Shown here piece by piece: positions 1-64,000 of a DNA stretch of 64,000 nucleotides (positions within the stretch are counted from its first letter, which is position 1; the number at the start of each line of letters is the position of its first letter). The notes beneath the pieces were generated by a model. The model was given only the letters and a program-made list of their open reading frames with translations. It did not search any database and was not told the origin of the DNA. Both the position numbers and the translations under genes were made by a program. The stretch is from IMG/VR virus record IMGVR_UViG_3300033571_009404, positions 186,001 to 250,000 of that record. One strand, 5' to 3'.

Positions 1-698
1 GGATAGACTTTTTCCTTGGTCAGCAGACGACCATCGATCGGGGTGTTCGACAGCAGCGTCGGAGCGTAGATACGCAGTGCGCTGTTGTTACCCCAGTCAC
101 CGAAGGACGAGATCTCAGCGTCGTGCAGCGGGTAACGCTTGGACTGAGTACCTGCGGTGGTGTCAACTTGATCACCGTCGATAATGGCGCCCTGACCGAA
201 GGTCGAGTTACCATCTTCATCGAGGGGGATTTCCACGCCGATGAACTTGACCGAGTAACCAGCCACAGTCGGAGTGGCGGTCGATTTGACCGGATCACCG
301 TTGACGTCTTTCTTGATCGAGCCGTCAGAATTGCGCTCGTAGTTGTCCAGGGTAGTAGCCAGGACGTCAGCGTAGATACGCACCGTTGCCGTCTTGGCAT
401 CAGCAGGTTTCAGACGCTTAATGAAGTGCGTGTTGGCTGCAGCCGAAAGCTTGTTGGACAGCACCGTTTGGTGAGTCGCCCACTTTTGGCGCAGGTCAAA
501 CGAGTCGGATCCATAGACCAGATCGCGGGAGTTACCGACGACCGGGCTTGCAATTTCAGGACCTTTCTTCGTGAAGAGATAAACGAAAGGGAAGTGCTGC
601 GGACGCACTTCTGGCTCGTAGGCCGGAGTCACGGTACTGCTATCTTTGGTACCCAGATTCCGTACCATCGGTGCCGCGTTGATAAATGGAGACGACAT
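1..698 (-). CDS. Tail sheath protein, N-terminal part (phiKZ gp29-like); runs off the left edge
   Basis: Absent from the ORF track because there is no stop in the window. Manual translation from ATG at 698 gives MSSPFINAAPMVRNLGTKDSSTVTPAYEPEVRPQHFPFVYLFTKKGPE..., which resembles the phiKZ sheath N-terminus (xQHxPL..LFT..GP). It is divergent from the gp28-gp25-like genes, as in phiKZ. Confidence 0.85.
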   Translation of the reverse strand, partial: MSSPFINAAPMVRNLGTKDSSTVTPAYEPEVRPQHFPFVYLFTKKGPEIASPVVGNSRDLVYGSDSFDLRQKWATHQTVLSNKLSAAANTHFIKRLKPADAKTATVRIYADVLATTLDNYERNSDGSIKKDVNGDPVKSTATPTVAGYSVKFIGVEIPLDEDGNSTFGQGAIIDGDQVDTTAGTQSKRYPLHDAEISSFGDWGNNSALRIYAPTLLSNTPIDGRLLTKEKVY

Positions 699-874
699 AT
701 CTGTATCCTGACGATGAATGGTATGGTTTCAGAACGATGCCTTGCATCATATTAATTCTAAAATTACTACGGTGCACGAATCATTTGATGATCGTTAATA
801 ATAGGAATTGGTCCTACTATAGAACATAGAATGACCCTTATATCCTACCGTAGTAATCTCAATTAGGACTTGCC

Positions 875-1804
875 ATGTCGATTTTCAAAACTGCGTATGA
901 CACCACTGCCTGCAAAGACATGCAGATTGAAAAGATCCGTAATGGGATCTTGGAAGCTAAAGCACAGTACGAGCTGTATGACGGTGAACTGCCAAACACT
1001 TACCTCGTGAAGAAGAACCGCAATGCGATTGCGACGCTCCCATCTTTCGCACATCCCATGGCGGTACACTTCCGTGGTGATGACAAGGACAGCCTCGTCG
1101 CAGACATTCGGGATCTGGTACGACAGGATCCCCAGACTGCTGACTATAAAATAGTTGAGTCTTCGGACCACACTCTGGCTCTGGCACGCTTGGCATTGAA
1201 TGCCATCTGGTTAACTGAGACGGGCGTTTACGCTTTACGCGACATGCCGATTCTGGCTACTCAGGTGTATGCAGCCTGGGTTTCGCAAACCGTGGGTAAC
1301 CGTCTGGGCTTAGATCCCGGTGAACGTCTGAAGATGGCGATGTACGCTGCTTACTTCTACTCGACGCTGTTTATCGAGAAGAACAAGGAGATGACTTCGC
1401 GTGATACTCTGAAGTTCACCAACGCTTTAACCCAAGCCACCAAATGCTCGTCCAACGATGCCATGGCATTCATCGATGAAGTATCGCAACACCAGATCAA
1501 TAACCTGCATGACTTCTGCCGGATGGCTGAACCCATTGTAGGTACTGTTCGTCTGCGTGAAATGAATGCAGGCTGGTTGATCTCAGTGGTCGGTGGTACC
1601 TGGTGGGGCGCTAATGCTCGTGAACTGACTGCAGTGGCATTGGAACATCCGCCGACTTGGGTGGCTCTGTTGATGATGGCAGTTGGTGCGAAGAAGTACA
1701 AGAACGCCCTGCTGTCGAAGATCGCTGAAGTCTGGGCAAAGGGTCAGTCTGGTACCAACTATATCCATAGCGTGCAGTCCCTGACCAAGACCAGCATCTC
1801 TTAA
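875..1804 (+). CDS. Virion structural protein (phiKZ gp28-like)
   Basis: 309-aa ORF with phage-like codon use; synteny between the sheath and the terminase block. Confidence 0.65.
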   Translation: MSIFKTAYDTTACKDMQIEKIRNGILEAKAQYELYDGELPNTYLVKKNRNAIATLPSFAHPMAVHFRGDDKDSLVADIRDLVRQDPQTADYKIVESSDHTLALARLALNAIWLTETGVYALRDMPILATQVYAAWVSQTVGNRLGLDPGERLKMAMYAAYFYSTLFIEKNKEMTSRDTLKFTNALTQATKCSSNDAMAFIDEVSQHQINNLHDFCRMAEPIVGTVRLREMNAGWLISVVGGTWWGANARELTAVALEHPPTWVALLMMAVGAKKYKNALLSKIAEVWAKGQSGTNYIHSVQSLTKTSIS

Positions 1805-1821
1805 TTGAATTAGGAACGTTC

Positions 1822-4413
1822 ATGACTACCTACAACTATCTGGAAGATCATGCTCGTAAAAACGTCTGGGTCGATCCAGCTGAAGATAAACAGGCCATCG
1901 TTAAGCCTTACAAGTTGACTGGTTATCGTGGTGTCTTGAACTCCCTTAAGATTCAATGGACCACGGTTTCCATGCCGACTAAGGGCGAGCGTTACCATGT
2001 CTATCAGATCGGTCAGGAGTATCCGGAACTGTTGGGGTTCTTCCCCTATAAACAGACCTGGACGAAGATCTCAGACGTGTGCGAGCAAATGAAGATGATC
2101 GTGGATTTGTATTCCACGGCAGGCATTCAGCTTCCTCGTACCTTCAGCTATTATCAGGTGATGGAAAACAAAAACCTGATCATCGCTGTTAAGGAACAAA
2201 CTGGTATTCTGTTTAGTCAGGATACCGAGGACCTGTACATGCGGGTCTATAGCAATGCCTTCTTCGGTAGTAAACGTAGCGATACGTCTGTTGTAGCCAA
2301 CACGGTTCGTGTACATGGCGGTCTGATGGTAACGAATGCTGATATCTTGGCGTTACAGTCCAAGTTCAATAGCTACGCCAGTGGTCCTGGTGTGGCTTAT
2401 GCATTTGTCAATGGCTTTAAGGTTTCTGGCATTGACATGATTACCACCAAGATCGGAGACATCGCTGAAGTTGTCTACGACGCATCCATCTACGCCGTAA
2501 AGGAATGGCAGATTAAAGACCTGCCTACCTTCTTGTCGTCGTTGGATCAGAAACTGAAGTACATGCTGCACTACCCTGGTGCTGGTGAACTCAATATCGA
2601 TTATCAATCGGACATTGATCTGTTCATCTACGCTAAAGACGCCAACGGACGTCACAAGGGTGTGTGGTATAACAAGAACAACACCATCACTGGTGACGCA
2701 ATGCGTAATCTGACACATCGGGATTATTCGATTCCAGTGCAGTATGTGTTGGCTTATGCGGACAGTCGTCCTGAATGGACTCAGCCACAAGAGCTTTACG
2801 TCGCTGCGCACATTCGACACAGTGATGATCCGCGTGCACTGGTCTACAACGCTAACCGCATCCATGAACTGTACAAGTTGACCGATGAGGAAATCGTAGG
2901 TGCTATCACCGGTATTGACTCAACGGTTGATGTCTGGAAAGCAGATGCGCTGGAGTCTTGTGGTTATACCGAACTCATGCGACAAACCTTACTGGGCGTT
3001 ACTTCCCAGTTGGTAGAGAGCGCATACGGCTATAACTCCATCTCGAAGATCTTGGCCGACACACCGAGCTTTACGCAATTGAACTCTGGGCAGAAGATGT
3101 TTACTCTGCCCTACGGTTTGATGTATCGTGCGGTGGGTTATGAGTACGATGTGAATGGCAAGCTCTTGACGTATGCGTCCCACGTCGAAGGTGAAACCTA
3201 CACTGCTCGTAACTTCAATGCTACATTGGTGGAGATGATTGTCGGTAACTACGACACGCTCTTAGATGAGGTTTATGGTGACAAGACGGTTACCTTAGAT
3301 CCCAACGCCAACTATCGCATGTACACCTGCCCTATCCAGAACGGTATTCCAACCAACGTCTGGACAGATGTCACCGGTAGTGCTAAGTACGCCATCGTCA
3401 ATAACAAGTTGACCTGGTTGACCAATAGCGCTAACGAGTACACGCTGGTACGTAGTGACAAGACCTTCTTGGGATATTCCTTAGACTTGCACACCAACAA
3501 CGGCAGTCTTGAGTTTAGCTTGACTCACCAGATGTACCGCAACAACACCATCAGTAACTGGGTGATGCAAATCCCCATGGGTGAACTGACGCTGTGGTTA
3601 AACGGTAAATCACTGATCGAAGGAATTGACTACATCGTTAAATTCCCGCGCATCATGGTGATCAACAAGGAATACCTGATTAATCCGGACAGCGCTACTC
3701 AGCACATCGATGTACGGTTTACTGGTTTCTGCCAGTCTGACCTGACTCGTACTCCGCAAGCCGAATCTGGTTTTGTGATCAATGGTCTGCTGTCTAAGAA
3801 CGGGCGTTTCAACATCCGTGACGATAAGGTGCTGCGCATTGTAGTACGTGGAGCGTTAAAGGATCGTAGTCAGTTGAAGTTTAGTGAAAGTGATTCGGGT
3901 GTTTCCGTCGATGCATTAAACGGTTCTCCCTACCAGATCACTGACATCATTCCTGCATTCCGTGGTTTGACTGAAAAGACGAACTATGAATTAAGGGAAC
4001 CTGCTTTAGTCATCGATAAAGAAATCGAAGACTACCTGACTGCTCGTATTCCTGAACCGCCGAATATCATTCCTAACCCGATCCCTTCCCTGTACCAACT
4101 GTACAGTCCGTTTACCAGTCGGATCATCTCTGACTTGAAGAACGGGTATTTGGAAGACGATCGGATCATCGGTAAGCAATACTCCGATGATGTGGTGCGT
4201 GACATCTGCGCGCCCTATGAAAGCTATTTGGCTTACGACCCGACTCAGGATGACAACTATCCGGATGAGAACTTCACCATCATTCACCCCACGAATTTCT
4301 ACGTGACGGTGGAACTGCAAGCCTTCATGTATGTGTTTATGAAGCGTGTGGTGAAGCTCTATACCAAGGATCGTGTTGACTTGTCCCACTTCGTCCAAAT
4401 CTCTGCAACCTAA
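1822..4413 (+). CDS. Large virion structural protein (phiKZ gp27-like)
   Basis: 863-aa ORF, upstream SD-like AGGAA, beta-rich; synteny. Confidence 0.7.
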   Translation: MTTYNYLEDHARKNVWVDPAEDKQAIVKPYKLTGYRGVLNSLKIQWTTVSMPTKGERYHVYQIGQEYPELLGFFPYKQTWTKISDVCEQMKMIVDLYSTAGIQLPRTFSYYQVMENKNLIIAVKEQTGILFSQDTEDLYMRVYSNAFFGSKRSDTSVVANTVRVHGGLMVTNADILALQSKFNSYASGPGVAYAFVNGFKVSGIDMITTKIGDIAEVVYDASIYAVKEWQIKDLPTFLSSLDQKLKYMLHYPGAGELNIDYQSDIDLFIYAKDANGRHKGVWYNKNNTITGDAMRNLTHRDYSIPVQYVLAYADSRPEWTQPQELYVAAHIRHSDDPRALVYNANRIHELYKLTDEEIVGAITGIDSTVDVWKADALESCGYTELMRQTLLGVTSQLVESAYGYNSISKILADTPSFTQLNSGQKMFTLPYGLMYRAVGYEYDVNGKLLTYASHVEGETYTARNFNATLVEMIVGNYDTLLDEVYGDKTVTLDPNANYRMYTCPIQNGIPTNVWTDVTGSAKYAIVNNKLTWLTNSANEYTLVRSDKTFLGYSLDLHTNNGSLEFSLTHQMYRNNTISNWVMQIPMGELTLWLNGKSLIEGIDYIVKFPRIMVINKEYLINPDSATQHIDVRFTGFCQSDLTRTPQAESGFVINGLLSKNGRFNIRDDKVLRIVVRGALKDRSQLKFSESDSGVSVDALNGSPYQITDIIPAFRGLTEKTNYELREPALVIDKEIEDYLTARIPEPPNIIPNPIPSLYQLYSPFTSRIISDLKNGYLEDDRIIGKQYSDDVVRDICAPYESYLAYDPTQDDNYPDENFTIIHPTNFYVTVELQAFMYVFMKRVVKLYTKDRVDLSHFVQISAT

Positions 4414-4431
4414 AAACTGGAGCAATTATTC

Positions 4432-6111
4432 ATGGCCAACGGAATTACCGGTCTTGACGGCAAATCGCCAGTCTACGAACCAGATCGGAAATGGTCGATC
4501 TGGGAATACAATGAGATCTACTTTGACGGTGGCAATGGGGATAAGAAGTACGTCCCCAATGTCAACGACCTAGTAGTCAACGTCGCTTTGCGCGAGTTCT
4601 GGTATGTTGTCAGTGTGGATGAAACTACACTGAACCCGACTCTGAAACCATGGTCGGCAATGCCCAGTACTGAACTCGACGATATCGACCTGCTCTTGGG
4701 TCCTGACCCGTCGTACTCGCGTGATACCTATCGTGCTTACATCAACACTGCTGTGCTGCCGTACTCGGTGGTGTTGGATGCACGTCTGTACATCAAGGCA
4801 CAAAACGCCACCAAGATCAAGGTCTTCTACAAGAACAAGACCACTGGTAACGAAGAAGTCATCTCGGCTTTCTACGACACCATGGGTAACTTGCTTGGAC
4901 AAGAAGTCCCTCTGGAACTGGTGGCCATGCCTAACGGTCAGAACTACTCGATCAAGCGTCCTCGTACCTTCTACACCAGCCGCAACATCCCATCGGGTGA
5001 AGTACTGACTGTGGTAGCTTACGACGATGAAGATCAGCCGTGCTCGAAGTCTGAAGTCATGGTTGAACAAACTGCAGCGATTCCGGCGCAGGACACTTCT
5101 CTGAAGTACATCCTCGGTATCTCGCTGGAGTCGCCGTTCCTGTCGGAGTCGGATCCATCTGTCATTGAAGTACCGATGAACGTACTGGTGAATAACCTGT
5201 CGTTAATTGGTGTGGTCAATTACAGTAACGGTGACAAACTGCGACTGCCGGTTGACGGTACGAAGTTCAGTATCGCAGGCATTCAAGACCAAGGCTATGT
5301 GGCTACAGTGATTGGTCAAGAATTCCCAATCGTACTGACCTACACTCTGTCTGAAGGTGAAGTCGCTTACGGTATGTCCGTGGGTGAGAACTACGCCTAT
5401 TCGGAAGAGTACAAGGGACGCACGGTAGCTACCGATGGTGTTTACACACCTAAGCTGTATTGCGCGCCTGTCTGGATCGATGAAGTCAACGGCTATCGTC
5501 TGGAGTGGTATCTGTACAACTTGGATCGCGACATTTCGATTCAAGTCACTCCTTACGTGCGTCTGTCGTCGGCTGGCAATAGCTTTAACCCGGTGGGTTA
5601 TGGTAGCCGTCAGACGTTGGTTGCTACGGTCAATCTGAAGGAAGTCAATGGTACCTACAAGGCCATGAACTTTGTTCAGACTGTTGACGTGACTCTTCTG
5701 GGACCTGGTACCCTGCGTACCACCAACTGGACGATCGGTTACTCGCCTAACCAGAACCCGCCATTCGGTCGTGAGAACTACGCTAGCGCGTCGCTCATTA
5801 ACCAGAATCTCTCGAAGGTCAAACTCGACATGGGTGAGACTGACGTGACGAACTGGTTGAACCGACTGTACTACGAATCGCTGCCGCTGTACGACCCGCT
5901 GCGTGAGATTAAGGCCCCGCTGCCTAACTTCTTCTCGCTTACGGTCAATGGTCAGGAAGAACCCTTCCCGATCGATCAGTGGAATTCGGAGTTACAGCTC
6001 AATGGTAGTTTGGTCAACAACGACACATTGATGATCAAGTTCTACAAGGAAATTGACCAGGGCCGTCTGGAACTGGCAATGTGTGGTGTGCCGATTTATC
6101 AGGCTGGCTAA
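4432..6111 (+). CDS. Virion structural protein (phiKZ gp26-like)
   Basis: 559-aa ORF with GGAG SD; directly upstream of terL as in phiKZ-like phages. Confidence 0.7.
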   Translation: MANGITGLDGKSPVYEPDRKWSIWEYNEIYFDGGNGDKKYVPNVNDLVVNVALREFWYVVSVDETTLNPTLKPWSAMPSTELDDIDLLLGPDPSYSRDTYRAYINTAVLPYSVVLDARLYIKAQNATKIKVFYKNKTTGNEEVISAFYDTMGNLLGQEVPLELVAMPNGQNYSIKRPRTFYTSRNIPSGEVLTVVAYDDEDQPCSKSEVMVEQTAAIPAQDTSLKYILGISLESPFLSESDPSVIEVPMNVLVNNLSLIGVVNYSNGDKLRLPVDGTKFSIAGIQDQGYVATVIGQEFPIVLTYTLSEGEVAYGMSVGENYAYSEEYKGRTVATDGVYTPKLYCAPVWIDEVNGYRLEWYLYNLDRDISIQVTPYVRLSSAGNSFNPVGYGSRQTLVATVNLKEVNGTYKAMNFVQTVDVTLLGPGTLRTTNWTIGYSPNQNPPFGRENYASASLINQNLSKVKLDMGETDVTNWLNRLYYESLPLYDPLREIKAPLPNFFSLTVNGQEEPFPIDQWNSELQLNGSLVNNDTLMIKFYKEIDQGRLELAMCGVPIYQAG

Positions 6112-6112
6112 C

Positions 6113-6168
6113 TAGACACTCCTCCCACTACCTTTGGCAAAACCAAGGGTAGTGTGGGGATATGTCTA
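6113..6168 (+). terminator. Long intergenic hairpin ending in TATG
   Basis: TAGACA...CCCACTACC-TTTGGCAAAACCAA-GGGTAGTGTGGG...TGTCTA inverted repeat between the gp26-like stop and terL. Confidence 0.55.
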
Positions 6169-6201
6169 TGACCCTCTTAATTGTTGCAGTAAGGAAAACT
6201 C

Positions 6202-8430
6202 ATGATTCTGTTCAAATCGGATTGGAATGATTATCCTACCGCGATGATTCACCGTAATACACGGAATAAATCATTCGTACGGATAGCCCAACTGTATAAA
6301 CACATGGGGATCAAGAACCATTTGTTCCCTCTGGCTTTAATTAACCCTGAGTTAGAATTCGTTGATCCTCATGATGAGGACTTAAGCGATGAGATGAAGG
6401 GTAAGATCATTTTGGAATGTAAGATCAATCCCTGGTACTTCTTCCGAGAAGTTGCACGAGCACCTGTGAAGGGTTCTCGTACTGGCTCACCCATTCGAGC
6501 TAACCGAGGCAACATGGCGTTGTGGTGGAGTTTCTTTAACCACATCTACATCTTCTTAATTCAACCTCGTCAGACTGGCAAGTCCATGAGTACTGACGCG
6601 TTGATGGAATACCTGCTGCTGATTCAGTGCATGAACACCACGATCAGCTTAACCACCGCTTACAACAAACTGCGTGTGGAAAACGTGGCCCGTATTCGAA
6701 ACATGATGGGTTTACTCCCGCCATGGATGTACTTGAAGGGACCGAAGGATCGTGAAAACTTAGAAGAGATCACCGTGACTCTTCTGAAGAACCACTACAT
6801 CACCTCGGTGGCACAAGCATCTGAGAAAGATGCGCACAACTCTGGTCGTGGTTTAACGCAAGCTATTGCGCAGTTCGATGAATCCCCATTCCAGACGCAC
6901 ATTGAAACTGCTATGAAGGCAGCTATTCCTGCTATGGGTGCGGCAATTGACTCGGCACGTGAAAACGGTACTCCCTATGGGATTATCCACACGACAACGG
7001 CTGGTAAGAAGGATGACCGGGATGGTAAGTACATCTACTCCTTGCTGGAGAAGTCGGCACCTTGGTCTGAGCACTTCTTCGATGCTCCGAATGAAAAGGA
7101 ACTGGAAGTCTTGGTGCGTGCTAACAGCCGTGGTAACGTCTTCCGTATTAACGCTACCTTTAGCCATCGTCAGTTAGGCTTTAGTGATGAATGGCTGGCA
7201 GAAAAGTTAGAGCGAGCTGACCAGGAAGGTGAATCGGCTGACCGAGATTACTTCAACATCTGGACATCTGGTAGTGAAACACTGCCGTTCAGTATTGAGA
7301 TTGCTGAAGCGATTCGTCGTAGTCAACGTGATGTGGAATTCCCTGATATCAGTAAGGAAGGCTACATCCTGCGCTGGTACATCCCTGAGTCTCAAGTGGA
7401 ACAACGCATGAAGAGTAGTAAGTTCTTCATCGGTATGGACCCATCTGACGCAGGTGGTAACGATGATATCTCCTTTGTGCTGGTAGACATCTACACAGGT
7501 GATGTGGTCGCAGCTGGTACGTACAACACGATTAACCTAAACAAGTTCACCACTTGGGTAGGTAACTTCATGATCAAGTACGAGAACACGATCTTCTGCC
7601 CTGAAAACCGTAGTCAAGGTCAGAGCATCATCGATGGTATCTTAGCGATGTTTAGTGCTGCAGGTATTGATCCGTTTAAACGTATCTTTAACTGGGTGGT
7701 GAACAATCAACAAGAATACCCTGATCGGTTCCAAGAGATTAAGTCCACACCACCGTTCCGTCGTACGGACAGCTTCTATGCACACTACAAGAAGCAGTTT
7801 GGCTTTGCGACATCGGGTAGTGGTACGACTTCTCGTACTGAACTGTACGGCACTACCTTACGTCGGGCATTGACATTGACTTGCACCAAGATTCATGACC
7901 GCATGTTAATCGAACAGTTCTTAGGCTTAGTGACTAAGAACGGTCGTATTGACCACGCTGACGGTAGTCACGATGACATGGTCATTGGCTGGTTGATGTG
8001 TATGTACGTATTGATCCACGGTAAGAACTTGGGTTACTACGGCATTGACACTAACCGTATCTTGTCGCAAGCCAAGGAAGTCAAAGAGATGTCTCCGATG
8101 GATCACATCCAGCAAATCGAGCAACAACAACATCGCAACCGCATGGCTGAATTAGAAGACCTGTTGGTCAGGGAAGCTGATGAATTCATGGCGATGAAGT
8201 GGGAACAAGAGCTACGCATGATCTCCAGGAAGATTGAATGGGGAGATGATGAGTTCCATTCGATTGAGCAGATGTTGCTTAACATCAAGGAGAAGAAGAA
8301 AAAGTCCAGTGCAAGTCGACGGCTGGAGAGGAACGTGATTGATAATCGTGGTACGGGCTACAATCCGTACGCTATTGTCCAGAACGGTTTCGGTAGTGTA
8401 GTTTCCCACGGAAACTATCGTCGGTATTAA
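6202..8430 (+). CDS. terL: Terminase large subunit (phiKZ gp25-like)
   Basis: Walker A PRQTGKS, Walker B-like AQFDE, coupling motif TTT, nuclease motifs IGMDPS and HDDMVI; 742 aa. Confidence 0.92.
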   Translation: MILFKSDWNDYPTAMIHRNTRNKSFVRIAQLYKHMGIKNHLFPLALINPELEFVDPHDEDLSDEMKGKIILECKINPWYFFREVARAPVKGSRTGSPIRANRGNMALWWSFFNHIYIFLIQPRQTGKSMSTDALMEYLLLIQCMNTTISLTTAYNKLRVENVARIRNMMGLLPPWMYLKGPKDRENLEEITVTLLKNHYITSVAQASEKDAHNSGRGLTQAIAQFDESPFQTHIETAMKAAIPAMGAAIDSARENGTPYGIIHTTTAGKKDDRDGKYIYSLLEKSAPWSEHFFDAPNEKELEVLVRANSRGNVFRINATFSHRQLGFSDEWLAEKLERADQEGESADRDYFNIWTSGSETLPFSIEIAEAIRRSQRDVEFPDISKEGYILRWYIPESQVEQRMKSSKFFIGMDPSDAGGNDDISFVLVDIYTGDVVAAGTYNTINLNKFTTWVGNFMIKYENTIFCPENRSQGQSIIDGILAMFSAAGIDPFKRIFNWVVNNQQEYPDRFQEIKSTPPFRRTDSFYAHYKKQFGFATSGSGTTSRTELYGTTLRRALTLTCTKIHDRMLIEQFLGLVTKNGRIDHADGSHDDMVIGWLMCMYVLIHGKNLGYYGIDTNRILSQAKEVKEMSPMDHIQQIEQQQHRNRMAELEDLLVREADEFMAMKWEQELRMISRKIEWGDDEFHSIEQMLLNIKEKKKKSSASRRLERNVIDNRGTGYNPYAIVQNGFGSVVSHGNYRRY

Positions 8431-8435
8431 TGACG

Positions 8436-8472
8436 GTCATAAAGCCCCACCCTTTCGGGTGGGGTCTATGAC
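8436..8472. terminator. Bidirectional terminator-like hairpin between convergent genes
   Basis: CCCCACCC-TTTC-GGGTGGGG stem-loop flanked by GTCATA / TATGAC. Confidence 0.75.
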
Positions 8473-8477
8473 GTCTG

Positions 8478-8894
8478 TCATGAAAGACTACCTAGTTGCA
8501 GATTCTCTAAGCGCGTGATGAGTACATCCAAGTATTCCTTAATCGCCTCTGACCTGGAGATACTGCTAGACCAGATAAACCGTTGACGTTGGTAAGGAAC
8601 ACATACATCGAACTCGCAGACTTCGCGTAGAGCCGTTGGAGCATCGGGACTGACAACACCATACAACCGATAACTAATCACATCCTCTGTTGGAATGAAC
8701 CACTTGTCGTACTTCCGACGATTGTGTTCCAGTTTACAAAAGATACGGATTTCATAACCTGACACGGAGTAAGCGGTTAGATCTTCTTCTAGGCTTGGCT
8801 TAGAATGTACTCTTTGCAGAGTAGCATGTCCTTTAAGACTACCAAGATAGCTTAGGATCCAACTGGCGATCCGTTGATACAAACCAGCTATCAT
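8478..8894 (-). CDS. Hypothetical protein
   Basis: 138-aa ORF filling the gap between the terminator and the next gene; no recognisable motif. Confidence 0.55.
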   Translation of the reverse strand: MIAGLYQRIASWILSYLGSLKGHATLQRVHSKPSLEEDLTAYSVSGYEIRIFCKLEHNRRKYDKWFIPTEDVISYRLYGVVSPDAPTALREVCEFDVCVPYQRQRFIWSSSISRSEAIKEYLDVLITRLENLQLGSLS

Positions 8895-8936
8895 GATAAC
8901 TCACCTATGAAAATGATCTCATGATTAGAATGGTTG

Positions 8937-10175
8937 TTACGAGGAATAGTACCTCATCGTGTAGGACCGCAGCACGATGTACAGTAACACACCTGTACGA
9001 ATAGCAGCAATAACGCTAGAGTTTTTGATGTTCGTAGCTTTCCTTACAAGTAGTTCAGTGTCTTCGCGAAGCTTGGACAACCCCACGTCAGTACTGCGGC
9101 TACTCATGTAACCACCCTTAAGAGTCGTCAACATTGAAGTATAGTCAGTCTTGCTGTGGATAGCCTCCCTATGTTTGGACAGATACTCAATGGAGTGCAC
9201 AATTGTTTCTAAGAGCACCCTATCGATAATCTCAGCCCCACGCTGACGGTAGTTATTGCTCATCCATTCTAATGTTTCCTCAAAACCATGTTGCGGCATG
9301 GTATTGGAGATATTAGTGATGATTTTCACCAACTCGACACGGATGAAAGAGTTACGATCAGAGATGACGCCGGAGATGTACCGGTAGTATTCTCCAGCCG
9401 ATTTCTTTTTGTCCTTTAAGATCTGTTCACCGTCATGTTCTACGATGAGAGAGGTGGCGATGATCCGGTTGCCGGAATCACGTACACGGAGATACTCGCT
9501 GTACATGAGGCGCAGCATAGCTCGTATGCGACCTTGGACGTCGTTTAACATCTCGACGATCTTACGGTCGTCGCCACCTGTCTGCACCACTTTCCAGTGA
9601 ATGCTTTGGGAACTGATAATCTCCCTTGCCCGATAAAGGAACAGAGCATGCCAGTTACCCGTCTTCTTGATGAGGAACTTACCGGACAGGGTGCTGTTCA
9701 TGGCCTCCGCAATCGATCTTTGACCAGGGTACTTGAAGTACCGGTAATAGCGACTGGTAAAGAACTTGTATTGCAGGATCTGCATGACCGCGATCATCCC
9801 TGCTTCTTTTTGTTGTGGGTGAAGATCCTTAGAAGTAAAGATCTTGTTAACCAGCCAAACGCATGACAAGTTAAATGTGTCCGAAGACACCACCCAGTCT
9901 TTATTGACCGTAGGCAACGCGAGCAAGCGCTCAGTCAGGTAGACCTCATCATTATCGATGATCTCGTTAAACCAGCGGTCACGTTCATTGTCTGTCCAAC
10001 GCACGACGTTCACACCAAAGAGGTTTCCCCCAAAGAATGCAATGTGTTCGTCGTTCTTGTTGACAAACTGTTGTTCAAAGAGTGTGATGTCTTTGATAAG
10101 TTTGGGACCAATTACTAGATCAGCACAGACTTCATCAAACACACCCTTGACTGATAAATCTAGTCGTTGGTCCAT
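8937..10175 (-). CDS. Conserved phiKZ-like hypothetical protein
   Basis: 412-aa ORF with coherent codon use; the FFGGNLFGVNVVRW segment recalls a conserved phiKZ-family protein near terL; function unknown. Confidence 0.7.
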   Translation of the reverse strand: MDQRLDLSVKGVFDEVCADLVIGPKLIKDITLFEQQFVNKNDEHIAFFGGNLFGVNVVRWTDNERDRWFNEIIDNDEVYLTERLLALPTVNKDWVVSSDTFNLSCVWLVNKIFTSKDLHPQQKEAGMIAVMQILQYKFFTSRYYRYFKYPGQRSIAEAMNSTLSGKFLIKKTGNWHALFLYRAREIISSQSIHWKVVQTGGDDRKIVEMLNDVQGRIRAMLRLMYSEYLRVRDSGNRIIATSLIVEHDGEQILKDKKKSAGEYYRYISGVISDRNSFIRVELVKIITNISNTMPQHGFEETLEWMSNNYRQRGAEIIDRVLLETIVHSIEYLSKHREAIHSKTDYTSMLTTLKGGYMSSRSTDVGLSKLREDTELLVRKATNIKNSSVIAAIRTGVLLYIVLRSYTMRYYSS

Positions 10176-10307
10176 TGGAAAACCTCATGGCATTGGGTCT
10201 ATAACACATGATTTGCTTTTTATGTTGTGTATTGACAAAGAAATACTTGCCTGTTAGCAATACTGCAACATTTCTATTTTGACAATACAAAACCTCACCT
10301 AACCTAT

Positions 10308-10643
10308 TTGCACTTATTTAATCTCAGGGGATTAATCGTGTCGTTTCCTTTAATACAGAAGCTTGATAAGCTAAAAGCCATGATGGCAGAAGGGTCTACT
10401 TCTTCGTCATGCGATTTAGTCAATGATCCCAAAGTCATGCTCAAGATGAATGATAACATGCTTGACTTGTTGGAAGAGATCGTTGATGCTGCAGGCAACG
10501 AGTTTGGCCACAACGTACCCAGTCCTCGCATTGCCGATACCATGGCTTCGCGTGGTTATCCAGTACGCTTAAAAACATCAGAAAATGTGGCTGGACGTAT
10601 CCCTACTATTTTCACTCCCATGGGGATGATTAGCTACCGCTAA
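10308..10643 (+). CDS. Hypothetical protein (real start possibly ATG near 10380)
   Basis: 111-aa ORF followed by a terminator hairpin. Confidence 0.55.
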   Translation: MHLFNLRGLIVSFPLIQKLDKLKAMMAEGSTSSSCDLVNDPKVMLKMNDNMLDLLEEIVDAAGNEFGHNVPSPRIADTMASRGYPVRLKTSENVAGRIPTIFTPMGMISYR

Positions 10644-10645
10644 GG

Positions 10646-10682
10646 GCATAGGTAGGAGGGATCACCCTCCTACCATTTATGC
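10646..10682. terminator. Bidirectional terminator-like hairpin
   Basis: GGTAGGAGGG-ATCA-CCCTCCTACC, flanked by GCATA / TATGC, between convergent ORFs. Confidence 0.75.
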
Positions 10683-10690
10683 TGTCAGTT

Positions 10691-11290
10691 TTACTTCACA
10701 TGACTACGCATGACATCAGCCAAGGAACGATACACCGGCACGCCATAGGCTTGGGCGATCGATTCCAGTGCAGGAGTCAGATCAACGACCTTCTCGTCTT
10801 TCATGACTTCCTTGCCATCTTCACCGATTTGGGTACCGTCAATGACGATAGCCACTTCTTTACTGATGTCACCGTCTTCGGACTCTTCCATACGACGTTG
10901 GAATTCTTCCGTGATCTCAGTCACATCGCCAGAGGTCACCGAGTCATTGGGGAAACCATAGACGATAGTCACGTTCGAGGAGTCTTGCGCGTCTTCAGGA
11001 GCGATACGGTCAAGCATCTGCTCTAAGAGCTGTTGATCCTGTGCTGCCGACTCTAAGGCCGGAGTTGCTTCTTCACCGACTTCTGCTTCTTCGGTCACAG
11101 GGTCTTTCTTGGAGTAAGCCACTTGCAGGGCTTGGGTCATCATTTCAGCCATCGGTCCCTTGAAGACGAACGACTTCTCTTGTTCGTACTCCTCGATACG
11201 TTGACCTTGAATCGGAGTGGGCTTCTCTTCCTGGATAGTAGGATCGAAGTCCTCCAGGGAAGCGCGCAGTTTCTGTTGTTTGCTCATCAT
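10691..11290 (-). CDS. Acidic probable head/inner-body protein with prohead-protease-type cleavage sites
   Basis: 199 aa, very acidic; ASLE, PALES and PALES motifs fit the S/A/G-x-E specificity of the phiKZ head protease. Confidence 0.6.
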   Translation of the reverse strand: MMSKQQKLRASLEDFDPTIQEEKPTPIQGQRIEEYEQEKSFVFKGPMAEMMTQALQVAYSKKDPVTEEAEVGEEATPALESAAQDQQLLEQMLDRIAPEDAQDSSNVTIVYGFPNDSVTSGDVTEITEEFQRRMEESEDGDISKEVAIVIDGTQIGEDGKEVMKDEKVVDLTPALESIAQAYGVPVYRSLADVMRSHVK

Positions 11291-11508
11291 TCATCCTAGG
11301 GTGGTTGGAGACAGATATTGCTATCTACATGATTGTGGGTAGAATCAAACTAAACGAAGACACATATCACTAGAAGGAGTAGGGTGTCCTAGCAAGATGA
11401 CTTATTAAAGGTCATGAGAGCCTCTAGGAGCTGTTAATTTAGGTTAAGGGTAGATTCTAGTGTCTACTTCAAATGAATGGCTTATAAAGCCTCTAATGGA
11501 GAGTAGTA

Positions 11509-11901
11509 ATGAAGAGGATGATTGAGATCTTTAACGAAGTGTGGGTGACTGCTACTATCACCACTATCTGGAATCGTTACTGGGGAACTGAGAAGGGATT
11601 GTTTGGAGGGATCTTTACCCATCCGGCTTATCCCTTGTGGGTACCACCGGGTGTCATCAGTCAGATGACCAGTCACTATGGCTACCGTATCTTAGTCATT
11701 GGTACTAAACTTGGGTCAGTGGCTGTGTATGTGATTAAGGTAGGTAAGGGAGACGTTGAGGTGCGAGTGTGTGCTCATCCTGATGTCATTAGAAAGAGTG
11801 GCTTAAACGTCAGTAAGATCAGTGAGGCTGATTTACGGTGGATACTGGGCTATGACGATGCCATTGTCAGTTTAAGTACTGAGATGAATATTGAGGAGTA
11901 A
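11509..11901 (+). CDS. Hypothetical protein
   Basis: 130 aa, GGAG SD, downstream of an ACATATCACT motif at 11362. Confidence 0.55.
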   Translation: MKRMIEIFNEVWVTATITTIWNRYWGTEKGLFGGIFTHPAYPLWVPPGVISQMTSHYGYRILVIGTKLGSVAVYVIKVGKGDVEVRVCAHPDVIRKSGLNVSKISEADLRWILGYDDAIVSLSTEMNIEE

Positions 11902-12034
11902 TGTAAAAGTTTACAGTGCTGTATATGTTATGCAGAGACTTGCTATCTCTGTAGGGGCCAATGCCAGTCATTGTCTGTCAAATCTCTAGGGATCCTATGA
12001 CTTATATTTAATATATAGGAGTTATTACATAGGG

Positions 12035-12292
12035 TATACTACACTCCTTTAGAGAGTGTAGAGTAGTGACGACTGAGTGGAGTGTAACGTAACAAAGGAG
12101 GAGTGTACTGAATTGATCAGACACTCTAAGAGACTCTACAGATGTAATGAAACGAAGATAGCTAGCATTGAAGGGTAGGAAGAAAACTCTCTATGAGAAG
12201 AATAGAGATGATAGAGACCTACTCTACAAAAACTCTTTTAGAAAAGATGACATATAACAGGAGAGTTTAAGTACTCTCCCTTTATGACGTCA
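12035..12292. repeat. Non-coding tract of short ACTCT/AGAG(T) direct and inverted repeats
   Basis: At least six ACTC(T/C) copies and several AGAG copies form small hairpins (e.g. TACACACTC-CTTTA-GAGAGTGTA; GGAGAG-TTTAAGTA-CTCTCC); no ORF. Confidence 0.5.
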
Positions 12293-12314
12293 GTTTACAA
12301 GAAAGGATAGAAAG

Positions 12315-12533
12315 ATGGCTACACCTGATAAACCTGATCAGCAGAATAAACCCAACTCCCAGAAGAGATCGTTAAGTAAGATCGATCGTCTGAATGCTCA
12401 TATCGGCTTAGCTACGCTGTATATCCATCATGCTAATAGCTCAATGACGGAATTGAATGACCGTCGTGAGATGATGGCTAAGGCTAAAGCTCACACAAGT
12501 AAAGCTGAAGTACTTTTGAAGAGTGTGGGGTAA
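12315..12533 (+). CDS. Small basic hypothetical protein
   Basis: 72 aa, AAGGA SD; first gene of the accessory array. Confidence 0.55.
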   Translation: MATPDKPDQQNKPNSQKRSLSKIDRLNAHIGLATLYIHHANSSMTELNDRREMMAKAKAHTSKAEVLLKSVG

Positions 12534-13227
12534 GATGATGGAACACGTAACGAAAGATGATCGTGAAGTGGTAATGAACTTTATTACTGACTTCAGTCGC
12601 AGGGTAGGTGCACGTTGGTATGGTTTTGATGAACAGGAGCGTCAACACCATTACCACAAGAAGGAATGGGAATTGGAACATGGTCGGGTAGTATTCACTT
12701 CTCTGAATGCCTTCTTGAATAACTACCGCTTTACTCTGGAGCAGGGTTTCGATGCTGTGCAGTATCGGGTGCGTTTGCCTGAAGGTATTGATGAAGTCAC
12801 TGGCAATAGCTTAATCGCAGAACTGAATAGCTTCCCCTACTTCTATTTTTCGCTGGTAGATTGGATAGAGTCGATCACAATAGCAGATCGACCATTGCCT
12901 GGTTATCATGTTGATAGTTTTCTTGTAGACAGTCAACAGATCATCTACAACTTCATGAAGGACTATGAAGGTAACTATCGCGGATGTTTGGAGTTTACCT
13001 CGAATGCCAATCAGGTGGAAGTACTTGTTGAGCTAGTGCATAGCAACGGGGGTCGTACTGAGTACTTGACACCACTGCTGACTGTGAAGGTTGACATCCC
13101 TGTGATGTTGGACTGCATGAATCGCTTTGGTGGTAAAGTGTACGACACACGCTACAAGTACTTCCGTAGTACGAATGACAACATGGAAGGATTGCTACAC
13201 ATCAGTCAAACTGATGAAAAGCAGTAA
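12523..13227 (+). CDS. Hypothetical protein, paralog of 14397..15107 (start probably 12535/12538)
   Basis: C-terminal FGGKVYDTRYKYFRSTNDNMEGLLH aligns by eye with FGVDVVDTRHLSSLSKNEGMDKLLH. Confidence 0.7.
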   Translation: MWGKMMEHVTKDDREVVMNFITDFSRRVGARWYGFDEQERQHHYHKKEWELEHGRVVFTSLNAFLNNYRFTLEQGFDAVQYRVRLPEGIDEVTGNSLIAELNSFPYFYFSLVDWIESITIADRPLPGYHVDSFLVDSQQIIYNFMKDYEGNYRGCLEFTSNANQVEVLVELVHSNGGRTEYLTPLLTVKVDIPVMLDCMNRFGGKVYDTRYKYFRSTNDNMEGLLHISQTDEKQ

Positions 13228-13255
13228 AGACATTTAACTTTTAAGGAGCCCTATA

Positions 13256-13819
13256 ATGGCTAGTAATGACGAAATCGGTCTTCGCATTGCACGCATTAAC
13301 AGCAATGCTCAATGGATCAAAGAGATCATGGATTTGAATAAGCAGTCCATGACCTCTGGTAACATGGAGTTCGGTAAGTACGACACGGTGGTTACCGACT
13401 ATCCCTTGACGACGGGTGATGTAGTTAAGGTCGTCACCCGTCTGATGATCATCGACGACCCTGCATTGCATCTGTCGTTGGTGTTATTGACCAATGAACG
13501 TGAAGTCGATCCCAGACTGATGAAGCTGGTTAATCTCCTGAAGGATACCTGGGAGGGTCAGTTGCCTGGATTCATCATGCGGGGTCTGTTGATTGATGTC
13601 AAGATCAAAGAACGCGACCATCGTCTGGAGATGGTGTTGCAGAAGATGCAGCAGTTCATCATGGAAGCAAATGCTCAAGGTGGTTTTGACAGCGACTATG
13701 CTTGTGCGTATTCGGATAAGCTGAAAGAACCTCGGCTCTGCATTAACCTGTCTAGCCGTCGTGACAGGAATCCGTTTGCTACCATCACTCTCCCCTATAG
13801 CCACTGGAAGGATCTGTAA
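13256..13819 (+). CDS. Hypothetical protein, accessory paralog family A
   Basis: 187 aa, AAGGAG SD; C-terminal LCINLSSRRDRNPFATITLPY motif. Confidence 0.7.
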   Translation: MASNDEIGLRIARINSNAQWIKEIMDLNKQSMTSGNMEFGKYDTVVTDYPLTTGDVVKVVTRLMIIDDPALHLSLVLLTNEREVDPRLMKLVNLLKDTWEGQLPGFIMRGLLIDVKIKERDHRLEMVLQKMQQFIMEANAQGGFDSDYACAYSDKLKEPRLCINLSSRRDRNPFATITLPYSHWKDL

Positions 13820-14394
13820 TGAATAAAGCCGGTATGGAAAGCCACATGCATGCACTGAACAAGTCGAGCTTGTCGCATGTGGAACGTAATGACAGGAACC
13901 TGGTCTTGCCTGGTCGCCAGACAGTGGAAATGCTCTTTGGTCTGGAGAGCTGTTTCCAAAGTGTACACCCTGTGGATCTGTATCAGAATGGGAAGGTGAT
14001 CACGACGGTCAATGTGGCCACTCGTGTGATTCCTTCTGAAGGTCAGGGGATGTATATCGACTTCCGTTACAAGTGCAACAAGAAAGACATGGGCTTGTGG
14101 GAAGATCTGGAACTGGCTTGGATCAATAACGATCGACGTCTCTGGGACTTCTGGAAACAGATCATAGGCTTTGCATCGTACTACAGTGGACTGAACCATG
14201 TGATTGAGTCCATGGACAACTACGCACACCGCATGCAAGATCAGACGTTTGTGGTGTGCAATGAAGAGATGCTGGTCAATGAAGATCAAGTCACACCGCA
14301 GTTGATCATTTCGTTTTCGATGCGTACGGACCGTATGGCTTTTTATGCCATTGAAATCCCGTATGCTATTTTCAAACGTGTAAAGGAAAATTAA
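13819..14394 (+). CDS. Hypothetical protein, accessory paralog family A
   Basis: 191 aa, TAATG stop/start overlap; C-terminal LIISFSMRTDRMAFYAIEIPY. Confidence 0.7.
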   Translation: MNKAGMESHMHALNKSSLSHVERNDRNLVLPGRQTVEMLFGLESCFQSVHPVDLYQNGKVITTVNVATRVIPSEGQGMYIDFRYKCNKKDMGLWEDLELAWINNDRRLWDFWKQIIGFASYYSGLNHVIESMDNYAHRMQDQTFVVCNEEMLVNEDQVTPQLIISFSMRTDRMAFYAIEIPYAIFKRVKEN

Positions 14395-14396
14395 TC

Positions 14397-15107
14397 ATGG
14401 TATCCGATAAGAATCAAAAAGCAGTTGTTAAGATGGTCAACCAAATCCGTGAGGATATGCAGGTTGGTCATGCTACTGCAAAGTCACGCGGTTGGTATGA
14501 AGTGGTGGTGGACTTCCCGCACACTCTGCAATCGGTCAGGCTGTGCAGTGGTCGTGAAATCACTGATGAAGTGCAGAGTCTGGATTACCACATCGTCGTG
14601 GGCGTACCTGTTCTTCAACATCTGGATCGTGAGCTGTTCGTCAAGCGTTACGGTCACTGGCTGAAGACGGCTCGTGTTTTCATTCCTGCTTTTCTGTACT
14701 GGCTGGAAGATATCAAGGATCGTACTTTCCAACAGATCCCCATGAATCAAAGCATGGAAAGCCATGGCGCCTATGTGGGCTACGCTATCGAAGATGTCAT
14801 GAAGGTCTATGATGGTGAACACCAGACCTATCTGCGTGAAATCACCCTCATCAACGATGCTGAAGAAACCTGGGTGGAAATCGCAATCATGGCCAAAGTG
14901 TTGTCGAATGGCAAGTCGGTCAGTCGCGTTGTCACCATGTTGGGCTTTTCCCTGTCACTGCTGGATGAGTACGTATCGCAGTTCGGTGTAGATGTTGTTG
15001 ACACCCGTCATCTGTCCAGTCTCAGCAAGAATGAAGGCATGGACAAACTGCTTCACTGGCATGACGATGTGAAATGGGAAGGCGAGGTCAACAATGTCCA
15101 AAGCTGA
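14397..15107 (+). CDS. Hypothetical protein, paralog of 12523..13227
   Basis: 236 aa, AAGGA SD; shares the C-terminal FG..V.DTR.....N..M..LLH motif. Confidence 0.7.
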   Translation: MVSDKNQKAVVKMVNQIREDMQVGHATAKSRGWYEVVVDFPHTLQSVRLCSGREITDEVQSLDYHIVVGVPVLQHLDRELFVKRYGHWLKTARVFIPAFLYWLEDIKDRTFQQIPMNQSMESHGAYVGYAIEDVMKVYDGEHQTYLREITLINDAEETWVEIAIMAKVLSNGKSVSRVVTMLGFSLSLLDEYVSQFGVDVVDTRHLSSLSKNEGMDKLLHWHDDVKWEGEVNNVQS

Positions 15108-15687
15108 GGATAAAGTTACAGATCACCTGAATGATCTGATAGCTGTTCTTCACTCCATCAACGTGAAAAGCAATACACCTTCTAATTCACGTGAAGAGTG
15201 TGTGGTGGTTGAGTTCTCGGATGAAACCATTAATAGCTCTGAATTCACTATCGTGGAATTCGACGATGTTTACGAAAGTGATTGCATGACGGTGGGGACT
15301 GCCTGGATCAATACACGTAATCTTCCTGCATTGGGAGACACCCTGTATATCGGTGTGGATTACGTGGGATATGGCAAGGGTGAACAATTCCAAGCACAAT
15401 GCCAATCGTTGATTGGTACTCACTGGGAGTTGGTCGATAAACTGAAGGGATTCAGAAACAGCAAGTATACCCTGCCAGCTCGACTGAAGTACATGGCCGA
15501 GATCCTCGCTGATAGCATTGACAATGCTGGTGATGCTGGTACTACTTTCCAGATAGATGGCAAGTGGGTTGAGAAAGTCAACACTGAGTCCGTTCACGTT
15601 ACTCTTAGCGCCCGGCCTGACCGCCAGGCTTTTATGACCTTAAAATTTACGACTCGCATGTTCAAAGAGTTGTTTGGAGAACAATAA
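15094..15687 (+). CDS. Hypothetical protein, accessory paralog family A
   Basis: 197 aa; C-terminal VHVTLSARPDRQAFMTLKF. Confidence 0.7.
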   Translation: MSKAEDKVTDHLNDLIAVLHSINVKSNTPSNSREECVVVEFSDETINSSEFTIVEFDDVYESDCMTVGTAWINTRNLPALGDTLYIGVDYVGYGKGEQFQAQCQSLIGTHWELVDKLKGFRNSKYTLPARLKYMAEILADSIDNAGDAGTTFQIDGKWVEKVNTESVHVTLSARPDRQAFMTLKFTTRMFKELFGEQ

Positions 15688-16292
15688 TGGCAATGACGTC
15701 TGTATTAACCGATGCACAACGTGCACACCTTCACACCACCATGGCGCACGAGATGGTGCGCGAAATTGTACTCAATGGTGGTAAGCCGATGTTTGGCGGT
15801 GATTACGTTCTGATGAGCATCAATGGCAATGCCGTAGATAGCATCATCTTATCGTCACCTAAAGAAGATATCATCCAGGGCGATTATCTGGGTTATTGTG
15901 TTTCAGTCATGGGTTCAGATCCACTCACCGAATCCGAGCAAGTCATGCTGAATGACCTGACTGATGATCGTACCGAATTCTTCTCAGGCTTCTTCGAATG
16001 GTACTTTGCCAATTACAGCCAGTACACCACAAGTAACTTCTCGGCAGCTGCACTGGCCTTGAACTCAATCCTGAAACGTAATAAGGACATCGATCTCCCG
16101 GTTCAAAAGAACTTGCAGATCGAGTCTGGCGTTGAATGTGTGGTTCCTTACAGGGAAGTTCATCTGAATTTCCACCTGATCAAGAATCGTCAACCGATGC
16201 GTCCCATCGATCAAAAGGTGTTGAGGATCAAGATCCCCTACGCAGCTTTTGTCTTGTACGCAAAGACCAAGGGTTACGAACAAGCAGCATAA
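15687..16292 (+). CDS. Hypothetical protein, accessory paralog family A
   Basis: 201 aa, TAATG overlap; C-terminal VHLNFHL...VLRIKIPYAAF. Confidence 0.7.
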   Translation: MAMTSVLTDAQRAHLHTTMAHEMVREIVLNGGKPMFGGDYVLMSINGNAVDSIILSSPKEDIIQGDYLGYCVSVMGSDPLTESEQVMLNDLTDDRTEFFSGFFEWYFANYSQYTTSNFSAAALALNSILKRNKDIDLPVQKNLQIESGVECVVPYREVHLNFHLIKNRQPMRPIDQKVLRIKIPYAAFVLYAKTKGYEQAA

Positions 16293-16301
16293 AGGATAAA
16301 C

Positions 16302-16919
16302 ATGAACAAGTCCCTCAAAGGCATTGTTGAACTGGAACACTGCCTGCGTTTGACTCTGGAAGGATATCGAGGCGAACGTATCCAGCGTTCGCCTGATGGT
16401 TGTTATCCACCACTCACCTATGGCCATCTGGTCAATGGCCAATTCATGCTGGTGACTTCGCATCGTGAATCGATCTTCTCCCAGAACGTTAGCGTTGAGT
16501 ATGGGAAGTTCATGCTGGCTTATGAACTGACCTACGACTGTGTACCCAACACAGTCACAGAAGACGATCTGTTAACTATGGCGTACGTCGCCAGTGATCT
16601 GGGACATTTCATGCAGGACTTTAGCTTGTGGTTCAGTCAGAACTCAGCTAAGTATATCCACGAGTCGGTCTCCAAGAAGTTCGCCGACATGATCAATGGT
16701 TGTAATGTCCAGATTCATCGCTGGTCTCTTTACAACCGTACTCCGTGGATGTCGATCCCTGTGCAAGAAAAAGCCGACAGTGAAATGAAATCGACCAGCA
16801 TCAACACGAAGGTCATGATCTGTCGATTGAACTACCGGGATGAACGTGGTGAATTGTTCCCCTTCTGGGAAATGGTCATCCCGTGGGTTCTGATCGAGGA
16901 ATACAATAAAACACTGTAA
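16302..16919 (+). CDS. Hypothetical protein, accessory paralog family A
   Basis: 205 aa; C-terminal CRLNYRDERGELFPFWEMVIPW. Confidence 0.7.
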   Translation: MNKSLKGIVELEHCLRLTLEGYRGERIQRSPDGCYPPLTYGHLVNGQFMLVTSHRESIFSQNVSVEYGKFMLAYELTYDCVPNTVTEDDLLTMAYVASDLGHFMQDFSLWFSQNSAKYIHESVSKKFADMINGCNVQIHRWSLYNRTPWMSIPVQEKADSEMKSTSINTKVMICRLNYRDERGELFPFWEMVIPWVLIEEYNKTL

Positions 16920-16926
16920 AGGAAAA

Positions 16927-18237
16927 GTGATGATCAACAACAATACCGCGTTGATTAAGTTCAACGTGAAAGTGTTGGGCAGTCGTATGGAAACTGTTTT
17001 CGAGCGTTGGAAGAATAATGACTCATTCTTCATCAACAAAGAAAAGCCTAGCGATAAACCCGTCACTGGTTATGGTGGTTGCATTTCCATACCAGACACC
17101 AGCACCATGATGTTGATTTCCCAGACTGATCGGGATTTCGATGAAGAAGAGTATTTCCAGTTGCGTGTGGATTGGATGCCGGGTAGTGACAACGAAATCA
17201 TCATCTCTCAAGAAAAGACTCGTCAGTATTTGAATGAGAAGTTCAAGAAGTTGCATTCGATTGCTGACGTTCAAATGCTTCTTCTGAAGTTGAGTCATGA
17301 CATTGCACCGCATCACGAGCGTGCTTGCAATCTTTTGGTTGATCTTGGTCAAGTTGTAACTGACTTCATCGAGGAATACGATAACACTGAGTATGAATCT
17401 GCAACCAGTGTGATCATGAACCAAAACATGATCGACTTCTTGGGTTATGGGACTGATGGTGGTGTGCGGATCTCCTTCATCTCTTCACGTAAGCAAAAAG
17501 AGATTGAAGAAGATTTCAAGAACCGGGAAATGTTCCATCTGCTGTTACCGATGGATTACGTTCAAGAGATCATCGAACGTGATGTACCGTCTGCACGCGC
17601 TGTTCCCAAGGTCAAGAACATCGTCGAAGTTCTGTTCAGTGAAATCCATGATCGGCATAAGCAGTATCTGGAATTCACGGATGTCTCGGAACCAGGCATT
17701 GCAACAGGTCCCTTGGGTAATCGGGAATACCACATTTCTCAACGTTCCTTGTTCGGTGACAATCCCTTAGTCACCTCGGACTACCATTCGAAGTTTGAAC
17801 GGCCGTTGGTTCGCGGAGATGAATGCTGGGATGTCTTGCAGATCAATCTGCGTCACTATGATCCGAAGTGGGAACAGTCTCCAGAGGATCGTGGTAACCA
17901 GCATGACAAGCTGATCGCCCTTTTGGAAGATCCGGCTCGGTTGATCTTATTCTTGACCTACTTGGGCTTTGAACCCAGTATTGAGAAGCTTCCGTATGGT
18001 GAGTTCTTCAAGTGGCTGGGTCCTCGTCTGGTTAAGGCACGGGAAGAAGGAATGAAGATCCAGGTGAACGTGATGCGAATTGCTACCGATCGTCTGGAAC
18101 AACTCAACGTCGAGTTTGCTTATGGTAAATTCACCAGTCATGTCACTGAAGCAACATACCAACATGGTCCTTGGATCTATTTCGGTATCGACGTCGATCA
18201 AATCCAAAAGACCATGAATGAGAAAGGATGGCAATGA
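16927..18237 (+). CDS. Hypothetical protein, probably two family-A domains in tandem
   Basis: 436 aa, about twice the unit length; VRISF...MFHLLLPMDY lies mid-protein and LNVEF...WIYFGIDVDQI at the end. Confidence 0.65.
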   Translation: MMINNNTALIKFNVKVLGSRMETVFERWKNNDSFFINKEKPSDKPVTGYGGCISIPDTSTMMLISQTDRDFDEEEYFQLRVDWMPGSDNEIIISQEKTRQYLNEKFKKLHSIADVQMLLLKLSHDIAPHHERACNLLVDLGQVVTDFIEEYDNTEYESATSVIMNQNMIDFLGYGTDGGVRISFISSRKQKEIEEDFKNREMFHLLLPMDYVQEIIERDVPSARAVPKVKNIVEVLFSEIHDRHKQYLEFTDVSEPGIATGPLGNREYHISQRSLFGDNPLVTSDYHSKFERPLVRGDECWDVLQINLRHYDPKWEQSPEDRGNQHDKLIALLEDPARLILFLTYLGFEPSIEKLPYGEFFKWLGPRLVKAREEGMKIQVNVMRIATDRLEQLNVEFAYGKFTSHVTEATYQHGPWIYFGIDVDQIQKTMNEKGWQ

Positions 18238-18818
18238 GTTACAACATCAGATCGCAACTCATCTCGTTTTCGGGATGTCTGCATTCGGAGCATTGGAGCT
18301 TCCCCAGAGACAACTGCGTCTGCACTCGTGTGATGATGGGTAATCGCAACCTCATGCATTCCAAGCACCTATCCTCCGATAATGCGGTAGTTGAATTGTC
18401 CACAGTACAGGTGATGTTAGATCATGACGGTGGCGCGCTGATTCCCCAATTGGTCATCGGTGTCTGTACTGATCGTCTGGCAAGTCCTGATGAGAACCAT
18501 AGCAACTTCAGGGCTTTCGCAGATCGTCGTAAGTTTATCGACAATCTGAGGAAGTTTGGTCTGACGCTGGATGACACTGAACCTACCAAGACGAGTGAGT
18601 CGTTTTTCCACTACCTGTCCCGTCGTCTGGAAGACTTCGAGTTCAGTGAAGATGAGAATAAGCGGATCCCCACACTGTACGTCAGGGATCAATTCATTTT
18701 CGGTCCAGTGGGGAAGACGGTAACATTGTCTTTCCGTCACGATACAGGTCATGGTACTGGTCTGCCATTTCTGACTATCGCAATGCCACAAGACATCTTC
18801 ACCAAGTACTTCCTGTAA
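18228..18818 (+). CDS. Hypothetical protein, accessory paralog family A
   Basis: 196 aa; C-terminal VTLSFRHD...LPFLTIAMPQDIF. Confidence 0.7.
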   Translation: MAMSYNIRSQLISFSGCLHSEHWSFPRDNCVCTRVMMGNRNLMHSKHLSSDNAVVELSTVQVMLDHDGGALIPQLVIGVCTDRLASPDENHSNFRAFADRRKFIDNLRKFGLTLDDTEPTKTSESFFHYLSRRLEDFEFSEDENKRIPTLYVRDQFIFGPVGKTVTLSFRHDTGHGTGLPFLTIAMPQDIFTKYFL

Positions 18819-18842
18819 GACCAAAACAAAAGGAGAGTAGTT

Positions 18843-19634
18843 ATGAGTATTGAAAACAATCAAGACGATCTGGTATCCATCCCAACGTCTTTGAATGTCC
18901 CTGTTGATGTTCTTATGCTCTTTTATAAGACCATCAGCAAGTGGGACGCCAAGTCGGATCAAGAGCGTGAATTGGTTACTCAGTTGAAAGCCATTCGCGA
19001 TCAGCGTTTGACGGTGTGGAAGAATGATTGCACCACTCTGTTCAAATACCTCTTGCGTGTGTTCGCTGATGTCAATGCTGTCCAGCAATCTGCAATTGCA
19101 AGTCTCAAGTTGGACGTTGGTCTGAATGACACTATGGATGAATACAAGAAATTGCATTCCATCTATAAATCCAGCCTGACGACTTTCGTTACCAACATTC
19201 ACATTCCAACCGAACCCGGTCAGTTCGATAGCTTGGAAATGCGTGTGGAGATATGCCCTACGTTCTACAAGGAATTCGCTGAAGGTGAAACAGCCCATGA
19301 CGATCTTGCTATCCTCAAGGATATGGTCATGGGGGTGTCTAACCCAGTCGAACATCGCATCTTGTATCAACTGTTGTCAATGATTCAAAAGTTGTGTCAA
19401 ATCAACTCCATTATCGGCATTCCCGGTCCGAAGTCTACCAACCGTGTGATGGAATTGGATGCGACTGACATTGGTGATGAACCTCGTCTGTTCGTTTTGA
19501 ATGTCGAAGGTCGTCAAGGGCAAAGCATCATCACTCTGGCTACTCTGGCGGTATCCTCAAAGGAGTTTCCCCTCATCAGTAGCGCCTTCTTTAAGAAGAA
19601 AAACCCTGACGAAGAACTTGCAGTGGTAGCTTGA
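18843..19634 (+). CDS. Hypothetical protein (helical/coiled N-half)
   Basis: 263 aa, AAGGAG SD. Confidence 0.7.
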   Translation: MSIENNQDDLVSIPTSLNVPVDVLMLFYKTISKWDAKSDQERELVTQLKAIRDQRLTVWKNDCTTLFKYLLRVFADVNAVQQSAIASLKLDVGLNDTMDEYKKLHSIYKSSLTTFVTNIHIPTEPGQFDSLEMRVEICPTFYKEFAEGETAHDDLAILKDMVMGVSNPVEHRILYQLLSMIQKLCQINSIIGIPGPKSTNRVMELDATDIGDEPRLFVLNVEGRQGQSIITLATLAVSSKEFPLISSAFFKKKNPDEELAVVA

Positions 19635-19765
19635 TGTAAATCATTATGTCTTCTGGAAAGAAGAACTAGATTTCAGCCTGCAATAAATTACTAGCGATGG
19701 CTATGTATTAGAAAGCGTCGCTAGTAACACTCTCTCTAAGTCTCTACGTAAACAAGGAATTCGCA

Positions 19766-20356
19766 ATGACCGTGCAATCTTCCCAAGACCGCTTGTCCCT
19801 CGAACTCAAGAGCTTTGGCTTCGACAAGTACCAAACTCAGTTCCTGGACGCACGTGTGTTCAGCAGGCATAGCGCAGATCTGGTCGCCATCTACGATCGT
19901 GCTCGCTACAACCTCAAGACCCTGGGTCTGAACGACAACATCGACATCGACCTCACGCTTTCGGTCAACGAGCATGGTGTCAAAGAAGCCGCCAAAGTAC
20001 TGTGTGATGAGAATCTGGTTGGCTCGCTCAACACCATCAACACCCCCTCGACCTATATCGAGGTATTCACCGGAAAGGATATGGCGCACAAGATCGCCAA
20101 TGTCCTGAGCAAAGCCGGTAGCAATCCCTGCTATGGTAACAATACCACCTTCATTGATCTGCAAGCAGTTAAGAAGTTCTTCGTGGACTTCGTAATTGAT
20201 ATGGATCAATTCGGTGGTGTGACGTGGGGTATCGCACCGTCTGGCATTGGTCTGTCCATCGACATGATCTATCAAGGTCAGGTGGTCATGAATCTGCACA
20301 TCGGCACGCCTAACTGGAAACACCATATGGCTACCATCGAAGCAGAAGCAGCGTAA
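19766..20356 (+). CDS. Hypothetical protein with highly-expressed-type codon bias, own transcription unit
   Basis: 196 aa, AAGGA SD, C-ending codon bias; upstream inverted repeat and downstream terminator. Confidence 0.75.
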   Translation: MTVQSSQDRLSLELKSFGFDKYQTQFLDARVFSRHSADLVAIYDRARYNLKTLGLNDNIDIDLTLSVNEHGVKEAAKVLCDENLVGSLNTINTPSTYIEVFTGKDMAHKIANVLSKAGSNPCYGNNTTFIDLQAVKKFFVDFVIDMDQFGGVTWGIAPSGIGLSIDMIYQGQVVMNLHIGTPNWKHHMATIEAEAA

Positions 20357-20369
20357 ACCTGCGCGTATT

Positions 20370-20400
20370 CCCCAGCACTTAAATGGTGCTGGGGTTTATG
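20370..20400 (+). terminator. Terminator-like hairpin followed by TTTATG
   Basis: CCCCAGCAC-TTAAATG-GTGCTGGGG-TTTATG. Confidence 0.75.
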
Positions 20401-20421
20401 ACACTTTGAAAAGGTTTCACT

Positions 20422-21117
20422 ATGGCAATAAAAGATGATGCATTTGATAACTTCAAGGCTGCTCTCTTGAATGTTCAAATCGAAAGTGTCGTCGGAGCAG
20501 AGATTGCAGCCGAAAAGCAAATCGAGCTAATGAACTTGGCTCGACTGCGTGAAGCGTTGACGACGTTGCGCCACTACGCGGTGATGGTTTTTGAATCACC
20601 AGAATTTGCAAAGGATACCCGTCATCTTAAATCGGAGCACTATCAAGTTACTTTGGTAGGGGAGCGCGTTTCATGTCCGATGATTATGACCTTTGCACGC
20701 GATTTTGATTCTCGCGTTACGATGGGGGATTTGGGAGAATGTGAGGTAACGGTGCAAAGCCAGCCTTATACGCTTCCTGACGGAGAACTGATTAACTGTT
20801 TAGCAAAGCAGGCTAAGAAGTTTACCAAGGGCGATCTTATTCACATGTCGCCTATGCACTGGGTCAATCACGCTTTAAACGCAAGACGACGCATGGTCGA
20901 TGTAATCTATGGGAAAGACTTACTCGATCCAAGTGCTGAAATGAATCAACTGATCAGCCATATCTCTGCATTTCTTGGTACCGTTACTCAAGGTCAAGCA
21001 CCTAGCCTCAGTAACGTACCAGTCAAGAGCTTGGCCAAATATAACATGAAAGATCCGGGTTCCTTCTTCTTGGCGGTCGTCTTACGTGGACGCGTGATTT
21101 TTACAATCCGCATTTGA
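20422..21117 (+). CDS. Hypothetical protein
   Basis: 231-aa ORF; no motif recognised. Confidence 0.65.
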   Translation: MAIKDDAFDNFKAALLNVQIESVVGAEIAAEKQIELMNLARLREALTTLRHYAVMVFESPEFAKDTRHLKSEHYQVTLVGERVSCPMIMTFARDFDSRVTMGDLGECEVTVQSQPYTLPDGELINCLAKQAKKFTKGDLIHMSPMHWVNHALNARRRMVDVIYGKDLLDPSAEMNQLISHISAFLGTVTQGQAPSLSNVPVKSLAKYNMKDPGSFFLAVVLRGRVIFTIRI

Positions 21118-21125
21118 GGGATATA

Positions 21126-21839
21126 ATGAGCGATATCAGGGGATCAAAGGAGTTCGTTAAGGACTTGATTGAGCCAGAGAAACGACTGTTCAATTTCGTG
21201 ATGCAGCAACTCAGTCACGAAATGGATCGTAGTAGTCGTCTTAACCAGAATTGGTTGCGTGCTCTGGCAGACATCAAGCGTGCCTATCAAGCAATCGTCA
21301 TTGACGCTGTTGCCGATGGGTTAAAATATCGAAGGATGAATGCGGTTCGACCTGACCAACCGGTCAAGTCAGCAATGGACTTAATTTCCCAAAAGCGTGG
21401 TGGTATGAAAATCCATCATTGCTACTCGGTCCAGAACTACGCAGTGGAGTGTTTGCGTGAACCGTTGAAATCCGATAACCGTTTTGGCTACAAGCTGGAA
21501 ATTCATCACTGGGTCCCGTTGGCCTATAAGGACTGCATTGATGAATGGAACTTCCCGGTCAAGCCTGACAAAAATCTGTCTTCGATTCTGAATGCTGTTC
21601 GAGTGCGCTTTGCAGGGATGGTTTACCGTAAGAGTGCCGTCGGTCATCCGGAGAATATGGGTAAGGTGATTACTTCAACTGTTGATGCTTTTTGCGACTT
21701 CATCGTTGCTTCACACGAGTCTTTGGAACACGTGTCGTATAAGCGTCATCTGCTGAAGGATCCTAAAGAACTGGAACAGATGGATGTCATGGTCACACAA
21801 GGTAACAACGAACTGCTGTGTGGTTTTTCTGCCTATTGA
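21126..21839 (+). CDS. Hypothetical protein (ATG at 21126 preferred over TTG at 21114)
   Basis: GAGGG SD before ATG 21126, same frame as the track ORF. Confidence 0.65.
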   Translation: MSDIRGSKEFVKDLIEPEKRLFNFVMQQLSHEMDRSSRLNQNWLRALADIKRAYQAIVIDAVADGLKYRRMNAVRPDQPVKSAMDLISQKRGGMKIHHCYSVQNYAVECLREPLKSDNRFGYKLEIHHWVPLAYKDCIDEWNFPVKPDKNLSSILNAVRVRFAGMVYRKSAVGHPENMGKVITSTVDAFCDFIVASHESLEHVSYKRHLLKDPKELEQMDVMVTQGNNELLCGFSAY

Positions 21840-21841
21840 CG

Positions 21842-21877
21842 GCATAAGGAGAGAGCCCTTGGGCTCTCTCCTGTATG
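21842..21877. terminator. Bidirectional terminator-like hairpin
   Basis: AGGAGAGAGCCC-TT-GGGCTCTCTCCT, flanked by GCATA / TATG and a T-run, between convergent genes. Confidence 0.75.
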
Positions 21878-21893
21878 TCCTTTCTTTTTTGTT

Positions 21894-22727
21894 TTACCGC
21901 ATGCCACCCATCGGGAACTTGATATCGCGCTGCCAAGTTTCACGATCATTCATGCGTGCAATCTTCATCCACTTCTCCTTCAGGAAGTTTTCGTAGAGTT
22001 CGTTTGCATCGGCATAAGTGTCAATGATCTGTTTGATGGTACCTAATGCTTGACCTGCGTACAGCTGACCCACGTCCATCTGAACGATGTATTCGTTGTA
22101 GATGTGTGCTTTCACCGCTAATGTCACCAGTTGGCTAAACGGATGAATGGTACGGATCTGCAAGTGTGCCATGTTAGGGTCATCTGCTAAGATACAACGC
22201 AGAGATACATTAGGCGGCAGAATGGTAGAGTCTTTCACCATAATGACGTTCTCACCTACTAACTGAACGTAAGCAGTTGAGACCACCGGAATGGTGCCAT
22301 AGGCGTCAATCATCGCTTGACCACTGTACATCATGGCCGAGTTGTTCACGGTACCAGAACCACCATACGCTGCTAACTTGGTAGCATCAGCATAAGTGAT
22401 GTTGATCGCAGAGACGATTGAACGACCTTGCGTTAACTTACGAGGGATGTCGTAGTAACAGATGTAGTCATACTGATCGTCGCGACGGGCAGGTAAACCT
22501 ACCAGTGGAATCATGGCTTCAGTGCCGCCAATGATGTTGCAATCCACCAGTACGCGAGGACGGATGACTTGGTTTAACAAAGCTTCGTCAATAGAGACAG
22601 GCGGTCGATTCCATCCTGGAAGCGACTGACCTAGGATACTACCAGGCTGCTGGAAGACAACGTTAAGTACCTCTCGCGGGATACGACGTTTGACATCATC
22701 AATAGCCTTAGAGATGGGGTTCAACAC
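21894..22727 (-). CDS. Conserved phiKZ-like hypothetical protein adjacent to PhuZ
   Basis: 277 aa; divergent from the tubulin gene, an arrangement typical of this group. Confidence 0.65.
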   Translation of the reverse strand: MLNPISKAIDDVKRRIPREVLNVVFQQPGSILGQSLPGWNRPPVSIDEALLNQVIRPRVLVDCNIIGGTEAMIPLVGLPARRDDQYDYICYYDIPRKLTQGRSIVSAINITYADATKLAAYGGSGTVNNSAMMYSGQAMIDAYGTIPVVSTAYVQLVGENVIMVKDSTILPPNVSLRCILADDPNMAHLQIRTIHPFSQLVTLAVKAHIYNEYIVQMDVGQLYAGQALGTIKQIIDTYADANELYENFLKEKWMKIARMNDRETWQRDIKFPMGGMR

Positions 22728-22908
22728 TAAGTTCTCCTAAGCAAGGGATTCCAAATTATTGAAGACACTTATTATTACACTGAGCATATAAAAGAAAGGT
22801 CTCTATAGGATTGATTCCCTATCCTGTGTATTGCTCATAGTCGTGTTTTACAAGCATTGGCTAACATATGTAGTTGGTCTTATATCTCAACCGAAAAAGG
22901 AAACAAGC

Positions 22909-23901
22909 ATGTCCGATAAAATCAAAGGCAATGTCAGGGTCTACTGTGCAGGCGGCCTCGGTGCAAACCTGGCTTCGATCTTGCTGCGCGACACCAAGCA
23001 GCCCGCAGCAGACGGCTTCGCCAATCTGGACGTCTGCCTGATCGATACCTCCAAGTCGAACCTGATCGACTCCGCCGTCCCCGAAGCCAATCGCTATCTG
23101 GTGGAAGATCGTGACGGTTCTGGTGGTGTGCGTTCCGAGAACGCTGAAGCCATCATCGAGCGCAAGCTGGAAGTGCTGCAGAAGTTCAAGCCCTCTGATG
23201 ATCTGAACATCGTCATCTCCTCGGGTGGTGGTGGTTCCGGTTCGGTCATCGCACCGGTGCTGGTCGGTGAACTGTTGAACCGTGGCCTGAACGTGATCGT
23301 GCTGATGGTCGGTTCCCAAGAAACCGTCACCGAAGCCAACAACACTCTGAAGACCCTGATGTCGTACGAAGGCGTGTGGAAGGCTACCGGTCAGCCGGTG
23401 GTGATCTCCTACACCGAGAACGATGCCAAGAACAGCCACAAGGACAACGACGAACTGATCGTCCAACGTGTGACTGCACTGCGTGTGCTGTTCAGCCGCG
23501 AGAACCACGGTCTGGATTCCATGGACCTGACCAACTGGCTGCACTTCAACAAGGTGACCTCCTTCCAGAACTCCGGTATCGCTGGCCTGTCGATCGCTGA
23601 CAAGGCTACCGACATGGGCGATGGCAAGGGTATCCTGTCGGTGGCTACGCTGTCGGCTGATGTCGAAACCTCCAGCCTGCCGTACCTGGTCGAATACCAA
23701 CGCAAGGGTCTGACCAAGCTGAAGGACAAGATCGATGGTCTGCCGATCCACTACCTCATCTCGGATGGCTTCCTGGCTGACCGTGTGAGTCGTATCGAAA
23801 AGACCCTGAACGACTTCGATGCCAATCGCGACGCTCGCGTCAAGACTGGTCCCCTGTTCAACCGCAAGGGTGAAAAGGGTGAAGGCGGTCTGGTGTTCTA
23901 A
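22909..23901 (+). CDS. phuZ: Phage tubulin PhuZ
   Basis: T1 loop CAGGLGANL, DTS, tubulin signature SGGGGSGS, C-terminal tail ending GLVF; strong codon bias. AAGGA SD favours ATG 22909 over the track start 22831. Confidence 0.93.
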   Translation: MSDKIKGNVRVYCAGGLGANLASILLRDTKQPAADGFANLDVCLIDTSKSNLIDSAVPEANRYLVEDRDGSGGVRSENAEAIIERKLEVLQKFKPSDDLNIVISSGGGGSGSVIAPVLVGELLNRGLNVIVLMVGSQETVTEANNTLKTLMSYEGVWKATGQPVVISYTENDAKNSHKDNDELIVQRVTALRVLFSRENHGLDSMDLTNWLHFNKVTSFQNSGIAGLSIADKATDMGDGKGILSVATLSADVETSSLPYLVEYQRKGLTKLKDKIDGLPIHYLISDGFLADRVSRIEKTLNDFDANRDARVKTGPLFNRKGEKGEGGLVF

Positions 23902-23911
23902 CTAGACTGTA

Positions 23912-23935
23912 CTCCTGGGACTTCGGTCTCAGGAG
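23912..23935 (+). terminator. Hairpin with UUCG tetraloop after phuZ
   Basis: CTCCTGGGAC-TTCG-GTCTCAGGAG. Confidence 0.7.
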
Positions 23936-24066
23936 GACTCCAATGACATTTTAATACGCTACTACAGGTCTTAGAATGTCATTGGAGTTTATGGCCTTTA
24001 TGCCTTTTGTTTTTTCTTGGCAATAAAAACACAATAATCTTATTCTATGTCCATAGGTAGGGGAAT

Positions 24067-24501
24067 ATGACCTTGAGTGCAACCCAGAGTCGTAAAACGA
24101 CGCTGATACATGATCTAAACGATTATGTTAACCTGGTATGGGAATCGATTCACGACGCGGTTGAGAAGAAGGGATTCTTGTACGACTCAACCTTAACTCC
24201 CAAGAACATTGTTAAGTGGATCATTGCCAAAGAGTTCTGGCAAGCATACCACATTACGATGGTTGGGAATAACCCGGAGCTAGATGTAATACAGGATACT
24301 TTGTCAGCGATTCACCATGAATCGAACATGACATTGAATGGTCGTTTGACGGAGTATACCTTAGCGTATATCCCGTCACTGAAAGTACTTGACCCTTATC
24401 GTGAGATGAGTATGGAAATCTACGGTCGAGATCTCCACATCGTCTACTACGGTCAAGTCACTAATGAACTCTATAACCTCAGTAGTTGGAAAATGACATG
24501 A
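24067..24501 (+). CDS. Hypothetical protein, paralog cluster B
   Basis: 144 aa; terminal beta-hairpin EMSMEIYGRDLHIVY. Confidence 0.7.
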   Translation: MTLSATQSRKTTLIHDLNDYVNLVWESIHDAVEKKGFLYDSTLTPKNIVKWIIAKEFWQAYHITMVGNNPELDVIQDTLSAIHHESNMTLNGRLTEYTLAYIPSLKVLDPYREMSMEIYGRDLHIVYYGQVTNELYNLSSWKMT

Positions 24502-25184
24502 ACAACTTTATGGGTGGTATGAGATTAGATGCACTGGGAAGGATCAGTTCACCTAGTTTCAAACTAGAGCGCAAAGATTACTCTGGTAATTCAGACGATC
24601 GCGATGGCATCATCATCGATGTCATGGACGCTGCGTACTCGTTTGAGCAAACCAAAGCAACGCAGTACATGATTGCAAGGGATCAGTTTAGCATTGGTCG
24701 TCTCAGTCATTATGAGGCCGTGATCAAAGCGCGTTTAAACGATGGTCGTATCTTAGAGGAACGAGTCTACAGCCTCCAAACTGAACATGAAGATCAGTTC
24801 TGGATGGAGGAAATTTACATGTACCCTATACTGGGTATGAACTTGGTCCGTGAGGTAGTTGAGAACCGTGTGAAACAATCTGCAGCATGGCCAATGGGTC
24901 AGGTGCGTACTCACATGGAGATCTTCATCAACTACATGAGCGAGTATTGGCTCAATGCGATTAATCAAACCACAGACCCAGAGATCAAGTACCAACAGGA
25001 ACTAGCAGTCGAGGCGTTGTTTACGATCTTCCGACCCTTGCTAGACTTGGTGGATCAATTTATTTCGGGTAATCCCTGGCTGCAATATGAAGTCCGCACT
25101 CAAGCTAGATCGGTCGTGATCATCAGAGGCGAAGATTATCGTATCCAGGAGTACTACCGGATGAAAAATAGCCAGAAAGACTGA
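24486..25184 (+). CDS. Conserved hypothetical protein, paralog cluster B
   Basis: 232 aa; terminal QYEVRTQARSVVIIRGEDYRI. Confidence 0.7.
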   Translation: MENDMNNFMGGMRLDALGRISSPSFKLERKDYSGNSDDRDGIIIDVMDAAYSFEQTKATQYMIARDQFSIGRLSHYEAVIKARLNDGRILEERVYSLQTEHEDQFWMEEIYMYPILGMNLVREVVENRVKQSAAWPMGQVRTHMEIFINYMSEYWLNAINQTTDPEIKYQQELAVEALFTIFRPLLDLVDQFISGNPWLQYEVRTQARSVVIIRGEDYRIQEYYRMKNSQKD

Positions 25185-25185
25185 T

Positions 25186-25644
25186 ATGTTTGAACCACAT
25201 GGGTTAATTGTCCAGCATCCTTGTGTTTTGATTTCGTTGACCGATGCCATGCAGGTCTTAAGAGAAGCCATTGTTGACTTCAGAAATAAGAATCGACATC
25301 AAGCAGATTACAACTATCCAATTTGGCGAGATGGTGGTTTTGACACCATTCGTTTCTTTCAACTGATCGTGCGTTCAGCATTGGTTGGGGATAGTTTTCC
25401 AGTCGATGCCATGCAGGTGTTGGAAAACGCTGGGATGGATTACAACCTTGCTAAGGATGTCACAGTGACATTGGTGGATTTGATCCAAGGTAACATCATT
25501 GATCACTTCCCCAATTACAGCATCGAACAGATGTCGAAGTTTCACTTTGGTATCATGCCTCATGGCGATATGCATATCTTCCCTAACGGCATCCCGCCAG
25601 TGGCCAAAGGAGTAAACAATGCTGGCAGTGATTTTACCCTCTAG
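25186..25644 (+). CDS. Hypothetical protein, paralog cluster B
   Basis: 152 aa; terminal FHFGIMPHGDMHIFP. Confidence 0.7.
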   Translation: MFEPHGLIVQHPCVLISLTDAMQVLREAIVDFRNKNRHQADYNYPIWRDGGFDTIRFFQLIVRSALVGDSFPVDAMQVLENAGMDYNLAKDVTVTLVDLIQGNIIDHFPNYSIEQMSKFHFGIMPHGDMHIFPNGIPPVAKGVNNAGSDFTL

Positions 25645-26074
25645 TGAGATCATTAACTACTATCACAAATACGAGACAGTCTTCAGTTTCGTTAATGGTG
25701 GTGTTAAGGAATTGGTCAAACAACTTATCATGGTCTCTCATGGTTGGTATTACGACCATTTCTCAGATCTGCAAAAGACCGAGCAGTCCGTGCGTTTGAC
25801 AAATGAGCTGGTGGAACAGTACGAGAACTCCGTACATCGCCGGTACTTAGAAAACACACACTACCAGAATATGGATGTATCTCGCATGGTCGAACAGTTC
25901 ATCGATGAAATCGAAGACGCTGTTAATGCGATGATGAATCAGTATTTTGCAGGCGTACCTTACCAAGTCACTTCCTTTGCAGGGTGGTTAGGTTTAGAGG
26001 CGGTAGTGTATATGTCACCAGTAGGGGGTCAGAGTGTACAACATCCAACCCCAGTCCATTATAGTCTCTTTTAA
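25619..26074 (+). CDS. Hypothetical protein, paralog cluster B
   Basis: 151 aa, AAGGAG SD; terminal YQVTSFAGWLGLEAVVY. Confidence 0.7.
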   Translation: MLAVILPSSEIINYYHKYETVFSFVNGGVKELVKQLIMVSHGWYYDHFSDLQKTEQSVRLTNELVEQYENSVHRRYLENTHYQNMDVSRMVEQFIDEIEDAVNAMMNQYFAGVPYQVTSFAGWLGLEAVVYMSPVGGQSVQHPTPVHYSLF

Positions 26075-26447
26075 AGATGCCAATAACAAACTGAAATCCA
26101 GTTTCGTTGATCAGGAACTGCCCGCGCTTCCATTTGCATGGATAGCACGGGTGGTTTTTGATGTCATCTCTCACTATGGGCGTGGGAATTATGGCGCAGA
26201 AGAAATCGCAGCAATGTGCATGGAGATTGTAGATGATTGGTATATGCGAGTTGAAGTGGAAGAAGAAACAGGGGAAGTTTTTACAAACACACCTCTAGCT
26301 AATATGATACAACTGCGCGTCACCCAGTACCAAATAGCGGTGGAGAGCGAGTTGGATAATTTAGGATTATTCGTACATGGACGACTGCATTATCAGTTAA
26401 AGGAGTTTATTGATGAGGACACCGGAATTCTGGCCCTCCGGCAATGA
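26034..26447 (+). CDS. Hypothetical protein, paralog cluster B
   Basis: 137 aa, GTG start; LGLFVHGRLHYQL motif. Confidence 0.65.
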   Translation: MYNIQPQSIIVSFKDANNKLKSSFVDQELPALPFAWIARVVFDVISHYGRGNYGAEEIAAMCMEIVDDWYMRVEVEEETGEVFTNTPLANMIQLRVTQYQIAVESELDNLGLFVHGRLHYQLKEFIDEDTGILALRQ

Positions 26448-26847
26448 CTTTCAAAAGATCATTCTGGATACAGAGGCTGATGTAACCAGATTGCGCCATC
26501 ACTTGGCAATGGTTCAAGGACAACTAAAAGAAGATGAGATCTACGATGTATTGGTCGATGCAGCGATGTATGAATCGGGTGCAGAAGGTGAATTGGCTGT
26601 TGCCATGCATTACGACTATGGTAATGTAGAGGTACTCTTCAGCACTCCATTACAATGCGAAGATTTTTGTCTAACCATGGAGCGGTTAGGTAAGAGCATC
26701 ATTCGCCAATTAAAAGACTTAGGTCTTTACCAGAACGGCGCGTGTAATTACCGTTATGGCAACACATGTGGTAGTGACTTGGTGTTGTACTCTAACGAGT
26801 ACTACTTAAATCACATCACTATTCCCAACATCATGGAGTGTCAATGA
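26410..26847 (+). CDS. Hypothetical protein, paralog cluster B
   Basis: 145 aa, AAGGAG SD; LGLYQNGACNYRY motif. Confidence 0.7.
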   Translation: MMRTPEFWPSGNDFQKIILDTEADVTRLRHHLAMVQGQLKEDEIYDVLVDAAMYESGAEGELAVAMHYDYGNVEVLFSTPLQCEDFCLTMERLGKSIIRQLKDLGLYQNGACNYRYGNTCGSDLVLYSNEYYLNHITIPNIMECQ

Positions 26848-27218
26848 GTGAGACTGTAAACATCCCCAGACATGCGCTGGTGGAAGCAGCGGACTTGATC
26901 AATGAGTTCATGATCAGGATCGAGCATATCAAAAATCGCAATATTGCAGCGACAATGATGGTGCTCTTAATCTTCGATCAATTCAGTGATGGGAAGAATC
27001 CAAATACCTTCCCTGACACCTTCCCCAATTGGCAATCGTTCAATTGGGATTACAGTGACCAAGATAAGGCAATTATACGAAATGCAGGACTGGCTCTAGC
27101 GCACTCCCTCTACAATGAGCTAATGGCGCTAGGGCTAGTTCACCAGGGCCGTGTGCCCTACGTCACTAACAGAGTTGAAGCGAACAATTTGATCGTGCTC
27201 GACTACATGCCTTATTAG
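26838..27218 (+). CDS. Hypothetical protein, paralog cluster B
   Basis: 126 aa; LGLVHQGRVPYVT motif. Confidence 0.7.
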   Translation: MSMSETVNIPRHALVEAADLINEFMIRIEHIKNRNIAATMMVLLIFDQFSDGKNPNTFPDTFPNWQSFNWDYSDQDKAIIRNAGLALAHSLYNELMALGLVHQGRVPYVTNRVEANNLIVLDYMPY

Positions 27219-27226
27219 GAAACGCC

Positions 27227-27622
27227 ATGGCTGATTTTACTATCGGTAACACTTATAACTTCAAGTGCTACGCTCCAAGCATTCTGACCAGTGACTTCTC
27301 CAACGTGGTGGTCACGGACATTCTGTCGTATGCAACCGCTTCGCGTTTTCGTGAAGTAGCTGCAGTTCACGCACAGATCTATAATCAATTGCCTGATGGT
27401 ACGCCCAATCAGCCGCAGAAGTATCAATACCTGCAAGTGCAGTTCCCCAATGGTAAAACCGATATCATCGGTATTCCTTGGATTCGTTCTGACACTGTGC
27501 AGCTGGTTGACTCGGTCATCTTTGATGTCCAGATCCAAGGTCTGTCTTCGACTGACTACAACAAGATCAGTGCAGCGCTGAAACAAAACGGGATTACGAA
27601 CTTCACGATCAAGATCCTGTAA
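27227..27622 (+). CDS. Conserved phiKZ-like protein, putative SH3-like beta-barrel
   Basis: 131 aa, AGGA SD; YQYLQV...IIGIPWI pattern typical of the small conserved gene upstream of the DNA polymerase. Confidence 0.6.
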   Translation: MADFTIGNTYNFKCYAPSILTSDFSNVVVTDILSYATASRFREVAAVHAQIYNQLPDGTPNQPQKYQYLQVQFPNGKTDIIGIPWIRSDTVQLVDSVIFDVQIQGLSSTDYNKISAALKQNGITNFTIKIL

Positions 27623-27684
27623 TTGCATTAAGGCAACACTATTGTATGGTTTAGAAATAATTTACACAGCCATGTAATTATTTA

Positions 27685-28023
27685 GAGACTAACAAGGGCT
27701 GGCACAGTCCGGATTGCCGTTGAGACTTCGACCACCTCAATGGAACCTTCGCAAGAGGGATGGCCTTATAGACGTACCCGCTCCTACAGTACAACGGATC
27801 TGTTTACTCCTTTACACATTCCGTGGGATGAGACTGTGCACCGACAGCGATCTTTGGTTATCCTTTCCCAAGGGGAGCAACTGAGTGCTGCCATTTCGGT
27901 ACTGGGATACGTTCTATTTGGTAGTAAACTGTTTTCAGACGGTGTAATGCTCCAGTTATGGATTAACTCCCCATAACGACTCGGACCCCAGTCTTGGCGA
28001 AAGTCAGGGCTGGGGTCTTTTTT
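27685..28023 (+). ncRNA. Candidate structured non-coding RNA (~340 nt); ends approximate
   Basis: Promoter-like AAATAATTTAC at 27655-27665, at least eight stem-loops (including GCAA and GAAA tetraloops), and a strong terminator with a T-run at 27984-28023. The only ORF (78 aa) lacks an SD and coding character. Confidence 0.5.
27984..28023 (+). terminator. Intrinsic terminator
   Basis: GACCCCAGTC-T-TGGC-GAAA-GTCA-GGGCTGGGGTC followed by TTTTTT. Confidence 0.85.
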
Positions 28024-28094
28024 CCGTCACTTTTGTTTTTAAGTTTTTACCACCACCATAGATGTTACGTCTCGATGTAAAGGAGCATAACAAC

Positions 28095-30230
28095 ATGAGT
28101 GAGTTAAAGAGTCCATTTGTTCGAGAAGCTAACACGTATCGTCGTGATGTTAGCGTGCTCGAACAGTATAAAGAACAGACAGCCACCTACCTGTCGCTGA
28201 AGTTTGGCAAGCCCTACGAATGGTGCTTGGAATACGTCAAGAACAACATGAAACCAGATGGTGCATTTCCTTTCAAGGATCCGACTGCCTACTATCTGGA
28301 ACGTCAGCCTAATGGTGACCGTGAACCTAAGTCCGGTCCCATGTCGCAGTATCTGGACGAAGCGATTCGGTCTAAATCGCTCGTTGCAGCTACATTCACT
28401 ATTTACCATCCACCGTCCCGTGTGCGATCGTATCTGGTGGACTTCATTGATGAAAACGTCAAGAAGCGCGGTGTAGCAAAGAAGGCTATGTTTAAAGCCG
28501 AGATGGCTGGTGACAAAGTCTTGCAAGCCATTAAGAAAGCCGAACAGAATAACAAGAAAACCAACAACAACTCGATTTCTGGTGGACATGCACAGGCATC
28601 CACACCGCTCTACAATAAGACATCCCATAGTACCCTGACGTCAACCTGCCGTAGTACCTCAGGTTATGGCAATGCCAATAATGAAAAGCTGCTCTCTGGC
28701 AATCGGCATTATTGGTCTCCTCACATTGTGCGCAATAACATCATCTCCATTATTACCTTGGTGGATATGGATGACATGCAGCGCACCATGGAAAAGTTTG
28801 GCATGCGTTACCCCACAGTTGATGAGATGATGGAAACCATCAAGTTCTCAACAGATCTGTACTGGTGGAGTGATATAGAGATGGCTAATATTCGTGAACT
28901 GGTAGAAAAGTTAACTCCAGTGCAACGTGCAGCTTTCGTTTATGTGGGCGACTTCCACCACATTGCCAAATACAATCATGACATGTTCAAGAAGTTCTTG
29001 GACAAGCTCACCACCGTGTCGACGGAAGCACTGCCTGACCACATCGACTACATGAAGACTACGGTAGAAGAATACCGTAACTTAGCTGTTCTGATGCATC
29101 CAGAAATCACCAAGGGTCTGAATGCACAACAGTTAGAAGCTAATCCCGACTTCTCCATTGTTGCCGGGACCGCTAAGAATATTGAGAACGTACTGGAAGA
29201 GTACCGAGACTTCATCAACACTATCTGCATGTCGAGGGTAGTTCCTGCGTCTCTGGCTTCTTTCCCTGACTCCATTCGTCGTAGCGCATTAACGTCAGAC
29301 ACTGACTCGACCATCTTTACCGTACAAGACTGGGTGCAATGGCACCGTGGCTATATGGGTGTGGATAAGCCGACTAATGCGACTGCGGACGCAATGGTGT
29401 TCTTAGCAGCACAATCGATCATTCACGTGTTAGCGCGTATGTCCGCTAACTTTGGCATTGAAGACAGTCGTCTGTTTAAGATCGCCATGAAAAACGAGTT
29501 TAAGTTCGATGTGTTCGTACCGACTCAGCTGGCTAAGCACTACTTTGCATTGATCAGTTCTCAAGAGGGTAACCTCTTTAAGGACTTCAAGGAAGAGATT
29601 AAGGGCGTCCACTTAAAGTCTTCTAACGTACCTAAGCGTATTGTCAAACAAGCGCAAGGGATGATGCGTCGGATCATGGACGACACCATGTCTGGCAAGA
29701 AGATTAAGTTGCTCAATTACCTGAAGGAAGTGGGTGATGTGGAGCGCGGTATCTTTGAATCGATCAAGCACGGTAGTTATGAATATTTCCGTGTGACCCA
29801 AATCAAGCAGGAATCCAGCTATGGTAAAACCGGCATGGAATCCAACTATTGGCATTACCTGATGTGGCAGGAAGTCTGGGCACCTAAGTATGGTGATACT
29901 GCACCCCCGCCGTTCATGGCTGTCAAATTGTCGATTGGTCTGAATAGCCCAACTAAGCTCAAAGCTTGGATTGAGTCTTTTGAAGATCGTGAATTGGCAG
30001 ACCGCTTGACTAAGTTCATGGCCAAATCAAAACGCGATAAGCTTTCCCTGATGTGGTTACCAGAGCAGTGCATTGCTGGTGCAGCCGGTATTCCTCCTGA
30101 GATCTTGTCTCAAGTGGATACCCGTAAGATCGTATTTGATACTGCGGCTATCTTCTACAAGGTATTGGAATGCTTGGGCTATTATTCTGAAACCAAGAAA
30201 CACGTCAAGCTGGTTAGCGACTATCATTAA
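28095..30230 (+). CDS. Split family-B DNA polymerase, polymerase-domain subunit (phiKZ gp50-like)
   Basis: Motif B-like KKTNNNSISG, motif C TSDTDS and HLKSSN; AAGGAG SD before ATG 28095. Confidence 0.88.
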   Translation: MSELKSPFVREANTYRRDVSVLEQYKEQTATYLSLKFGKPYEWCLEYVKNNMKPDGAFPFKDPTAYYLERQPNGDREPKSGPMSQYLDEAIRSKSLVAATFTIYHPPSRVRSYLVDFIDENVKKRGVAKKAMFKAEMAGDKVLQAIKKAEQNNKKTNNNSISGGHAQASTPLYNKTSHSTLTSTCRSTSGYGNANNEKLLSGNRHYWSPHIVRNNIISIITLVDMDDMQRTMEKFGMRYPTVDEMMETIKFSTDLYWWSDIEMANIRELVEKLTPVQRAAFVYVGDFHHIAKYNHDMFKKFLDKLTTVSTEALPDHIDYMKTTVEEYRNLAVLMHPEITKGLNAQQLEANPDFSIVAGTAKNIENVLEEYRDFINTICMSRVVPASLASFPDSIRRSALTSDTDSTIFTVQDWVQWHRGYMGVDKPTNATADAMVFLAAQSIIHVLARMSANFGIEDSRLFKIAMKNEFKFDVFVPTQLAKHYFALISSQEGNLFKDFKEEIKGVHLKSSNVPKRIVKQAQGMMRRIMDDTMSGKKIKLLNYLKEVGDVERGIFESIKHGSYEYFRVTQIKQESSYGKTGMESNYWHYLMWQEVWAPKYGDTAPPPFMAVKLSIGLNSPTKLKAWIESFEDRELADRLTKFMAKSKRDKLSLMWLPEQCIAGAAGIPPEILSQVDTRKIVFDTAAIFYKVLECLGYYSETKKHVKLVSDYH

Positions 30231-30241
30231 CAAGAGGGGAG

Positions 30242-30721
30242 GTGCTCATGTACCTCGCATTAAACGAAATGCTCATGAATCTTGAAGAAAGCCATCGACC
30301 CAGTGATGGCTATGGTCTGTTGGGTAATCTTGCATCTGATCTGAATCAACAGACCGATACCGCAGTTCAGTTTGTTAAGAACGAAGGTCATACTGGCGGT
30401 CGTCTTTTCAATGTCACGGTCAAAGATCCTAATCTGATCTGTCAGTTCGGTACGCTTACCGAAGTCATCGACATGTCAGATTGGGTTGGTCGTACTTTCC
30501 TCGAAGCCGTGCTGAAGAACAAAGTTCTGACGTTCTATGTGGAAGGTAAATTCTTAAAGGAGTTTCGTTTTGACCATCTCCATCCAGATGTCGACAAAAC
30601 CGTTGTATGGGGAGTCGCCATCCTCCGCACCAGAGACGAAGCTCGGGTTGTTACCGAATATGAAATCTCTGATCCAGAAAATACCAAGTCCCTTGTCCCT
30701 GGTAGGAGCCTTTTTAGATAG
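30242..30721 (+). CDS. Hypothetical protein (possibly the N-terminal part of a frameshifted gene)
   Basis: 159 aa, GGAGG SD; ends at AGGAGC-CTT-TTT-AGA-TAG while the +1 frame stays open. Confidence 0.65.
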   Translation: MLMYLALNEMLMNLEESHRPSDGYGLLGNLASDLNQQTDTAVQFVKNEGHTGGRLFNVTVKDPNLICQFGTLTEVIDMSDWVGRTFLEAVLKNKVLTFYVEGKFLKEFRFDHLHPDVDKTVVWGVAILRTRDEARVVTEYEISDPENTKSLVPGRSLFR

Positions 30722-32204
30722 GGGTTCTTCAAAGAACACTGTTATCTCAGTAAGGGGTAAAGGGCGAATCGTTGAAGTCACTATCGACGGTGAAACCCAT
30801 CAACATCATCTACGCGAGGGTGACGGTTCTTATACGTTACGATTGGACGTCTCTAAAGTAGGCGCTAAAGTATCGATCAATTATGAAACGTGTGTCGATC
30901 GCCCTCATCCCAAATCAAAGAGGCGCGCTGAATACTTAAATCAGCGCCCTTATTACAATCGATATGTGAACATGGATACTGAATACAACTACTTGCTGAT
31001 GTCTGTCTTGGACATCTTAAAGACCTTCGGTAAAGCTTCTCGTGATGAGATTCAGTCTTACGCCAATTCCTCTCCGGTCGTGTTCGATTCCCTGAATGAA
31101 TTGAAACTGATCGAACTGGTGCCAGCTGAAAACGGCGAAGAGAAAGATATGTTCTCTTTGTCTGAAGATGGTATTGCCATGTGGGCTAGTAAGAAAAGCT
31201 ACGGCAATAACTTCCATCAGGACTACCAGTTAGCTGATGACGAGTTTAAGGTACTGCAGTTGCTTTCCACTCATGGCCCGATGACTGTGATGGAACTGAT
31301 GAACATCCTGAAGATCAACGTGCTCAATTCGGTATCGCGCCTGCGTCATGTTGAACTGATCGTGATGGTCCAGAAGGAAAACTCCAAGTCTGTCTTCTAC
31401 ACCATCGCCGACGATCAACGTGATGAGATGATCATCTCCCTGCAAGAGCGTGCAAAGGACGATCATTACTCGGCTATCGCTACAGAGATCGCTGCCCTGG
31501 AAGAGTCCAAGAACTTCGTTTCCAGTTTCAATGGCGAACCTCTGGAAGATGTAGCTGCTGTGACAACTTCGCCGTTGTTCCAGACGGGTGAGTTGGTCAT
31601 TTTCTTCGATATCCCAGAAACCGGTATGGTCGAGATCGATGAGGAGGGTTTACAGCATTTCGAATTCCTGAAGAATTTGCATGAAACGGTTGGTAAGGAG
31701 TCCAGGCTTTTGAATTTCAAGATGCCTCGCCGTATCTCCAACGTCGTCTTACCTCCTCCTCCTGGTTTTCAACAAATCCTTGTCGGCTCACAACCGACAC
31801 CCACCCCGGAAGTCGCCAGGATCAATGCGAGCTATCAGCCTGGTTTTAACTTTGAGGCTGAAGAAGAAATCGGTCTTAAACTCTTCCGTGCTCTGGAATT
31901 CTGGCAGAAGCATTTTGTGGCACACGGTTCTAAGCTGGATGGTAAAGGTGCTGCGAACTCCACCTTGGCTAAAACCAACATCTTCTTCATGTCGGTGCAA
32001 AATAAATCGAAAGTGGTGGATGCTGTCATGCTCATGAATGCCTATCCATTCCACATCACCGGTAGTGAAACTTTCCACCACGAAGCTGATGATACCGACC
32101 ACAAAGTTCGTTGGTCTTTGGGCTATAGTGAGTTGTGCGACGATGCCGATGCTCTGAAAGCGTCTCAGGATCTTTTGAACCATCTTCGCAAAAAGAAAGA
32201 GTAA
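30570..32204 (+). CDS. Hypothetical protein with one or two winged-helix-like repeats; start uncertain
   Basis: VLDILKTFGKASRDEI...LNELKLIELV and VLQLLSTHGPMTVMELMNIL...VSRLRHVELI are wHTH-like. The track start overlaps the upstream ORF; other in-frame starts are 30660, 30843 and 30972. Confidence 0.65.
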   Translation: MTISIQMSTKPLYGESPSSAPETKLGLLPNMKSLIQKIPSPLSLVGAFLDRGSSKNTVISVRGKGRIVEVTIDGETHQHHLREGDGSYTLRLDVSKVGAKVSINYETCVDRPHPKSKRRAEYLNQRPYYNRYVNMDTEYNYLLMSVLDILKTFGKASRDEIQSYANSSPVVFDSLNELKLIELVPAENGEEKDMFSLSEDGIAMWASKKSYGNNFHQDYQLADDEFKVLQLLSTHGPMTVMELMNILKINVLNSVSRLRHVELIVMVQKENSKSVFYTIADDQRDEMIISLQERAKDDHYSAIATEIAALEESKNFVSSFNGEPLEDVAAVTTSPLFQTGELVIFFDIPETGMVEIDEEGLQHFEFLKNLHETVGKESRLLNFKMPRRISNVVLPPPPGFQQILVGSQPTPTPEVARINASYQPGFNFEAEEEIGLKLFRALEFWQKHFVAHGSKLDGKGAANSTLAKTNIFFMSVQNKSKVVDAVMLMNAYPFHITGSETFHHEADDTDHKVRWSLGYSELCDDADALKASQDLLNHLRKKKE

Positions 32205-32213
32205 GGTCATAAA

Positions 32214-32235
32214 CCCCACTGCCTAGGCAGTGGGG
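32214..32235. terminator. Terminator-like hairpin between convergent genes
   Basis: CCCCACTGCC-TA-GGCAGTGGGG preceded by GTCATAAA. Confidence 0.7.
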
Positions 32236-32251
32236 ACGAATCAATCGTGTG

Positions 32252-33379
32252 TCATGGTTGCCGGTATCCAATACTGGCAGCTATGGCATTTATGACCTCA
32301 TCTACGGCTTCCTGGTAGTTGAGGGGTAAAACTTGTTCCATGATTCTTGCATTACGAATCATCCGGATCTCTCTGAACAATCGATTCAAGACCGTACCGT
32401 TCTTATCACGCGCTGATTGACTCATGGTCATGATTAAGAAGTAGAAGACTTTCAATCGACTGTAGAGCATCGCCCAGATAATCTGCCGAGTCGGTGGATA
32501 GTCAGGTAACTCCATGGATTGGTACAGATTCTCTTTGAACACAGCAGGGTAAGACTTCAGCAAACCTTGGAAAGTACGAGGTGCTGCTTCTAGCCAGCCA
32601 TTTAACTCCATGAGCATCTGATCTAACTTAGCAGAGAAATCAGTCAGATAGAAAGGATGACGATTTTTCATGTTGTCTCTGGGTAATCCAAACCGTAGCG
32701 CGTAAGCACGGTTAAAGATAACCTGGTCAATCTGAGTAGCCAGCATGTTAGGTAATACATACATGCGCAAAAACATCATGAGAGAACGTTCAGAGTCTTC
32801 CCAGCCTCGATCAATCTGCACTTGCCATTCATTACGTCTGAATTCCCGATACATGGTCGCTAGCATCGGGATATCGATCGTAAAGACTGAAACAGTATCT
32901 AACAGAGGAAGTTCAGAACTAATGAACCCCCGACCGTCTGGGATGTCTAAACCCAACGAGGTGATGGGACAAGTCACTACTCGAATAGGAGTAAGGTTCA
33001 TCCAGTTCTCTGGGACCTTACGCAAATCAAAGAAGTTGGTTTGACTAATGAGAACTTCTCTGGAGTTACGTCCATAAAAGATCCCATTAAAAAGTGTACC
33101 TTTGTAAATGGCTGAAGTCATTCCCATAACACTGGAGAGATGGGGAGCAACAACAGTAACATTATCGTAATAACGTTCGATGTCCAGAGATTTGGGAACA
33201 GAGATAGATTGCAGCAGCCTCACTAAGAAGTGATCGCCTGCCACCGCCGTGGGATTGGTTCTATAGTACTCCAGAACCTTGTCCACATTGCGTCTTAATC
33301 CATCTCGGATATAGCGCCACTGAGCCTGCTTGACTAATGGTTCAGTCAGCTCAGCGCCGAGATCAAAAAGATTAAACAT
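32252..33379 (-). CDS. Conserved phiKZ-like protein (gp52-like position, probable virion protein)
   Basis: 375 aa; reverse orientation between the DNA polymerase and chimallin, as in phiKZ-like genomes. Confidence 0.6.
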   Translation of the reverse strand: MFNLFDLGAELTEPLVKQAQWRYIRDGLRRNVDKVLEYYRTNPTAVAGDHFLVRLLQSISVPKSLDIERYYDNVTVVAPHLSSVMGMTSAIYKGTLFNGIFYGRNSREVLISQTNFFDLRKVPENWMNLTPIRVVTCPITSLGLDIPDGRGFISSELPLLDTVSVFTIDIPMLATMYREFRRNEWQVQIDRGWEDSERSLMMFLRMYVLPNMLATQIDQVIFNRAYALRFGLPRDNMKNRHPFYLTDFSAKLDQMLMELNGWLEAAPRTFQGLLKSYPAVFKENLYQSMELPDYPPTRQIIWAMLYSRLKVFYFLIMTMSQSARDKNGTVLNRLFREIRMIRNARIMEQVLPLNYQEAVDEVINAIAASIGYRQP

Positions 33380-33403
33380 GTTAGAGCATCACTGTTAGTT
33401 GAG

Positions 33404-33676
33404 TTGGATGGTGAACATAGGATGAAAGGAAAAAGTTACATGACGGAGCCATTATCTGAAGAGAAAATTCGTTCACTGCTTCCTGACAGGGCGGCATGTG
33501 AATTTGAGACTGTGATACTGCGTGGAGCAATACCGTCCCGTAGTCTGAAACAGGTGAGGGCCTCTTATAAACAGTGGTTCTCCATGGGAGATAGTGAACG
33601 AAAAGCTTTTCGTCATTTAAAAGAGTTTATCCGGGAAGAGTTGAGAAATAATCCACAGCATGAGTTAGAAGTGTAG
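33404..33676 (+). CDS. Small hypothetical protein
   Basis: 90-aa ORF; AAGGA precedes an internal ATG near 33439. Confidence 0.45.
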   Translation: MDGEHRMKGKSYMTEPLSEEKIRSLLPDRAACEFETVILRGAIPSRSLKQVRASYKQWFSMGDSERKAFRHLKEFIREELRNNPQHELEV

Positions 33677-33829
33677 TTCTAGTAAAAATTTACTGCACTG
33701 ATGCTTATGTTATGGAAAAGAGTAACATCTTACCGGTACCTACCTAGAGTTGAAACATACTCTAGGTAAGGAACATATATGTGTCTCGGTCTTTTCAAGC
33801 CCCAAACTTGATTCAAAAGAAATGTAGAT

Positions 33830-33839
33830 ACATATCACT
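33830..33839 (+). promoter_or_regulatory. Putative early (virion RNAP) promoter element ACATATCACT upstream of chimallin
   Basis: Same motif at 11362; ACATATTAC at 42669, TATTAC at 22773, TATATCATT at ~47844. Resembles the phiKZ early promoter TATTAC. Confidence 0.5.
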
Positions 33840-33925
33840 AAATTGATCATAGTAGCGGTAGTCTATGCATCAATGTTTGTTTGCGCAAACAATCATTTCT
33901 TAATTAACACGCAAAGGAAGAAAAC

Positions 33926-35830
33926 ATGGCTCTGCAAACCGATGGTGAAAACAACAACCAATCCGGTCAACACCAACAGCGCGCTGCACAACCGCAATCG
34001 CAGCCGCAACAACCCCGCGCTGCTCAACAAGAAGCCTCCGCCGGTCTGAAGTCGTTCCGTAACCTGTCGAGCCTGGGTCCTCGTCTGGGTAATCGCAACC
34101 TGTACTCGGAGTACGTCACCAACACCGTCGACAAGCTGAAGGAAGTCATCGGCAAGGCGATCCAAAGCCAAGAGTACGACCACGACGTCATCGCCATGCC
34201 GGAAGACGCCAACCTGGGTATCTCCGTGGTCGCTGTGACCGTGGCCTCCAAGACCAAGCGTAACCTGGGTGTGGCATACTTCACCCTGCTGCTCGAAAAG
34301 ACCGGCACCGCACTGCCGCTGCGTACCGAGCGCGTGCCGACCCCGAAGGGCGAAATCACCGTGGACGTTCTGCGTACCACCAGCGATCGCTACAACGTGC
34401 CGATGAAGAAGATGGTGGAAGAACAGCTGCGTCGCCACTATCCGAGCCAGAAGCTGATCTCCGCCGACGGCACCCGCGTTCCTGCCGACTTCAACCCGGA
34501 CGACAAGGTCGCCGTCAACGAACTGGCCATCGCCTCGTACTTCGCTGCTGGTACGGTGCTGACCGAGTCCGACGAGAACTTCCGCGACATCAACCTGCAT
34601 GACATCGCTCGCGATTCACAGCTGCAACTGCGCCCGACCTTCGCTTCCACCGTGGAAGTCAATGCTGTCGGCGAACCGATTCGCTCCGATCTCTCGCTGG
34701 ATCTGACGGCGCAATCGACCCAGACCTCCGGTATCCTGGGTGAAGAACAGATCAACAACCTGTACAAGCTGTCGGCGTTCATCGACTTCCTGTACTTCCC
34801 GCGTGAAGAACAAGGCGCTCTGGGTGGTGGCTTCGGTCAACAGCAACAGACGCAAGTTCTGCGGACGCAGAAATATCTGCCGCGCATCGTGATCACCAAG
34901 GCCGAGTCCTATGGTCCGATGAGCCTGGGCTTCAACCTGCTGGGTATCGCTCAGTCGGTGGCTCTGCTGGCTCAACGCAATGCATGGATGCAAGCATACC
35001 TGCCGCGCATCGGTGCCAACGTGCGCGAAATCCAGGACGTCGGCTTCATGAACATCGAAGCCAACCTGGAAGAAAACCAATCCGGCTTCGGTCAACACGT
35101 CGATACCAGCGCTGCTGACTTCGATGAAGCTCGCATGGTGCAGTACCTGACGATGTTCACCCGTCCGGATGTCAACCCGATCCTGTCGCAAGACATCCCG
35201 CTGTTCGATCCGTCGACCTGGTACCTGACCCCGCTGCTGGCTGCCGCTACCGGTAACCCGCAAGCCGAGAAGCACCTGATCAAGGTGGCCAACGAGCTGA
35301 CCAACTACAACTTCGAGAAGTACTTCCCCGAAGGTTCGAAGTTCGTGGTCAACACCGGTGAGCACATCCACCTGGGCTGGTACATCGACCAAGACGGTAC
35401 CCGCCGCGACATCCGCGACATCGATCTGAACGCAGTCCTGGCACGCCAGGGTCACATCGATCCGAAGATGGGCGAGCGCTGGACCGAGACCTTCCTGGCT
35501 GCCGACGTTCCGGAACAGCTGCGCCTGGCTGATCGCAAGAAGATCATCGACGGCATCGCACGCAACGCAACCTACACCGGTTACGCTGTGCGCATCAGCT
35601 ACACCACGGTGGCACTGAACGCGCTGGCCCAAGGCTGCCGCGACGCCGGTCTGGATGTGAAGAACGTCCTGGCCTACGCCAACCTGAACGGCACCCAACG
35701 TCATCGCGCTGCTCTGGACAATGGTCTGCTGGCTCAAGCTGGTGCTGTCGGCGCCTCGTTCCTGAACCAAGGTACGGCTGCCGTCAACGCTGGTGGTTTC
35801 GGTATCGGCACCACCAACCGCTGGAACTAA
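33926..35830 (+). CDS. chmA: Chimallin, major phage nuclear shell protein (phiKZ gp54-like)
   Basis: 634 aa, disordered Q-rich N-tail; segments GEPIRSDL, FIDFLY, PRIVIT, DVGFM, NTGEHIHLGWY.D.DG..RDIRD.D and TYTGYAVRI match remembered chimallin sequence; extreme codon bias; directly upstream of the nvRNAP beta' subunit. Confidence 0.9.
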   Translation: MALQTDGENNNQSGQHQQRAAQPQSQPQQPRAAQQEASAGLKSFRNLSSLGPRLGNRNLYSEYVTNTVDKLKEVIGKAIQSQEYDHDVIAMPEDANLGISVVAVTVASKTKRNLGVAYFTLLLEKTGTALPLRTERVPTPKGEITVDVLRTTSDRYNVPMKKMVEEQLRRHYPSQKLISADGTRVPADFNPDDKVAVNELAIASYFAAGTVLTESDENFRDINLHDIARDSQLQLRPTFASTVEVNAVGEPIRSDLSLDLTAQSTQTSGILGEEQINNLYKLSAFIDFLYFPREEQGALGGGFGQQQQTQVLRTQKYLPRIVITKAESYGPMSLGFNLLGIAQSVALLAQRNAWMQAYLPRIGANVREIQDVGFMNIEANLEENQSGFGQHVDTSAADFDEARMVQYLTMFTRPDVNPILSQDIPLFDPSTWYLTPLLAAATGNPQAEKHLIKVANELTNYNFEKYFPEGSKFVVNTGEHIHLGWYIDQDGTRRDIRDIDLNAVLARQGHIDPKMGERWTETFLAADVPEQLRLADRKKIIDGIARNATYTGYAVRISYTTVALNALAQGCRDAGLDVKNVLAYANLNGTQRHRAALDNGLLAQAGAVGASFLNQGTAAVNAGGFGIGTTNRWN

Positions 35831-35862
35831 TCTACCCTCCAAGGTAGTTTAGCGAAATAAAT

Positions 35863-35884
35863 GGGGAGGGCTTCGGCCTTCCTC
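35863..35884 (+). terminator. UUCG hairpin after chmA
   Basis: GGGGAGGGC-TTCG-GCCTTCCTC followed by a T-rich tract. Confidence 0.7.
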
Positions 35885-35926
35885 ATTTATCCCTTAGTTT
35901 TTCTTTTTCTTTTAAGGGAGTCAACA

Positions 35927-37393
35927 GTGGGCGTTCATCTGGAGCTAGTTAACTTTGATGATCTGTATAACAAGCGATCTGGTCGTTTGCCAAAGATTAT
36001 CAATGATCTGTCTGAGTCGACGGAAGAAGACAAAGAAGAAACCAATCGTCTCATTTACAGCAAGTTCTTGCCAACAGACTTGCTGAGCAATACGCCGCAG
36101 TGTGGTTGTGGATATGTCTACAACACGTTCAACATTGGTGTGGTGTGTCCCAAATGCAACACTGAAGTCGCATCTCCTACCGATCAAGCGCTGGAACCTG
36201 TGGTATGGATGCGTGCACCTCAGGGTATCAAGGCATTGATGCATCCTGATATCTACACGATGCTGACGAATCGCTTCAAGATCGGTGGTTTTGATCTGAT
36301 CCGTTACTTCGCCGATATCACCTACAAGACGGATACTCGTCCGCCGCCAGTAGTGGGTGAATTGCAGCAGATGGGTTTCAAACGAGGTTATAACAACTTC
36401 GTGACAAACTTCGATCATCTGATCCAGACGCTGTTTAACATCAAGCCATTCTTCAAGAAGAATGAAAAGGATCGTCTGCAAACGCTGATCGAGCGCAATC
36501 GCGCAGTGGTCTTCCCTAATAAGCTTCCCCTGCCTAACCGCAGTTTGCTCATTATCGAAGATACCAATATGGGATTGTTCGTTGATCCCATCATCGAGAA
36601 AGCAATCGATGCTATCCAGACCATCGTCAGTATCGATGCACCGTTGTCGAACTACACAGCAAGTCAGAAAGAGAACCGTACGATCAAGGCCATCATCCAG
36701 TTGGCTGAGTTCTATGACAAGTACAAGGCTGATAACCTGGCTCGTAAAGAAGGTATCTTCCGTAAGCAAGTCTTCGGTTCCCGGTCGCACTTCTCTTGCC
36801 GTGCAGTGGCATCGTCCATCACGGACTCTCACGAGTACGATGAACTCCATCTGCCGTGGGGTGTTGGTGTAGGTCTGTTCCGTGAGCACCTGAAGTCCAA
36901 GATGTTCCGCGAAGGCATGACTTCCCGTCAGATCGCGTCGCATCTGAATGACTATACCCAACGTACCGATCCGCTGTTGAAGCGTCTGTTCGAAGAACTG
37001 ATTGCTGAATGTCAGTACAAGGGTATTCCTGTCGCTCACCAGCGTAATCCTTCTCTGGAACGTGCATCCATGCAGTTGATGTATGTGACCAAGATCAAGG
37101 ATGACATCACGGATGTGACTGCATCCATGTCCATTCTGTCGATCGTTGGCTTTAATGCTGACTTCGATGGCGACCAGCTCAACACAACGTTGTGTTTGGA
37201 CAATATGTCAGCTGAGGAAATGCAGAAGCTTGCTCCTCACATGTCTGCGTTCGGCTTGAAAGGACAACGCAGCATTTCGAAGAACATCTCGATGACGAAG
37301 CAAGTGGTTGCTCAGATTGCTAACTGGTACGAGCATGAAGAGGAACCGGATCCTGAGAAACTGGCTATCATGGCAGGCTATCCGGATGCCTAA
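35927..37393 (+). CDS. Non-virion RNA polymerase beta' N-terminal subunit (phiKZ gp55-like)
   Basis: Catalytic NADFDGDQ motif, Zn ribbon CGCG...CPKC, RKQVFGSR and RNPSL; GGGAG SD before GTG 35927 (track start 35861 lies inside the terminator). Confidence 0.93.
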   Translation: MGVHLELVNFDDLYNKRSGRLPKIINDLSESTEEDKEETNRLIYSKFLPTDLLSNTPQCGCGYVYNTFNIGVVCPKCNTEVASPTDQALEPVVWMRAPQGIKALMHPDIYTMLTNRFKIGGFDLIRYFADITYKTDTRPPPVVGELQQMGFKRGYNNFVTNFDHLIQTLFNIKPFFKKNEKDRLQTLIERNRAVVFPNKLPLPNRSLLIIEDTNMGLFVDPIIEKAIDAIQTIVSIDAPLSNYTASQKENRTIKAIIQLAEFYDKYKADNLARKEGIFRKQVFGSRSHFSCRAVASSITDSHEYDELHLPWGVGVGLFREHLKSKMFREGMTSRQIASHLNDYTQRTDPLLKRLFEELIAECQYKGIPVAHQRNPSLERASMQLMYVTKIKDDITDVTASMSILSIVGFNADFDGDQLNTTLCLDNMSAEEMQKLAPHMSAFGLKGQRSISKNISMTKQVVAQIANWYEHEEEPDPEKLAIMAGYPDA

Positions 37394-37417
37394 GTAGTAA
37401 ACCAAAGGAGGTGTTGT

Positions 37418-38062
37418 ATGGTAGCAATTGTAATGGGCGCTGAAGAGGACTTTAACTCAGTTCTCTATGGCGCTAATAAACACCCCGGTACAGTGGAGTA
37501 TCTGCGCAATCAGGTCTACTCCATGGCACAGAACTTCGGCGGCATGATGAATGATGCTGTGAGTTCTTTTGTTGGTCGTGCTCAAGCAGCATTTGAGGCG
37601 GTCAATGGCGAAGCAGCTATGCGTAGGGCAAGGGCTGCAATTGGTCGAGCATCTGCGGCATTCCAACGGGATGTCATTCGAGGCTTGAACACGCTACAAG
37701 AACTCCAGCAAGCTCCGTTTGTGATGCAGCGATTCATCATGGCTGAACCCATGGTGCGTAATCTGTATCACAAGCAGCGTTGCGATGGTTATTCCGATAC
37801 CTATGTGGATATGTTCCCACAAGACGTCGGTAAGAACCATTATGACTATCGCTTGGTCATGGATGGTCAGGTGACAATCTTCGAGAACGAGGATGGAGAA
37901 GACGATTGGATGGTAACGCATTATCCGGATGATTATCTGGGTACTGATCAAAAGATGCCATCGATCGATCAAGTCCATGTTCGGGATGCGTGGAGGTTGG
38001 CGCGCAACACGATTCGTCGTGGTAAAGACGATCCTGTGTCGGCTCATGGTGGTGTGTTGTAA
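37418..38062 (+). CDS. Conserved phiKZ-like hypothetical protein
   Basis: 214 aa, AAGGAGG SD. Confidence 0.75.
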   Translation: MVAIVMGAEEDFNSVLYGANKHPGTVEYLRNQVYSMAQNFGGMMNDAVSSFVGRAQAAFEAVNGEAAMRRARAAIGRASAAFQRDVIRGLNTLQELQQAPFVMQRFIMAEPMVRNLYHKQRCDGYSDTYVDMFPQDVGKNHYDYRLVMDGQVTIFENEDGEDDWMVTHYPDDYLGTDQKMPSIDQVHVRDAWRLARNTIRRGKDDPVSAHGGVL

Positions 38063-38072
38063 TTAGGATAAT

Positions 38073-38121
38073 GGCTCTACCCTTCGGGGTAGAGCTGTTT
38101 GTCCGTCTGTCTTTTTTTTTT
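38073..38121 (+). terminator. UUCG hairpin plus T-run
   Basis: GGCTCTACCC-TTCG-GGGTAGAGCT, then a long T tract. Confidence 0.75.
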
Positions 38122-38163
38122 GTATTACGGATTGATTCTATGATCAATCAATTAGGATAGCTC

Positions 38164-38592
38164 ATGGATACCTCTATCAATCCATTGCCGACGCTGTCGG
38201 TTAAAGGATACATTTACGATCTGGAAGACCGGTGTGACCGCATGATGTCGTACTTCCTGTCGTCTCAAGAATCTGAGTCGTATCTCTACCAAGGTCGTGT
38301 GATCAGTTTAGAAGGACTGGTTCAGCGTTATGGTGGAGATCCTCAAAACTTCTGCACCCAAATTAAGATGGCATTGACGGAGTTCTTCGGCTATGCATTT
38401 GCTGAAGGCGTGGTGGCTGATGCAAGACATGATGCAACTCGCGGTGTGAATGATACCGCCCGCTACAATGTTTGGATATCAGTGGAGATTACCGAGAAAG
38501 GTAAGTCGTATTCTTTGAATGAACAAATCCTGAAGAAAGACAGTTCATTCCAGCGTGTGGTCAATGCCGTCAACGATGGAAATTTTGACTAA
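38164..38592 (+). CDS. Conserved phiKZ-like hypothetical protein
   Basis: 142 aa; PTLSVKGY pattern typical of the conserved gene in this block. Confidence 0.7.
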   Translation: MDTSINPLPTLSVKGYIYDLEDRCDRMMSYFLSSQESESYLYQGRVISLEGLVQRYGGDPQNFCTQIKMALTEFFGYAFAEGVVADARHDATRGVNDTARYNVWISVEITEKGKSYSLNEQILKKDSSFQRVVNAVNDGNFD

Positions 38593-38630
38593 CGCCTTTA
38601 CTAATATATAGACCACTCAATTCATTCACC

Positions 38631-39122
38631 ATGACCGATCAAACCGACGATGGGATCCCTCCACTCCCAGCTATCTTCAAAGATACAGACAGTGAGGATT
38701 TCAAAGCAGGTGTAATGGAAGGTATTCGTCGCTGTCATGGATTGATTCAATACACGATCGCCAATAGCGATAATGATCATTTGAATGAGATCCGTGAAGA
38801 CATCGCCTATGATCTGTTGAAGTATGCACCTAACTTCCATGCACAGTTCAAGTCTTTGGAAGAAATGCAAAAGGTACATATTGCGATGACCAATGATGCC
38901 GTTGCACGTGCTATTCGGTTAACGCGTAAGCAGGTGTTGCAAGAACTGCAAGAAAAGAGTCACAGTCTTGACGTTATTGTACAGACTGCTCGTGAAGAGT
39001 TGGTTCCGGTGGTTTTATGTTGTTCAGGTGTACCTGCAAAGTCATGTGATAATGATGTATGGAAAGGTAACATCATCGAATTCACCAAGAAGGTCTTTAC
39101 CAAGCTTCTCCCCAAGGAATAA
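38631..39122 (+). CDS. Hypothetical protein
   Basis: 163-aa helical ORF, tightly linked to the next gene. Confidence 0.6.
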   Translation: MTDQTDDGIPPLPAIFKDTDSEDFKAGVMEGIRRCHGLIQYTIANSDNDHLNEIREDIAYDLLKYAPNFHAQFKSLEEMQKVHIAMTNDAVARAIRLTRKQVLQELQEKSHSLDVIVQTAREELVPVVLCCSGVPAKSCDNDVWKGNIIEFTKKVFTKLLPKE

Positions 39123-39124
39123 AC

Positions 39125-39748
39125 ATGGCAGATTACAAACAAGCACAGTACCCGGAAGGGTCGCGTCAACAGCGTGTGTTGACTCGTGCTGATAATGAGA
39201 TCCGCGAAATCATGGGTGCGGTTAAACAAGTCGCAGACCAAGATCACTTCAAGATGCCTGAACAAATGTTCAAGGAAGTCTTCATGCCGCTGTTTGCTGG
39301 CAAAGAAGTGATGGACCCGAAAGTCAACATGGGTCTTTATGTGAACACTGTGGGTAATCCTTTCCGTAAAGTCGATGTGGTCGACCAAACCGAAAAGGTC
39401 CTGTTCACCGTCCCGCCATTGTGCAATCGAGAAACCGTACGGGCTGGTTTCGGTATCGGCGCACAATCTTTCAATGAGATCATGGCTAACCATGGTCTGA
39501 TGTCTCAAGTTAGCCCTGCTCAAGCAGATGGTTACTTGATGAACGAGATTCAGCGCAAGAACATCCTGCAATACGACACAGAAGAGGGTCGTAAGGAAGC
39601 TGCAATCTGGAACGAGATCTTTGCCCGTTATGGCTATGAGATCCCCTTCAAGATATCTGGCATTCCGATGGGAACACACGGCGTAGCAACTCCCACTCCT
39701 GTCACTTCTCTTAGTGACAATGGTTTTGATAACTCTGGCTTTGAATAA
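39125..39748 (+). CDS. Conserved phiKZ-like hypothetical protein
   Basis: 207 aa, AAGGA SD; GNPFRKVDVVD...LFTVPPL pattern. Confidence 0.7.
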   Translation: MADYKQAQYPEGSRQQRVLTRADNEIREIMGAVKQVADQDHFKMPEQMFKEVFMPLFAGKEVMDPKVNMGLYVNTVGNPFRKVDVVDQTEKVLFTVPPLCNRETVRAGFGIGAQSFNEIMANHGLMSQVSPAQADGYLMNEIQRKNILQYDTEEGRKEAAIWNEIFARYGYEIPFKISGIPMGTHGVATPTPVTSLSDNGFDNSGFE

Positions 39749-39763
39749 GGAGCCAAGTCATCT

Positions 39764-40894
39764 ATGGGACCGCCGTTGAAGATCGCAGTAGTATCGGATA
39801 TTCACTTAGGCCACCGTACCACTCCCACTAGCAGCATCATCGAAAACCTAGAAGCCGCGTTTCCTGATAACTCAGAGACAGCGATGCTAGATATCATCTT
39901 CTTAGCTGGAGATGTATTTGATGATCGCCTAAATCTTCCTCAAGAAGATGTGTGGGAGATTGAACTGTGGATAGCGAATTTCCTCAAGCGGTGCAAAAAG
40001 CATCGCATCATGGTTCGTGTTCTTAAAGGCACTTCATCCCACGATTGGGATCAGTCCAAAGCCTTTATGATCATTAACCAGTTAGCAGATATCGGCGCTG
40101 ACCTTAAGTATATAGATGACCTTTCGATCGAGTACATAGAGCAATACGGGATATCCGTGCTCTATGTACCCGATGATCTGGAGGGTGGACCTGATAAAAC
40201 ACTAAGCCGAGTACACAACCTGCTAAAAGCCAATGAGCTTGAACAAGTGGATTACGCAATCATGCACGGTCAGTTTGAATATCAACTACCCGAACATGTC
40301 CACGCACCCAAGCACAATTCTGAAGCCTACATGAAGATCGTTAAGCGTTTGATTTTCATTGGACACGTCCATACGTACTCCAGCTTCATGGATATGATCT
40401 TTGCACAAGGTTCGTTTGATCGCTTAGCCCATGGTCAAGAAGAAGCCAAGGGTCACTTAAGGGCGACTGTTTACGATGATGGTCATTTTGAGATGGTCTT
40501 CAAAGAAACAGTCAATGCCAAGAAATACGTTACGATTGATCTTAATGGCTTAGACACTGACGAGTCTATCCAGAAGATCGACAGCATCGTCAGTGGACTC
40601 CCTGACGATTCATTCGTCCGTGTGTTTGCTAAAGCCGGACATCCGGTCTTAAAGAACACAATTGAACTGGTTAGACGCCATCCTACTCATCACTGGTCTT
40701 CGAAAGAAGATAAGGATAAGAAGGAAGAGGAAGAAGATAAGTTCACGGATGATACCCAGTTTGTGACTGTGAACATTACCCCTGAAAATGTTGGTCCGAT
40801 GTTATTAGATCGCATTGCCAGCCGTGGTGCATCGTCTGCTATTTTGGACGTGTGTGCCAAGATCTTAGATGAGGAGATAGCTAATGCAGTTTAG
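39764..40894 (+). CDS. SbcD/Mre11-like metallophosphoesterase nuclease
   Basis: Calcineurin-like motifs SDIHLG, AGDVFD, GTSSHD, MHGQF and IGHVH in order. Confidence 0.88.
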   Translation: MGPPLKIAVVSDIHLGHRTTPTSSIIENLEAAFPDNSETAMLDIIFLAGDVFDDRLNLPQEDVWEIELWIANFLKRCKKHRIMVRVLKGTSSHDWDQSKAFMIINQLADIGADLKYIDDLSIEYIEQYGISVLYVPDDLEGGPDKTLSRVHNLLKANELEQVDYAIMHGQFEYQLPEHVHAPKHNSEAYMKIVKRLIFIGHVHTYSSFMDMIFAQGSFDRLAHGQEEAKGHLRATVYDDGHFEMVFKETVNAKKYVTIDLNGLDTDESIQKIDSIVSGLPDDSFVRVFAKAGHPVLKNTIELVRRHPTHHWSSKEDKDKKEEEEDKFTDDTQFVTVNITPENVGPMLLDRIASRGASSAILDVCAKILDEEIANAV

Positions 40895-41738
40895 TGATGC
40901 CCTCTCTGAGAGGGAGATCGGTAAGTATCCACTCTCGATTGCTACTTCCCTGGCAATCGAGGGACTTACTGGCATTAATGACAATATCAATGAAGCTCGC
41001 ATCCGTCAGCCTCTGTTACAGAACATCCCAACGCTTTGGGTCAATGTAGCTACGCTGATTCGGAACATGGTCGGCTCAGTTCATAAGAACGAAACACTCT
41101 TATTGAACCCAAACGACATTGTTCCCCTGATCTTTCAGGAGATGATGATCATCAAAGATATCGCAGATCAGCAAACTAACTTTCGTGCTCAGGTGGTTTA
41201 TTTTGTTTCTAAGTACGAAGGTCTAGGTAGACGTTATCCCCATGCATCAATAAGGAGTCCGAACACCGATAAGCAAAAAGCATTACACCACCTTCATGAA
41301 GAAACATTAGCATTAGTCATGAAAAAACAAGTCCATCAGGACTACCACATTCATGCTTACGATTGCAAGATTGTTGCACCCTTGCAGCCTAAGTCATTTA
41401 TCCTGACACACTTCCCCTACGATTTACTGTCAGCGAATGTGTTTCATGAACTACTGTTAATCGAGTCTCACACGGGTAAAGTCAAGTCTCGACCTGCATG
41501 GCACACCAAGTACTATAACGGTAAAACACTTGTACGCATTCCCTTTAGAGAAGATCTGCTGCAAATCTTTGGCGATAGTGAGTTTTTCAGTCCGTTGACA
41601 TCACTGAAGAATCACATCCTGCAAGTCGCTGAACAAGACAATTGGACTTGGTCAACCACTCGGGATAAGATTAAATACTCGATCGACAAAATCAAAGACC
41701 CTTTGGCTTTGGCACAAATCAAGCAGATTATTGTCTAA
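40884..41738 (+). CDS. Conserved phiKZ-like protein, possibly 5'-3' exonuclease/PIN-like
   Basis: 284 aa overlapping the nuclease stop; LWVNVATLIRN, LTHFPYDLL and LLIESHTG motifs; fold assignment is inference. Confidence 0.55.
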   Translation: MQFSDALSEREIGKYPLSIATSLAIEGLTGINDNINEARIRQPLLQNIPTLWVNVATLIRNMVGSVHKNETLLLNPNDIVPLIFQEMMIIKDIADQQTNFRAQVVYFVSKYEGLGRRYPHASIRSPNTDKQKALHHLHEETLALVMKKQVHQDYHIHAYDCKIVAPLQPKSFILTHFPYDLLSANVFHELLLIESHTGKVKSRPAWHTKYYNGKTLVRIPFREDLLQIFGDSEFFSPLTSLKNHILQVAEQDNWTWSTTRDKIKYSIDKIKDPLALAQIKQIIV

Positions 41739-41800
41739 AAATATTGGTCTCTTCTATTCTCTGAAAAGAGGAAGTACTTTCTTAATTAAGGATTTTCATC

Positions 41801-42538
41801 ATGGCAGATTACAACAACGGCGGCCAACAAGAACGTCGTAAGGGAGCTTTGGACAACCGTCGTCTGACGCTGCAAGCACTGGACAAGAACGCAGACGGCA
41901 AGTATTCGTCCTGGGTGTGGGGCTTCCGCAAGAACATGCCGACCATCACGATCTGGACCAATGAAGAAGCTGACAAACAAAGTCAGCACAAGGGTAAGAT
42001 CTCGGCAGAGATGGACATTGCCCTTATCTACTTCCTGTGCGAAGAGATCCTGCGGGCCATCGAAGAACCGGGCGAGTACAAAGCCAGCGTGAACCTGAAG
42101 GGCTTCAAGTTCTTCGGTGCTGGTAAGCGTTCGGATGAACCGATGCTGCTGTCGTCGATCTTCGTGGGCAAGGGTGCTGATGGCGTTATCTGGCTGTCGG
42201 TGACTGCCAAAGATCGTCCGCGCTATCGCTTCGGCTTCGTTCCTCCGGAAGCATTCAATGACTTCGTGGATGGCAATGGCAATCCGGCTGACCGTGGTAA
42301 GGTCTCGCAGATCTACGCTCGTGGCTACGTCAAGCTGCTGCAACAGCTGTACGCAACCTACGCTTACCATGAATTCACTGAACCTCCGCCGAAGAAACAA
42401 GGTGGTGGCGGCTACGGTGGTGGTAACGGCGGTGGCGGTTACAACAATGGTGGTGGCGGTGGTTATGGCGGCGGTAACGGTGGCGGCCAACGTCAGCAAT
42501 CGAACTACTCGGATATGGACAACGACGTTCCGTACTGA
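41801..42538 (+). CDS. chmC: ChmC-like nucleic-acid-binding protein with G/N-rich disordered tail (phiKZ gp67 position)
   Basis: 245 aa, strong codon bias, GGGGYGGGNGGG repeats, acidic end SDMDNDVPY; lies immediately upstream of gp68-like and PicA-like genes. Confidence 0.65.
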   Translation: MADYNNGGQQERRKGALDNRRLTLQALDKNADGKYSSWVWGFRKNMPTITIWTNEEADKQSQHKGKISAEMDIALIYFLCEEILRAIEEPGEYKASVNLKGFKFFGAGKRSDEPMLLSSIFVGKGADGVIWLSVTAKDRPRYRFGFVPPEAFNDFVDGNGNPADRGKVSQIYARGYVKLLQQLYATYAYHEFTEPPPKKQGGGGYGGGNGGGGYNNGGGGGYGGGNGGGQRQQSNYSDMDNDVPY

Positions 42539-42563
42539 TAGCAAGTTAGTGGTGTGGTGAGGA

Positions 42564-42612
42564 AGATGGGTCTACTGATGCTTAGGCTAGGTAGACCCAT
42601 TCTACCTTTTTA
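42564..42612 (+). terminator. Terminator-like hairpin
   Basis: ATGGGTCTAC...GTAGACCCAT followed by a T-rich tract. Confidence 0.65.
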
Positions 42613-42719
42613 TCCCTCAACTCTGGAATAATGGAATTTTTTACAAGTCATTCAAAATAATTAAAAATACATATTACCTATCTGAGCAGTAAATGAGTGT
42701 AGCTTCTGAAAGGAGAAAA

Positions 42720-44381
42720 ATGAAGCTTGAACTACATCCCGATGGCGTCCATGTTATCACATCACATGGTGATGAATCTATCCAGTGGAATGCGCAAGCG
42801 CTGTTGCGTAAGTCCTCTGAAAAGATCGGCACCTATGGCAGTGATGAACGTGAGATGTTCAAGGAAATCAATGACTACTGGGAGTCGCTGAGCCAAGATC
42901 AACAGGCTGAGTTTTTCAATCACTACAAAAAGATCAATCGAACCTTCGAGACGGTCTGGGACGTAGATGATCTCACAGCAACGTTGCAATCGCAAATCGC
43001 CAACATGCTGGCACCCTTTGACGATGTCCGTCCAGAAGGTGACCCGCACTGGCAGCCACCAGGTAACTTGAGAAAGATTGGTCACTGGCTTGAGTTCTAT
43101 GGTCGCATCATCTATCCAGAAGGTCTGGATGAAACCTTCATCGAAGGTGTGGATCACAACAAAACCCGCAACCGCACCTACGACAAGCGCGACTACACCA
43201 ACCTGCTGATCCTTTCCGCTGCGTTTCGCCCGATCTTCCCGATCTGGAGCTTCTACATCCATCGGATCAAAGATGAAGTCAACAACAACTTCAAGGAACT
43301 CAAAGCCTTAAAGCTGCTGTCCAAGTCTGCGGTTTACCATTCTCCAGCTATGGAGAAACTGCGTATTTATCTCGGTGAGATTGGATCGACCGATCAATCC
43401 AGAAAGAAAGCCATCTTCTCCGGGCTGTCTTCACTGGATCTGTCCGAGTGGCTGATGGGTCTGGCAGTGGTGCGACGCTTGTCAACAGCAATCCTCTCCA
43501 CACCAGTAGGTACACCCAGCGTCATTGCATGGGTGCACAACTACATCAGTCAGCGTATCTCTCGCGATGGTGGTTTCTCTATCGGTGAAATCCGTGACAA
43601 GAAACCTGAACGTGAACGTGCTGATTCTGAGCAAAAGCTCTCGGTCTTGGAGCAATTCAAGATCAAGGAAGAAAACCCAGCAGGTGATACGGTCTTTCTG
43701 AGCTATGTACTGCGGCAACAACGGGACCTCCTGCGGTCACTGGAACCCGATTGCCCGTGGACCTTAGTCCGGGAAGCCAATGAATCCCTGCGAGCACTGA
43801 ACCTGGCACAACTGCATGATGGTCAGATTCTCCTGCTCAAAAATGTGCTGAACAATTCGGTACCCCACCAAGGTATCACATCCCAGATCAAGAAAGACAT
43901 CCTCTCGGGTATGGCGGTCGCACAGGCCATCCTGATTCACCGTGGCTATCTTGAACTGGCAGCACTCATGACGGCAGTTGCAATACCTCGCGATGAAGGA
44001 TACATCGTGACGTCGATGGAAACACGCACTCGCATCCCACGAGACATGTTCCAAGAACTCGACCGCTTCTTCCCACATCCTCGTAGGACTGGCGGTCGTA
44101 ATCGCAACAGTCGTCAAAACAATCCGGCCTCGGCAAACATTGACTTCTTGACAGAGAAGCTCTCTGAACATGCCTGGCGATTGACATTGCCGAACAGCTA
44201 TGTGGAGAAGTTGACTGGCTCAGCCGGTGAACGTCACTACACAGTACCCCAGAATATCAAGACCATTCTGGCTAAGTTCACCATTGACAACTGCTACCGG
44301 ATGAAAGCTTTGGTCGAAGCAGCAACAGGGCAGGCTCTCCCTGAACCGCCGTCCCCAGTGGACTATAGCGTATTGAACTGA
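42720..44381 (+). CDS. Non-virion RNA polymerase specificity (sigma-like) subunit (phiKZ gp68-like)
   Basis: ~553 aa from ATG 42720 (AAGGAG SD); TYDKRDY..L..LS...RPIFPIW segment; synteny before PicA. Confidence 0.7.
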   Translation: MKLELHPDGVHVITSHGDESIQWNAQALLRKSSEKIGTYGSDEREMFKEINDYWESLSQDQQAEFFNHYKKINRTFETVWDVDDLTATLQSQIANMLAPFDDVRPEGDPHWQPPGNLRKIGHWLEFYGRIIYPEGLDETFIEGVDHNKTRNRTYDKRDYTNLLILSAAFRPIFPIWSFYIHRIKDEVNNNFKELKALKLLSKSAVYHSPAMEKLRIYLGEIGSTDQSRKKAIFSGLSSLDLSEWLMGLAVVRRLSTAILSTPVGTPSVIAWVHNYISQRISRDGGFSIGEIRDKKPERERADSEQKLSVLEQFKIKEENPAGDTVFLSYVLRQQRDLLRSLEPDCPWTLVREANESLRALNLAQLHDGQILLLKNVLNNSVPHQGITSQIKKDILSGMAVAQAILIHRGYLELAALMTAVAIPRDEGYIVTSMETRTRIPRDMFQELDRFFPHPRRTGGRNRNSRQNNPASANIDFLTEKLSEHAWRLTLPNSYVEKLTGSAGERHYTVPQNIKTILAKFTIDNCYRMKALVEAATGQALPEPPSPVDYSVLN

Positions 44382-44419
44382 GTAAGTGCAAGTCTCACAA
44401 CAACCAAAGGAGTAGTTTT

Positions 44420-46105
44420 ATGTTGGACGATAAATTCATGCAGAATAAGCCTCAGTCTGCTTTCCCGCAGATGCAGGCGCCCAACCCACCCATGCAGGAA
44501 CCGCAGTTCTCTGGCTTTAACCCGATGTCCGGTAGCAGCTTGCTGGATAACCTGCCAGAAGATGCCATGCCGTTCTCCAATCCGAATCAGGGAGCAATCT
44601 CTCCGGTGACGATTGTGCGCATGATCCTGATCGATACCGGTACCTACAACGATCAGTTCCGTCGTTCCTACAACACCGACATGACCCGTAGTTCGATTGA
44701 CACGATCGTTGAACGCATGCAAGGTCAGCCGCACTTCACTGCAGCTGCGTTGGGTGGTGTTGCTGGTTCGTTCCTGCAGCCTTCTCCGACCTGGGAATCG
44801 AAAGTGGGCTTCGGTGAAGACTGGGATCGCCCGCGCTGCCGCTTCGTCATGGAAGTGGAATACACCTTCAACGGTGGTACCCGTGTACGTGAATTCGTCA
44901 CTGGTGGTACTTCTCACGTCGGTGTGGTGCAGAGCATGGGTACTGCTAATCGTCACGGTGCGCTGGATCCCGAGATGAAGTTCAAGATCAACAACATCGT
45001 GCGGGTTCGTGAATCCATGATCCGCACGCCTGTTGGTAACCAGATCAATCGCGTGGTTAACGATGCATCGCACCTGATCAGCAACAACAACTGGAACGGT
45101 GTGTTCAACACGACGCAGCATGAGACTCGCCTGCGTCCTGCCGACACATTCGCTATCATGAGCCGTAGCCATCTGGATCTGGGTGGTGAAGTCTTCGATA
45201 CGCGTTCTTCGTCCCAGCGTACTCCGGTCAAGTCCGATCGCATGAATGGTAACCCTGCAGCCTATCTGACCAAGATGCTGACTGGCTATCGTGATGCAGT
45301 GGCTAACAACCAGCGTGAAGACATGATGGCGTCTGAACTGCTGGGCAAGGCTCGTGCAATGGTGGAGGAGCAATCCGTCAATCGCGATAAGTTCCTGACG
45401 GCTCTGCGCGCTGTTCAACAGGGTGCGATGGTCTCGGACACCTTCACCTGGCGTGACCTGGTCAATCTGCAACCGACGGTCGAACATGTCACCGAAGTGC
45501 GTCTGCTGGCACCAGCTGCTCGTATGAACGCTCACCGCACTGGCCAGACCAAGACCCTGGGTGGTTCGGATAACGTGGATGTGGCACAAGCTATCATCTC
45601 GCAATCCGTCCCGGCTATCATGCTGAACTATGGCATCACCGTGCTGTCGTTCCATGCGACCAACAAGGTTCCTGGCTCCCGTCATGTGGTGGCTATCTCG
45701 AACATGCAAAGCTTGGCCAATGACGATCTGTCTCGCTACGCTGAAACCATCAAGAACGAACTGATCAACTTCGTTCTCAATGATATCTCCTACAACGGTG
45801 ATATGGCATACGAGATGCATGTCAACATGGACGTGCTGGGTCAGACCACGATCTCCATCTCGCTGGATAACGACTATGGCGAATACGCTATCCCGTCGTT
45901 CCTGGACTCGCTGATGGCGCCTGTGGTTACCAGTGACAGCACCCGGTCGGCTACCATCGCCAACGACTTCGAAGTACTCATGACGACTGTCGTGGGCGAT
46001 TACAGCGGAGCCGTAGGCAACAAGGGACACCATTTCGAAACACCACAACAATCGCTGATGGATACCTCCGGCATGAATCGCCCGGTGGAACCATTCCGCA
46101 TGTAA
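44420..46105 (+). CDS. picA: PicA/Imp1-like nuclear import factor (phiKZ gp69-like)
   Basis: 561 aa, AAGGAG SD; DTGTYNDQFRRSY, WDRPRCRF.MEV and RPAD.F motifs; position between the gp68-like and gp70-like genes. Confidence 0.7.
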   Translation: MLDDKFMQNKPQSAFPQMQAPNPPMQEPQFSGFNPMSGSSLLDNLPEDAMPFSNPNQGAISPVTIVRMILIDTGTYNDQFRRSYNTDMTRSSIDTIVERMQGQPHFTAAALGGVAGSFLQPSPTWESKVGFGEDWDRPRCRFVMEVEYTFNGGTRVREFVTGGTSHVGVVQSMGTANRHGALDPEMKFKINNIVRVRESMIRTPVGNQINRVVNDASHLISNNNWNGVFNTTQHETRLRPADTFAIMSRSHLDLGGEVFDTRSSSQRTPVKSDRMNGNPAAYLTKMLTGYRDAVANNQREDMMASELLGKARAMVEEQSVNRDKFLTALRAVQQGAMVSDTFTWRDLVNLQPTVEHVTEVRLLAPAARMNAHRTGQTKTLGGSDNVDVAQAIISQSVPAIMLNYGITVLSFHATNKVPGSRHVVAISNMQSLANDDLSRYAETIKNELINFVLNDISYNGDMAYEMHVNMDVLGQTTISISLDNDYGEYAIPSFLDSLMAPVVTSDSTRSATIANDFEVLMTTVVGDYSGAVGNKGHHFETPQQSLMDTSGMNRPVEPFRM

Positions 46106-46124
46106 CCAAAGGAGTTAAGTAAAC

Positions 46125-47411
46125 ATGTCGAGTGAAAAACTTGAACAAATCTACGCTGCTATTGCAGAATCGGCTGGCTGTGTCGTCGAAGACGGTCTGC
46201 TGACTTCCGTTCTGGGTGGCGAGCGTGATCCAGTCATGATCGATGGCAAACGTGCTGCATTGCCGACCAAGGAGATCTTGGCCAATCCCGATCGCACCAA
46301 CCTGCATGTGATCCACTGGCTGGCGGAACACTTGACACGTGTGACTCCCACTCAGGCGGTCAACAAACTGGTGGGGCTGATGAACTCGCGTCTGGACTAC
46401 TGTCTGGCAATCCTGGCTTACGAACTGCTGCGTGTGGCTGCATCGCCCGCACAGAACAACAAGCTCAACCCGGTGCAAAACGAGTTCCTCTCCAGGGTAC
46501 CCGATGCATCCGAGAAGACTCTGGAGACGCTGTCCAAGTTGTTCGAAGCACCTCCAGTCGACGGTGTGTACAAGACCAACGTGGCCTTCTACATCAAGCG
46601 CAATGGCACCCATAAGGGCGAAAGCTACAAGCGCGTGGCTGTCGTGTCGTTCCCGCTGTACGAGGAACTGCGTGACAACAAGAAGAAGGTGCTGAACGTC
46701 ACCATCAGCGAAAAGGATCGCGTCACGATCATGCGACTGTTCGAGTACATGATCCCTGGCATCGAGACTCCGGACGCCTACAACTACGGATCCAATTCCG
46801 ATGTGGCGCCCATCATGGATGCAGTCGTCCATGGCTTCGCTGGCATCACTGGTTCCATCAATGAACTGGTGTCGACGTTCAAGAACATCCTGAACAACCC
46901 GGATGAGCTGCATATCCGTGATGACTGGATGGACGAGTTCGACGACATGAGCTGGGTGGCCAAGGAAGTACGCAAGATCCCGCGTCAAGGTGCTGCTATC
47001 GATCCGGATGACGAGACCGCACAACCCATGCAAAGTCAAGTCAAGCACAATCCCGCACAGAGCAATCCTCTGCCCTGGGAAAACGCTGGCAACATCCCGG
47101 TACAGCCTGCACAACCTCAGCAGCAAACCACTGGCTACGGTCAGCCTGTGTATGCAGCACCGCAACAACCGCAACAACCGCAAACCGTGGTGAAGACCAC
47201 TGAACGCGGCGGTCTGGACTTTGCAGCACTTGCTCGCAGCCGTCCCGATCAGTTCTCGCAACCCTCCGTGTACAACGGTCCGCAGGCTCTCCAAGCCCAA
47301 CGTCCGTCTTACTACGATAAGCACGGCCATCGCCCGCAAGCTCCCATGACTGGATACCAATCCAATTATTCGGGCTACGGTAACAATGGTCCCCGTCGCT
47401 TCTCCACGTAA
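46125..47411 (+). CDS. Conserved phiKZ-like protein (gp70 position) with Q/P-rich disordered C-terminus
   Basis: 428 aa, AAGGAG SD, strong codon bias. Confidence 0.7.
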   Translation: MSSEKLEQIYAAIAESAGCVVEDGLLTSVLGGERDPVMIDGKRAALPTKEILANPDRTNLHVIHWLAEHLTRVTPTQAVNKLVGLMNSRLDYCLAILAYELLRVAASPAQNNKLNPVQNEFLSRVPDASEKTLETLSKLFEAPPVDGVYKTNVAFYIKRNGTHKGESYKRVAVVSFPLYEELRDNKKKVLNVTISEKDRVTIMRLFEYMIPGIETPDAYNYGSNSDVAPIMDAVVHGFAGITGSINELVSTFKNILNNPDELHIRDDWMDEFDDMSWVAKEVRKIPRQGAAIDPDDETAQPMQSQVKHNPAQSNPLPWENAGNIPVQPAQPQQQTTGYGQPVYAAPQQPQQPQTVVKTTERGGLDFAALARSRPDQFSQPSVYNGPQALQAQRPSYYDKHGHRPQAPMTGYQSNYSGYGNNGPRRFST

Positions 47412-47434
47412 GAAGTACGTGTGAGGGCATAAAG

Positions 47435-47458
47435 CCCCCTAGCCTTCGGGCTAGGGGG
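47435..47458. terminator. UUCG hairpin between convergent genes
   Basis: CCCCCTAGCC-TTCG-GGCTAGGGG preceded by GCATAAAG. Confidence 0.75.
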
Positions 47459-47467
47459 ATCTCCAAC

Positions 47468-47812
47468 TTAATTAATCTTTGTGTTGGTCTGCTTAAATAC
47501 AGACATCAACTGCCGGATGGTCGTTAAACTTGGCAGGATGATCTGTTTCAGATCGTCTAAAGGTTCATCTGGACTCTTCAGACCAGTCACCCGCATGATG
47601 ATCCAGTGCATGTAGTAATCTTTTTGACCAGCATCCATAAGAAGCTGATAGAAGTTACCGTTGTATTTGTAGATCTGAATAGGGTCTACGCCTACAACTG
47701 CTACATTGGGATCAGTACGCAGGATTTGAAGATGATCTTCGATCATCCTTCGGAATGCTGGATCGTAATACGATACATCACCCGAATCGATGGATAAGTT
47801 TGAAACTGTCAT
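47468..47812 (-). CDS. Conserved small phiKZ-like protein
   Basis: 114 aa; YKYNGNFYQLL...HWIIMRV.GL.SP pattern. Confidence 0.65.
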   Translation of the reverse strand: MTVSNLSIDSGDVSYYDPAFRRMIEDHLQILRTDPNVAVVGVDPIQIYKYNGNFYQLLMDAGQKDYYMHWIIMRVTGLKSPDEPLDDLKQIILPSLTTIRQLMSVFKQTNTKIN

Positions 47813-47904
47813 ATGCCTCTTGCCCCCTAAAAAGATTCAGGTATATATCATTAAAGAGTAGCATCTAGTCGTACCAATGTTCATCGTCTTAAAAGGAATG
47901 GATA

Positions 47905-50184
47905 ATGATGAATGTCGCTGAGCCTAATGAGCTTGACCTGCGCCTCTTAGGCGTATCGGGCATGTCTCCTTGGGATGGTAATACCTCAAGTCCCCGTAAA
48001 CAGATGTTTGCCAGTCACATTACCCAACGACTGGTTATCGAGCATCCGACTGAGCGTTTCTTTCAGACCGGTATGGAGCGTGAATTTGGCAAATACACGT
48101 TCTCAGTAAAAGCTCCGTGCAACATGCGTGTCCATGCGATCATCGATCGCTATCCTCCCACACTGGACCAAGATAGCATCAAGCACAATCCTCAACGACT
48201 GGTATTAATCGAGAACACTGAAACCCGTGAGTTCGACTACATCAGCTTCGAGAACTTCAAGCAATACCATCAGTACTTTGGCTTCCCGCTGAAGAACACC
48301 AAAGCGATGTCCCAGATGTCGCCTAACGAGGTCTTTGCTAAAGAGACCGTATTCATGGATACCACCGCTAAAACGGAGAACGGTGGTTACATGACAGGTC
48401 GTGAACTCATTGTGATCTTCCTGTCGGTTCCAGGGGTAGCTGAGGACGGATTTGTGGTGTGTGAAGATGTTCTGCCCTTGTTCTCCTATCGCGTCTATGA
48501 ACAGCGCGTGGTGGACTTCGGTAGTAAGTATTATCCCCTGAACCTATACGGCACTGTTGATCGTTATCAACCATTCCCTGATATCGGTCAAATGGTTCGT
48601 CCTGACAGTATCTTGTTTGCGTCTCGCCCACACAACCAAGAAACGGCCATGATGGATCAGAACGTCTATAGCCTGATGCTGCCGGATGCGGTGTATGATC
48701 GTAAGGTCTATACCAGCCGCACAGGTGGACGTGTGGTGGATATCAAAGTCCATCACGATCCGTATAGCACAGCACCAACCACGCCGTATGGCATGGAAAA
48801 GCAAGCTGAGAAGTACGATGTCGCTCGCCGGATCTTCTACGAGAAGATTCTGAACGAATACCATCGCCTGCGCGGTCGCTATCGTGAGAACCTGAAGATC
48901 ACTCCTAAGCTGCATCGCCTTATCCTGGAAGCCAAGGGTGTCATCGAGAACAACGAACAGCTGAAGATCCAGAAGCTCTATCGCAAAGCACCCCTGGATG
49001 ATTGGCGTATCGAGTTCACGATCGAACATATCGTGATTCCTGGTATCGGTGCTAAGCTGACTGACTACCATGGCGGTAAGGGCGTTATCGTTAAGGTGAT
49101 GAAACGGGAAGACATGCCCAAGGATGAGTTCGGCAACAGTGCGGACATTATCGCCTGCGGTATGGCAACTGTGAACCGCATGAACGTGGGTCGTAAGTAC
49201 GAAGCCTACGGTAATGCAGCGCGTCGCGATGTCTTGAAGCGCATCACTGAAATGGCGATGACTGATCCGGCAGCACCGATCATCAATCTGGAAAAGCTGG
49301 GCATGGTCAATGGCCATATCCATAAAGTCAATGCCCAGGTGGAGATCAACCGCAAGGATCGTTATCTGAAGCAAAAGCTCGAAACCCTGCAATCGGTCAG
49401 TCCCAATACCTTCGACAAGATGTGGCGTTATCTGCTGGGCTTCTATAGCACCATCAATCCGGTCATGGGTAATTGGTTCGAGAGCGGTCAGTATCGAGAA
49501 ACACCAGCACATCACTTGGCACAGGTGATGAATAACGATATCTTCATCTACTCGCCTCCCAACAATGAGCGGCAGTGGGATAAGATCGTTGAGGATCTGG
49601 AAGCAAACTATCCACCCATGCGTTCGGCGATCACCTATCGAGGCAACTCGGGCAAGATGGTCACGACGGTTAAGAAGAACATCATGATGGGTAGTACCTA
49701 CTTCATGATCTTGGAAAAGGATGGTCAGGACTGGGCAGCAGTGGGATCAGCTAAGACACAGATTCACGGTGTGCTGGCACAGATCACCAATGCTGACAAA
49801 TACGCACAACCATGGCGTAGTCAAGCTATCCGGGCCTATGGCGAATCCGAAGTTCGTATTCTGGTGTCGTATGTGGGGCCGCACTTTACTGCGGAGTTGC
49901 TGGATCGCAATAACAATCCGGAAACTCACAAGGCTGTGCTGTATTCCATCTACGAGAGTGCAACGCCGACGAACATCCCCATGGCAGTCGATCGCAAGAA
50001 GATCCCCTATGGCGGTTCCAAGCCGCTGCAGTTGGTCAATCACATCCTCGAAGTGGGTGGTACGCGCTTCAAGTATACACCCTACACACCGAATTGGTCG
50101 TATCCGCAAGGTGCTATCGTGGGTAATGTGATTGGTTCTGATGCGATCACTGACGCCGTATCTGGCCTGGCCGTTAACGCCTAA
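47905..50184 (+). CDS. Non-virion RNA polymerase beta C-terminal subunit (phiKZ gp71-73-like), intron-free
   Basis: SSPRKQM, GAKLTDYHGGKGVI (beta H-region GxK...HG.KG), NRMNVGR and GESEVR motifs. Confidence 0.92.
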   Translation: MMNVAEPNELDLRLLGVSGMSPWDGNTSSPRKQMFASHITQRLVIEHPTERFFQTGMEREFGKYTFSVKAPCNMRVHAIIDRYPPTLDQDSIKHNPQRLVLIENTETREFDYISFENFKQYHQYFGFPLKNTKAMSQMSPNEVFAKETVFMDTTAKTENGGYMTGRELIVIFLSVPGVAEDGFVVCEDVLPLFSYRVYEQRVVDFGSKYYPLNLYGTVDRYQPFPDIGQMVRPDSILFASRPHNQETAMMDQNVYSLMLPDAVYDRKVYTSRTGGRVVDIKVHHDPYSTAPTTPYGMEKQAEKYDVARRIFYEKILNEYHRLRGRYRENLKITPKLHRLILEAKGVIENNEQLKIQKLYRKAPLDDWRIEFTIEHIVIPGIGAKLTDYHGGKGVIVKVMKREDMPKDEFGNSADIIACGMATVNRMNVGRKYEAYGNAARRDVLKRITEMAMTDPAAPIINLEKLGMVNGHIHKVNAQVEINRKDRYLKQKLETLQSVSPNTFDKMWRYLLGFYSTINPVMGNWFESGQYRETPAHHLAQVMNNDIFIYSPPNNERQWDKIVEDLEANYPPMRSAITYRGNSGKMVTTVKKNIMMGSTYFMILEKDGQDWAAVGSAKTQIHGVLAQITNADKYAQPWRSQAIRAYGESEVRILVSYVGPHFTAELLDRNNNPETHKAVLYSIYESATPTNIPMAVDRKKIPYGGSKPLQLVNHILEVGGTRFKYTPYTPNWSYPQGAIVGNVIGSDAITDAVSGLAVNA

Positions 50185-50194
50185 GGAGAAGTAA

Positions 50195-52264
50195 TTGAAA
50201 AGGATTAGCGCGCGCTTTCTGCTGAGCAAGACCAGTGAACAGCTCTGGAATGAACTGACTGGTCGCTTTGTAGTGGTATGTGACGACGGTGATCTGGAAG
50301 TCCATGCAAAGGATGTGTTGTATAGCACCTTTGTGTGGGATTACTTCCACCGTCGTCTCCCTCTGACTCCTATCCTGAAACGACACTTCTTGGTCAGTGT
50401 CTTGAAGGGTAAGCGCATGGAGATGAAGACTCACCTGGATCTGATCAAGAACACGATCTGGGATGCCTACGATGCGTATCTGGACAAGCCCATCCCAGAT
50501 ACATTCAATGGCGACATCATTCGTGAGATGCCAGAGATCCAGATGCGTAACCGTCTGGCAAAGTTGGTGTATGAAGCCACCAACGCGCTGTACAACGAGA
50601 TGAGCCAGCGTACCGAGGAGCATGTGCTGGACATGAGCATCTTGGACTTCACATCCATTGTGCACCATCCGGTCATCGCTGATGCGAATAGCAAGACGAC
50701 ACCGACTGAAGTGGGTATTGAAATTACCTACAACATCATCCGTGATAACCTGCGCACCAATGCTGATTTCAAGGATAATAACTTGTCTAAGGCATATCGC
50801 TCCAACCTGATCAAGGATGGTCAAGCGATGCAGTGTCTGTCTCATCGCGGTTTCCTGACAGACATCAATTCGGATCGTTTCGCTAAACCGGTGATGGCAT
50901 CATACACCACTGGTATTCGCCGCATCGATGATTCGATGATGGAATCTCGTTCTGCATCGAAAGCACTGGCTTTCACCAAGGCTCCTCTGCAAGAATCTGA
51001 ATACTTCTCGCGACGTCTTCAGCTGATTGCACTGACACTACGTAACCTGCACCCAGGTGATTGTGGTAGTCAGAAGTACCTGCTGTTTAACGTGCAGGGT
51101 GAAAAGAAGGAAGATGGCCTGGTCAAGCGTAAGTCTGACCTGGAATTCCTCGATGGCAAGATCTACATGGATGATGATGGTCAGCTGAAGATCATCAAGT
51201 CCAGTGACAAACATCTGGAAGGTCGCTCCCTGAAACTGCGTAGTGTGATCCACTGTCAGCACCCTGACCCCTACGGTATCTGCTCGGTATGCTATGGGGA
51301 ACTGTCCAAAGCAGTGCCCTACGGTACCAATGTCGGTCACATGAACACTTCCTCGATGTCTCAGGATGCATCACAAAACGTGATGTCGACTAAGCACTTG
51401 GATAGTAACGTTCAGATCGAAGGGATTACCTTGTATGAAGATCTTCGACGGTTCTTCAAGGTGGGTAGCAATGACCACCAGTATGTGCTGTCGGATCTGA
51501 TGAAAGGTAAGAAAATAAAACTCATCATCAATAGTGATGACATCCCCAACATCACTGACATCAAAACCGCAGAGATCGTTGAGATGCTCAACATCACCCG
51601 TGTGTCGGCTATCGAAGCCGTTACTCTGGACATTGAGCAGAAGTCCTCGGCTGGTACGACCTACGGTGAGGAAGTGACACTGGAAATCAAGCAGAAGGAA
51701 CGCAATGCTTCGATGACTTATGAACTGCTGCGATACATTCGTGAGCATGGTTGGACATTCGACAAGAATAACAACTATGTGATCGATTTGGCGAAGTGGG
51801 ACTATAGTCAGCCGATCTTTGCACTCCCGATGCGTCACGAAAACATGAGTGATCACGCCAAGGCAATCTCCATGATTGTCGAAAGCAATGTGAAGAACAA
51901 ACGTCAACGTGACATCGAGATGACGCCGGACTCGGCACTGATCGATCTGTTCCAGCTGGTCAATGAAAAGCTGAGTGTGAACTTGGCTGTTCTGGAGATT
52001 GTTCTCTATACAGCGATGATTGTATCGGCTGAAGAGAATGACTTCTCCATTCCGAAACCGTGGACGACCAACCGCTTGGGCGTAGCTAGCACTACTATCA
52101 CTGGCCGTAGTTTGGCTGCTGTCATGGCATTCGAGCATCATAAGGACGCCTTGATGTCGCCTAACTCATTCCTTAATACGAACGTCATGGATCATGACTT
52201 CGACTTCCTGTTGCTGCCAAGGGAAGTGGAAAAAGCCAAGGGTAAGCCGCTGGGTACGACGTAA
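50195..52264 (+). CDS. Non-virion RNA polymerase beta' C-terminal subunit (phiKZ gp74-like)
   Basis: TTG start after AAGGAG; bridge-helix-like ESRSASKAL...EYFSRRLQ, DCGS, C...DPYGICSVCYG Zn site, and QNVMSTKH trigger-loop-like segment. Confidence 0.9.
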   Translation: MKRISARFLLSKTSEQLWNELTGRFVVVCDDGDLEVHAKDVLYSTFVWDYFHRRLPLTPILKRHFLVSVLKGKRMEMKTHLDLIKNTIWDAYDAYLDKPIPDTFNGDIIREMPEIQMRNRLAKLVYEATNALYNEMSQRTEEHVLDMSILDFTSIVHHPVIADANSKTTPTEVGIEITYNIIRDNLRTNADFKDNNLSKAYRSNLIKDGQAMQCLSHRGFLTDINSDRFAKPVMASYTTGIRRIDDSMMESRSASKALAFTKAPLQESEYFSRRLQLIALTLRNLHPGDCGSQKYLLFNVQGEKKEDGLVKRKSDLEFLDGKIYMDDDGQLKIIKSSDKHLEGRSLKLRSVIHCQHPDPYGICSVCYGELSKAVPYGTNVGHMNTSSMSQDASQNVMSTKHLDSNVQIEGITLYEDLRRFFKVGSNDHQYVLSDLMKGKKIKLIINSDDIPNITDIKTAEIVEMLNITRVSAIEAVTLDIEQKSSAGTTYGEEVTLEIKQKERNASMTYELLRYIREHGWTFDKNNNYVIDLAKWDYSQPIFALPMRHENMSDHAKAISMIVESNVKNKRQRDIEMTPDSALIDLFQLVNEKLSVNLAVLEIVLYTAMIVSAEENDFSIPKPWTTNRLGVASTTITGRSLAAVMAFEHHKDALMSPNSFLNTNVMDHDFDFLLLPREVEKAKGKPLGTT

Positions 52265-52286
52265 GTTAAACGCATAAAGGTCTTTC

Positions 52287-53915
52287 ATGGCAGCATTACT
52301 CGATATCGATATCTTTACTCACTACTTCCGGGTACGCAATGTAAATCCGCGTGCGATGGCAGCGGTGAGCAATTTGGCAAGGCGCTACGTGCAGTTTGGA
52401 TATAAGTACAACCCACGAGGTGGTGGTTATAAACAGACGGCACTGAAAGCTTTTGCAGCTGCCACGGAAGACCGTTCAGAGCGGCGGTTCCACATCAACT
52501 CACTCAAGGAGTTTCTGGAGATTCTGAAAGAGTCGTACATTTCAGAAGATCAGATCAACAAAACTGAGCACCCGTTGATCGATCCGCTGCCTCTGAATCT
52601 GAAAGTCAAGGATGGCTGGGACCTTCGTGAATATCAAGTGGCTCCCCACGAGTATTTAACGAACCCCGGTAATCCGATCGTTGATAAGTACAAGGCTAAA
52701 GGTGCAACGGACTTCACCTACATCAACGTGGGTCCGACACCGCTTCGTATTCGTTTCCTCTCACTGCCAACTGGGGATGGTAAAACATTCACTGCGTTGA
52801 AGTCGATTGAAACTATCAACGAATGCACTGTCATCATTCTAAAACCTGCTTTCATGGAAAAGTGGGTGGAAGACCTTCACAAGACGTACTCAGACATCAC
52901 CGTCGATGACATCATGGTGGTATCAGGAGCAGATCAGTTAAAGGCACTGCTTGAATTAGCAGTTCTAAAAGGTACACCAGATTGGAAGTTCACCATCATT
53001 TCCAATAAGACGTATCAGAACTGGTTAAAGCTCTATGAGGAAAGCAAGGAAGGTACGTTAGCCGCTGGGTATGCATGCTTACCTGAAGATCTCTTCAGTC
53101 ATCTGCGTGCGGGTGTCTTGCTTCACGATGAGGTCCACATGGACTTCCATTTGAACTACAAGACCTTCCTATATACCCACGTCAATCGTTCTATTGCATT
53201 GTCTGCAACTTTATTCAGTGACGACGCATTCATCCGCCGGATGCATGAGACGGCATTCCCCAAAGAGCAACGCTACGAAGGGAAACTGAGAAAGAAGCAC
53301 ATCGAAGCCACCGCAGTCAAATGGCGATTCCATGATCCAAATGGCGTAGAGTCAGTCAATCCAAAGACTGGCATGTATTCTCACCATCTGTTCGAGCAAT
53401 CGATTCAAAAGAAAGAAGGCAAAGTACTCGCTAACTATCTTGGTTTAATCCGGCAGCGGTTGAAAGACCGTTACTTCTTCCGGTATAAGCCAGGGCACAA
53501 GGCGATTATCTATGCTGCTTCGATCGACATGTGTACTTTGATCGCTAACTTTATCCAAGAGCAGTATCCGGATAAGAAAGTGGGTCGATATGTAGAGGAT
53601 GATCCGTACGAGAACCTGATGGAGTCTGATATCGTGGTTTCCACACTCGGCTCTGCTGGTACGGGCATGGACATCAAGGGATTAACTTACGTGTTGTTGA
53701 CGGTTGCAGTATCGTCCACAGTAAGCAACGTGCAAGGGTACGGTCGTCTTCGGGAGTTCCCAGAGAATCATCCTGATTACGATTTCCCTCCGATGTTTGA
53801 CTACTTCGTGTGCTTGGACGACCCGAAACATATCGAGTACGCAATTAAGAAAGAAGAAATTCTGCAAGGCCGTGCACTGGTTCACCGCTCCATCACAATG
53901 GGCGAGCACGTGTAG
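52287..53915 (+). CDS. Superfamily 2 helicase (phiKZ gp75-like)
   Basis: Q motif LREYQ, Walker A LPTGDGKT, DEVH, LSAT, GTGMDI and QGYGRLR. Confidence 0.9.
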   Translation: MAALLDIDIFTHYFRVRNVNPRAMAAVSNLARRYVQFGYKYNPRGGGYKQTALKAFAAATEDRSERRFHINSLKEFLEILKESYISEDQINKTEHPLIDPLPLNLKVKDGWDLREYQVAPHEYLTNPGNPIVDKYKAKGATDFTYINVGPTPLRIRFLSLPTGDGKTFTALKSIETINECTVIILKPAFMEKWVEDLHKTYSDITVDDIMVVSGADQLKALLELAVLKGTPDWKFTIISNKTYQNWLKLYEESKEGTLAAGYACLPEDLFSHLRAGVLLHDEVHMDFHLNYKTFLYTHVNRSIALSATLFSDDAFIRRMHETAFPKEQRYEGKLRKKHIEATAVKWRFHDPNGVESVNPKTGMYSHHLFEQSIQKKEGKVLANYLGLIRQRLKDRYFFRYKPGHKAIIYAASIDMCTLIANFIQEQYPDKKVGRYVEDDPYENLMESDIVVSTLGSAGTGMDIKGLTYVLLTVAVSSTVSNVQGYGRLREFPENHPDYDFPPMFDYFVCLDDPKHIEYAIKKEEILQGRALVHRSITMGEHV

Positions 53916-53927
53916 ATGTCATTAATT

Positions 53928-53961
53928 AGACCATGGGGAAACCCATGGTCTTTATGACGTC
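53928..53961 (+). terminator. Hairpin with GAAA loop plus TTTATGACGTC
   Basis: AGACCATGGG-GAAA-CCCATGGTCT-TTATGACGTC. Confidence 0.75.
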
Positions 53962-54028
53962 CCTTGTTTTTTTTTGTGTTATCCAATAACCAACATCCTT
54001 TGTAGTGATCTATTTAAAGGAGGATGTA

Positions 54029-54439
54029 ATGACTACCACGGCAGATGTGATTGCTGTTCGGTTAGAGAGTATGTACCGCACTGGAATTAATGTGTTTACT
54101 TTCGAAGAAGGTGACTTCTTTGTGAGCGTAATCAGTCAAAAGAAGAAGTACCTTAAAGAGCTTATAACGCCTTCTCCGACCGTTTGGATCATCGAACATA
54201 AAGATCTTAGTAAAGGAGTATTCGGCGTCTCTATGGTGCCTTATAATCGTTTTAAAGAGCTTCGTGAGAAGGCTATTAAGGAACGGATGTTCCCGTTGTC
54301 TGAAGTGATGGTTTATCAGTACGAAATCAGCGAGATGTTTTTAGCAGCTACCGATATCGAGTTATTCCATTTGGATCAGAACTTCGTAGTTAATTGGCGA
54401 CCACTTATTAGTGCCAGTGAATTTATGGGTGCAGACTAA
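54029..54439 (+). CDS. Hypothetical protein (ATG 54029 preferred)
   Basis: AAGGAGG SD before ATG 54029, in frame with track ORF 54005. Confidence 0.65.
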   Translation: MTTTADVIAVRLESMYRTGINVFTFEEGDFFVSVISQKKKYLKELITPSPTVWIIEHKDLSKGVFGVSMVPYNRFKELREKAIKERMFPLSEVMVYQYEISEMFLAATDIELFHLDQNFVVNWRPLISASEFMGAD

Positions 54440-54444
54440 TCAAA

Positions 54445-54511
54445 TAGAGAGGGGGTATCTCCCTCTTTATGACGTCATAAATCCCTAGGCACCGAAGCAC
54501 CTAGGGATTTA
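54445..54511. terminator. Back-to-back terminators joined by the palindrome TTTATGACGTCATAAA
   Basis: AGAGGG-GGTATCT-CCCTCT hairpin, 16-bp palindrome at 54466-54481, then AAATCCCTAGG...CCTAGGGATTT hairpin. Confidence 0.7.
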
Positions 54512-54520
54512 CAGAGGGGA

Positions 54521-54994
54521 TTAATACGGAGGAATCAAAGTGACTTTCAACGGCAGTGGATCCAAGTACTCATAGATCAAGCTTCGCACATCACTCCATT
54601 GGAATGGTTCACTTCCATTATTCTTCCCACGCTGACCCTTACCGCAGCCTAAGCCTGGAATGGCAATAGAAGTAATACCCATCTTCCCATAGTTGTCCGC
54701 CAGTCGTTCTAACCCATGATCAATTAAGCTCAGAGGGGATCTAACTTTCCAGTGGTTTTTCGTAGGGAAACAAAGTACTTTCTTGTCATCCTTGTGGTCA
54801 AACAAGAAAAGTCCATTGGAGCTAAACACACCAAATTGGCATGCGCGTTGATATGCTGGGTAGAGTCCATCAAACTTTTCTCTAAAAGCATACGCTAATC
54901 CATTACCCATCACACCCACTTTATTCACCGGGCATACCAGTGTTTGGCAGTCTACCTTGAAGATATCAAGCCTTTTGTCTTCAACGATAATCAT
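54521..54994 (-). CDS. Stand-alone DarG-like macrodomain (ADP-ribosyl glycohydrolase)
   Basis: VCPVNKVGVMGNGLAYAF, FPTKNHW (DarG catalytic Lys position), SIAIPGLGCG and W..VR..I: the DarG macrodomain pattern. Confidence 0.85.
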   Translation of the reverse strand: MIIVEDKRLDIFKVDCQTLVCPVNKVGVMGNGLAYAFREKFDGLYPAYQRACQFGVFSSNGLFLFDHKDDKKVLCFPTKNHWKVRSPLSLIDHGLERLADNYGKMGITSIAIPGLGCGKGQRGKNNGSEPFQWSDVRSLIYEYLDPLPLKVTLIPPY

Positions 54995-55404
54995 GTTGGT
55001 AAGAAATCAGTTGGAGAATCATTTTCTTTGGACTTATTCCCATTGGTCAAGTTACTTGCTTCAGCCGCCTTACGATTGATGTAAGACTTAGCCTCAAGGA
55101 TAAGCAGATCGTTTAGCCACTTCGGATTCTCCATAAACTCCATGAAGGAACAGTTAAGGTGCTGTCCCATGTTGTAGTTATAGAAAGTCCGAATACGTTC
55201 GGGCAGTCCGGAATAGTGCTCACAGTCTTCTGTCCAGTAAAACGCCGTTACACCCATTGGGTTGGGTGGTTTACCGTCGTCATTAATGGCCAGATTGTAC
55301 TTCTGGTCGTAAGCCTGATCCATGACCAGTCGTACTTCCACAGACGAGAACTGTAGTCGGTCACGATCATGGGAACGTAACTTCTTAAAGACGCCGTCAA
55401 GCAT
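54991..55404 (-). CDS. T-domain-like ORF, probably expressed as the -1 frameshift extension of the upstream gene
   Basis: The frame stays open 41 codons upstream of ATG 55404, back to the T7 run; weak SD. YNMGQHLNCSFMEFMENPKW resembles tail-assembly chaperone extension domains. Confidence 0.6.
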   Translation of the reverse strand: MLDGVFKKLRSHDRDRLQFSSVEVRLVMDQAYDQKYNLAINDDGKPPNPMGVTAFYWTEDCEHYSGLPERIRTFYNYNMGQHLNCSFMEFMENPKWLNDLLILEAKSYINRKAAEASNLTNGNKSKENDSPTDFLPT

Positions 55405-55481
55405 CTCTTGGAAGTCAGCCCAAGGCGTTTTGGTATAACCAAAACGCTGGTGACCGACGTGAGCTAACGTGTGCGGTGACT

Positions 55482-57116
55482 TTAGGGGCGGAGGCTGATC
55501 CGGCGGATTTTCTGCACGAGTAGGGTAAAAAAAGCTGCCAGCGGATCGATGGGGACCAGAATCGGGAAGCGACGGGACTTAGCCGTTTTCTCGATTTCAG
55601 ACTTATCGAATGCAGGAACCGCACAGATGACGAACGTAACATCATCGATGTATTCACGTACCTTAACAAAGTACGAATCGCGCATCTCATCGTCAGACGA
55701 CAGATCCGCTAACATCTCATCGATGGTTTCACGCTTGGTCACGGTTTCCTTAGGATCGTTAGGATCCTCCGAGATGGTGATCTTTTCCACCCAGTGACTG
55801 TACTGGCGCATGTTCGACGCTTGAGCTTGCAGAGAGATCCGTTGATTACGGGAATCATCACTGATGTCTTGCGAGAACGCTTCTTCCGTCATGGCAACAA
55901 TACCATTGACCCAGGCTTGACCGGCATTGAAGTAATCCTTCAGCGACGGGACTTGGAAGTGCAGCCACATCTTGCGATTTTCCGACAGACGCACGATGTT
56001 CTGGCGTTCGGTGAATTCGTTTTGATATGTGGTCAGCATCTCATCAGTCATGGAGCCTTGAGTACGCGAACTCATCATCTGGATTTGACGAGGAGTCAGT
56101 ACCGAGTTGTCCACCCACATGGTCTTGCGCAGATCAATCAGACCATCGATCAAGCTACGTTCCTTACCACCAGCGTCAAACAGAGGACGCACGTATTGGA
56201 AGCCCTTTTGCCAGTGCAGTGCAGCCAGTGCATTCACAATAGCGTACAGGTCAGGCTGTTTGATGTACTGTTCCAGACGAGCGGCAGTCGGATCCTTCAG
56301 CGTGGTTTCCAGCATGTGCTGCATAGCGAAGTTAAACACTTCTTGTGCATAGAACACAGAACTGTTGCCAAAGGCAATACCGTAGGTAGCACGACCGAAA
56401 CGAATCTTCGATGCATCGATACGGTTAAACAGATTGACGATGGCGCCATCACTAGGTGCGCGCAGTGCAATCCAGAGACCCGAATGCCACAGGGGAACGT
56501 ACAGAACGTGACCCATGCCCATTTGCGAACGCATGCGAATCAGTGCATGAGTGCCCGACAGTTGCGACAGACCTTCAGAGCCGATGTTAGGAGCCGAAGC
56601 CACCAGGATCTGACCCTTCTCATTGCGCACCACTTGACGGAACTTCGAGTTCTTCTTGGACAGACGTCGTCGGAAGAAACCACCACGCACTGCGGTGTTC
56701 TCATTACCTTCTTGAATAGCAGCTAGCCATTCAGATGACTTGTCGTCATCGTATTCCACGTTCGGCAGATGGCTGGTGTATTCGGCCACACGAGGAGCGG
56801 TGTCTGTGGGTAGTACCAGTGTTTCCTTATTGGGATCGTAGGTACCAGGATTATGGGACAGGATTGCCCCTTCCATTTCCACAGTCGTCGAGTCCAAATG
56901 CGGCGGCAGTTCGAAGTAAGTGATGCTGGGAGTGGCGGCCTGCTCATTGTCCAGATTGGACTGAGTTTGATCAGCAATCTCAGTAGCAGCTGGGGTTTCT
57001 TGTTGAGCAGGGGTGGCCTGGTCGGAACTGAGGTTCATGGTCAGTTCCGGTTCATCCGATGCCGGAGGAGTTGGTACAGGCAAACTGTCCAGCTCGTTAT
57101 TCACATTGTCGTCCAT
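55482..57116 (-). CDS. Conserved phiKZ-like protein, candidate tail/baseplate assembly chaperone (G-like)
   Basis: 544 aa with an acidic disordered N-terminus; ends DPLAAFFTLLVQKI with the slippery site on FF. Confidence 0.65.
   Translation of the reverse strand: MDDNVNNELDSLPVPTPPASDEPELTMNLSSDQATPAQQETPAATEIADQTQSNLDNEQAATPSITYFELPPHLDSTTVEMEGAILSHNPGTYDPNKETLVLPTDTAPRVAEYTSHLPNVEYDDDKSSEWLAAIQEGNENTAVRGGFFRRRLSKKNSKFRQVVRNEKGQILVASAPNIGSEGLSQLSGTHALIRMRSQMGMGHVLYVPLWHSGLWIALRAPSDGAIVNLFNRIDASKIRFGRATYGIAFGNSSVFYAQEVFNFAMQHMLETTLKDPTAARLEQYIKQPDLYAIVNALAALHWQKGFQYVRPLFDAGGKERSLIDGLIDLRKTMWVDNSVLTPRQIQMMSSRTQGSMTDEMLTTYQNEFTERQNIVRLSENRKMWLHFQVPSLKDYFNAGQAWVNGIVAMTEEAFSQDISDDSRNQRISLQAQASNMRQYSHWVEKITISEDPNDPKETVTKRETIDEMLADLSSDDEMRDSYFVKVREYIDDVTFVICAVPAFDKSEIEKTAKSRRFPILVPIDPLAAFFTLLVQKIRRISLRP
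55527..55533 (-). promoter_or_regulatory. Putative -1 programmed ribosomal frameshift site T-TTT-TTT
   Basis: Minus strand GCT TTT TTT ACC, 14 codons before the stop; a -1 shift reads YPTRAENPPDQ... into the 137-aa ORF without a stop. Confidence 0.6.
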
Positions 57117-57128
57117 TGTACTCTCTGA

Positions 57129-57755
57129 TTAGTGAATGGTTTTGGAATCGCCTTCGACGAAGGTGACGTCAGTCACAACTTCCGGATTGGCAGCTTGTTG
57201 TGCGTCATACGCAGCTTGTGCTTCTTCGTCATCCTTCTTCAGAACAGCTTCAGCAGCAGCCAGTGCTTCCGGATGTTGTTCAGCGATCTGCTTCATCTTG
57301 CCGATGAGGTTGCGTTCACCTTCTTCCAGAGCGATCAGGATCTCACGAGCGATCTTGTAGGTCGACTCTTCGTTCAGCACGGCGATCTTGGCGTACTGTT
57401 CCAGCAGACCGAATGCCCAGGTAACTTGCTGGATATCAGCATTGCCCGACAGATGCTTGTGTTGGTTGTAGACCTTGGCGATCTCGCCATTCAGGTGAAC
57501 GATGTCTTGAGCCAGCACGATCAGGTTGTTGCTGAAGGCTGCTGGATTGGTGACATGTGCCACGATGTTGGGATTCTCACGGCAACGATGGAGGATGCCT
57601 TCGTACTTGGCAACAGCAGCGATGATGTCATTGCGAGAATTCTTCAGATCATCGAACAGACTGTTGCCCGCTTTGGAATCTTTGGGCAAGACAATCTTAG
57701 ATTGCTTGTGCGCTTCGCCGCCTTTTTTCTTGGCGGTGGATTGTTTGGTAGACAT
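57129..57755 (-). CDS. Conserved helical hypothetical protein
   Basis: 208 aa, GGAG SD, strong codon bias, coiled-coil character. Confidence 0.7.
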   Translation of the reverse strand: MSTKQSTAKKKGGEAHKQSKIVLPKDSKAGNSLFDDLKNSRNDIIAAVAKYEGILHRCRENPNIVAHVTNPAAFSNNLIVLAQDIVHLNGEIAKVYNQHKHLSGNADIQQVTWAFGLLEQYAKIAVLNEESTYKIAREILIALEEGERNLIGKMKQIAEQHPEALAAAEAVLKKDDEEAQAAYDAQQAANPEVVTDVTFVEGDSKTIH

Positions 57756-57891
57756 GGTCTCTCCGTGTAAAAATTAAAGAATGAATCGCCAATCATTTGA
57801 CTATTCGTTTAGACCACTCCATCGTCATGTGGCGTAAGTCCGCTACATGATGGAGAAATCCTGTATTTTCCTACCATAACGGGGCAATGCC

Positions 57892-58740
57892 GTGTTAGAC
57901 CTACTGAGAAACTATTTAAATGGGGCGGTTCACCCCGATCTCGTTAATGAGTTTGTCAAAGCAGATAAAGTCTTCCAGACCTTCAGCCTGCAAGAAACAG
58001 ACTACGACGATATCTATACAGATATCCTGATGACGATCGATCAGAAGGACACACACGATACCACCGCTGAACTCATTGATGTCACAAGTCAGATGCTGGT
58101 GGATATCATGAGTCAACACAGCATTACCGTTGCGGATAACCTTCCGTTAGGTAAGCTGGTGGCGTTAGCCCAGAGCATTTGGGCAATGCAAAACTATGAT
58201 ACACCGTCAGCACTGCTGGCTATTGTGTATCAACATGAACCACCTGAAGATCTCTTCTCTGAATTGGTAGAGGTCACCATGGGTATTTCTGCAGAGCTTG
58301 CAGTGACCTGGGTGGTTAAGGTGGATATCGCTTTCATCAACGCCGTGCGTGAATATGCTAACGAACAGGAAGCAGCAATTCTCAACATGGTAGAAAGTGA
58401 AGCACCCTCGGAATACGCAGAGAACATGCGTCGCTTCTTACGTCTTTTAAAAGATCCTCCACTTCGTATTGTCGACGCCATTCGTCGCGGCATGAAGGTT
58501 GGATTCCCTTTCAAGATTTATGCCGATGCTGTTTTGCGTGATGCTGAGAGTCTGGAGATTAATCAGATTGCCAATGAATTAATTGGTATGGCTCTGATTA
58601 GTTCAGATGGTGCGCAAGATATCCGAGCCACTATCAACAAACACATGGAAGAATACATTCACAACACTGACATCATCGTGCGTGTGCAGAGTGTAATCTC
58701 AACCACCCTCCTGGAGTACGGCCGCTATGAACAAGCGTGA
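57892..58740 (+). CDS. Conserved phiKZ-like protein (gp79 position)
   Basis: 282 aa, GTG start; overlaps the start of the vRNAP subunit. Confidence 0.65.
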   Translation: MLDLLRNYLNGAVHPDLVNEFVKADKVFQTFSLQETDYDDIYTDILMTIDQKDTHDTTAELIDVTSQMLVDIMSQHSITVADNLPLGKLVALAQSIWAMQNYDTPSALLAIVYQHEPPEDLFSELVEVTMGISAELAVTWVVKVDIAFINAVREYANEQEAAILNMVESEAPSEYAENMRRFLRLLKDPPLRIVDAIRRGMKVGFPFKIYADAVLRDAESLEINQIANELIGMALISSDGAQDIRATINKHMEEYIHNTDIIVRVQSVISTTLLEYGRYEQA

Positions 58741-60028
58741 TTATTTCCTAGCCGCTTTAAAGGCTGGGTGCGGTAGGAAACGAGGCTGGGTTATCTCAGT
58801 CTTTGCAGTAACGGATGAAGGTGCTGAACGCTGGAAGAATGATCCTTATCAATTCCGCATCGTTCGTACCCCAAAGGCCATCTTCTTTGTTAATCAGAAT
58901 AAAGAATTAGAACCGATCGATGATGTCGATCCGACTAAGCCTTTATTCGTTCGCAATGAAGCCATCAGCTTAGCCATTAATGACATGGCCAACGTGTTCG
59001 ATCCCATTCGTACCACGTATGGCAACTGTCTGGCTAACGATGTACTTCTGTGCTGGCCGTTTGGCAAGAAGGTTCCTTTCATCACTGGTCGCTTTTCTAC
59101 CGGTGTGATTGAAGATGCAATTCTTTCTAAGATCACAGACGACGTCCAACCAGGTGTCTCAGGTGAAGATCCCAATGCGATCTACATCAACGAGTATCTG
59201 AAGTATGTCGACGGTACGGTCTACTTAACCAACTTCACGCAACTCTTTACCCCAGCAGGTACTGAGAAGACGATGACGTTCCACCCTCTGCGTAATGAAT
59301 TGAAAAAGCGCTTGCTGGAAGAGAACAAAGATCGTCTGCATGACCCGGCAGTGGTGGCATTGATTGAAGCCGAGCTGGTCAAGCTGGATAAGGAGTGGTT
59401 AAAGGGTGACCGTGGTGAAGACTTCTACATTAAAGGCAAGTCCTTTAACATCGTGCGTAAAAAGCTCGGTGGTATGTATGGTGCTGAACCGGGTCTGGAA
59501 GAAAAAGTGGAAGTGGACTTAATCAGTAACTCCCTGTCAGAAGGCTGGGACTTAAAGAAGTTCGCTTCTATGAACAACGCACAGCGTGCGGGTTCGTTTA
59601 ACCGTGGTGCTCAAACTGAATTGGGCGGTGAAGCTGTTAAGGCGCTGCTGCGTGCATCGTCTAACATTAACATCGTCAAGGGTGACTGCGGTACCAAGTT
59701 GGGTAAACCAATTGACGTAGATGGTTCTAACTACAAACAACTGGTAGGACGTTCTGTGCAATTGAAAGAAGGTCCCATCTTAGTCGATGCAGAATCTGCA
59801 AAGGCTTACGTGGGACGTCGAGTCATGGTTCGTTCTCCTCAATTCTGTCACTCACCTCTGACTGACCGATGCGAAGTTTGTATGGGTAAGAACTTAGCAG
59901 ATAACCCAGACGGTGCATCTGTTGCGATCTCCAACGTGGGATCGACCTTCTTAGCTATCTTCATGAGTGCAGCTCACTCTAAAGGTACGACCGTGGCGAA
60001 GATGGACTTGATGTCCGCCTTTAATTGA
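58727..60028 (+). CDS. Virion RNA polymerase beta' middle subunit (phiKZ gp80-like)
   Basis: SNSLSEGW, RAGSFNRGAQTELGGE..K, DCGT, VRSPQFC...CEVCMG Zn site and FMSAAH trigger-loop-like segment. Confidence 0.88.
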   Translation: MNKRDYFLAALKAGCGRKRGWVISVFAVTDEGAERWKNDPYQFRIVRTPKAIFFVNQNKELEPIDDVDPTKPLFVRNEAISLAINDMANVFDPIRTTYGNCLANDVLLCWPFGKKVPFITGRFSTGVIEDAILSKITDDVQPGVSGEDPNAIYINEYLKYVDGTVYLTNFTQLFTPAGTEKTMTFHPLRNELKKRLLEENKDRLHDPAVVALIEAELVKLDKEWLKGDRGEDFYIKGKSFNIVRKKLGGMYGAEPGLEEKVEVDLISNSLSEGWDLKKFASMNNAQRAGSFNRGAQTELGGEAVKALLRASSNINIVKGDCGTKLGKPIDVDGSNYKQLVGRSVQLKEGPILVDAESAKAYVGRRVMVRSPQFCHSPLTDRCEVCMGKNLADNPDGASVAISNVGSTFLAIFMSAAHSKGTTVAKMDLMSAFN

Positions 60029-60055
60029 CAATAAATACTTACCGCAGGAATCAGT

Positions 60056-61087
60056 ATGGGTAATAACAAACGCAACAAGCTTAACCTCCAGATGAAAGGA
60101 AAGAACGTGTCCAACGAATCGACTCAAGATCAGTCCAATGGTCAAGAAGATAAAGCACAAGGCCAAGAGCAAGCTAAAGAAGTTGTTCAAGCAAGCCAAG
60201 CGCCTGTGGAAGGTCAGGAACAAAAAGATCAAAAGCCGCCTGTCGAAGGTAACGTGAAAGATGGTGAAGTCCCTCAAGTCCCTCCTGCTTCCGAAGCCGC
60301 TATCGCTGCCCAAGGTGACAAGTCTGCCAACGAAGCTGTCCCGACTTCCGGATCCATCTCCAGTGATGTCCCGCCCACTCCTGAAAAGCCAATCGTCGAT
60401 GAAGCGTTGGCAGCTGCGATCAACGCTCAAGCCAACGGTCCTAAAACCGTAGCTCCAGCTGAAGTCGTGAACCAGGGTACCAAGGACTCGTCTTCGCAGA
60501 TCCAGACCCCGGTGGCGACTCCCGTGCCTCCTGCTGTTCCGACTCCTCCGATGCCTGCCATGAAGCTGGCTGACAAAGTGGAAGTCAAGCAAGTTCCGGT
60601 GGCTCAAGATTCGACCGCTACTCCGGGTGTCGTCAGTGAAATGCAAGCCGTGCTGGATTCGGAAAAGATCCCCACTGGTGTGAAGATGGCACTGCATGCG
60701 ATCCAGAGCTACGAAGAAACCATGAAGGTCGGTCGTCCAGTCAAGACTGAAGTGGGTGCTGCTCAACAACGCGGCCTGTACCTGTCGGTCAAGGCCATCA
60801 TCGAACAGACCCCGGTGGGCGACTTCAAGCAAGTCTTCCGCTCCCTGCTGAAGACGGTCGAAGCCAACCGCACTGGCTGCTTCGCACCGCACGCTATCTT
60901 CCGTTTCCTGAAGGATGGCAAGCTGAACTCGGAAGAGATCAACATGTTCCGTCAATCGATGGACATGCTGGTGCGTCTGGCCCCGGTGGCTGGTCGTACT
61001 GAAACCCTGCGTCAAACCGACATCCGTAAAGCACTGGCTGGTTACAACCCGGCTGCTGTGGATCGTGTCGTTGCTTACTTCGAGTAA
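60056..61087 (+). CDS. Protein with a long P/A/Q/E-rich disordered N-terminus and a helical C-terminal domain (alternative start GTG 60107)
   Basis: 343 aa, low-complexity first ~200 aa, strong codon bias. Confidence 0.7.
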   Translation: MGNNKRNKLNLQMKGKNVSNESTQDQSNGQEDKAQGQEQAKEVVQASQAPVEGQEQKDQKPPVEGNVKDGEVPQVPPASEAAIAAQGDKSANEAVPTSGSISSDVPPTPEKPIVDEALAAAINAQANGPKTVAPAEVVNQGTKDSSSQIQTPVATPVPPAVPTPPMPAMKLADKVEVKQVPVAQDSTATPGVVSEMQAVLDSEKIPTGVKMALHAIQSYEETMKVGRPVKTEVGAAQQRGLYLSVKAIIEQTPVGDFKQVFRSLLKTVEANRTGCFAPHAIFRFLKDGKLNSEEINMFRQSMDMLVRLAPVAGRTETLRQTDIRKALAGYNPAAVDRVVAYFE

Positions 61088-61105
61088 GACCTGCGCCGAT
61101 AGAGA

Positions 61106-61152
61106 GCCAATTCCTATGGAGAGCCTTAATGGTTATCTCCATGGGGATTGGC
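61106..61152 (+). terminator. 17-bp hairpin with two G-U pairs upstream of the endolysin
   Basis: GCCAATTCCTATGGAGA ... TCTCCATGGGGATTGGC. Confidence 0.55.
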
Positions 61153-61175
61153 CCCTATTACGTTAGGAGAAAAAG

Positions 61176-62138
61176 ATGAGTCTGGATCCAGCTAAGATGG
61201 ATACGAACCACATCAAGAATGTACAGAAAGTACTTAACGATAAGTTGGGGAGTAACCTTGAGATTACGGGTAAGTTTGATATTTTAACCCGTGTCGCACT
61301 CGCTAGGTTTCAGCGTAAGATGCAAATACCAGAGACATGCAACTACGATGAAGCTACACAGCTGTTGATTGAACCATCGATTAAAGGAGTTAGCATGTCT
61401 GACAACGGATTAGTAATTACTCAAGACCAGTTCCGTCAAATGGTCGGCACTGATGCAGCGACTGCAGCTGCTTGGTATGAACCCATGACTGCCGCGATGG
61501 TGGAGTGCGGTATTGTCACCAAACTGGATGCCTGTGCATTCTTGGCTCAAATCGGTCATGAGACCAATGGCTTAAAAGTTCTGTCCGAGAACCTGAACTA
61601 CAGCGCCGATGGTCTGGCTAATACTTGGCCCAACCGCTACGCTGAAGTTGTGAACGGTCAGTACGTCAAAGTACCAGCACCTACTCCAGCAGGTCGTCCT
61701 ACTGTTGGTACCCCCGTCATGCGTTATAAACCCAATGCACTGGCATTGAAGTTAAACCGCAATCCTCAAGCGATCGCTAACAACGTCTATGCTAATCGCT
61801 TAGGTAATGGCGATGAAGCTTCTGGTGATGGTTGGAACCATCGTGGCATGGGTCCTATCCAGTTAACGGGTAAAGACAACCAAGCTACCATGGGTAAGAA
61901 GTTGGGTGTAGATCTGGTAGCTAACCCTGAACTCCTGATGCAGCCTGTTATCGGTAGTCGTGCTTCGGCACACTTCTGGTTAGACAATGGCGTTTCTGCA
62001 TTCGCTAACAAGGGTGACTTTGATGGCGTATCGGACAAAGTCAATCTGGGTCGTAAGACTGAGAAGATTGGCGATGCGATTGGCTATGCTGATCGTCTGT
62101 CCCGTTTCAATGCTAACCGCAAGCTGCTGAATGTGTAA
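61176..62138 (+). CDS. Endolysin: N-terminal peptidoglycan-binding domain plus GH19 (chitinase-like) lysozyme domain
   Basis: PG_binding_1-like VQKVL...ITGKFD..T..AL..FQ; GH19 motifs FLAQIGHET, ENLNYS, YANRLGNG and G.GPIQLTG.DN. Confidence 0.85.
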   Translation: MSLDPAKMDTNHIKNVQKVLNDKLGSNLEITGKFDILTRVALARFQRKMQIPETCNYDEATQLLIEPSIKGVSMSDNGLVITQDQFRQMVGTDAATAAAWYEPMTAAMVECGIVTKLDACAFLAQIGHETNGLKVLSENLNYSADGLANTWPNRYAEVVNGQYVKVPAPTPAGRPTVGTPVMRYKPNALALKLNRNPQAIANNVYANRLGNGDEASGDGWNHRGMGPIQLTGKDNQATMGKKLGVDLVANPELLMQPVIGSRASAHFWLDNGVSAFANKGDFDGVSDKVNLGRKTEKIGDAIGYADRLSRFNANRKLLNV

Positions 62139-62150
62139 CTGACGGCATAT

Positions 62151-62185
62151 GTCCCCGACACCTCCTTGTGAGAAGTGTCGGGGAC
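62151..62185. terminator. Bidirectional terminator-like hairpin
   Basis: GTCCCCGACAC...GTGTCGGGGAC, flanked by GCATAT / GTATGAC. Confidence 0.75.
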
Positions 62186-62203
62186 TGTATGACCGCAGAT
62201 CCT

Positions 62204-64000
62204 CTATACGGTCATGACCTCCATGCTAGTGAGGTTAGGGGGCACTAAGATTTGATTGGTTTCAGGTGGAGGTAATGCAGGCGTTTCAGCAGCTAAGTCT
62301 TTAGCTAACTGAGCTTCCCATGCGGTCAGTTCAGCACAATTGAACAAACCAACAGCGACTTCAATAGCATTGACTGGACCCCCTGAGAGGTTGATCCCCT
62401 GACGTCGACGTTCAAGTTCAGACACGCCTTCGATAGAGCACAGTTCACGCCATGTAGTACGCTTACAAATGTTAAACACAGAACCACCATTCGGATAAGA
62501 TGCTGACACGTCTAAGTCAGCCACCTGAATACGAATGTTTGTTCGTAACGTTGGATCTTCCTCAATGATGCATAGACCATTGTCAGCTACCAAGTGTGCT
62601 GGTAGGGTAATGATCCATTCAGAGTTGGCAATCGTTAAATCATCTAGCGGTGTCTTAAGACTATCGCCAGCAGTACCGATGACCTTGTTCTTCTCCAACA
62701 AGAAGTAATGTAGTTCCGACACTAAGCGTGTAGGTTGAGACTTAAACTTAGCAAAGTCAGCGCAACCTGCCATAGACGGCACTTGCAGTGACAAGTCAAG
62801 CGTAGTCTCATCGAGTTCTTCCATCGAGATGCAGTCAAATACGTTGTAGATGACATATTCAAGAGGATAGTTCGATTGCATGAACATGTGCCATTCTGCT
62901 TTATGCAGATGGTCAGCTTCTTTGAACTTCAGTTTACGAATACCTAACTTTTTATCCAGAATCGCATCGAGGGCATAAGACGGTTCTTCACCATCAGCAA
63001 TACGGATAAGCTTGTAAGCACACATGCCGTCGATCCAATAGAACGAGGACGGGCAGTGCACGGTATTCCAACGCTCATGGTTCTTCAGCGGTTTGACTTT
63101 ACCGGAGGCTGAGACAAACTGAGTAGGACCAGGGGCGTACTTGAAGAACTTGAAGTTACGAGGTACGGATGGATCGCAGAAGATATCAGCTGGATCTACA
63201 CCTTTCTTCTCCAACGCATGCAGCATCAACGGCATGTCGAAGTCGATGTTCCACACAGTCATGAAGTCAGGTTTCCATTCGTGTGCTTTTTGCATACAAC
63301 GACGAATGACGTCTACTTCGCTATCGACGATCTCCACTTCCCACTGCAAGCCGCGCTTCTTAATAAAGTCAACGGACTCACCGTTGGAGTTAGTGAAGTC
63401 GCCTAGGTAGTACTTAAACTTCTCTTGCAGTCGATTAATCACATCAGCATGACCCTCAACAAAGAAACGCTGCACCGCAGTGTAGACACGTCCTTTGTAA
63501 GAAACCGTTGCCATGTTGATTTCATCAGTACCATGCACCATGTCTTTTTCAGTATCGAATGCTGCCACTGAATACTGAGTGTTCAGATCAGGGAAGTTAT
63601 TTTGATACTTACGTTTGATGACAGATACCGATGGAATGTCAGCGCCATAAAGGAACGGACTATTCGACAGTTGTTTGTAACTCCCACGGAAACCAGGATT
63701 ACCTAATGCCCGTGCGATGTTGCGGTTCAGTTGAGACTGCGTGCTCTTAAACTCAAGAAGCTTACTGACATCTTCTTCTTCTTTTTTATCCTTGTGATCA
63801 CGAAACCCAGGTTTGGTGATCCAGAAGGGTCGTTCAAAGTCCCGTAGATAACGCAAATGCGGAACGGTGGTTCCATCCTTTAAGTGGATGTTTTCTTTTA
63901 CCATGTGTAAATCATGGTCACTACCAAACTGATCGCGGCAAAACACAGCAAAACGGCATTCGATGCCAGCGATGTCTTCACGTGCTAACTTTACTTGCTG
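62204..64000 (-). CDS. Split family-B DNA polymerase, exonuclease/motif-A subunit (phiKZ gp82-like); true start lies beyond the right edge
   Basis: ExoI AAFDTEK, ExoII WNIDFD, ExoIII YNVFDC and PolB motif A DLDVSASYP. The frame stays open to 64000 (QQVKLAREDIAGIECRFAVFCRD). Confidence 0.88.
   Translation of the reverse strand, partial: QQVKLAREDIAGIECRFAVFCRDQFGSDHDLHMVKENIHLKDGTTVPHLRYLRDFERPFWITKPGFRDHKDKKEEEDVSKLLEFKSTQSQLNRNIARALGNPGFRGSYKQLSNSPFLYGADIPSVSVIKRKYQNNFPDLNTQYSVAAFDTEKDMVHGTDEINMATVSYKGRVYTAVQRFFVEGHADVINRLQEKFKYYLGDFTNSNGESVDFIKKRGLQWEVEIVDSEVDVIRRCMQKAHEWKPDFMTVWNIDFDMPLMLHALEKKGVDPADIFCDPSVPRNFKFFKYAPGPTQFVSASGKVKPLKNHERWNTVHCPSSFYWIDGMCAYKLIRIADGEEPSYALDAILDKKLGIRKLKFKEADHLHKAEWHMFMQSNYPLEYVIYNVFDCISMEELDETTLDLSLQVPSMAGCADFAKFKSQPTRLVSELHYFLLEKNKVIGTAGDSLKTPLDDLTIANSEWIITLPAHLVADNGLCIIEEDPTLRTNIRIQVADLDVSASYPNGGSVFNICKRTTWRELCSIEGVSELERRRQGINLSGGPVNAIEVAVGLFNCAELTAWEAQLAKDLAAETPALPPPETNQILVPPNLTSMEVMTV

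What the first reader, a model, noticed from the sequence alone, without database searches (positions are those of the whole stretch)
13256..18818. Tandem array of about eight highly diverged paralogous domains of an unknown family
Seen: co-oriented, translationally coupled ORFs of 187-205 aa, plus one double-length ORF. All end in a hydrophobic strand, a short R/D-rich turn, then an aromatic-x-x-[ILM]-x-[ILM]-P strand and short helix: INLSSRRDRNPFATITLPY, ISFSMRTDRMAFYAIEIPY, VTLSARPDRQAFMTLKF, LRIKIPY, FWEMVIPW, FLTIAMPQ. Several share a mid-protein F/W-rich helix (EFFSGFFEWY, HFMQDFSLWF, GEFFKWL, ESFFHYL). Inference: one scaffold amplified and diversified, as expected for host-range or anti-defence effectors; it may be an undescribed effector family. 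Similarity was judged by eye only.
Basis: partly seen in the sequence, partly recalled or inferred. Interest (0 to 1): 0.72.

Follow-up and report, generated by a model that had tools for sequence, protein, structure and literature searches.

The report
Fast-evolving early gene array, jumbo phage
A nucleus-forming jumbo phage carries a tightly packed operon of very diverged sister genes, apparently switched on early with the phage-nucleus shell gene, that share a small C-terminal structural motif and match no known protein family or fold; their function is unknown and is most likely host takeover or counter-defence.

Summary
The window is part of a 310-kb Chimalliviridae (nucleus-forming) jumbo phage from metagenomes.

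Homology is proven by sequence for only part of the array:
- 13256, 13819 and 15094 are true paralogues (family A).
- 12523 and 14397 form a second family (B).
- 15687 and 18228 join A at marginal significance.
- 16302 and both halves of 16927 are linked only by the C-terminal strand-turn-strand-Pro-helix motif.

That motif is strongly enriched. It occurs in 5 of 8 array proteins here and in 5 of 6 sequence-orphan proteins in two related phages, against 2-5% of background proteins.

The operon starts behind a conserved 11-nt promoter-like motif that also precedes the chimallin gene, which suggests early transcription. It lies in a hypervariable island; the equivalent island in phiKZ holds the RNase E inhibitor Dip. 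An effector role is inferred, not shown. Interest is moderate.

The parts
11338..11373 (+). Promoter-like motif ATCAAA-N12-AGACACATATCACTA, 136 nt upstream of the first gene of the operon
   Evidence: It is one of about 13 intergenic copies in the genome, all on the + strand. Another copy lies 85 nt upstream of chimallin, at window about 33806-33841. Variants sit at the same position in relatives L035 and L038.
11509..11901 (+). Gene F, 130 aa, first gene of the operon. It is conserved in four relatives and is not a member of the motif family.
   Evidence: phmmer gives 1e-40 to 1e-11 against L035, L038 and L041. There is no Pfam or PHROG hit.
11902..12314 (+). Non-coding leader with conserved stem-loops (CAGAGA-CTTGCTA-TCTCTG and GGAGAG-N8-CTCTCC)
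   Evidence: The sequence is conserved between the window and L035. The TTGCTATCT hairpin core occurs only twice in intergenic DNA of the genome, on either side of gene F. There is no Rfam match.
12523..13227 (+). Family B paralogue 1 (234 aa; the true start may be a few codons downstream of the GTG)
   Evidence: It pairs with 14397-15107 (BLASTP 2.4e-5; phmmer 6e-4) and with L038 16347-17057 (HHalign 2.2e-5).
13256..13819 (+). Family A paralogue 1 (187 aa)
   Evidence: Recruited by the family A HMM at E 5.9e-7. It ranks first in the leave-one-out test.
13819..14394 (+). Family A paralogue 2 (191 aa); the protein that was modelled
   Evidence: Its orthologue is L035 3683-4276 (31% identity, 2e-35). 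phmmer to the L035 orthologue of 15094 gives 1.4e-6. The AF2 model has pLDDT 68 and pTM 0.70.
14397..15107 (+). Family B paralogue 2 (236 aa); it overlaps the next gene by 14 nt
15094..15687 (+). Family A paralogue 3 (197 aa)
   Evidence: Its orthologues are L035 4904-5500 (36% identity, 6e-38) and L038 15004-15609. ESMFold2 gave pLDDT 74-77 for it.
15687..16292 (+). Probable family member (201 aa), marginal by sequence
   Evidence: It ranks first of about 1,165 ORFs in the leave-one-out test, E 0.011. Profile A aligns in register at the C-terminus, E 0.01. The motif is LRIKIPY.
16302..16919 (+). Possible family member (205 aa), linked only by the C-terminal motif FWEMVIPW
   Evidence: It matches the regex but was not recovered by the HMM or by HHalign.
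16927..18237 (+). Double-length ORF (436 aa), best read as two fused units
   Evidence: Residues 53-208 align to the stand-alone 196-aa gene L038 14306-14896 (HHalign 1.3e-3 over 138 columns). An internal FHLLLP motif at about residues 200-210 marks the end of unit 1. The second half has only by-eye support. Strain SNPs are 5 synonymous to 1 non-synonymous.
18228..18818 (+). Probable family member (196 aa)
   Evidence: It ranks first of 351 with the family A C-terminal HMM. Profile-profile E is 8.8e-4, in register. The AF2 model failed (pLDDT 40).
18843..19634 (+). 263-aa ORFan, unassigned; no counterpart in the relatives
   Evidence: It has no significant similarity to any array member.
19766..21839 (+). 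Three distal operon genes (196, 231 and 241 aa; groups C, D and E). They are conserved in relatives and are not part of the motif family.
   Evidence: They are 41-50% identical to the L035 genes. Profile A against C, D and E gives only noise.

Best explanation
The region is one long operon, about 11,340-21,840 on the + strand, in a hypervariable island of a nucleus-forming jumbo phage. The island lies between two conserved genes: a phrog_2921 homologue on one side and DUF7484 with the tubulin PhuZ on the other.

Most of the middle of the operon (12523-18818) consists of soluble, mildly acidic alpha+beta proteins of about 190-235 aa. They arose by repeated tandem duplication, and in one case by fusion of two units, and have diverged so fast that only the folding core is still recognisable. 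That core is a C-terminal beta-hairpin whose last strand ends in Pro, followed by a short helix.

The operon is probably transcribed early, by the injected virion RNA polymerase, from the same promoter type as the chimallin gene. The most likely role is a diversifying set of host-takeover or counter-defence proteins that bind variable host or competitor targets early in infection.

Shown: the array, families A and B, the motif enrichment, orphan status, copy-number variation and the promoter motif. Inferred: common descent of all units, early timing and effector function.
For: - Phage identity: chimallin, PhuZ, nvRNAP subunits and TerL are in the window, and the record is a 310,114-bp genome with direct terminal repeats.
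- Families A and B are proven by sequence.
- The C-terminal module is shared by A, B and the orphans but not by operon genes C-F.
- Syntenic arrays with different unit numbers occur in relatives L035, L038, L040 and L041.
- Array orthologues are 31-50% identical or undetectable, where flanking genes are 70-85% identical.
- Family A folds to alpha-beta3-alpha3-beta3-alpha with pTM 0.70. The C-terminal strands are among the most confident parts (block pLDDT 77-85). A second predictor gave pLDDT 74-77 for 15094.
- The 11-nt motif ACATATCACTA has about 13 intergenic copies, all on the + strand. One lies before the operon and one before chimallin/nvRNAP, and its position is conserved in relatives.
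- Conserved ~10-nt motifs upstream of early operons are the known signature of vRNAP promoters in RNAP-encoding jumbo phages (PMC7598289).
- In phiKZ-like phages the equivalent island holds Dip/gp37, an RNase E inhibitor with an unprecedented alpha+beta fold and no homologues (PMC4980113).
- SNPs between strains are mostly synonymous, so the ORFs are maintained as coding genes.
Against: - No sequence test recovers 16302 or either half of 16927.
- The only structural test of a non-A member failed, so one fold for all units is unproven.
- Early timing rests on a motif alone. There are no transcript data, and the RNA-library contigs cannot be told apart from DNA.
- No homology or structural match gives any functional clue.
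- The predicted B-A interaction gave no answer.
- More distant relatives show no motif enrichment in their islands (3/104 against 5/172).
Confidence: 0.45

Rival explanations
1. The array is a mosaic rather than one family. Families A and B are real small paralogue groups. The other ORFs (15687, 16302, 16927, 18228, 18843) are unrelated orphan genes collected in a recombination-prone island, and the C-terminal hairpin-Pro-helix is a common, convergent way to end a small alpha+beta domain.
For: - Leave-one-out HMMs fail for 16302, 16927a, 16927b and 18228.
- The AF2 model of 18228 built from the pooled alignment has pLDDT 40, as expected if that alignment mixes unrelated proteins.
- In relatives the island also takes up unrelated genes (GIY-YIG endonuclease, RNA ligase).
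- 2-5% of background proteins carry the regex by chance.
Against: - The motif is at least 10-fold enriched, and it was confirmed on an independent set: 5 of 6 orphans in L035 and L038.
- In-register C-terminal best alignments occur in 17% of array pairs against 1.4% of controls.
- Lengths are uniform, at about 175-205 aa.
- The order of secondary-structure elements in the weak 18228 model matches family A.
- 18228 ranks first in two separate tests.
Confidence: 0.25
2. The proteins are virion-packaged internal or ejected proteins, like the phiKZ inner-body paralogue family. They would be delivered with the DNA rather than made early.
For: Chimalliviruses do carry tandem paralogous families of injected head proteins (PMC12676376; bioRxiv 2024.03.24.586471). 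One gene of the equivalent phiKZ island is annotated as a virion structural protein.
Against: - No match to PF12699. The genome's own PF12699 genes lie elsewhere, at genome 263976-266110.
- The operon carries the promoter motif shared with chimallin, and no copy of that motif in the window precedes its structural genes.
- Such poor conservation is unusual for structural proteins.
Confidence: 0.1
3. The conserved C-terminal element is mainly a shared docking or sorting handle, not a folding core. Candidates are a common phage partner, the nuclear import machinery or a chaperone. Otherwise unrelated or freely diverging cargo domains would carry it.
For: It is the only element conserved across A, B and the orphans. 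It always lies at or near the extreme C-terminus, or at the end of unit 1 in the fused ORF.
Against: In the family A model the two strands lie inside the six-stranded sheet with high local confidence, which fits a structural core better than an exposed tag. No partner has been identified.
Confidence: 0.1

Closest known systems
phiKZ Dip (gp37) and its neighbours gp32-gp38
   Same: - Same kind of genomic place: a run of same-strand orphan genes between the phrog_2921 homologue and PhuZ.
- Dip is a soluble alpha+beta protein with no structural or sequence homologues, even among phiKZ-like phages, and it acts on a host machine, RNase E (PMC4980113).
   Different: - No sequence similarity.
- Dip did not appear among the structural matches.
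- The phiKZ proteins are longer (256-289 aa) and are not detectably paralogous to each other.
- An RNase E target was not tested here.
phiKZ_IP (PF12699) internal head / injected protein paralogue family
   Same: It is a tandem, diverged paralogue family specific to chimalliviruses, and several of its members are dispensable (PMC12676376).
   Different: - The array does not match PF12699.
- The true PF12699 genes of this genome lie about 57 kb away, outside the window.
- Those proteins are larger, packaged in the virion and processed by proteolysis.
vRNAP-dependent early operons of RNAP-encoding jumbo phages
   Same: A ~10-nt conserved motif lies upstream of operons that include chimallin/nvRNAP and many unknown genes, as described for phiKZ, AR9 and others (PMC7598289).
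   Different: The motif sequence (ACATATCACTA, with an upstream TCAAA) is specific to this lineage. Its activity and timing have not been measured.

Membership tests
phiKZ_IP (PF12699) | Match to the Pfam model above its gathering score | tested here: not met
   No hit at E <= 0.1 for any of ten array proteins. The model finds two other genes in the same genome at 115 and 36 bits.
Dip-like RNase E inhibitors (phiKZ gp37) | Sequence similarity to Dip | tested here: not met
   phmmer of the phiKZ-type island proteins, including the 273-aa Dip homologue, against all array proteins gave no hit at E <= 1.
Dip-like RNase E inhibitors (phiKZ gp37) | Structural similarity to the Dip crystal structure | tested here: not met
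Dip-like RNase E inhibitors (phiKZ gp37) | Binding and inhibition of the host RNA degradosome | not testable with these tools
   The host is unknown, and this needs biochemistry.
Chimallivirus early (vRNAP) operon | Conserved ~10-nt promoter motif shared with known early genes | tested here: met
   ACATATCACTA lies upstream of the operon and of chimallin/nvRNAP beta. A variant sits at the same position in L035 and L038.
Chimallivirus early (vRNAP) operon | Transcripts appear early and without new protein synthesis | not testable with these tools
   The phage is uncultured. The contigs from an RNA library cannot be told apart from DNA.
Single paralogous family covering all units 13256-18818 | Significant sequence or profile similarity linking every unit | tested here: inconclusive
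   Met for 13256, 13819 and 15094. Marginal for 15687 and 18228. Not met for 16302 and 16927a/b. Pooled score shift against controls: p about 0.003.
Single paralogous family covering all units 13256-18818 | Same predicted fold | tested here: inconclusive
   Family A: pTM 0.70. 18228: pLDDT 40 and pTM 0.23. The order of helices and strands is similar, but the second model is unreliable.

The most novel reading that the evidence does not exclude
The array encodes a previously unseen alpha+beta fold that one chimallivirus lineage has amplified into about ten early-expressed units. The conserved C-terminal hairpin-Pro-helix would be a common handle that docks all of them to one phage or host partner, for example at the early infection vesicle or the phage nucleus. 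The hypervariable remainder would sample different host or competitor targets. In effect this would be a phage-encoded diversifying effector library.
Probability: 0.12. Interest if true: 0.75.

Novelty: new variant of a known kind. Interest (0 to 1): 0.42.

Why it matters
Nucleus-forming jumbo phages are candidates for phage therapy and a model for viral compartmentalisation, yet most of their early genes have no known function. This locus is a clean case of rapid gene birth by duplication, at a fixed genomic place next to the cytoskeleton and shell genes, apparently under the same early promoter as the shell protein. The model has no match to any solved or predicted structure searched.

If the proteins are host-takeover or counter-defence factors, they would add a new family to the very few characterised in these phages, of which Dip is the nearest by position. 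They would also give a handle on how such phages adapt to different hosts. If they prove dispensable, the locus still marks a hypervariable island that could be used for engineering.

Tried and rejected
- Pfam, PHROGs and NCBIfam scans of all array proteins gave nothing.
- megablast and tblastn against 50,697 phage records gave nothing.
- Word-indexed searches of 5.8 billion proteins with 13256 and 16927 returned only the query's own sequence.
- A viral-contig scan with 13256 gave nothing. A metagenome-contig scan with DUF7484 gave nothing.
- Syntenic islands of Burkholderia phage FLC9 and of 27 IMG/VR relatives (30-54% identity in the anchor gene) show no sequence similarity to the array and no motif enrichment.
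- The exhaustive HMMER search also returned a 7,339-aa protein (P0006). It is a repeat-inflated false positive: 28 weak stretches in a surface-repeat protein.
- ESM Atlas look-ups gave a poor model (pLDDT 0.38) or none, and no useful neighbours.
- A profile search of PDB sequences gave nothing.
- Complex prediction of B2 with A3, prompted by the conserved B-then-A gene order, gave no answer.
- I checked the genome for further family members among other ~200-aa proteins behind early-type promoters. The weak HMM hits there lack the motif, so I rejected them.
- The 740-bp gap in the L038 array holds no recognisable pseudogene.
- Laying metagenome contigs on the region gave only fragments, with no joints or copy-number variants.
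Full report
WHAT THE WINDOW IS. The window is bases 186,001-250,000 of a 310,114-bp virus record with direct terminal repeats. It encodes chimallin (33926-35830), the tubulin PhuZ (22831-23901), non-virion RNA polymerase subunits, a divergent DNA polymerase and the large terminase. It is therefore a nucleus-forming jumbo phage of the Chimalliviridae. The closest cultured relative is Burkholderia phage FLC9, with only 31.5% identity in chimallin. The same phage turns up in biofilm, wastewater and rhizosphere metagenomes. The host is unknown.

THE OBSERVATION. The ORFs are as described. On the + strand they run:
- 11509-11901 (130 aa)
- a 620-nt spacer that contains a doubtful 72-aa ORF
- 12523 (234 aa), 13256 (187), 13819 (191), 14397 (236), 15094 (197), 15687 (201), 16302 (205), 16927 (436), 18228 (196), 18843 (263), 19766 (196), 20422 (231) and 21114 (241)

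Junctions are overlaps of 1-14 nt or gaps of 2-28 nt through 18843; only the last two gaps are larger, at 131 and 65 nt. All quoted peptides are present.

IS IT ONE FAMILY? Pairwise BLASTP and phmmer within the genome detect only 12523~14397, plus short in-register C-terminal matches among 13256, 13819 and 15094. Leave-one-out HMMs ranked 13256, 13819, 15094 and 15687 first among about 1,165 ORFs of the genome (E 0.0008-0.011). They failed for 16302, both halves of 16927, and 18228.

An exhaustive HMMER search of 1.84 billion representative proteins with a four-member profile returned the window's own proteins, one repeat-inflated false positive, and two real homologues, P0008 and P0009. Those two led to a related phage contig, L035. 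A search with the conserved neighbour DUF7484 then led to L038 (a 297.7-kb genome), L040 and L041.

With these relatives the picture sharpens:
- Family A = 13256, 13819 and 15094 plus three orthologues. Cross-paralogue phmmer gives 1.4e-6 and 2e-4, and the iterated HMM recruits 13256 at 5.9e-7.
- Family B = 12523 and 14397 plus two orthologues.
- Genes 19766, 20422, 21114 and 11509 each have clear orthologues but are unrelated to A and B.
- 15687, 16302, 16927, 18228 and 18843 stay sequence orphans. So do the genes at the corresponding positions in L035 (5503, 6023, 6603) and L038 (14896, 14309, 13745).

THE C-TERMINAL MODULE. On an independent set it matches 5 of 6 orphans in L035 and L038. 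The background is 15 of 315 other genes of this genome and 10 of 578 ORFs from other chimallivirus loci. At a 5% background rate, 5 of 6 has a binomial probability of about 2e-6.

Further tests agree:
- An HMM of family A's last 42 residues ranks 18228 first of 351 proteins, in register.
- In single-sequence HHalign, the best local alignment is an in-register C-terminal one in 20 of 121 orphan-orphan and orphan-A pairs, against 13 of 900 array-control pairs. Overall scores are shifted upward (Mann-Whitney p about 0.003).
- Profile A aligns in register at the C-terminus with 18228 (E 8.8e-4), 15687 (0.01), r6023, r5503, r14309, the 16927a group and family B. It gives only noise against groups C, D, E and F.

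So the strand-turn-strand-Pro-helix element is a real shared feature of the units between 12523 and 18818. I consider full-length common descent likely but unproven for 16302 and 16927b.

THE DOUBLE-LENGTH ORF. Residues 53-208 of 16927 align over 138 columns to the stand-alone 196-aa L038 gene 14306-14896 (E 1.3e-3). An FHLLLP motif followed by a helix ends that first unit. The second half begins with an N-terminal helix pattern like that of the first half and its relatives, and ends with a hairpin and helix. This fits two units fused by loss of a stop codon. The second unit rests on resemblance by eye only. Between strains the ORF shows 5 synonymous changes and 1 non-synonymous change, so it is maintained as a coding gene.

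STRUCTURE. AlphaFold2 with a 7-row family A alignment gave mean pLDDT 68 and pTM 0.70 for 13819. The topology is alpha - three strands - three helices - three strands - alpha. The central helices and the C-terminal strands are the most confident parts. ESMFold2 independently gave pLDDT 74-77 for 15094, but only 31-34 for family B.

No library contains a match:
- Foldseek against PDB, BFVD, AFDB clusters and Swiss-Prot: all TM below 0.31.
- ESM Atlas: TM 0.41 at best.

The fold is either new or the model is imprecise. The second and last AF2 job, 18228 with an 11-row alignment of orphans, failed (pLDDT 40). Its order of secondary-structure elements resembles family A, but that is weak evidence.

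CONTEXT AND EVOLUTION. The array fills the space between a conserved divergent pair (phrog_2921, 8937-10175, and a 199-aa gene) and the convergent DUF7484 gene followed by PhuZ. Between the window and L035 the flanking genes are 70-85% identical. Array orthologues are 31-50% identical or unrecognisable.

Unit content differs between phages:
- This phage: B-A-A-B-A, then about six orphan units.
- L035: A-B-A, then three orphans.
- L038: B, a gap, A, then three orphans.
- L040 and L041: smaller, different sets, plus a GIY-YIG endonuclease and, in L040, an RNA ligase.

The order B-then-A, with overlapping stop and start codons, recurs. That suggested a B-A complex, but the prediction gave no answer. 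In phiKZ-type phages the equivalent island holds gp32-gp38, including Dip/gp37. Dip is an RNase E inhibitor with an unprecedented alpha+beta fold and no homologues (PMC4980113). It has no detectable similarity to the proteins here. The known chimallivirus paralogue family PF12699 lies elsewhere in this genome.

REGULATION. K-mer enrichment in upstream regions found ACATATCACTA, usually preceded by TCAAA about 12 nt upstream. There are about 13 intergenic copies, all on the + strand. One copy lies 136 nt before gene 11509, the operon start. One lies 85 nt before chimallin, which is followed directly by an nvRNAP subunit. The others precede unknown genes and a polymerase-like gene, and none precedes a recognised structural gene. 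Variants of the motif sit at the same position in L035 and L038.

In RNAP-encoding jumbo phages a conserved ~10-nt motif upstream of early operons is the signature of virion-RNAP promoters (PMC7598289). I therefore infer early transcription of the array. This is an inference from sequence only.

HOW IT MOST LIKELY WORKS. I commit to the following at moderate confidence (0.45). The array is a set of early-made, cytoplasmic, fast-diversifying alpha+beta proteins derived from one or two ancestral units. They act by binding host or competitor components. The conserved C-terminal hairpin and helix serve as the folding core. The rival readings are:
- a mosaic of unrelated orphans with a convergent C-terminus (0.25)
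- virion or injected proteins (0.10)
- the C-terminal element as a docking or sorting handle (0.10)

VERDICT. The proteins belong to no described family, and family A may have a new fold. The general phenomenon, lineage-specific tandem paralogues in a hypervariable early region of a jumbo phage, is familiar. Interest is moderate.

Noticed in passing
window 11338-11373 and about 33806-33841; genome-wide copies listed: A promoter-like motif, TCAAA-N11-12-(A/G)NACATATCACTA, has about 13 intergenic copies, all on the + strand. One precedes chimallin/nvRNAP. It is probably this lineage's early (virion RNAP) promoter.
   Followed up: partly
window 11310-11332 and 11930-11955: Two similar hairpins share the core TTGCTATCT (AGATA-TTGC-TATCT and CAGAGA-CTTGCTA-TCTCTG) and bracket gene 11509-11901. 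They are the only intergenic copies of that core in the genome, and they are conserved in L035 (the first also in L038). They may be an operator or a processing or termination signal.
   Followed up: partly
window 11902-12314: A ~400-nt non-coding leader is conserved with L035, including a GGAGAG...CTCTCC stem-loop just before the next start codon. It has no Rfam match. In L035 the same leader runs directly into the first family A gene, so the 72-aa ORF, B1 and A1 of this phage look like an insertion or duplication behind it.
   Followed up: partly
window 34001-36000: The chimallin gene region has 58.5% G+C, against about 44-51% elsewhere in the window. This is a marked compositional outlier for a core gene.
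   Followed up: no
L005 (Burkholderia phage FLC9) 10279-10893, gp14: A 204-aa protein in the syntenic island has CVYKVEEDHAGFTLTIMPLTEGLQKY near its C-terminus. This is the same strand-turn-strand-Pro-helix pattern, so it may be a very distant member in a cultured phage.
   Followed up: no
L017 7649-9012 (- strand): Two adjacent paralogues of about 218 aa in the island of a more distant IMG/VR relative end in MRVTYYLP and LRIVYILP. This may be another local expansion with a similar C-terminus.
   Followed up: no
L040 10876-12841 and L041 1417-2343: In two relatives the same island holds a GIY-YIG homing-endonuclease-like gene next to DUF7484; L040 also holds a T4-type RNA ligase. This marks the island as a hotspot for gene gain.
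   Followed up: no
window 15013-15020 (codons 206-208 of ORF 14397-15107): In a biofilm-metagenome strain that is otherwise 96-100% identical, five clustered base changes turn L-S-S into Q-H-C. Changes in ORF 16927 are almost all synonymous.
   Followed up: partly
genome 263976-266110 (outside the window; loci L033, L034): Two adjacent genes match PF12699 (phiKZ internal head protein family) at 115 and 36 bits. This is the genome's copy of the known chimallivirus paralogue family.
   Followed up: no
protein P0006: A 7,339-aa repeat protein scored E 2e-30 against the family A profile by summing 28 weak repeat matches. It is a false positive and shows how repeats inflate whole-sequence HMMER scores.
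   Followed up: yes

What the first reader, a model, noticed from the sequence alone, without database searches (positions are those of the whole stretch)
27685..28023. Candidate ~340-nt structured non-coding RNA with its own promoter and terminator, just upstream of the DNA polymerase
Seen, in an otherwise gene-dense region, consecutive stems: GGGCT/AGTCC (27696-27710), CCGTTGAG/CTCAATGG (27717-27743), CCTTC-GCAA-GAGGG (27746-27759) and CATTC/GGATG (27817-27830). A multi-way junction closed by TATCCT/GGGATA (27859-27909) has three short arms. Then follow ACTGT/ACGGT (27928-27943), GTTATGG/CCATAAC (27955-27977) and a GAAA-capped terminator with a T6 run. G-U pairs and GNRA loops favour a + strand RNA; a promoter-like motif lies at 27655. 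Inference: an unannotated phage ncRNA (decoy, scaffold for ChmC or the shell, ribozyme) or an attenuating leader for the polymerase. I do not recognise it as a known Rfam family.
Basis: partly seen in the sequence, partly recalled or inferred. Interest (0 to 1): 0.8.

Follow-up and report, generated by a model that had tools for sequence, protein, structure and literature searches.

The report
Conserved structured RNA in jumbo phages
The gap before this jumbo phage's DNA polymerase gene holds a folded, non-protein-coding RNA of about 375 bases; it belongs to an undescribed RNA family shared by many nucleus-forming-type phages and its function is unknown.

Summary
The finding is real, but its boundaries and part of its fold need correcting. 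The 472-nt gap lies between the SH3DP gene (27227-27622) and the divergent family-B DNA polymerase gene (start 28095). It encodes a + strand structured RNA of roughly 27648-28023.

- **Stems.** The CATTC/GGATG stem and the TATCCT/GGGATA junction closure do not.
- **Covariation.** Three closer relatives, found through the SH3DP protein, carry the same gene-free gap. A covariance model finds them (E about 1e-26 and 1e-6). In the four-sequence alignment 93% of cells pair and 32 of 65 pairs change on both sides (shuffles 11.2 ± 2.7; slid controls 3-11). G-U pairs fix the strand as +.
- **Family.** About 25 further phage contigs, plus the cultured phages Burkholderia FLC9 and Ralstonia RP12, have an equivalent unannotated RNA at the same place, with no conserved ORF and no Rfam match.
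- **Hallmark.** Several hairpins are capped by pyrimidine-rich, anti-Shine-Dalgarno-like loops with a UCCUU core.
- **Weak points.** The folding energy of the body alone is not significant, expression is almost untested, and the function is inferred.

Best guess: a trans-acting multivalent RNA that binds purine-rich ribosome-binding sites or a protein.

The parts
27227..27622 (+). Context: upstream gene. It encodes an SH3DP protein, the homologue of phiKZ gp49, which is a baseplate ring protein in phiKZ.
   Evidence: Pfam PF20287, E = 2e-37. A profile search of the PDB hits PHIKZ049 and an 'SH3 fold domain-containing protein'. The baseplate HR1 role of gp49 is from PMC13250141.
27640..27649 (+). 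Candidate phage-type promoter or start region, TATTGTATGG. A TATG motif sits at the equivalent place in relatives, with a family-wide form T(A/G)TG(C/T)AGA(G/A).
   Evidence: Sequence. TATG is aligned in L201 and L204 but not in L203. The motif lies at the 5' edge of the gap in many relatives and in RP12. No sigma-70 match on the + strand. No transcription start was measured.
27655..27683 (+). P0, a 5' hairpin (27655-66 with 27673-83). A possible outer extension pairs 27647-52 with 27686-91.
   Evidence: Local folds of the window, L201 and L204. The stem sequence differs in L203 and L204 while the hairpin is kept.
27696..27710 (+). P1 hairpin with a UGGCA-type loop, followed by the conserved linker GGAUUGC (27711-17). 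Together they form the family's 5' signature.
   Evidence: p 0.97. The fourth pair is C-G, U-A or U-G among relatives. The pattern AAGGG-N9-13-YCYGGWTYGC occurs once in the window (0 in 100 shuffles) and only at the syntenic site in relatives. A model built without the window puts its best window hit here.
27717..27743 (+). P2 hairpin, 8 bp. Its loop is ACUUCGACCAC. In L203, L204 and most of the wider family the P2 loop is pyrimidine-rich (e.g. GUUCCUUUAC, UAUCCUUU, UUUUUACCUCC).
   Evidence: p 0.99. 6 of its 7 pairs change on both sides (helix 3). Local folds. A natural variant in run X5, C27718T, turns a C-G pair into U-G.
27746..27759 (+). P3 hairpin with a GCAA loop. Conserved GAAC lies before it and AUGGCC after it.
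   Evidence: p 0.98. A hairpin with a different stem sequence sits at this place in L201, L203 and L204.
27768..27917 (+). P4, a long-range helix (27768-79 with 27904-17) that closes the central domain. An inner helix P4' pairs 27789-92 with 27899-902.
   Evidence: p 0.89-0.99. Compensatory changes in L201, L203 and L204 (rows P4b-d; helices 6 and 7). The same helix, with related sequence, is present in L016.
27794..27824 (+). P5 hairpin (27794-98/27820-24 and 27801-03/27816-18). Its loop is UUACUCCUUUAC (27804-15) and is anti-Shine-Dalgarno-like.
   Evidence: helices 8 and 9. The loop core A(C/U)UCCUU is kept in all four sequences while the stems change. Mean unpaired probability 0.71.
27825..27897 (+). 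P6, a long irregular hairpin: 27825-32/27891-97, 27838-42/27883-88 and 27847-57/27868-78. It is capped by the loop UUAUCCUUUC (27858-67).
   Evidence: helices 10-12 (helix 12 has 6 pairs changed on both sides). In the window alone this fold is 1.2 kcal/mol above the minimum-energy fold. The loop core UCCUUUC is conserved.
27928..27977 (+). 3' hairpins P8 (27928-33/27938-43) and P9 (27955-61/27971-77, loop AUUAACUCC). P9 is a variable region and is missing in L201 and L204.
   Evidence: p 0.87 and 0.99. Alignment.
27983..28023 (+). Intrinsic terminator: 16-bp stem, GAAA loop and U6.
   Evidence: The stem covaries in L201 and L203 (row T). On the - strand no T-run follows the stem, so it works on the + strand only.
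28024..28094 (+). Context: spacer after the terminator. It holds CCGTCA (compare the TATGCCGTC module of relatives), a conserved ATACGTCTCG block, and the polymerase ribosome-binding site AAGGAG (28080-85).
28095..30230 (+). Context: divergent family-B DNA polymerase, the homologue of phiKZ gp50 / DNAP-C.
   Evidence: Pfam PF20286, E = 2e-244. Closest cultured relative is FLC9 at 53% identity. PMC13648687.

Best explanation
**What it is (shown).** The gap between the SH3DP gene and the DNA polymerase gene encodes a + strand structured non-coding RNA of about 375 nt, roughly 27648-28023, ended by a strong intrinsic terminator.
- It is a diverged member of an undescribed RNA family that sits at this syntenic spot in a large clade of chimallivirus-like jumbo phages.
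- Its fold is: a 5' hairpin P0; the signature hairpin P1 plus GGAUUGC; hairpins P2 and P3; a long-range helix P4 closing a junction that carries P5 and the long hairpin P6; variable 3' hairpins; and the terminator.
- Stems covary, while the apical loops of P5 and P6 (and of P2 in most relatives) keep a pyrimidine-rich UCCUU/CCUCC core.

**How it most likely works (inferred).**
- It is released as a discrete RNA and acts in trans.
- Its two to four exposed loops resemble the anti-Shine-Dalgarno end of 16S rRNA. They would serve as multivalent sites that pair with GGAG-type ribosome-binding regions of mRNAs.
- That pairing would damp or time translation during infection.

**Confidence by part.** About 0.85 that this is a real conserved structured RNA. 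About 0.3 that the loops act by pairing with ribosome-binding sites.
For: **Synteny without coding.**
- The gap is 430-850 nt in about 30 contigs whose polymerase is 44-55% identical, with no shared ORF.
- No gene is called in the gap of L201, L203 or L204.

**Homology.**
- Model R2 (window plus L201) finds L203 at 87.9 bits, E = 2e-26, and L204 at 23.9 bits, E = 6e-6.
- Model R3 finds L021 (E = 4e-4), L042 (E = 0.007), L016 (E = 0.045) and L014 (E = 0.25). All four are at the syntenic gap on the + strand, and nothing else in 316 kb scores E <= 5.
- Model R1, built without the window, puts its best window hit at 27694-27756 (E = 0.014).
- The P1 signature is unique in the window.

**Covariation.**
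- Window subfamily: 93.3% of cells paired against 78.2 ± 1.8 in shuffles. 32 pairs change on both sides against 11.2 ± 2.7 (0 of 500 shuffles reach it) and 3-11 in slid controls.
- FLC9 subgroup: 27 of 92 pairs compensatory against 2-6 in slid controls.

**Strand.**
- 94.5% canonical pairs with 30 G-U cells on the + strand, against 82.3% on the - strand.
- The FLC9 group gives 96.7% against 84.9%.
- A natural C27718T variant gives a U-G pair.

**Loops.**
- Pyrimidine-rich hairpin loops number 20 in 23 family members, against 5.9 ± 2.1 (largest 12) in dinucleotide shuffles. Only 1 purine-rich loop is seen.
- TCCTCC occurs in 10 sequences against 1 for its reverse complement, and CCTCCT in 9 against 0.
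- Loop cores are conserved while the stems change.
- The P5 loop is complementary to the common UAAAGGAG ribosome-binding context of this phage's genes.

**Independence from the polymerase gene.** In RP12 and L081 the RNA is not adjacent to it.

**Expression (weak).** The only contig of a wastewater RNA-seq run that lies on the 1.3-kb stretch covers 27740-27884, inside the RNA.
Against: - **Energy.** Without the terminator the window's fold is no more stable than shuffles (z = -0.88 and -0.67).
- **Weak loop display in the window.** By a strict test on its minimum-energy fold it has no pyrimidine-rich loop. Its P2 loop is not CU-rich, and P6 is only the second-best fold for the single sequence.
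- **Alignment bias.** The covariation alignment has four sequences, was fitted to a model derived from two of them, and so leans towards that structure (tool caveat).
- **Partial link to the wider family.** FLC9 and RP12 were not hit by R3. Their link to the window rests on synteny, architecture and intermediates.
- **No target.** The loops do not match their own polymerase ribosome-binding site better than those of other phages (permutation p = 0.24). Anti-Shine-Dalgarno-like loops would also bind the phage's own mRNAs.
- **Expression.** No transcript ends are known, and the tool itself marks the one RNA-seq run as 'probably DNA'.
- **Promoter.** An own promoter is not shown. L203 has no room for one.
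Confidence: 0.45

Rival explanations
1. Protein sponge or scaffold. The same conserved pyrimidine-rich loops are binding sites for a protein rather than for mRNA. Candidates are host S1, Hfq or cold-shock proteins, or a phage RNA-binding protein such as ChmC. The RNA would titrate or organise that protein, as CsrB/RsmZ do for CsrA and CrcZ does for Hfq.
For: - There are several similar loops per molecule, with the loop sequence conserved while the stems covary. This is the usual design of protein sponges.
- The negative co-evolution test with the polymerase ribosome-binding site fits a non-mRNA ligand.
Against: - No partner was identified.
- The neighbouring SH3DP protein, which I considered as a partner, is a baseplate protein in phiKZ.
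- Nothing in the sequence separates protein binding from RNA binding.
Confidence: 0.25
2. Cis-acting element. Either a structured 3' UTR that ends and stabilises the SH3DP (late structural) transcript, or a long leader whose terminator attenuates transcription into the polymerase gene.
For: - No terminator lies between the SH3DP stop and the RNA, so read-through transcripts must contain it.
- L203 has no room for a separate promoter.
- The layout of structured region, terminator and gene resembles attenuators.
Against: - In RP12 a terminator-like hairpin and a TATG motif precede the RNA, and another gene follows it.
- In L081 about 600 nt separate the RNA from the polymerase gene.
- The terminators are long, near-perfect stems, and I saw no conserved alternative (antiterminator) pairing when inspecting the window and L201.
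- A conserved block follows the terminator, and in most of the wider family a TATGCCG motif does too, so the polymerase gene may have its own start signal.
- A multi-helix junction with conserved loops is more than a stabiliser needs.
Confidence: 0.15
3. Small protein gene. The 78-aa ORF 27740-27976 is the functional product.
For: - The ORF exists.
Against: - No Shine-Dalgarno sequence precedes its ATG.
- No Pfam or PHROG match.
- No tblastn match in any related locus.
- Relatives have no ORF, or unrelated ORFs, in the gap, and no gene is called there in L201, L203 or L204.
- The substitution pattern follows base pairs, not codons.
Confidence: 0.02
4. Chance structure in a spacer that only carries a terminator and promoters.
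For: - The body's folding energy is not better than shuffles.
Against: - Covariation, strand asymmetry, model hits in relatives and conserved loops.
Confidence: 0.03

Closest known systems
Multi-hairpin regulatory RNAs with C-rich loops that pair with Shine-Dalgarno regions (Staphylococcus aureus RNAIII hairpins 7, 13 and 14; RsaE/RoxS). Comparison from my own knowledge.
   Same: A long, independently terminated RNA with several hairpins. Their pyrimidine-rich apical loops are complementary to GGAG-type ribosome-binding sites. This is the closest functional analogy.
   Different: There is no sequence or Rfam relationship. This RNA is phage-encoded, in jumbo phages of Gram-negative hosts. Its loop core is UCCUU/CCUCC rather than UCCC. 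No target pairing is shown.
Protein-sponge RNAs CsrB/CsrC, RsmY/RsmZ and CrcZ. Comparison from my own knowledge.
   Same: Repeated short motifs displayed in many hairpin loops of one RNA.
   Different: Those RNAs display GGA or A-rich motifs. Here GGA would appear only on the - strand, which G-U pairs and the terminator exclude. No Rfam match.
Conserved 5'-UTR-derived sRNA upstream of the tail gene (phiKZ gp182 / 201phi2-1 gp277) in giant Pseudomonas phages (PMC11512511).
   Same: A non-coding RNA conserved by genomic position among chimalliviruses. Shows that such phages make small RNAs.
   Different: Different locus, much shorter (under 250 nt), and defined from transcript ends. phiKZ-type phages have only about 120 nt between their gp49 and gp50 homologues and lack the present RNA.
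Large structured RNAs of phages and prophages, GOLLD and ROOL (Rfam). Comparison from my own knowledge.
   Same: Large, highly structured, phage-associated RNAs of unknown function, found by comparative analysis.
   Different: No match to their models. This RNA is smaller and has a different architecture.
ColE1 RNA II and phage T4/T7 origin transcripts (primer RNAs). Comparison from my own knowledge.
   Same: A structured transcript of several hundred nucleotides next to replication functions. Chimalliviruses lack a known primase (PMC7824862, PMC13648687).
   Different: This RNA ends in a strong intrinsic terminator. There is no GC-skew turn at the site, and no evidence of an RNA-DNA hybrid or an origin.

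Membership tests
Any Rfam 15 family, including tmRNA, RNase P, 6S, group I/II introns, riboswitches, GOLLD and ROOL | Covariance-model score at or above the family's gathering threshold | tested here: not met
   No match in the window or in 16 related loci. At E up to 10 there are only three chance-level miRNA/snoRNA matches.
tRNA / tmRNA | ARAGORN detection | tested here: not met
   No tRNA or tmRNA gene in the whole window.
New family: RNA in the SH3DP-polymerase gap of chimallivirus-like phages | Syntenic position downstream of the SH3DP gene, on its strand, with no conserved ORF | tested here: met
New family: RNA in the SH3DP-polymerase gap of chimallivirus-like phages | 5' signature: AAGGG, the P1 hairpin, then CCGGAUYGC, followed by P2 and GAAC | tested here: met
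   The pattern is unique in the window and sits at the syntenic site in relatives. Model R1, built without the window, has its top hit at 27694-27756, E = 0.014. R3 hits L021, L042 and L016 at that domain.
New family: RNA in the SH3DP-polymerase gap of chimallivirus-like phages | Helices supported by compensatory changes on the + strand | tested here: met
   window subfamily; FLC9 subgroup. Caveats: few sequences, and an alignment fitted to the model.
New family: RNA in the SH3DP-polymerase gap of chimallivirus-like phages | Two or more hairpins capped by pyrimidine-rich loops with a UCCUU/CCUCC core | tested here: met
   Family-wide enrichment. In the window these are P5 (27804-15) and P6 (27858-67) in the comparative fold. 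The strict test on the window's minimum-energy fold finds none, so the window is a weak example.
Independently transcribed sRNA | Own promoter and primary 5' end; intrinsic terminator | tested here: inconclusive
   The terminator is met. The promoter is only a TATG-type motif at 27645-48, shared with L201 and L204 but not L203. No transcript ends are available.
Transcription attenuator / riboswitch leader of the polymerase gene | Conserved alternative pairing that competes with the terminator; fixed linkage to the regulated gene | tested here: not met
   The linkage is broken in RP12 and L081. I saw no conserved antiterminator when inspecting the window and L201; this was not an exhaustive search.
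RNAIII-type anti-Shine-Dalgarno regulator (membership by mechanism) | Loops pair with the ribosome-binding sites of defined target mRNAs | not testable with these tools
   Complementarity to generic GGAG sites exists, but there is no specificity (p = 0.24).
CsrB/RsmZ-type sponge | GGA motifs in the loops of the transcribed strand | tested here: not met
   The transcribed strand shows UCC, not GGA. The - strand is excluded by G-U pairs, folding and the terminator.
Small protein gene | ORF conserved in relatives, with a ribosome-binding site | tested here: not met

The most novel reading that the evidence does not exclude
The RNA is the missing priming or origin element of chimallivirus replication. 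These phages have a polymerase and an RNase H-clamp protein but no known primase. A structured transcript made by the phage RNA polymerase next to the polymerase gene would hybridise to DNA, perhaps through its pyrimidine-rich loops on purine-rich template, and be processed into a primer, in the manner of ColE1 RNA II. Only its position and the absence of a primase speak for this. The strong terminator, the absence of a GC-skew turn and the RNA's absence from phiKZ-type phages speak against it.
Probability: 0.04. Interest if true: 0.95.

Novelty: new variant of a known kind. Interest (0 to 1): 0.66.

Why it matters
**Gap in knowledge.** Nucleus-forming jumbo phages are a major model for phage cell biology and for escape from DNA-targeting defences, yet almost nothing is known about their non-coding RNAs.

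**What is new.**
- A structured RNA of 300-450 nt is kept at one genomic spot across phages whose polymerases are only 44-55% identical. I found it in no RNA library or paper I could search.
- Its conserved anti-Shine-Dalgarno-like loops point to a role in translation control or in titrating a host or phage factor. These are the questions now being asked about how such phages take over ribosomes from behind a protein shell.

**Why it is testable.** Two cultured phages, Ralstonia RP12 and Burkholderia FLC9, carry members, so the idea can be tested directly at the bench.

**What remains if the mechanism is wrong.** The family still offers a new comparative handle on transcription-unit boundaries in these genomes, namely the TATG start motif and the hairpin-plus-TATGCCG module.

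Tried and rejected
1. **DNA search of the phage collection.** Nucleotide search with the region found nothing. The window's phage, IMG/VR contig UViG_3300033571_009404, has no close cultured relative.
2. **MAFFT on full-length RNAs of distant members.** The alignment failed. On the closer relatives MAFFT shifted P2, P3 and part of P4, so pair counts on that alignment understate the structure. Structure-aware MAFFT was not installed. I used covariance-model alignment instead.
3. **Co-evolution of the loops with the polymerase ribosome-binding site.** A 10-nt match in the window looked striking. Across 24 loci, however, cognate pairs match no better than non-cognate pairs (mean 6.88 against 6.70, p = 0.24). 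Rejected as evidence.
4. **Pairing with a second candidate RNA at 11929-12292.** Duplex energy is no better than shuffles.
5. **Collection scan with the P1 pattern.** It gave mostly chance hits and one true new member, L097.
6. **A simple scan for pyrimidine-loop hairpins in the window.** About 55 chance-like hits; uninformative.
7. **SH3DP as an RNA-binding partner.**
   - I considered a MazF-like or Sm-like role for the neighbouring protein.
   - Its homologues are solved as the baseplate ring protein gp49 of phiKZ, so the idea was dropped.
8. **Replication origin.** There is no GC-skew turn at the site.
9. **RNA-seq.** Only one short contig from one metatranscriptome, which the tool marks as probably DNA.
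Full report
**Setting.**
- The window is part of a 310-kb metagenomic phage contig, IMG/VR UViG_3300033571_009404.
- The finding lies in a 472-nt gap between two + strand genes.
  - Upstream, 27227-27622 encodes a Pfam SH3DP protein (PF20287, E = 2e-37).
  - Downstream is the divergent family-B DNA polymerase (PF20286, E = 2e-244). Its likely start is the ATG at 28095, behind AAGGAG at 28080-85.
- These are the homologues of phiKZ gp49 and gp50. gp50 is the DNAP-C subunit (PMC13648687). gp49 is a baseplate ring protein in the phiKZ virion (PMC13250141; PDB matches).
- The nearest cultured relative of the polymerase is Burkholderia phage FLC9, at 53% identity. A tubulin (PhuZ-type) gene lies nearby in relative L203. 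This fits a chimallivirus-like, nucleus-forming phage.

**Check of the observation.**
  - P1, 27696-27710
  - P2, 27717-27743
  - P3, 27746-27759, with a GCAA loop
  - the hairpins at 27928-43 and 27955-77
  - a 16-bp GAAA-capped terminator with six U, 27983-28023
- Two proposals fail. The CATTC/GGATG stem and the TATCCT/GGGATA closure of the junction appear in neither the minimum-energy fold nor the comparative fold.
  - z is -3.85 with the terminator.
  - z is -0.88 or -0.67 without it.
  - The - strand gives z = +0.2.
- Energy alone would therefore not have carried the claim.

**The gap is conserved as a gap.**
- In about 30 viral and metagenomic contigs whose polymerase is 44-55% identical, the same two genes are separated by 430-850 nt.
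- phiKZ-type contigs have only about 120 nt there.
- The gaps share no ORF, and some have no ORF of 35 codons at all.
- The window's 78-aa ORF has no ribosome-binding site, no family match, and no counterpart in any relative.
- FLC9 has an unannotated 536-nt gap at this place. In Ralstonia phage RP12 the element lies in an unannotated 437-nt gap between ORF005 and ORF004, with extra genes inserted on both sides.

**A structured RNA in the FLC9 subgroup.**
- Six sequences align over the whole gap, with invariant blocks and variable stems.
- RNAalifold predicts 92 pairs: 96.7% of cells are canonical and 27 pairs show compensatory changes.
- When the 3' partners are slid by 1-3 columns, only 2-6 pairs do so and 38-47% of cells pair.
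- Read on the - strand, the same pairs drop to 84.9% canonical, because 70 G-U cells become A-C.

**Covariation for the window's own RNA.**
- No contig in the two collections was close enough to align with the window.
- A protein search with SH3DP then found three closer relatives, at 69%, 68% and 53% identity.
- Their contigs, L201, L203 and L204, have the same gene order and a gene-free gap of 433-455 nt.
- A covariance model built from the window plus L201 finds L203 at 87.9 bits (E about 1e-26) and L204 at 23.9 bits (E about 1e-6), both full length.
- On the resulting four-sequence alignment:

| Measure | Observed | 500 shuffles | Slid controls |
|---|---|---|---|
| Cells that form a standard pair | 93.3% | 78.2 ± 1.8% | 38-47% |
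| Pairs changed on both sides (of 65) | 32 | 11.2 ± 2.7 | 3-11 |

- No shuffle reaches either observed value.
- The + strand gives 94.5% canonical pairs with 30 G-U cells, against 82.3% on the - strand. The alifold energy is -43.3 against -26.9.
- Caveats: there are only four sequences, and the alignment was fitted to a structure derived from two of them.
- A near-identical natural variant (run X5) has one change in the RNA, C27718T. It turns a P2 C-G pair into U-G.

**Corrected anatomy, in window coordinates.**

| Element | Coordinates | Note |
|---|---|---|
| TATG motif | 27645-48 | candidate start region |
| P0 | 27655-66 / 27673-83 | 5' hairpin |
| P1 | 27696-27710 | followed by GGAUUGC |
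| P2 | 27717-24 / 27736-43 | |
| GAAC | between P2 and P3 | conserved, single-stranded |
| P3 | 27746-50 / 27755-59 | |
| P4 | 27768-79 / 27904-17 | long-range helix |
| P4' | 27789-92 / 27899-902 | inner helix |
| P5 | 27794-98 / 27820-24 | loop UUACUCCUUUAC |
| P6 | 27825-57 / 27868-97 | long hairpin, loop UUAUCCUUUC (27858-67) |
| P8, P9 | 27928-43, 27955-77 | variable 3' hairpins |
| Terminator | 27983-28023 | |

- For the window alone, the P6 fold is 1.2 kcal/mol above the minimum-energy fold. The relatives decide in favour of P6 (helix 12).

**Link to the wider family.**
- The pattern AAGGG-N9-13-YCYGGWTYGC occurs once in the window (none in 100 shuffles). In the loci it occurs only at the syntenic site of L016, L021, L025, L081 and their duplicates.
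- A small model built without the window puts its best hit in the 64-kb window, both strands, at 27694-27756 (E = 0.014).
- The four-sequence model R3 finds L021 (E = 4e-4), L042 (E = 0.007), L016 (E = 0.045) and L014 (E = 0.25). All are at the syntenic gap on the + strand, and nothing else in 316 kb scores E <= 5.
- Helix P4 of L016 has a related sequence, with compensatory differences.
- FLC9 and RP12 are not reached by R3. They are joined to the window through shared architecture and intermediate members.

**The hallmark.**
- Across 23 members, minimum-energy folds contain 20 hairpin loops that are at least 80% pyrimidine with a CC or CUC core.
- Dinucleotide shuffles give 5.9 ± 2.1 (largest 12). 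Only one purine-rich loop is seen.
- TCCTCC and CCTCCT are strongly strand-biased.
- In both well-aligned subgroups the loop cores are conserved while the stems vary. The cores are UUUCCUCCUUGUUU in the FLC9 group, and A(C/U)UCCUU and UCCUUUC in the window's group.
- These cores resemble the CCUCCUU of the 16S rRNA 3' end (established knowledge) and are complementary to GGAG-type ribosome-binding sites. That includes the UAAAGGAG context common in this phage.
- The window is a weak example: two loops in the comparative fold, and none by the strict single-sequence test.

**Mechanism.**
- Shown: a conserved + strand structure, a terminator, and conserved pyrimidine-rich loops.
- Inferred: the RNA is released and acts in trans through these loops.
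  - I rank pairing with ribosome-binding regions first. The analogy is with the C-rich loops of RNAIII-type RNAs.
  - Protein titration comes second.
  - Cis roles come third, because the link to the polymerase gene is broken in RP12 and L081.
- No specific target emerged.
- An own promoter is plausible: a TATG motif here, T(A/G)TG(C/T)AGA in many relatives, and a preceding terminator-like hairpin in RP12. It is not shown, and L203 leaves no room for one.
- Expression evidence is one 156-nt contig from a wastewater RNA-seq run. It lies wholly inside the RNA (27740-27884) while the flanks are absent, but the tool marks the run as probably DNA.

**Literature.**
- I found no description of this RNA.
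- The known conserved sRNA of giant Pseudomonas phages lies upstream of a tail gene (PMC11512511).
- A 2026 review only notes that phiKZ expresses non-coding RNAs (PMC13282480).
- A catalogue of candidate viral structured RNAs does not mention jumbo phages or this locus (PMC10690425).
- Chimalliviruses lack a known primase (PMC7824862; PMC13648687). This is what makes the low-probability primer reading worth stating.

**Verdict.** This is a real, previously undescribed structured RNA family, and the window holds a diverged member of it. The boundaries and the central junction needed correcting. The function is open.

Noticed in passing
window 11929-12292 (+), in the 413-nt gap 11902-12314: A second candidate non-coding unit. 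It begins with the TATGCAGAGA motif and ends with a hairpin plus UUUAUGACGUC. It has no ORF longer than 38 codons, and its fold has z = -3.65 including that hairpin. It is purine-rich and holds AAAGGAGGAG. Model R1's third-best window hit falls here (E = 0.21). Duplex energy with the main RNA is no better than shuffles.
   Followed up: partly
window 21846 (-), 47431 (-), 10650 (-) / 10677 (+), 23999 (+); also after the terminators in most related loci: A GC-rich hairpin followed directly by TTATGCCGTC-like sequence recurs through the genome and across relatives. It looks like a combined terminator and TATG-start module. In the window's own RNA the motif is reduced to TTTTTTCCGTCA.
   Followed up: partly
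window 25186-27218 (+): A run of five tightly packed or overlapping genes of 126-152 codons with no Pfam or PHROG match. Runs of genes of similar size lie at the same place in L201, L203, L204 and FLC9.
   Followed up: no
window 28062 versus 28095: The longest polymerase ORF starts at 28062. The ATG at 28095, which follows AAGGAG at 28080-85, matches the start of the homologues and is the likely true start.
   Followed up: yes
window 27227-27622: Pfam names this protein an 'SH3 fold domain associated with phage DNA polymerases'. Its phiKZ homologue gp49 is now solved as a baseplate hexagonal-ring protein. The gene pairing therefore probably marks a boundary between a structural and a replication transcription unit rather than a polymerase subunit.
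   Followed up: partly
window 27718, 28035, 28262, 28265 (run X5): A biofilm metagenome holds a near-identical strain. It has three substitutions and one inserted T in 793 nt. The only change inside the RNA keeps a base pair as U-G.
   Followed up: yes
L097 495-756 (-), contig of 323,678 nt: A further jumbo-phage contig, found by the P1 pattern, with a shorter version of the RNA (about 260 nt) directly upstream of its polymerase gene.
   Followed up: partly

What the first reader, a model, noticed from the sequence alone, without database searches (positions are those of the whole stretch)
54991..57116. -1 programmed frameshift producing a G/GT-style protein pair in a jumbo-phage core gene
Seen (minus strand): ...CTG GCA GCT TTT TTT ACC..., a T-TTT-TTT heptamer at 55533-55527, 14 codons before the stop of the 544-aa ORF. 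The -1 frame is closed by a TAA shortly upstream and contains no start codon around the site. It then runs 41 codons (YPTRAENPPDQPPPLKSPHTLAHVGHQRFGYTKTPWADFQE) into the 137-aa ORF, whose ATG has a poor SD. Predicted products are 544 aa and 708 aa. Established: lambda G/GT and P2 E/E' tail chaperones use this architecture, P2 with a T-run. Inference: this conserved phiKZ-like gene pair is a frameshifted tail or baseplate assembly chaperone. I do not know of it being described in this group, and it is not next to a tape-measure gene in this window.
Basis: partly seen in the sequence, partly recalled or inferred. Interest (0 to 1): 0.8.

Follow-up and report, generated by a model that had tools for sequence, protein, structure and literature searches.

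The report
Conserved frameshift in jumbo-phage core gene
A run of seven T's near the end of a core gene of nucleus-forming jumbo phages (the phiKZ gp77 family) most likely makes some ribosomes slip back one base, giving a 544-residue protein and a 708-residue fusion; the arrangement is kept in every relative examined and I found no published description of it.

Summary
On the minus strand, GCT TTT TTT ACC (T7 at 55533-55527) lies 14 codons before the stop of the 544-aa ORF. The -1 frame is open from there for 178 codons into the 137-aa ORF.

The window is a 310-kb IMG/VR jumbo-phage contig. ORF A is the homolog of phiKZ gp077, PhiPA3 gp074 and RAY gp267.

All 40 orthologous loci examined (28 lineages under 50% identity) share the arrangement:
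- An in-phase T-run encodes the conserved Phe-Phe. The P-site codon is TTT in 26 of 26 lineages, against 8.2 expected from each gene's own codon usage.
- The downstream gene is always in the -1 frame, and that frame is always open from the T-run.
- The linker evolves like coding sequence and carries a conserved H-V-G-x3-F-G motif.
- In 13 of 28 lineages this motif precedes any start codon. In phiKZ the first start is at codon 85.

None of 150 cluster representatives is a single-ORF fusion, and no fetched record annotates a joined CDS. No paper in the library describes this.

Best reading: programmed -1 recoding, most likely ribosomal. Function is less certain. ORF A's predicted fold resembles the T4 gp26/gp51 baseplate-hub assembly chaperones in three structure libraries, but profile-profile comparison is not significant.

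The parts
55482..57116 (-). ORF A, 544 aa including its frame-0 tail (TLLVQKIRRISLRP) and TAA stop. Homolog of phiKZ gp077, PhiPA3 gp074, RAY gp267 and 201phi2-1 gp136; PHROG 4585.
   Evidence: AF2 model pLDDT 87.4, pTM 0.85, with helix 525-541 spanning the slip site and tail.
55527..55533 (-). Slippery heptamer T_TTT_TTT (X_XXY_YYZ in phase). The codons TTT TTT encode the near-invariant Phe529-Phe530.
   Evidence: The same site is present in all 40 orthologous loci. P-site TTT in 26 of 26 lineages against 8.2 expected; X = T in 22 of 26 against 7.2 expected. No indel in four sets of contigs.
55482..55526 (-). Dual-coding overlap: frame-0 tail plus stop, and the first 15 codons of the -1 frame (YPTRAENPPDQPPPL).
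   Evidence: The -1 frame is open across the overlap in 28 of 28 lineages against 17.3 expected under synonymous resampling. The substitution rate is lowest here.
55405..55527 (-). 41-codon -1-frame stretch between the slip site and the first start codon. It contains no ATG, GTG or TTG.
   Evidence: Substitutions by codon position in the post-stop linker are 77/53/133, the same periodicity as the B core at 406/277/656.
55438..55461 (-). Conserved linker motif H-V-G-H-Q-R-F-G (family consensus H[VIL]-x4-FG) in the -1 frame, upstream of any start codon.
   Evidence: Alignment of 39 -1-frame products. The motif precedes the first canonical start in 13 of 28 lineages.
54991..55404 (-). ORF B as called from its ATG (137 aa plus TGA). 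PHROG 12109; homolog of PhiPA3 gp073, RAY gp266 and 201phi2-1 gp135.
   Evidence: The AF2 model is mostly helical with pLDDT 66. It matches only its own family in BFVD.
54991..55527 (-). Whole -1-frame reading frame (178 codons plus stop). Joined after Phe530, it gives the predicted 708-aa A-B fusion.
54521..54994 (-). Context: Macro-domain gene whose ATG overlaps the stop of B (ATGA). Same operon; a terminator-like site follows at 54466-54448.
   Evidence: The same order is seen in L027, L028 and Goslar.

Best explanation
ORF A and ORF B are one recoded gene.

Proposed mechanism:
- Most ribosomes read A in frame 0 and stop at 55482, giving a 544-aa protein.
- A minority slip back one base on U_UUU_UUU, with tRNA-Phe in both the P and A sites.
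- These ribosomes continue in the -1 frame through a proline-rich linker and the B domain to 54991.
- The result is a 708-aa fusion that lacks the last 14 residues of A's C-terminal helix.

Shown here:
- The site, the open frame and their conservation.
- The signature of selection on the slippery nucleotides.
- The coding-type evolution of the linker.

Inferred:
- That the slip is ribosomal rather than transcriptional.
- Its efficiency.
- That both products are needed at a set ratio.

Function, at lower confidence (about 0.4): A is an enlarged relative of the T4 gp26/gp51 baseplate-hub assembly chaperones, and B is a C-terminal module delivered in sub-stoichiometric amounts.
For: 1. All 40 orthologous loci have an in-phase T-run at the conserved FF (LF or VF in three). 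They come from phages of Pseudomonas, Erwinia, Ralstonia, Burkholderia, Xanthomonas, Salmonella, E. coli, Klebsiella, Serratia, Proteus and Vibrio, plus metagenomes. The forms are T_TTT_TTT, T_TTT_TTC, G_TTT_TTT/C, or T5. B is always in the -1 frame, which is open for 148-178 codons from the run.
2. Phe is mostly TTC elsewhere in A (for example 0 TTT of 10 Phe codons, and 1 of 21). The P-site codon is nevertheless TTT in 26 of 26 lineages (expected 8.2), and the preceding wobble base is T in 22 of 26 (expected 7.2).
3. The -1 frame is open through the overlap in 28 of 28 lineages, against 17.3 expected; the product of probabilities is about 1e-8.
4. The linker shows third-position-biased substitution like the B core and holds a conserved motif.
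5. The first canonical start codon lies after that motif in 13 of 28 lineages. It is at codon 85 in phiKZ and 68 in RAY. In KpLz-2_45 and Totoro the motif lies inside the overlap. In several lineages the -1 frame is closed only 3-6 codons upstream of the run.
6. The family has 1273 clusters. All of the top 150 representatives end at the position equivalent to A's stop, so none is a natural single-ORF fusion.
7. The run length is stable: no indel in 47 Phikzvirus genomes or in contigs from four metagenome runs.
8. Fold link to PF12322:
   - BFVD, E 2.9e-4, probability 1.0, TM 0.54 by target.
   - ESM Atlas, TM 0.60 over 241 of 284 residues; this is the only Pfam-bearing set among the 99 nearest models.
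   - PF12322 and PHROG 150 'baseplate hub' are the best annotated families hit by individual members, at E 1e-3 and 1.7e-4.
Against: - There is no direct evidence (peptide, Ribo-seq or reporter) for the trans-frame product.
- No stimulatory element was found. There is no consistent SD-like motif upstream and no conserved downstream hairpin; mean z is -0.31, and the window's own z is +1.3.
- U_UUU_UUU is reported as much less shift-prone than A_AAA_AAG in E. coli (PMC5009743).
- The lineages are related by descent, so the products of probabilities overstate independence.
- The window has an ATG for B, and RP12 has one overlapping A's stop, so free B may also be made in some phages.
- On function: hhalign of the A profile against a gp26/gp51 profile is not significant (probability below 2%).
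- The weak HMM hits may be driven by a shared CxxC motif.
- The neighbouring genes are not tail genes.
- The Churi ortholog is listed as early-expressed.
Confidence: 0.75

Rival explanations
1. Programmed transcriptional slippage. The phage or host RNA polymerase stutters on the A7/T7 template and adds one U to a fraction of mRNAs. Standard translation of those mRNAs then yields the same A-B fusion.
For: - The run is T7 or T8 in most lineages.
- U7 and A7 runs are known slippage-prone motifs and are avoided in all frames in enterobacterial genes (PMC4066793).
- No RNA stimulator for ribosomal shifting was found.
- These phages use unusual multisubunit RNA polymerases, as annotated next to the locus.
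Against: - Several lineages have only T5 or T6 (FLC9, PhiPA3, L010, L015/16, Noxifer, pVp-JHP1101, YongXC31, pir03). These are too short for efficient slippage by known polymerases.
- They still satisfy the in-phase X_XXY_YYZ or Y_YYZ rule, including T_TTT_TTC.
- Slippage would also produce one-base deletions that lead into the +1 frame, which closes quickly in several loci (1-16 codons in RAY, PhiPA3, L009, L010, L017, L019 and L023-L026).
Confidence: 0.12
2. Two ordinary genes. B is translated on its own by internal initiation, possibly at a non-canonical start or by coupling to termination of A. The T-run is conserved only because Phe-Phe is needed in protein A.
For: - The window has an ATG at 55404, and RP12 has an ATG overlapping A's stop.
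- Every database record fetched annotates two genes.
- T4 gene 26 itself uses an internal start for a second product, annotated as 26'.
Against: - This does not explain TTT in 26 of 26 lineages against each gene's own TTC preference, or the T at the preceding wobble base.
- It does not explain the -1 frame always being open back to the run, and closed just before it in several lineages.
- It does not explain coding-type evolution and a conserved motif upstream of any ATG/GTG/TTG in 13 of 28 lineages, with the first start at codon 85 of 165 in phiKZ.
- It does not explain B always lying in the -1 frame in 28 lineages.
- Annotated B lengths range from 74 to 182 aa in BFVD, so annotators found no consistent start.
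Confidence: 0.07
3. Artefact or decay: a homopolymer sequencing error in a single 708-aa gene, or a recent pseudogene.
For: Homopolymer runs are common error sites, and one extra T would fuse the frames.
Against: - The T7 is identical in contigs of three samples plus a divergent strain.
- The same split is seen in 40 loci from many laboratories and platforms, and in 47 Phikzvirus genomes without an indel.
- The frame-0 tail is conserved (TFFxLLxQKxxxIxxR) and is modelled as a confident helix.
- The top 150 of 1273 cluster representatives all end there.
Confidence: 0.01

Closest known systems
Tail assembly chaperone frameshifts of tailed phages (lambda G/GT at G_GGA_AAG; P2 E/E' on a T-run; Mu and others; Xu, Hendrix and Duda 2004, from my own knowledge)
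   Same: - A -1 slip near the 3' end of an upstream ORF.
- Two products share an N-terminus, and the longer, rarer one carries an extra C-terminal domain whose ORF lacks a dependable start.
- The arrangement is conserved across very divergent sequences.
- P2 also uses a U-run.
   Different: - A is 544 aa, against about 100-150 aa for those chaperones.
- The locus is not between the tail tube and tape-measure genes. It sits beside the gp78, gp79 and virion RNA polymerase homologs, a Macro-domain gene and a helicase-like gene.
- There is no sequence or fold match to tail assembly chaperone families. The only hit is a chance-level feature match to P2 GpE, at 0.87.
T4 gp26/gp51, Pfam PF12322 T4_baseplate ('gp26 family baseplate hub assembly chaperone')
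   Same: - The predicted fold of A residues 186-536 covers a PF12322 model at TM 0.60. BFVD gives E 2.9e-4.
- Weak HMM hits fall in one register.
- A local alignment places A's …IAVP…FFTLL on gp26's C-terminal …LAVP…FFELL.
- T4 gene 26 also yields two products, 26 and 26'.
   Different: - A is 2.5 times larger.
- It scores below Pfam's threshold, and hhalign is not significant.
- T4 makes its second product by internal in-frame initiation, which gives a shorter protein, not by a frameshift extension.
- gp26 ends right after FFELL, where A shifts frame.
T7/T3 major capsid protein 10A/10B (-1 shift at G_GUU_UUC near the end of the gene; from my own knowledge)
   Same: - A U-rich slippery site decoded by tRNA-Phe.
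- It lies a few codons before the frame-0 stop and gives a minor C-terminally extended form.
- The T5 lineages here (G_GTT_TTT) are almost the same heptamer.
   Different: A different protein family and a much longer extension (178 aa, a separate conserved domain).
IS3/IS1 transposase orfA-orfB and E. coli dnaX (A_AAA_AAG)
   Same: The same architecture as the IS elements: orfB lies in the -1 frame without its own start and is expressed only as a fusion.
   Different: Those sites use Lys codons and have defined stimulators (an upstream SD-like element and a downstream hairpin or pseudoknot). None was found here.

Membership tests
Programmed -1 ribosomal frameshift site | Slippery X_XXY_YYZ heptamer (or Y_YYZ tetramer) in phase with frame 0 | tested here: met
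   T_TTT_TTT at 55533-55527. An in-phase T-rich heptamer or tetramer is present in all 40 loci.
Programmed -1 ribosomal frameshift site | -1 ORF open from the site and lacking its own dependable initiation | tested here: met
   178 codons are open, and no start occurs for 41 codons in the window. The first start is at codon 85 in phiKZ and 68 in RAY.
Programmed -1 ribosomal frameshift site | Conservation of the site and of synonymous positions beyond what the protein requires | tested here: met
   P-site TTT in 26 of 26 lineages against 8.2 expected. X = T in 22 of 26 against 7.2 expected. Overlap open in 28 of 28 against 17.3 expected.
Programmed -1 ribosomal frameshift site | Stimulatory element (upstream SD-like sequence, or downstream hairpin or pseudoknot) | tested here: not met
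   No conserved structure within 90 nt downstream (mean z -0.31; window +1.3). No consistent SD-like motif upstream. A stimulator is not obligatory for low-level shifting.
Programmed -1 ribosomal frameshift site | Trans-frame protein detected | not testable with these tools
   This needs mass spectrometry, Western blotting or Ribo-seq. No RNA or proteome data were accessible here.
Lambda G/GT - P2 E/E' tail assembly chaperones | Gene pair located between the tail tube (or major tail) gene and the tape-measure gene | tested here: not met
   The neighbours are the gp78, gp79 and virion RNA polymerase beta' homologs, a Macro-domain gene and a helicase-like gene.
Lambda G/GT - P2 E/E' tail assembly chaperones | Sequence or fold membership in a tail assembly chaperone family | tested here: not met
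   Pfam gave no tail assembly chaperone hit. BFVD tail assembly chaperone rows have E above 2. The Atlas feature hit to Phage_P2_GpE scored 0.87, within chance range.
Lambda G/GT - P2 E/E' tail assembly chaperones | Short and long products sharing an N-terminus through a -1 shift | tested here: met
   Predicted products of 544 and 708 aa. This is architecture only.
PF12322 T4_baseplate (gp26/gp51) | Match to the family HMM above the curated threshold | tested here: not met
   The window protein has no hit. Two of 69 family members hit PF12322, best E 1.1e-3. It is the top family, but an E of 1e-3 should fall short of the 24.5-bit cut-off; the bit scores were not reported. PHROG 150 'baseplate hub': 2 of 69 members, E 1.7e-4.
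PF12322 T4_baseplate (gp26/gp51) | Shared fold | tested here: inconclusive
   ESM Atlas: TM 0.60 by hit over 241 residues. BFVD: E 2.9e-4, TM 0.54 by target. AFDB 'Phage baseplate protein': TM 0.49, E 1.7. All are predicted models, and no solved gp26 structure turned up.
PF12322 T4_baseplate (gp26/gp51) | Profile-profile sequence similarity | tested here: not met
   hhalign probability is 1.6% for the full length and below 1% for the C-terminal domain. HMM hits are consistent in register but weak.
PF12322 T4_baseplate (gp26/gp51) | Role in baseplate hub assembly; absent from the virion | not testable with these tools
   The main text of the Goslar virion structure paper does not mention gp81 or gp82, taking the locus tags Goslar_00081/82 as gp numbers. 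The Churi ortholog is listed as early-expressed.

The most novel reading that the evidence does not exclude
The gp77-family A / A-B pair is the contractile-tail jumbo-phage counterpart of the G/GT tail assembly chaperone, built on a gp26/gp51-like fold. On this reading, making a minor extended form is an ancient, shared feature of hub and tail assembly chaperones. Lambda, P2 and the chimalliviruses would do it by frameshift, and T4 gene 26 by internal initiation. The shift here would be tuned not by an RNA structure but by the conserved nascent peptide (RFPxLxPID-x4-FF) or by a phage factor.
Probability: 0.15. Interest if true: 0.8.

Novelty: new member of a known kind. Interest (0 to 1): 0.62.

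Why it matters
- **Annotation.** It would correct the annotation of a gene found in every chimallivirus locus examined here, in a family of 1273 clusters at 50% identity. In phiKZ-like genomes much of the -1 ORF is unannotated. In KTN4 the annotated downstream gene is only its C-terminal 81 aa, and B homologs are called at lengths from 74 to 182 aa.
- **A new protein.** It predicts a previously unlisted ~700-aa protein in well-studied model phages (phiKZ, PhiPA3, 201phi2-1, Goslar, RAY, SPN3US). Existing proteomics data could be searched for it directly.
- **A genetic handle.** Synonymous slip-site mutants would separate the roles of the short and long forms.
- **Biology of recoding.** It adds a recoding event in phages whose mRNAs are translated outside a protein nucleus. 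If the gp26/gp51 link holds, it also ties T4 hub-assembly chaperones to the frameshift logic of tail assembly chaperones.

Tried and rejected
- **Megablast of the region against phages:** no match.
- **The search for related loci:** the 8-sequence alignment had no conserved stretch, and the single protein found only the window itself. A 4-sequence alignment worked.
- **The search for homologous proteins:** only 4 hits for A.
- **Pfam and NCBIfam on A and B:** nothing above threshold.
- **PDB:** nothing by sequence, by Foldseek or by VIA-align wide (only helical-hairpin matches at Z 6 or less).
- **hhalign of A against gp26 or a gp26/gp51 profile:** not significant for the full length or the C-terminal domain.
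- **Downstream RNA structure and upstream SD-like motif:** none conserved.
- **B domain:** low-confidence model; fold and feature searches gave only its own family or chance-level leads.
- **Literature:** searches for a frameshift in Chimalliviridae or jumbo phages, for phiKZ gp77 or gp076, for a tail assembly chaperone in phiKZ, and for SPN3US amber mutants found nothing relevant.
- **Sequencing error or pseudogene:** rejected.
Full report
**1. Observation**

The minus strand reads …CCG CTG GCA GCT TTT TTT ACC CTA CTC…, with the T7 run at 55533-55527.
- ORF A runs 57116..55482 and encodes 544 aa. Phe529-Phe530 are encoded by TTT TTT, and 14 further codons follow before TAA.
- From the last T, the -1 frame is open for 178 codons to the TGA at 54991.
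- The first 41 of those codons contain no ATG, GTG or TTG. The 42nd is the ATG of the 137-aa ORF.
- Upstream, the -1 frame is closed by a TAA 17 codons before the site, with no start codon in between.

The run is not an assembly artefact.
- Contigs from three samples hold the stretch with no differences; one is at depth 123.
- A roughly 97%-identical strain from another study shows no indel.
- Its two nearby substitutions are silent. One changes TAA to TGA in frame 0 and CTA to CTG in frame -1 at the same base.

A T7 run alone is not unusual in 64 kb. It is, however, the only run of 7 or more inside a coding region; the other two are intergenic.

**2. What the genes are**

The window is a 310-kb IMG/VR contig with no close relative among sequenced phages.
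- tblastn finds ORF A in 206 jumbo-phage genomes.
- GenBank notes identify the family as phiKZ gp077, PhiPA3 gp074, 201phi2-1 gp136, EL gp47 and RAY gp267.
- In PhiPA3, RAY, RsoM3USA and LucasX it sits next to the gp78 and gp79 homologs and a virion RNA polymerase subunit.
- PHROGs place A in phrog_4585 and B in phrog_12109, both of unknown function. Pfam gives nothing.
- An exhaustive HMMER search finds 1273 clusters at 50% identity.
- In the window, A, B and a Macro-domain gene whose ATG overlaps B's stop form one minus-strand unit. No promoter-like or terminator-like site lies between A and B.

**3. Comparative test of the frameshift**

I collected 40 orthologous loci:
- 21 annotated phage genomes;
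- 18 IMG/VR contigs plus the window's own contig;
- two metagenome contigs.

Every locus shows the following.
- There is a T-run at the conserved FF, 8-37 codons before A's stop, always in phase. It is T_TTT_TTT in most. It is T_TTT_TTC in SPN3US, Asesino, two Vibrio phages and L023/24. It is G_TTT_TTT or G_TTT_TTC in FLC9, PhiPA3, L010 and Noxifer. Three loci have T5.
- The B homolog always lies in the -1 frame.
- That frame is always open from the run for 148-178 codons.

Statistics over 28 lineages with under 50% identity:
- The P-site Phe codon is TTT in 26 of 26 lineages, against 8.2 expected from each gene's own Phe codon usage. That usage mostly favours TTC, for example 0 TTT of 10 Phe codons or 1 of 21.
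- The wobble base before it is T in 22 of 26, against 7.2 expected.
- The -1 frame is stop-free across the overlap in 28 of 28, against 17.3 expected when the tail is re-encoded synonymously.
- The lineages share ancestry, so these figures overstate independence. At this divergence, though, synonymous sites should be randomised unless they are selected.

The stretch after A's stop behaves as coding sequence in the -1 frame.
- Substitutions at codon positions 1/2/3 are 77/53/133 in the linker, against 406/277/656 in the B core.
- The linker carries a conserved H[VIL]-x4-FG motif.
- In 13 of 28 lineages this motif lies upstream of the first ATG, GTG or TTG.
- In phiKZ (represented by KTN4) the first start is codon 85 of 165, past the conserved Y(E/D)xxFGI block. 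In RAY it is codon 68.
- In KpLz-2_45 and Totoro the motif lies inside the overlap with A.
- In several lineages the -1 frame is closed only 3-6 codons before the run.

Further points:
- None of the top 150 cluster representatives extends beyond A's stop, so no lineage has simply fused the two genes.
- 47 Phikzvirus genomes, including phiKZ and Churi, keep the junction without an indel.
- No fetched record annotates a joined CDS.

**4. Mechanism**

The simplest reading is a tandem -1 slip of two tRNA-Phe on U_UUU_UUU/C. In the T5 and G-first lineages it would be a single A-site or P-site slip on U_UUU. L015/16 also carry an in-phase A_AAG seven codons further on.

No stimulator emerged. There is no consistent SD-like element upstream and no conserved hairpin within 90 nt. 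Mean z is -0.31; only RP12 folds strongly, and the window's own z is +1.3. I therefore expect low efficiency, which fits the reported modest shiftiness of U7 in E. coli (PMC5009743).

Transcriptional slippage on T7 or T8 would give the same protein and cannot be excluded. It fits poorly with the T5/T6 lineages, which still obey the phase rule.

In the AF2 model of A (pLDDT 87.4, pTM 0.85), the slip site lies inside a confident C-terminal helix, residues 525-541. The fusion would cut that helix at FF and continue into a Pro-rich, low-confidence linker and a mostly helical B domain.

**5. Function**

A has no match among solved structures. Three libraries of predicted structures point beyond its own family to one family, PF12322 T4_baseplate.
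- BFVD: 'Baseplate hub assembly protein, bacteriophage T4-like', E 2.9e-4, probability 1.0, TM 0.54 by target. Intermediate-sized hits fall in between.
- AFDB: 'Phage baseplate protein', TM 0.49 by hit, but E 1.7.
- ESM Atlas: a PF12322 cluster at TM 0.60 over 241 of 284 residues. It is the only Pfam-bearing set among the 99 nearest models.

Sequence-level evidence is weaker.
- PF12322 and PHROG 150 'baseplate hub' are the top annotated families hit by individual A members, at E 1.1e-3 and 1.7e-4.
- Both T4 gp26 and gp51 belong to PF12322. NCBI names the family 'baseplate hub assembly chaperone'.
- A gp26/gp51 HMM gives more than 15 weak hits in one register on A's C-terminal domain.
- A local hhalign alignment places …IAVP…FFTLL on gp26's C-terminal …LAVP…FFELL. 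Its probability is below 2%, so this is not significant.

Evidence against a late assembly role:
- Tail genes are not adjacent.
- The Churi ortholog (gp256) is listed among proteomically early-expressed proteins (PMC11849849).

I rate the gp26-like assignment at about 0.4-0.5. It is a lead, not a classification. B matches only its own family.

**6. Novelty**

Full-text searches found no paper that links ribosomal frameshifting with Chimalliviridae or jumbo phages, apart from one unrelated paper on archaeal Borg elements. Three further sources have nothing relevant in their main text:
- the 2025 review of nucleus-forming phages;
- the core-genome paper;
- the 2016 recoding review.

The mechanism is a known kind. 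The gene family, its breadth and the possible tie to hub-assembly chaperones are new as far as I could check. Subscription-only literature was not searched.

**7. Verdict**

Programmed -1 recoding is very likely: about 0.87 for recoding of either kind and about 0.75 for a ribosomal slip. The chaperone function is plausible but unproven. I score interest at 0.62.

Noticed in passing
window 54991-54994 (minus strand): The TGA stop of B overlaps the ATG of the downstream Macro-domain gene (ATGA). Translation of that gene may therefore be coupled to ribosomes in the B frame. The order A, B, Macro is also seen in L027, L028 and Goslar.
   Followed up: partly
window 38112-38121 and 53967-53975: T10 and T9 runs on the plus strand, both intergenic; the second follows the helicase-like ORF. 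They are the only other homopolymer T or A runs of 7 or more in the window, and may be terminator T-tracts.
   Followed up: partly
L015:3807-3835 and L016:3894-3922: These T5 lineages (GTT TTT ACC) carry an in-phase CAA_AAG (A_AAG) seven codons downstream. This is a possible alternative or additional -1 slip site leading into the same frame.
   Followed up: no
L029 (KTN4/phiKZ), L032, L037, L039, L040: about 25 codons before the slip site; window 55590-55625: Many A homologs have a CxxC motif shortly before RFPHLIPID. The window protein has lost it (VICAVPAFD). T4 gp26/gp51 have invariant Cys pairs, so the weak PF12322 hits may partly reflect a shared zinc-ribbon-like element.
   Followed up: partly
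L002 (RP12) 2535-2600: RP12 alone has an ATG overlapping A's stop (TGATG) and a strong predicted hairpin just downstream (z -5.3). It may express B in an additional or different way.
   Followed up: no
L029:2736-3233 (KTN4, species phiKZ): In phiKZ-type genomes only the last 81 codons of the 165-codon -1 ORF are annotated as a gene (KTN4_102). B-family entries in BFVD range from 74 to 182 aa, which shows inconsistent start calls.
   Followed up: yes
window 56920-57116 (A residues 1-65): The N-terminus of A is predicted disordered (pLDDT below 55) and rich in Pro, Glu, Thr and Gln. Its length varies widely among homologs; the SPN3US and Asesino proteins are 650-705 aa.
   Followed up: no
Literature: PMC11849849, Table 1: The Churi ortholog of phiKZ gp077 (gp256) is listed among 15 early-expressed hypothetical proteins found by proteomics. 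This is unexpected for a baseplate assembly factor.
   Followed up: partly
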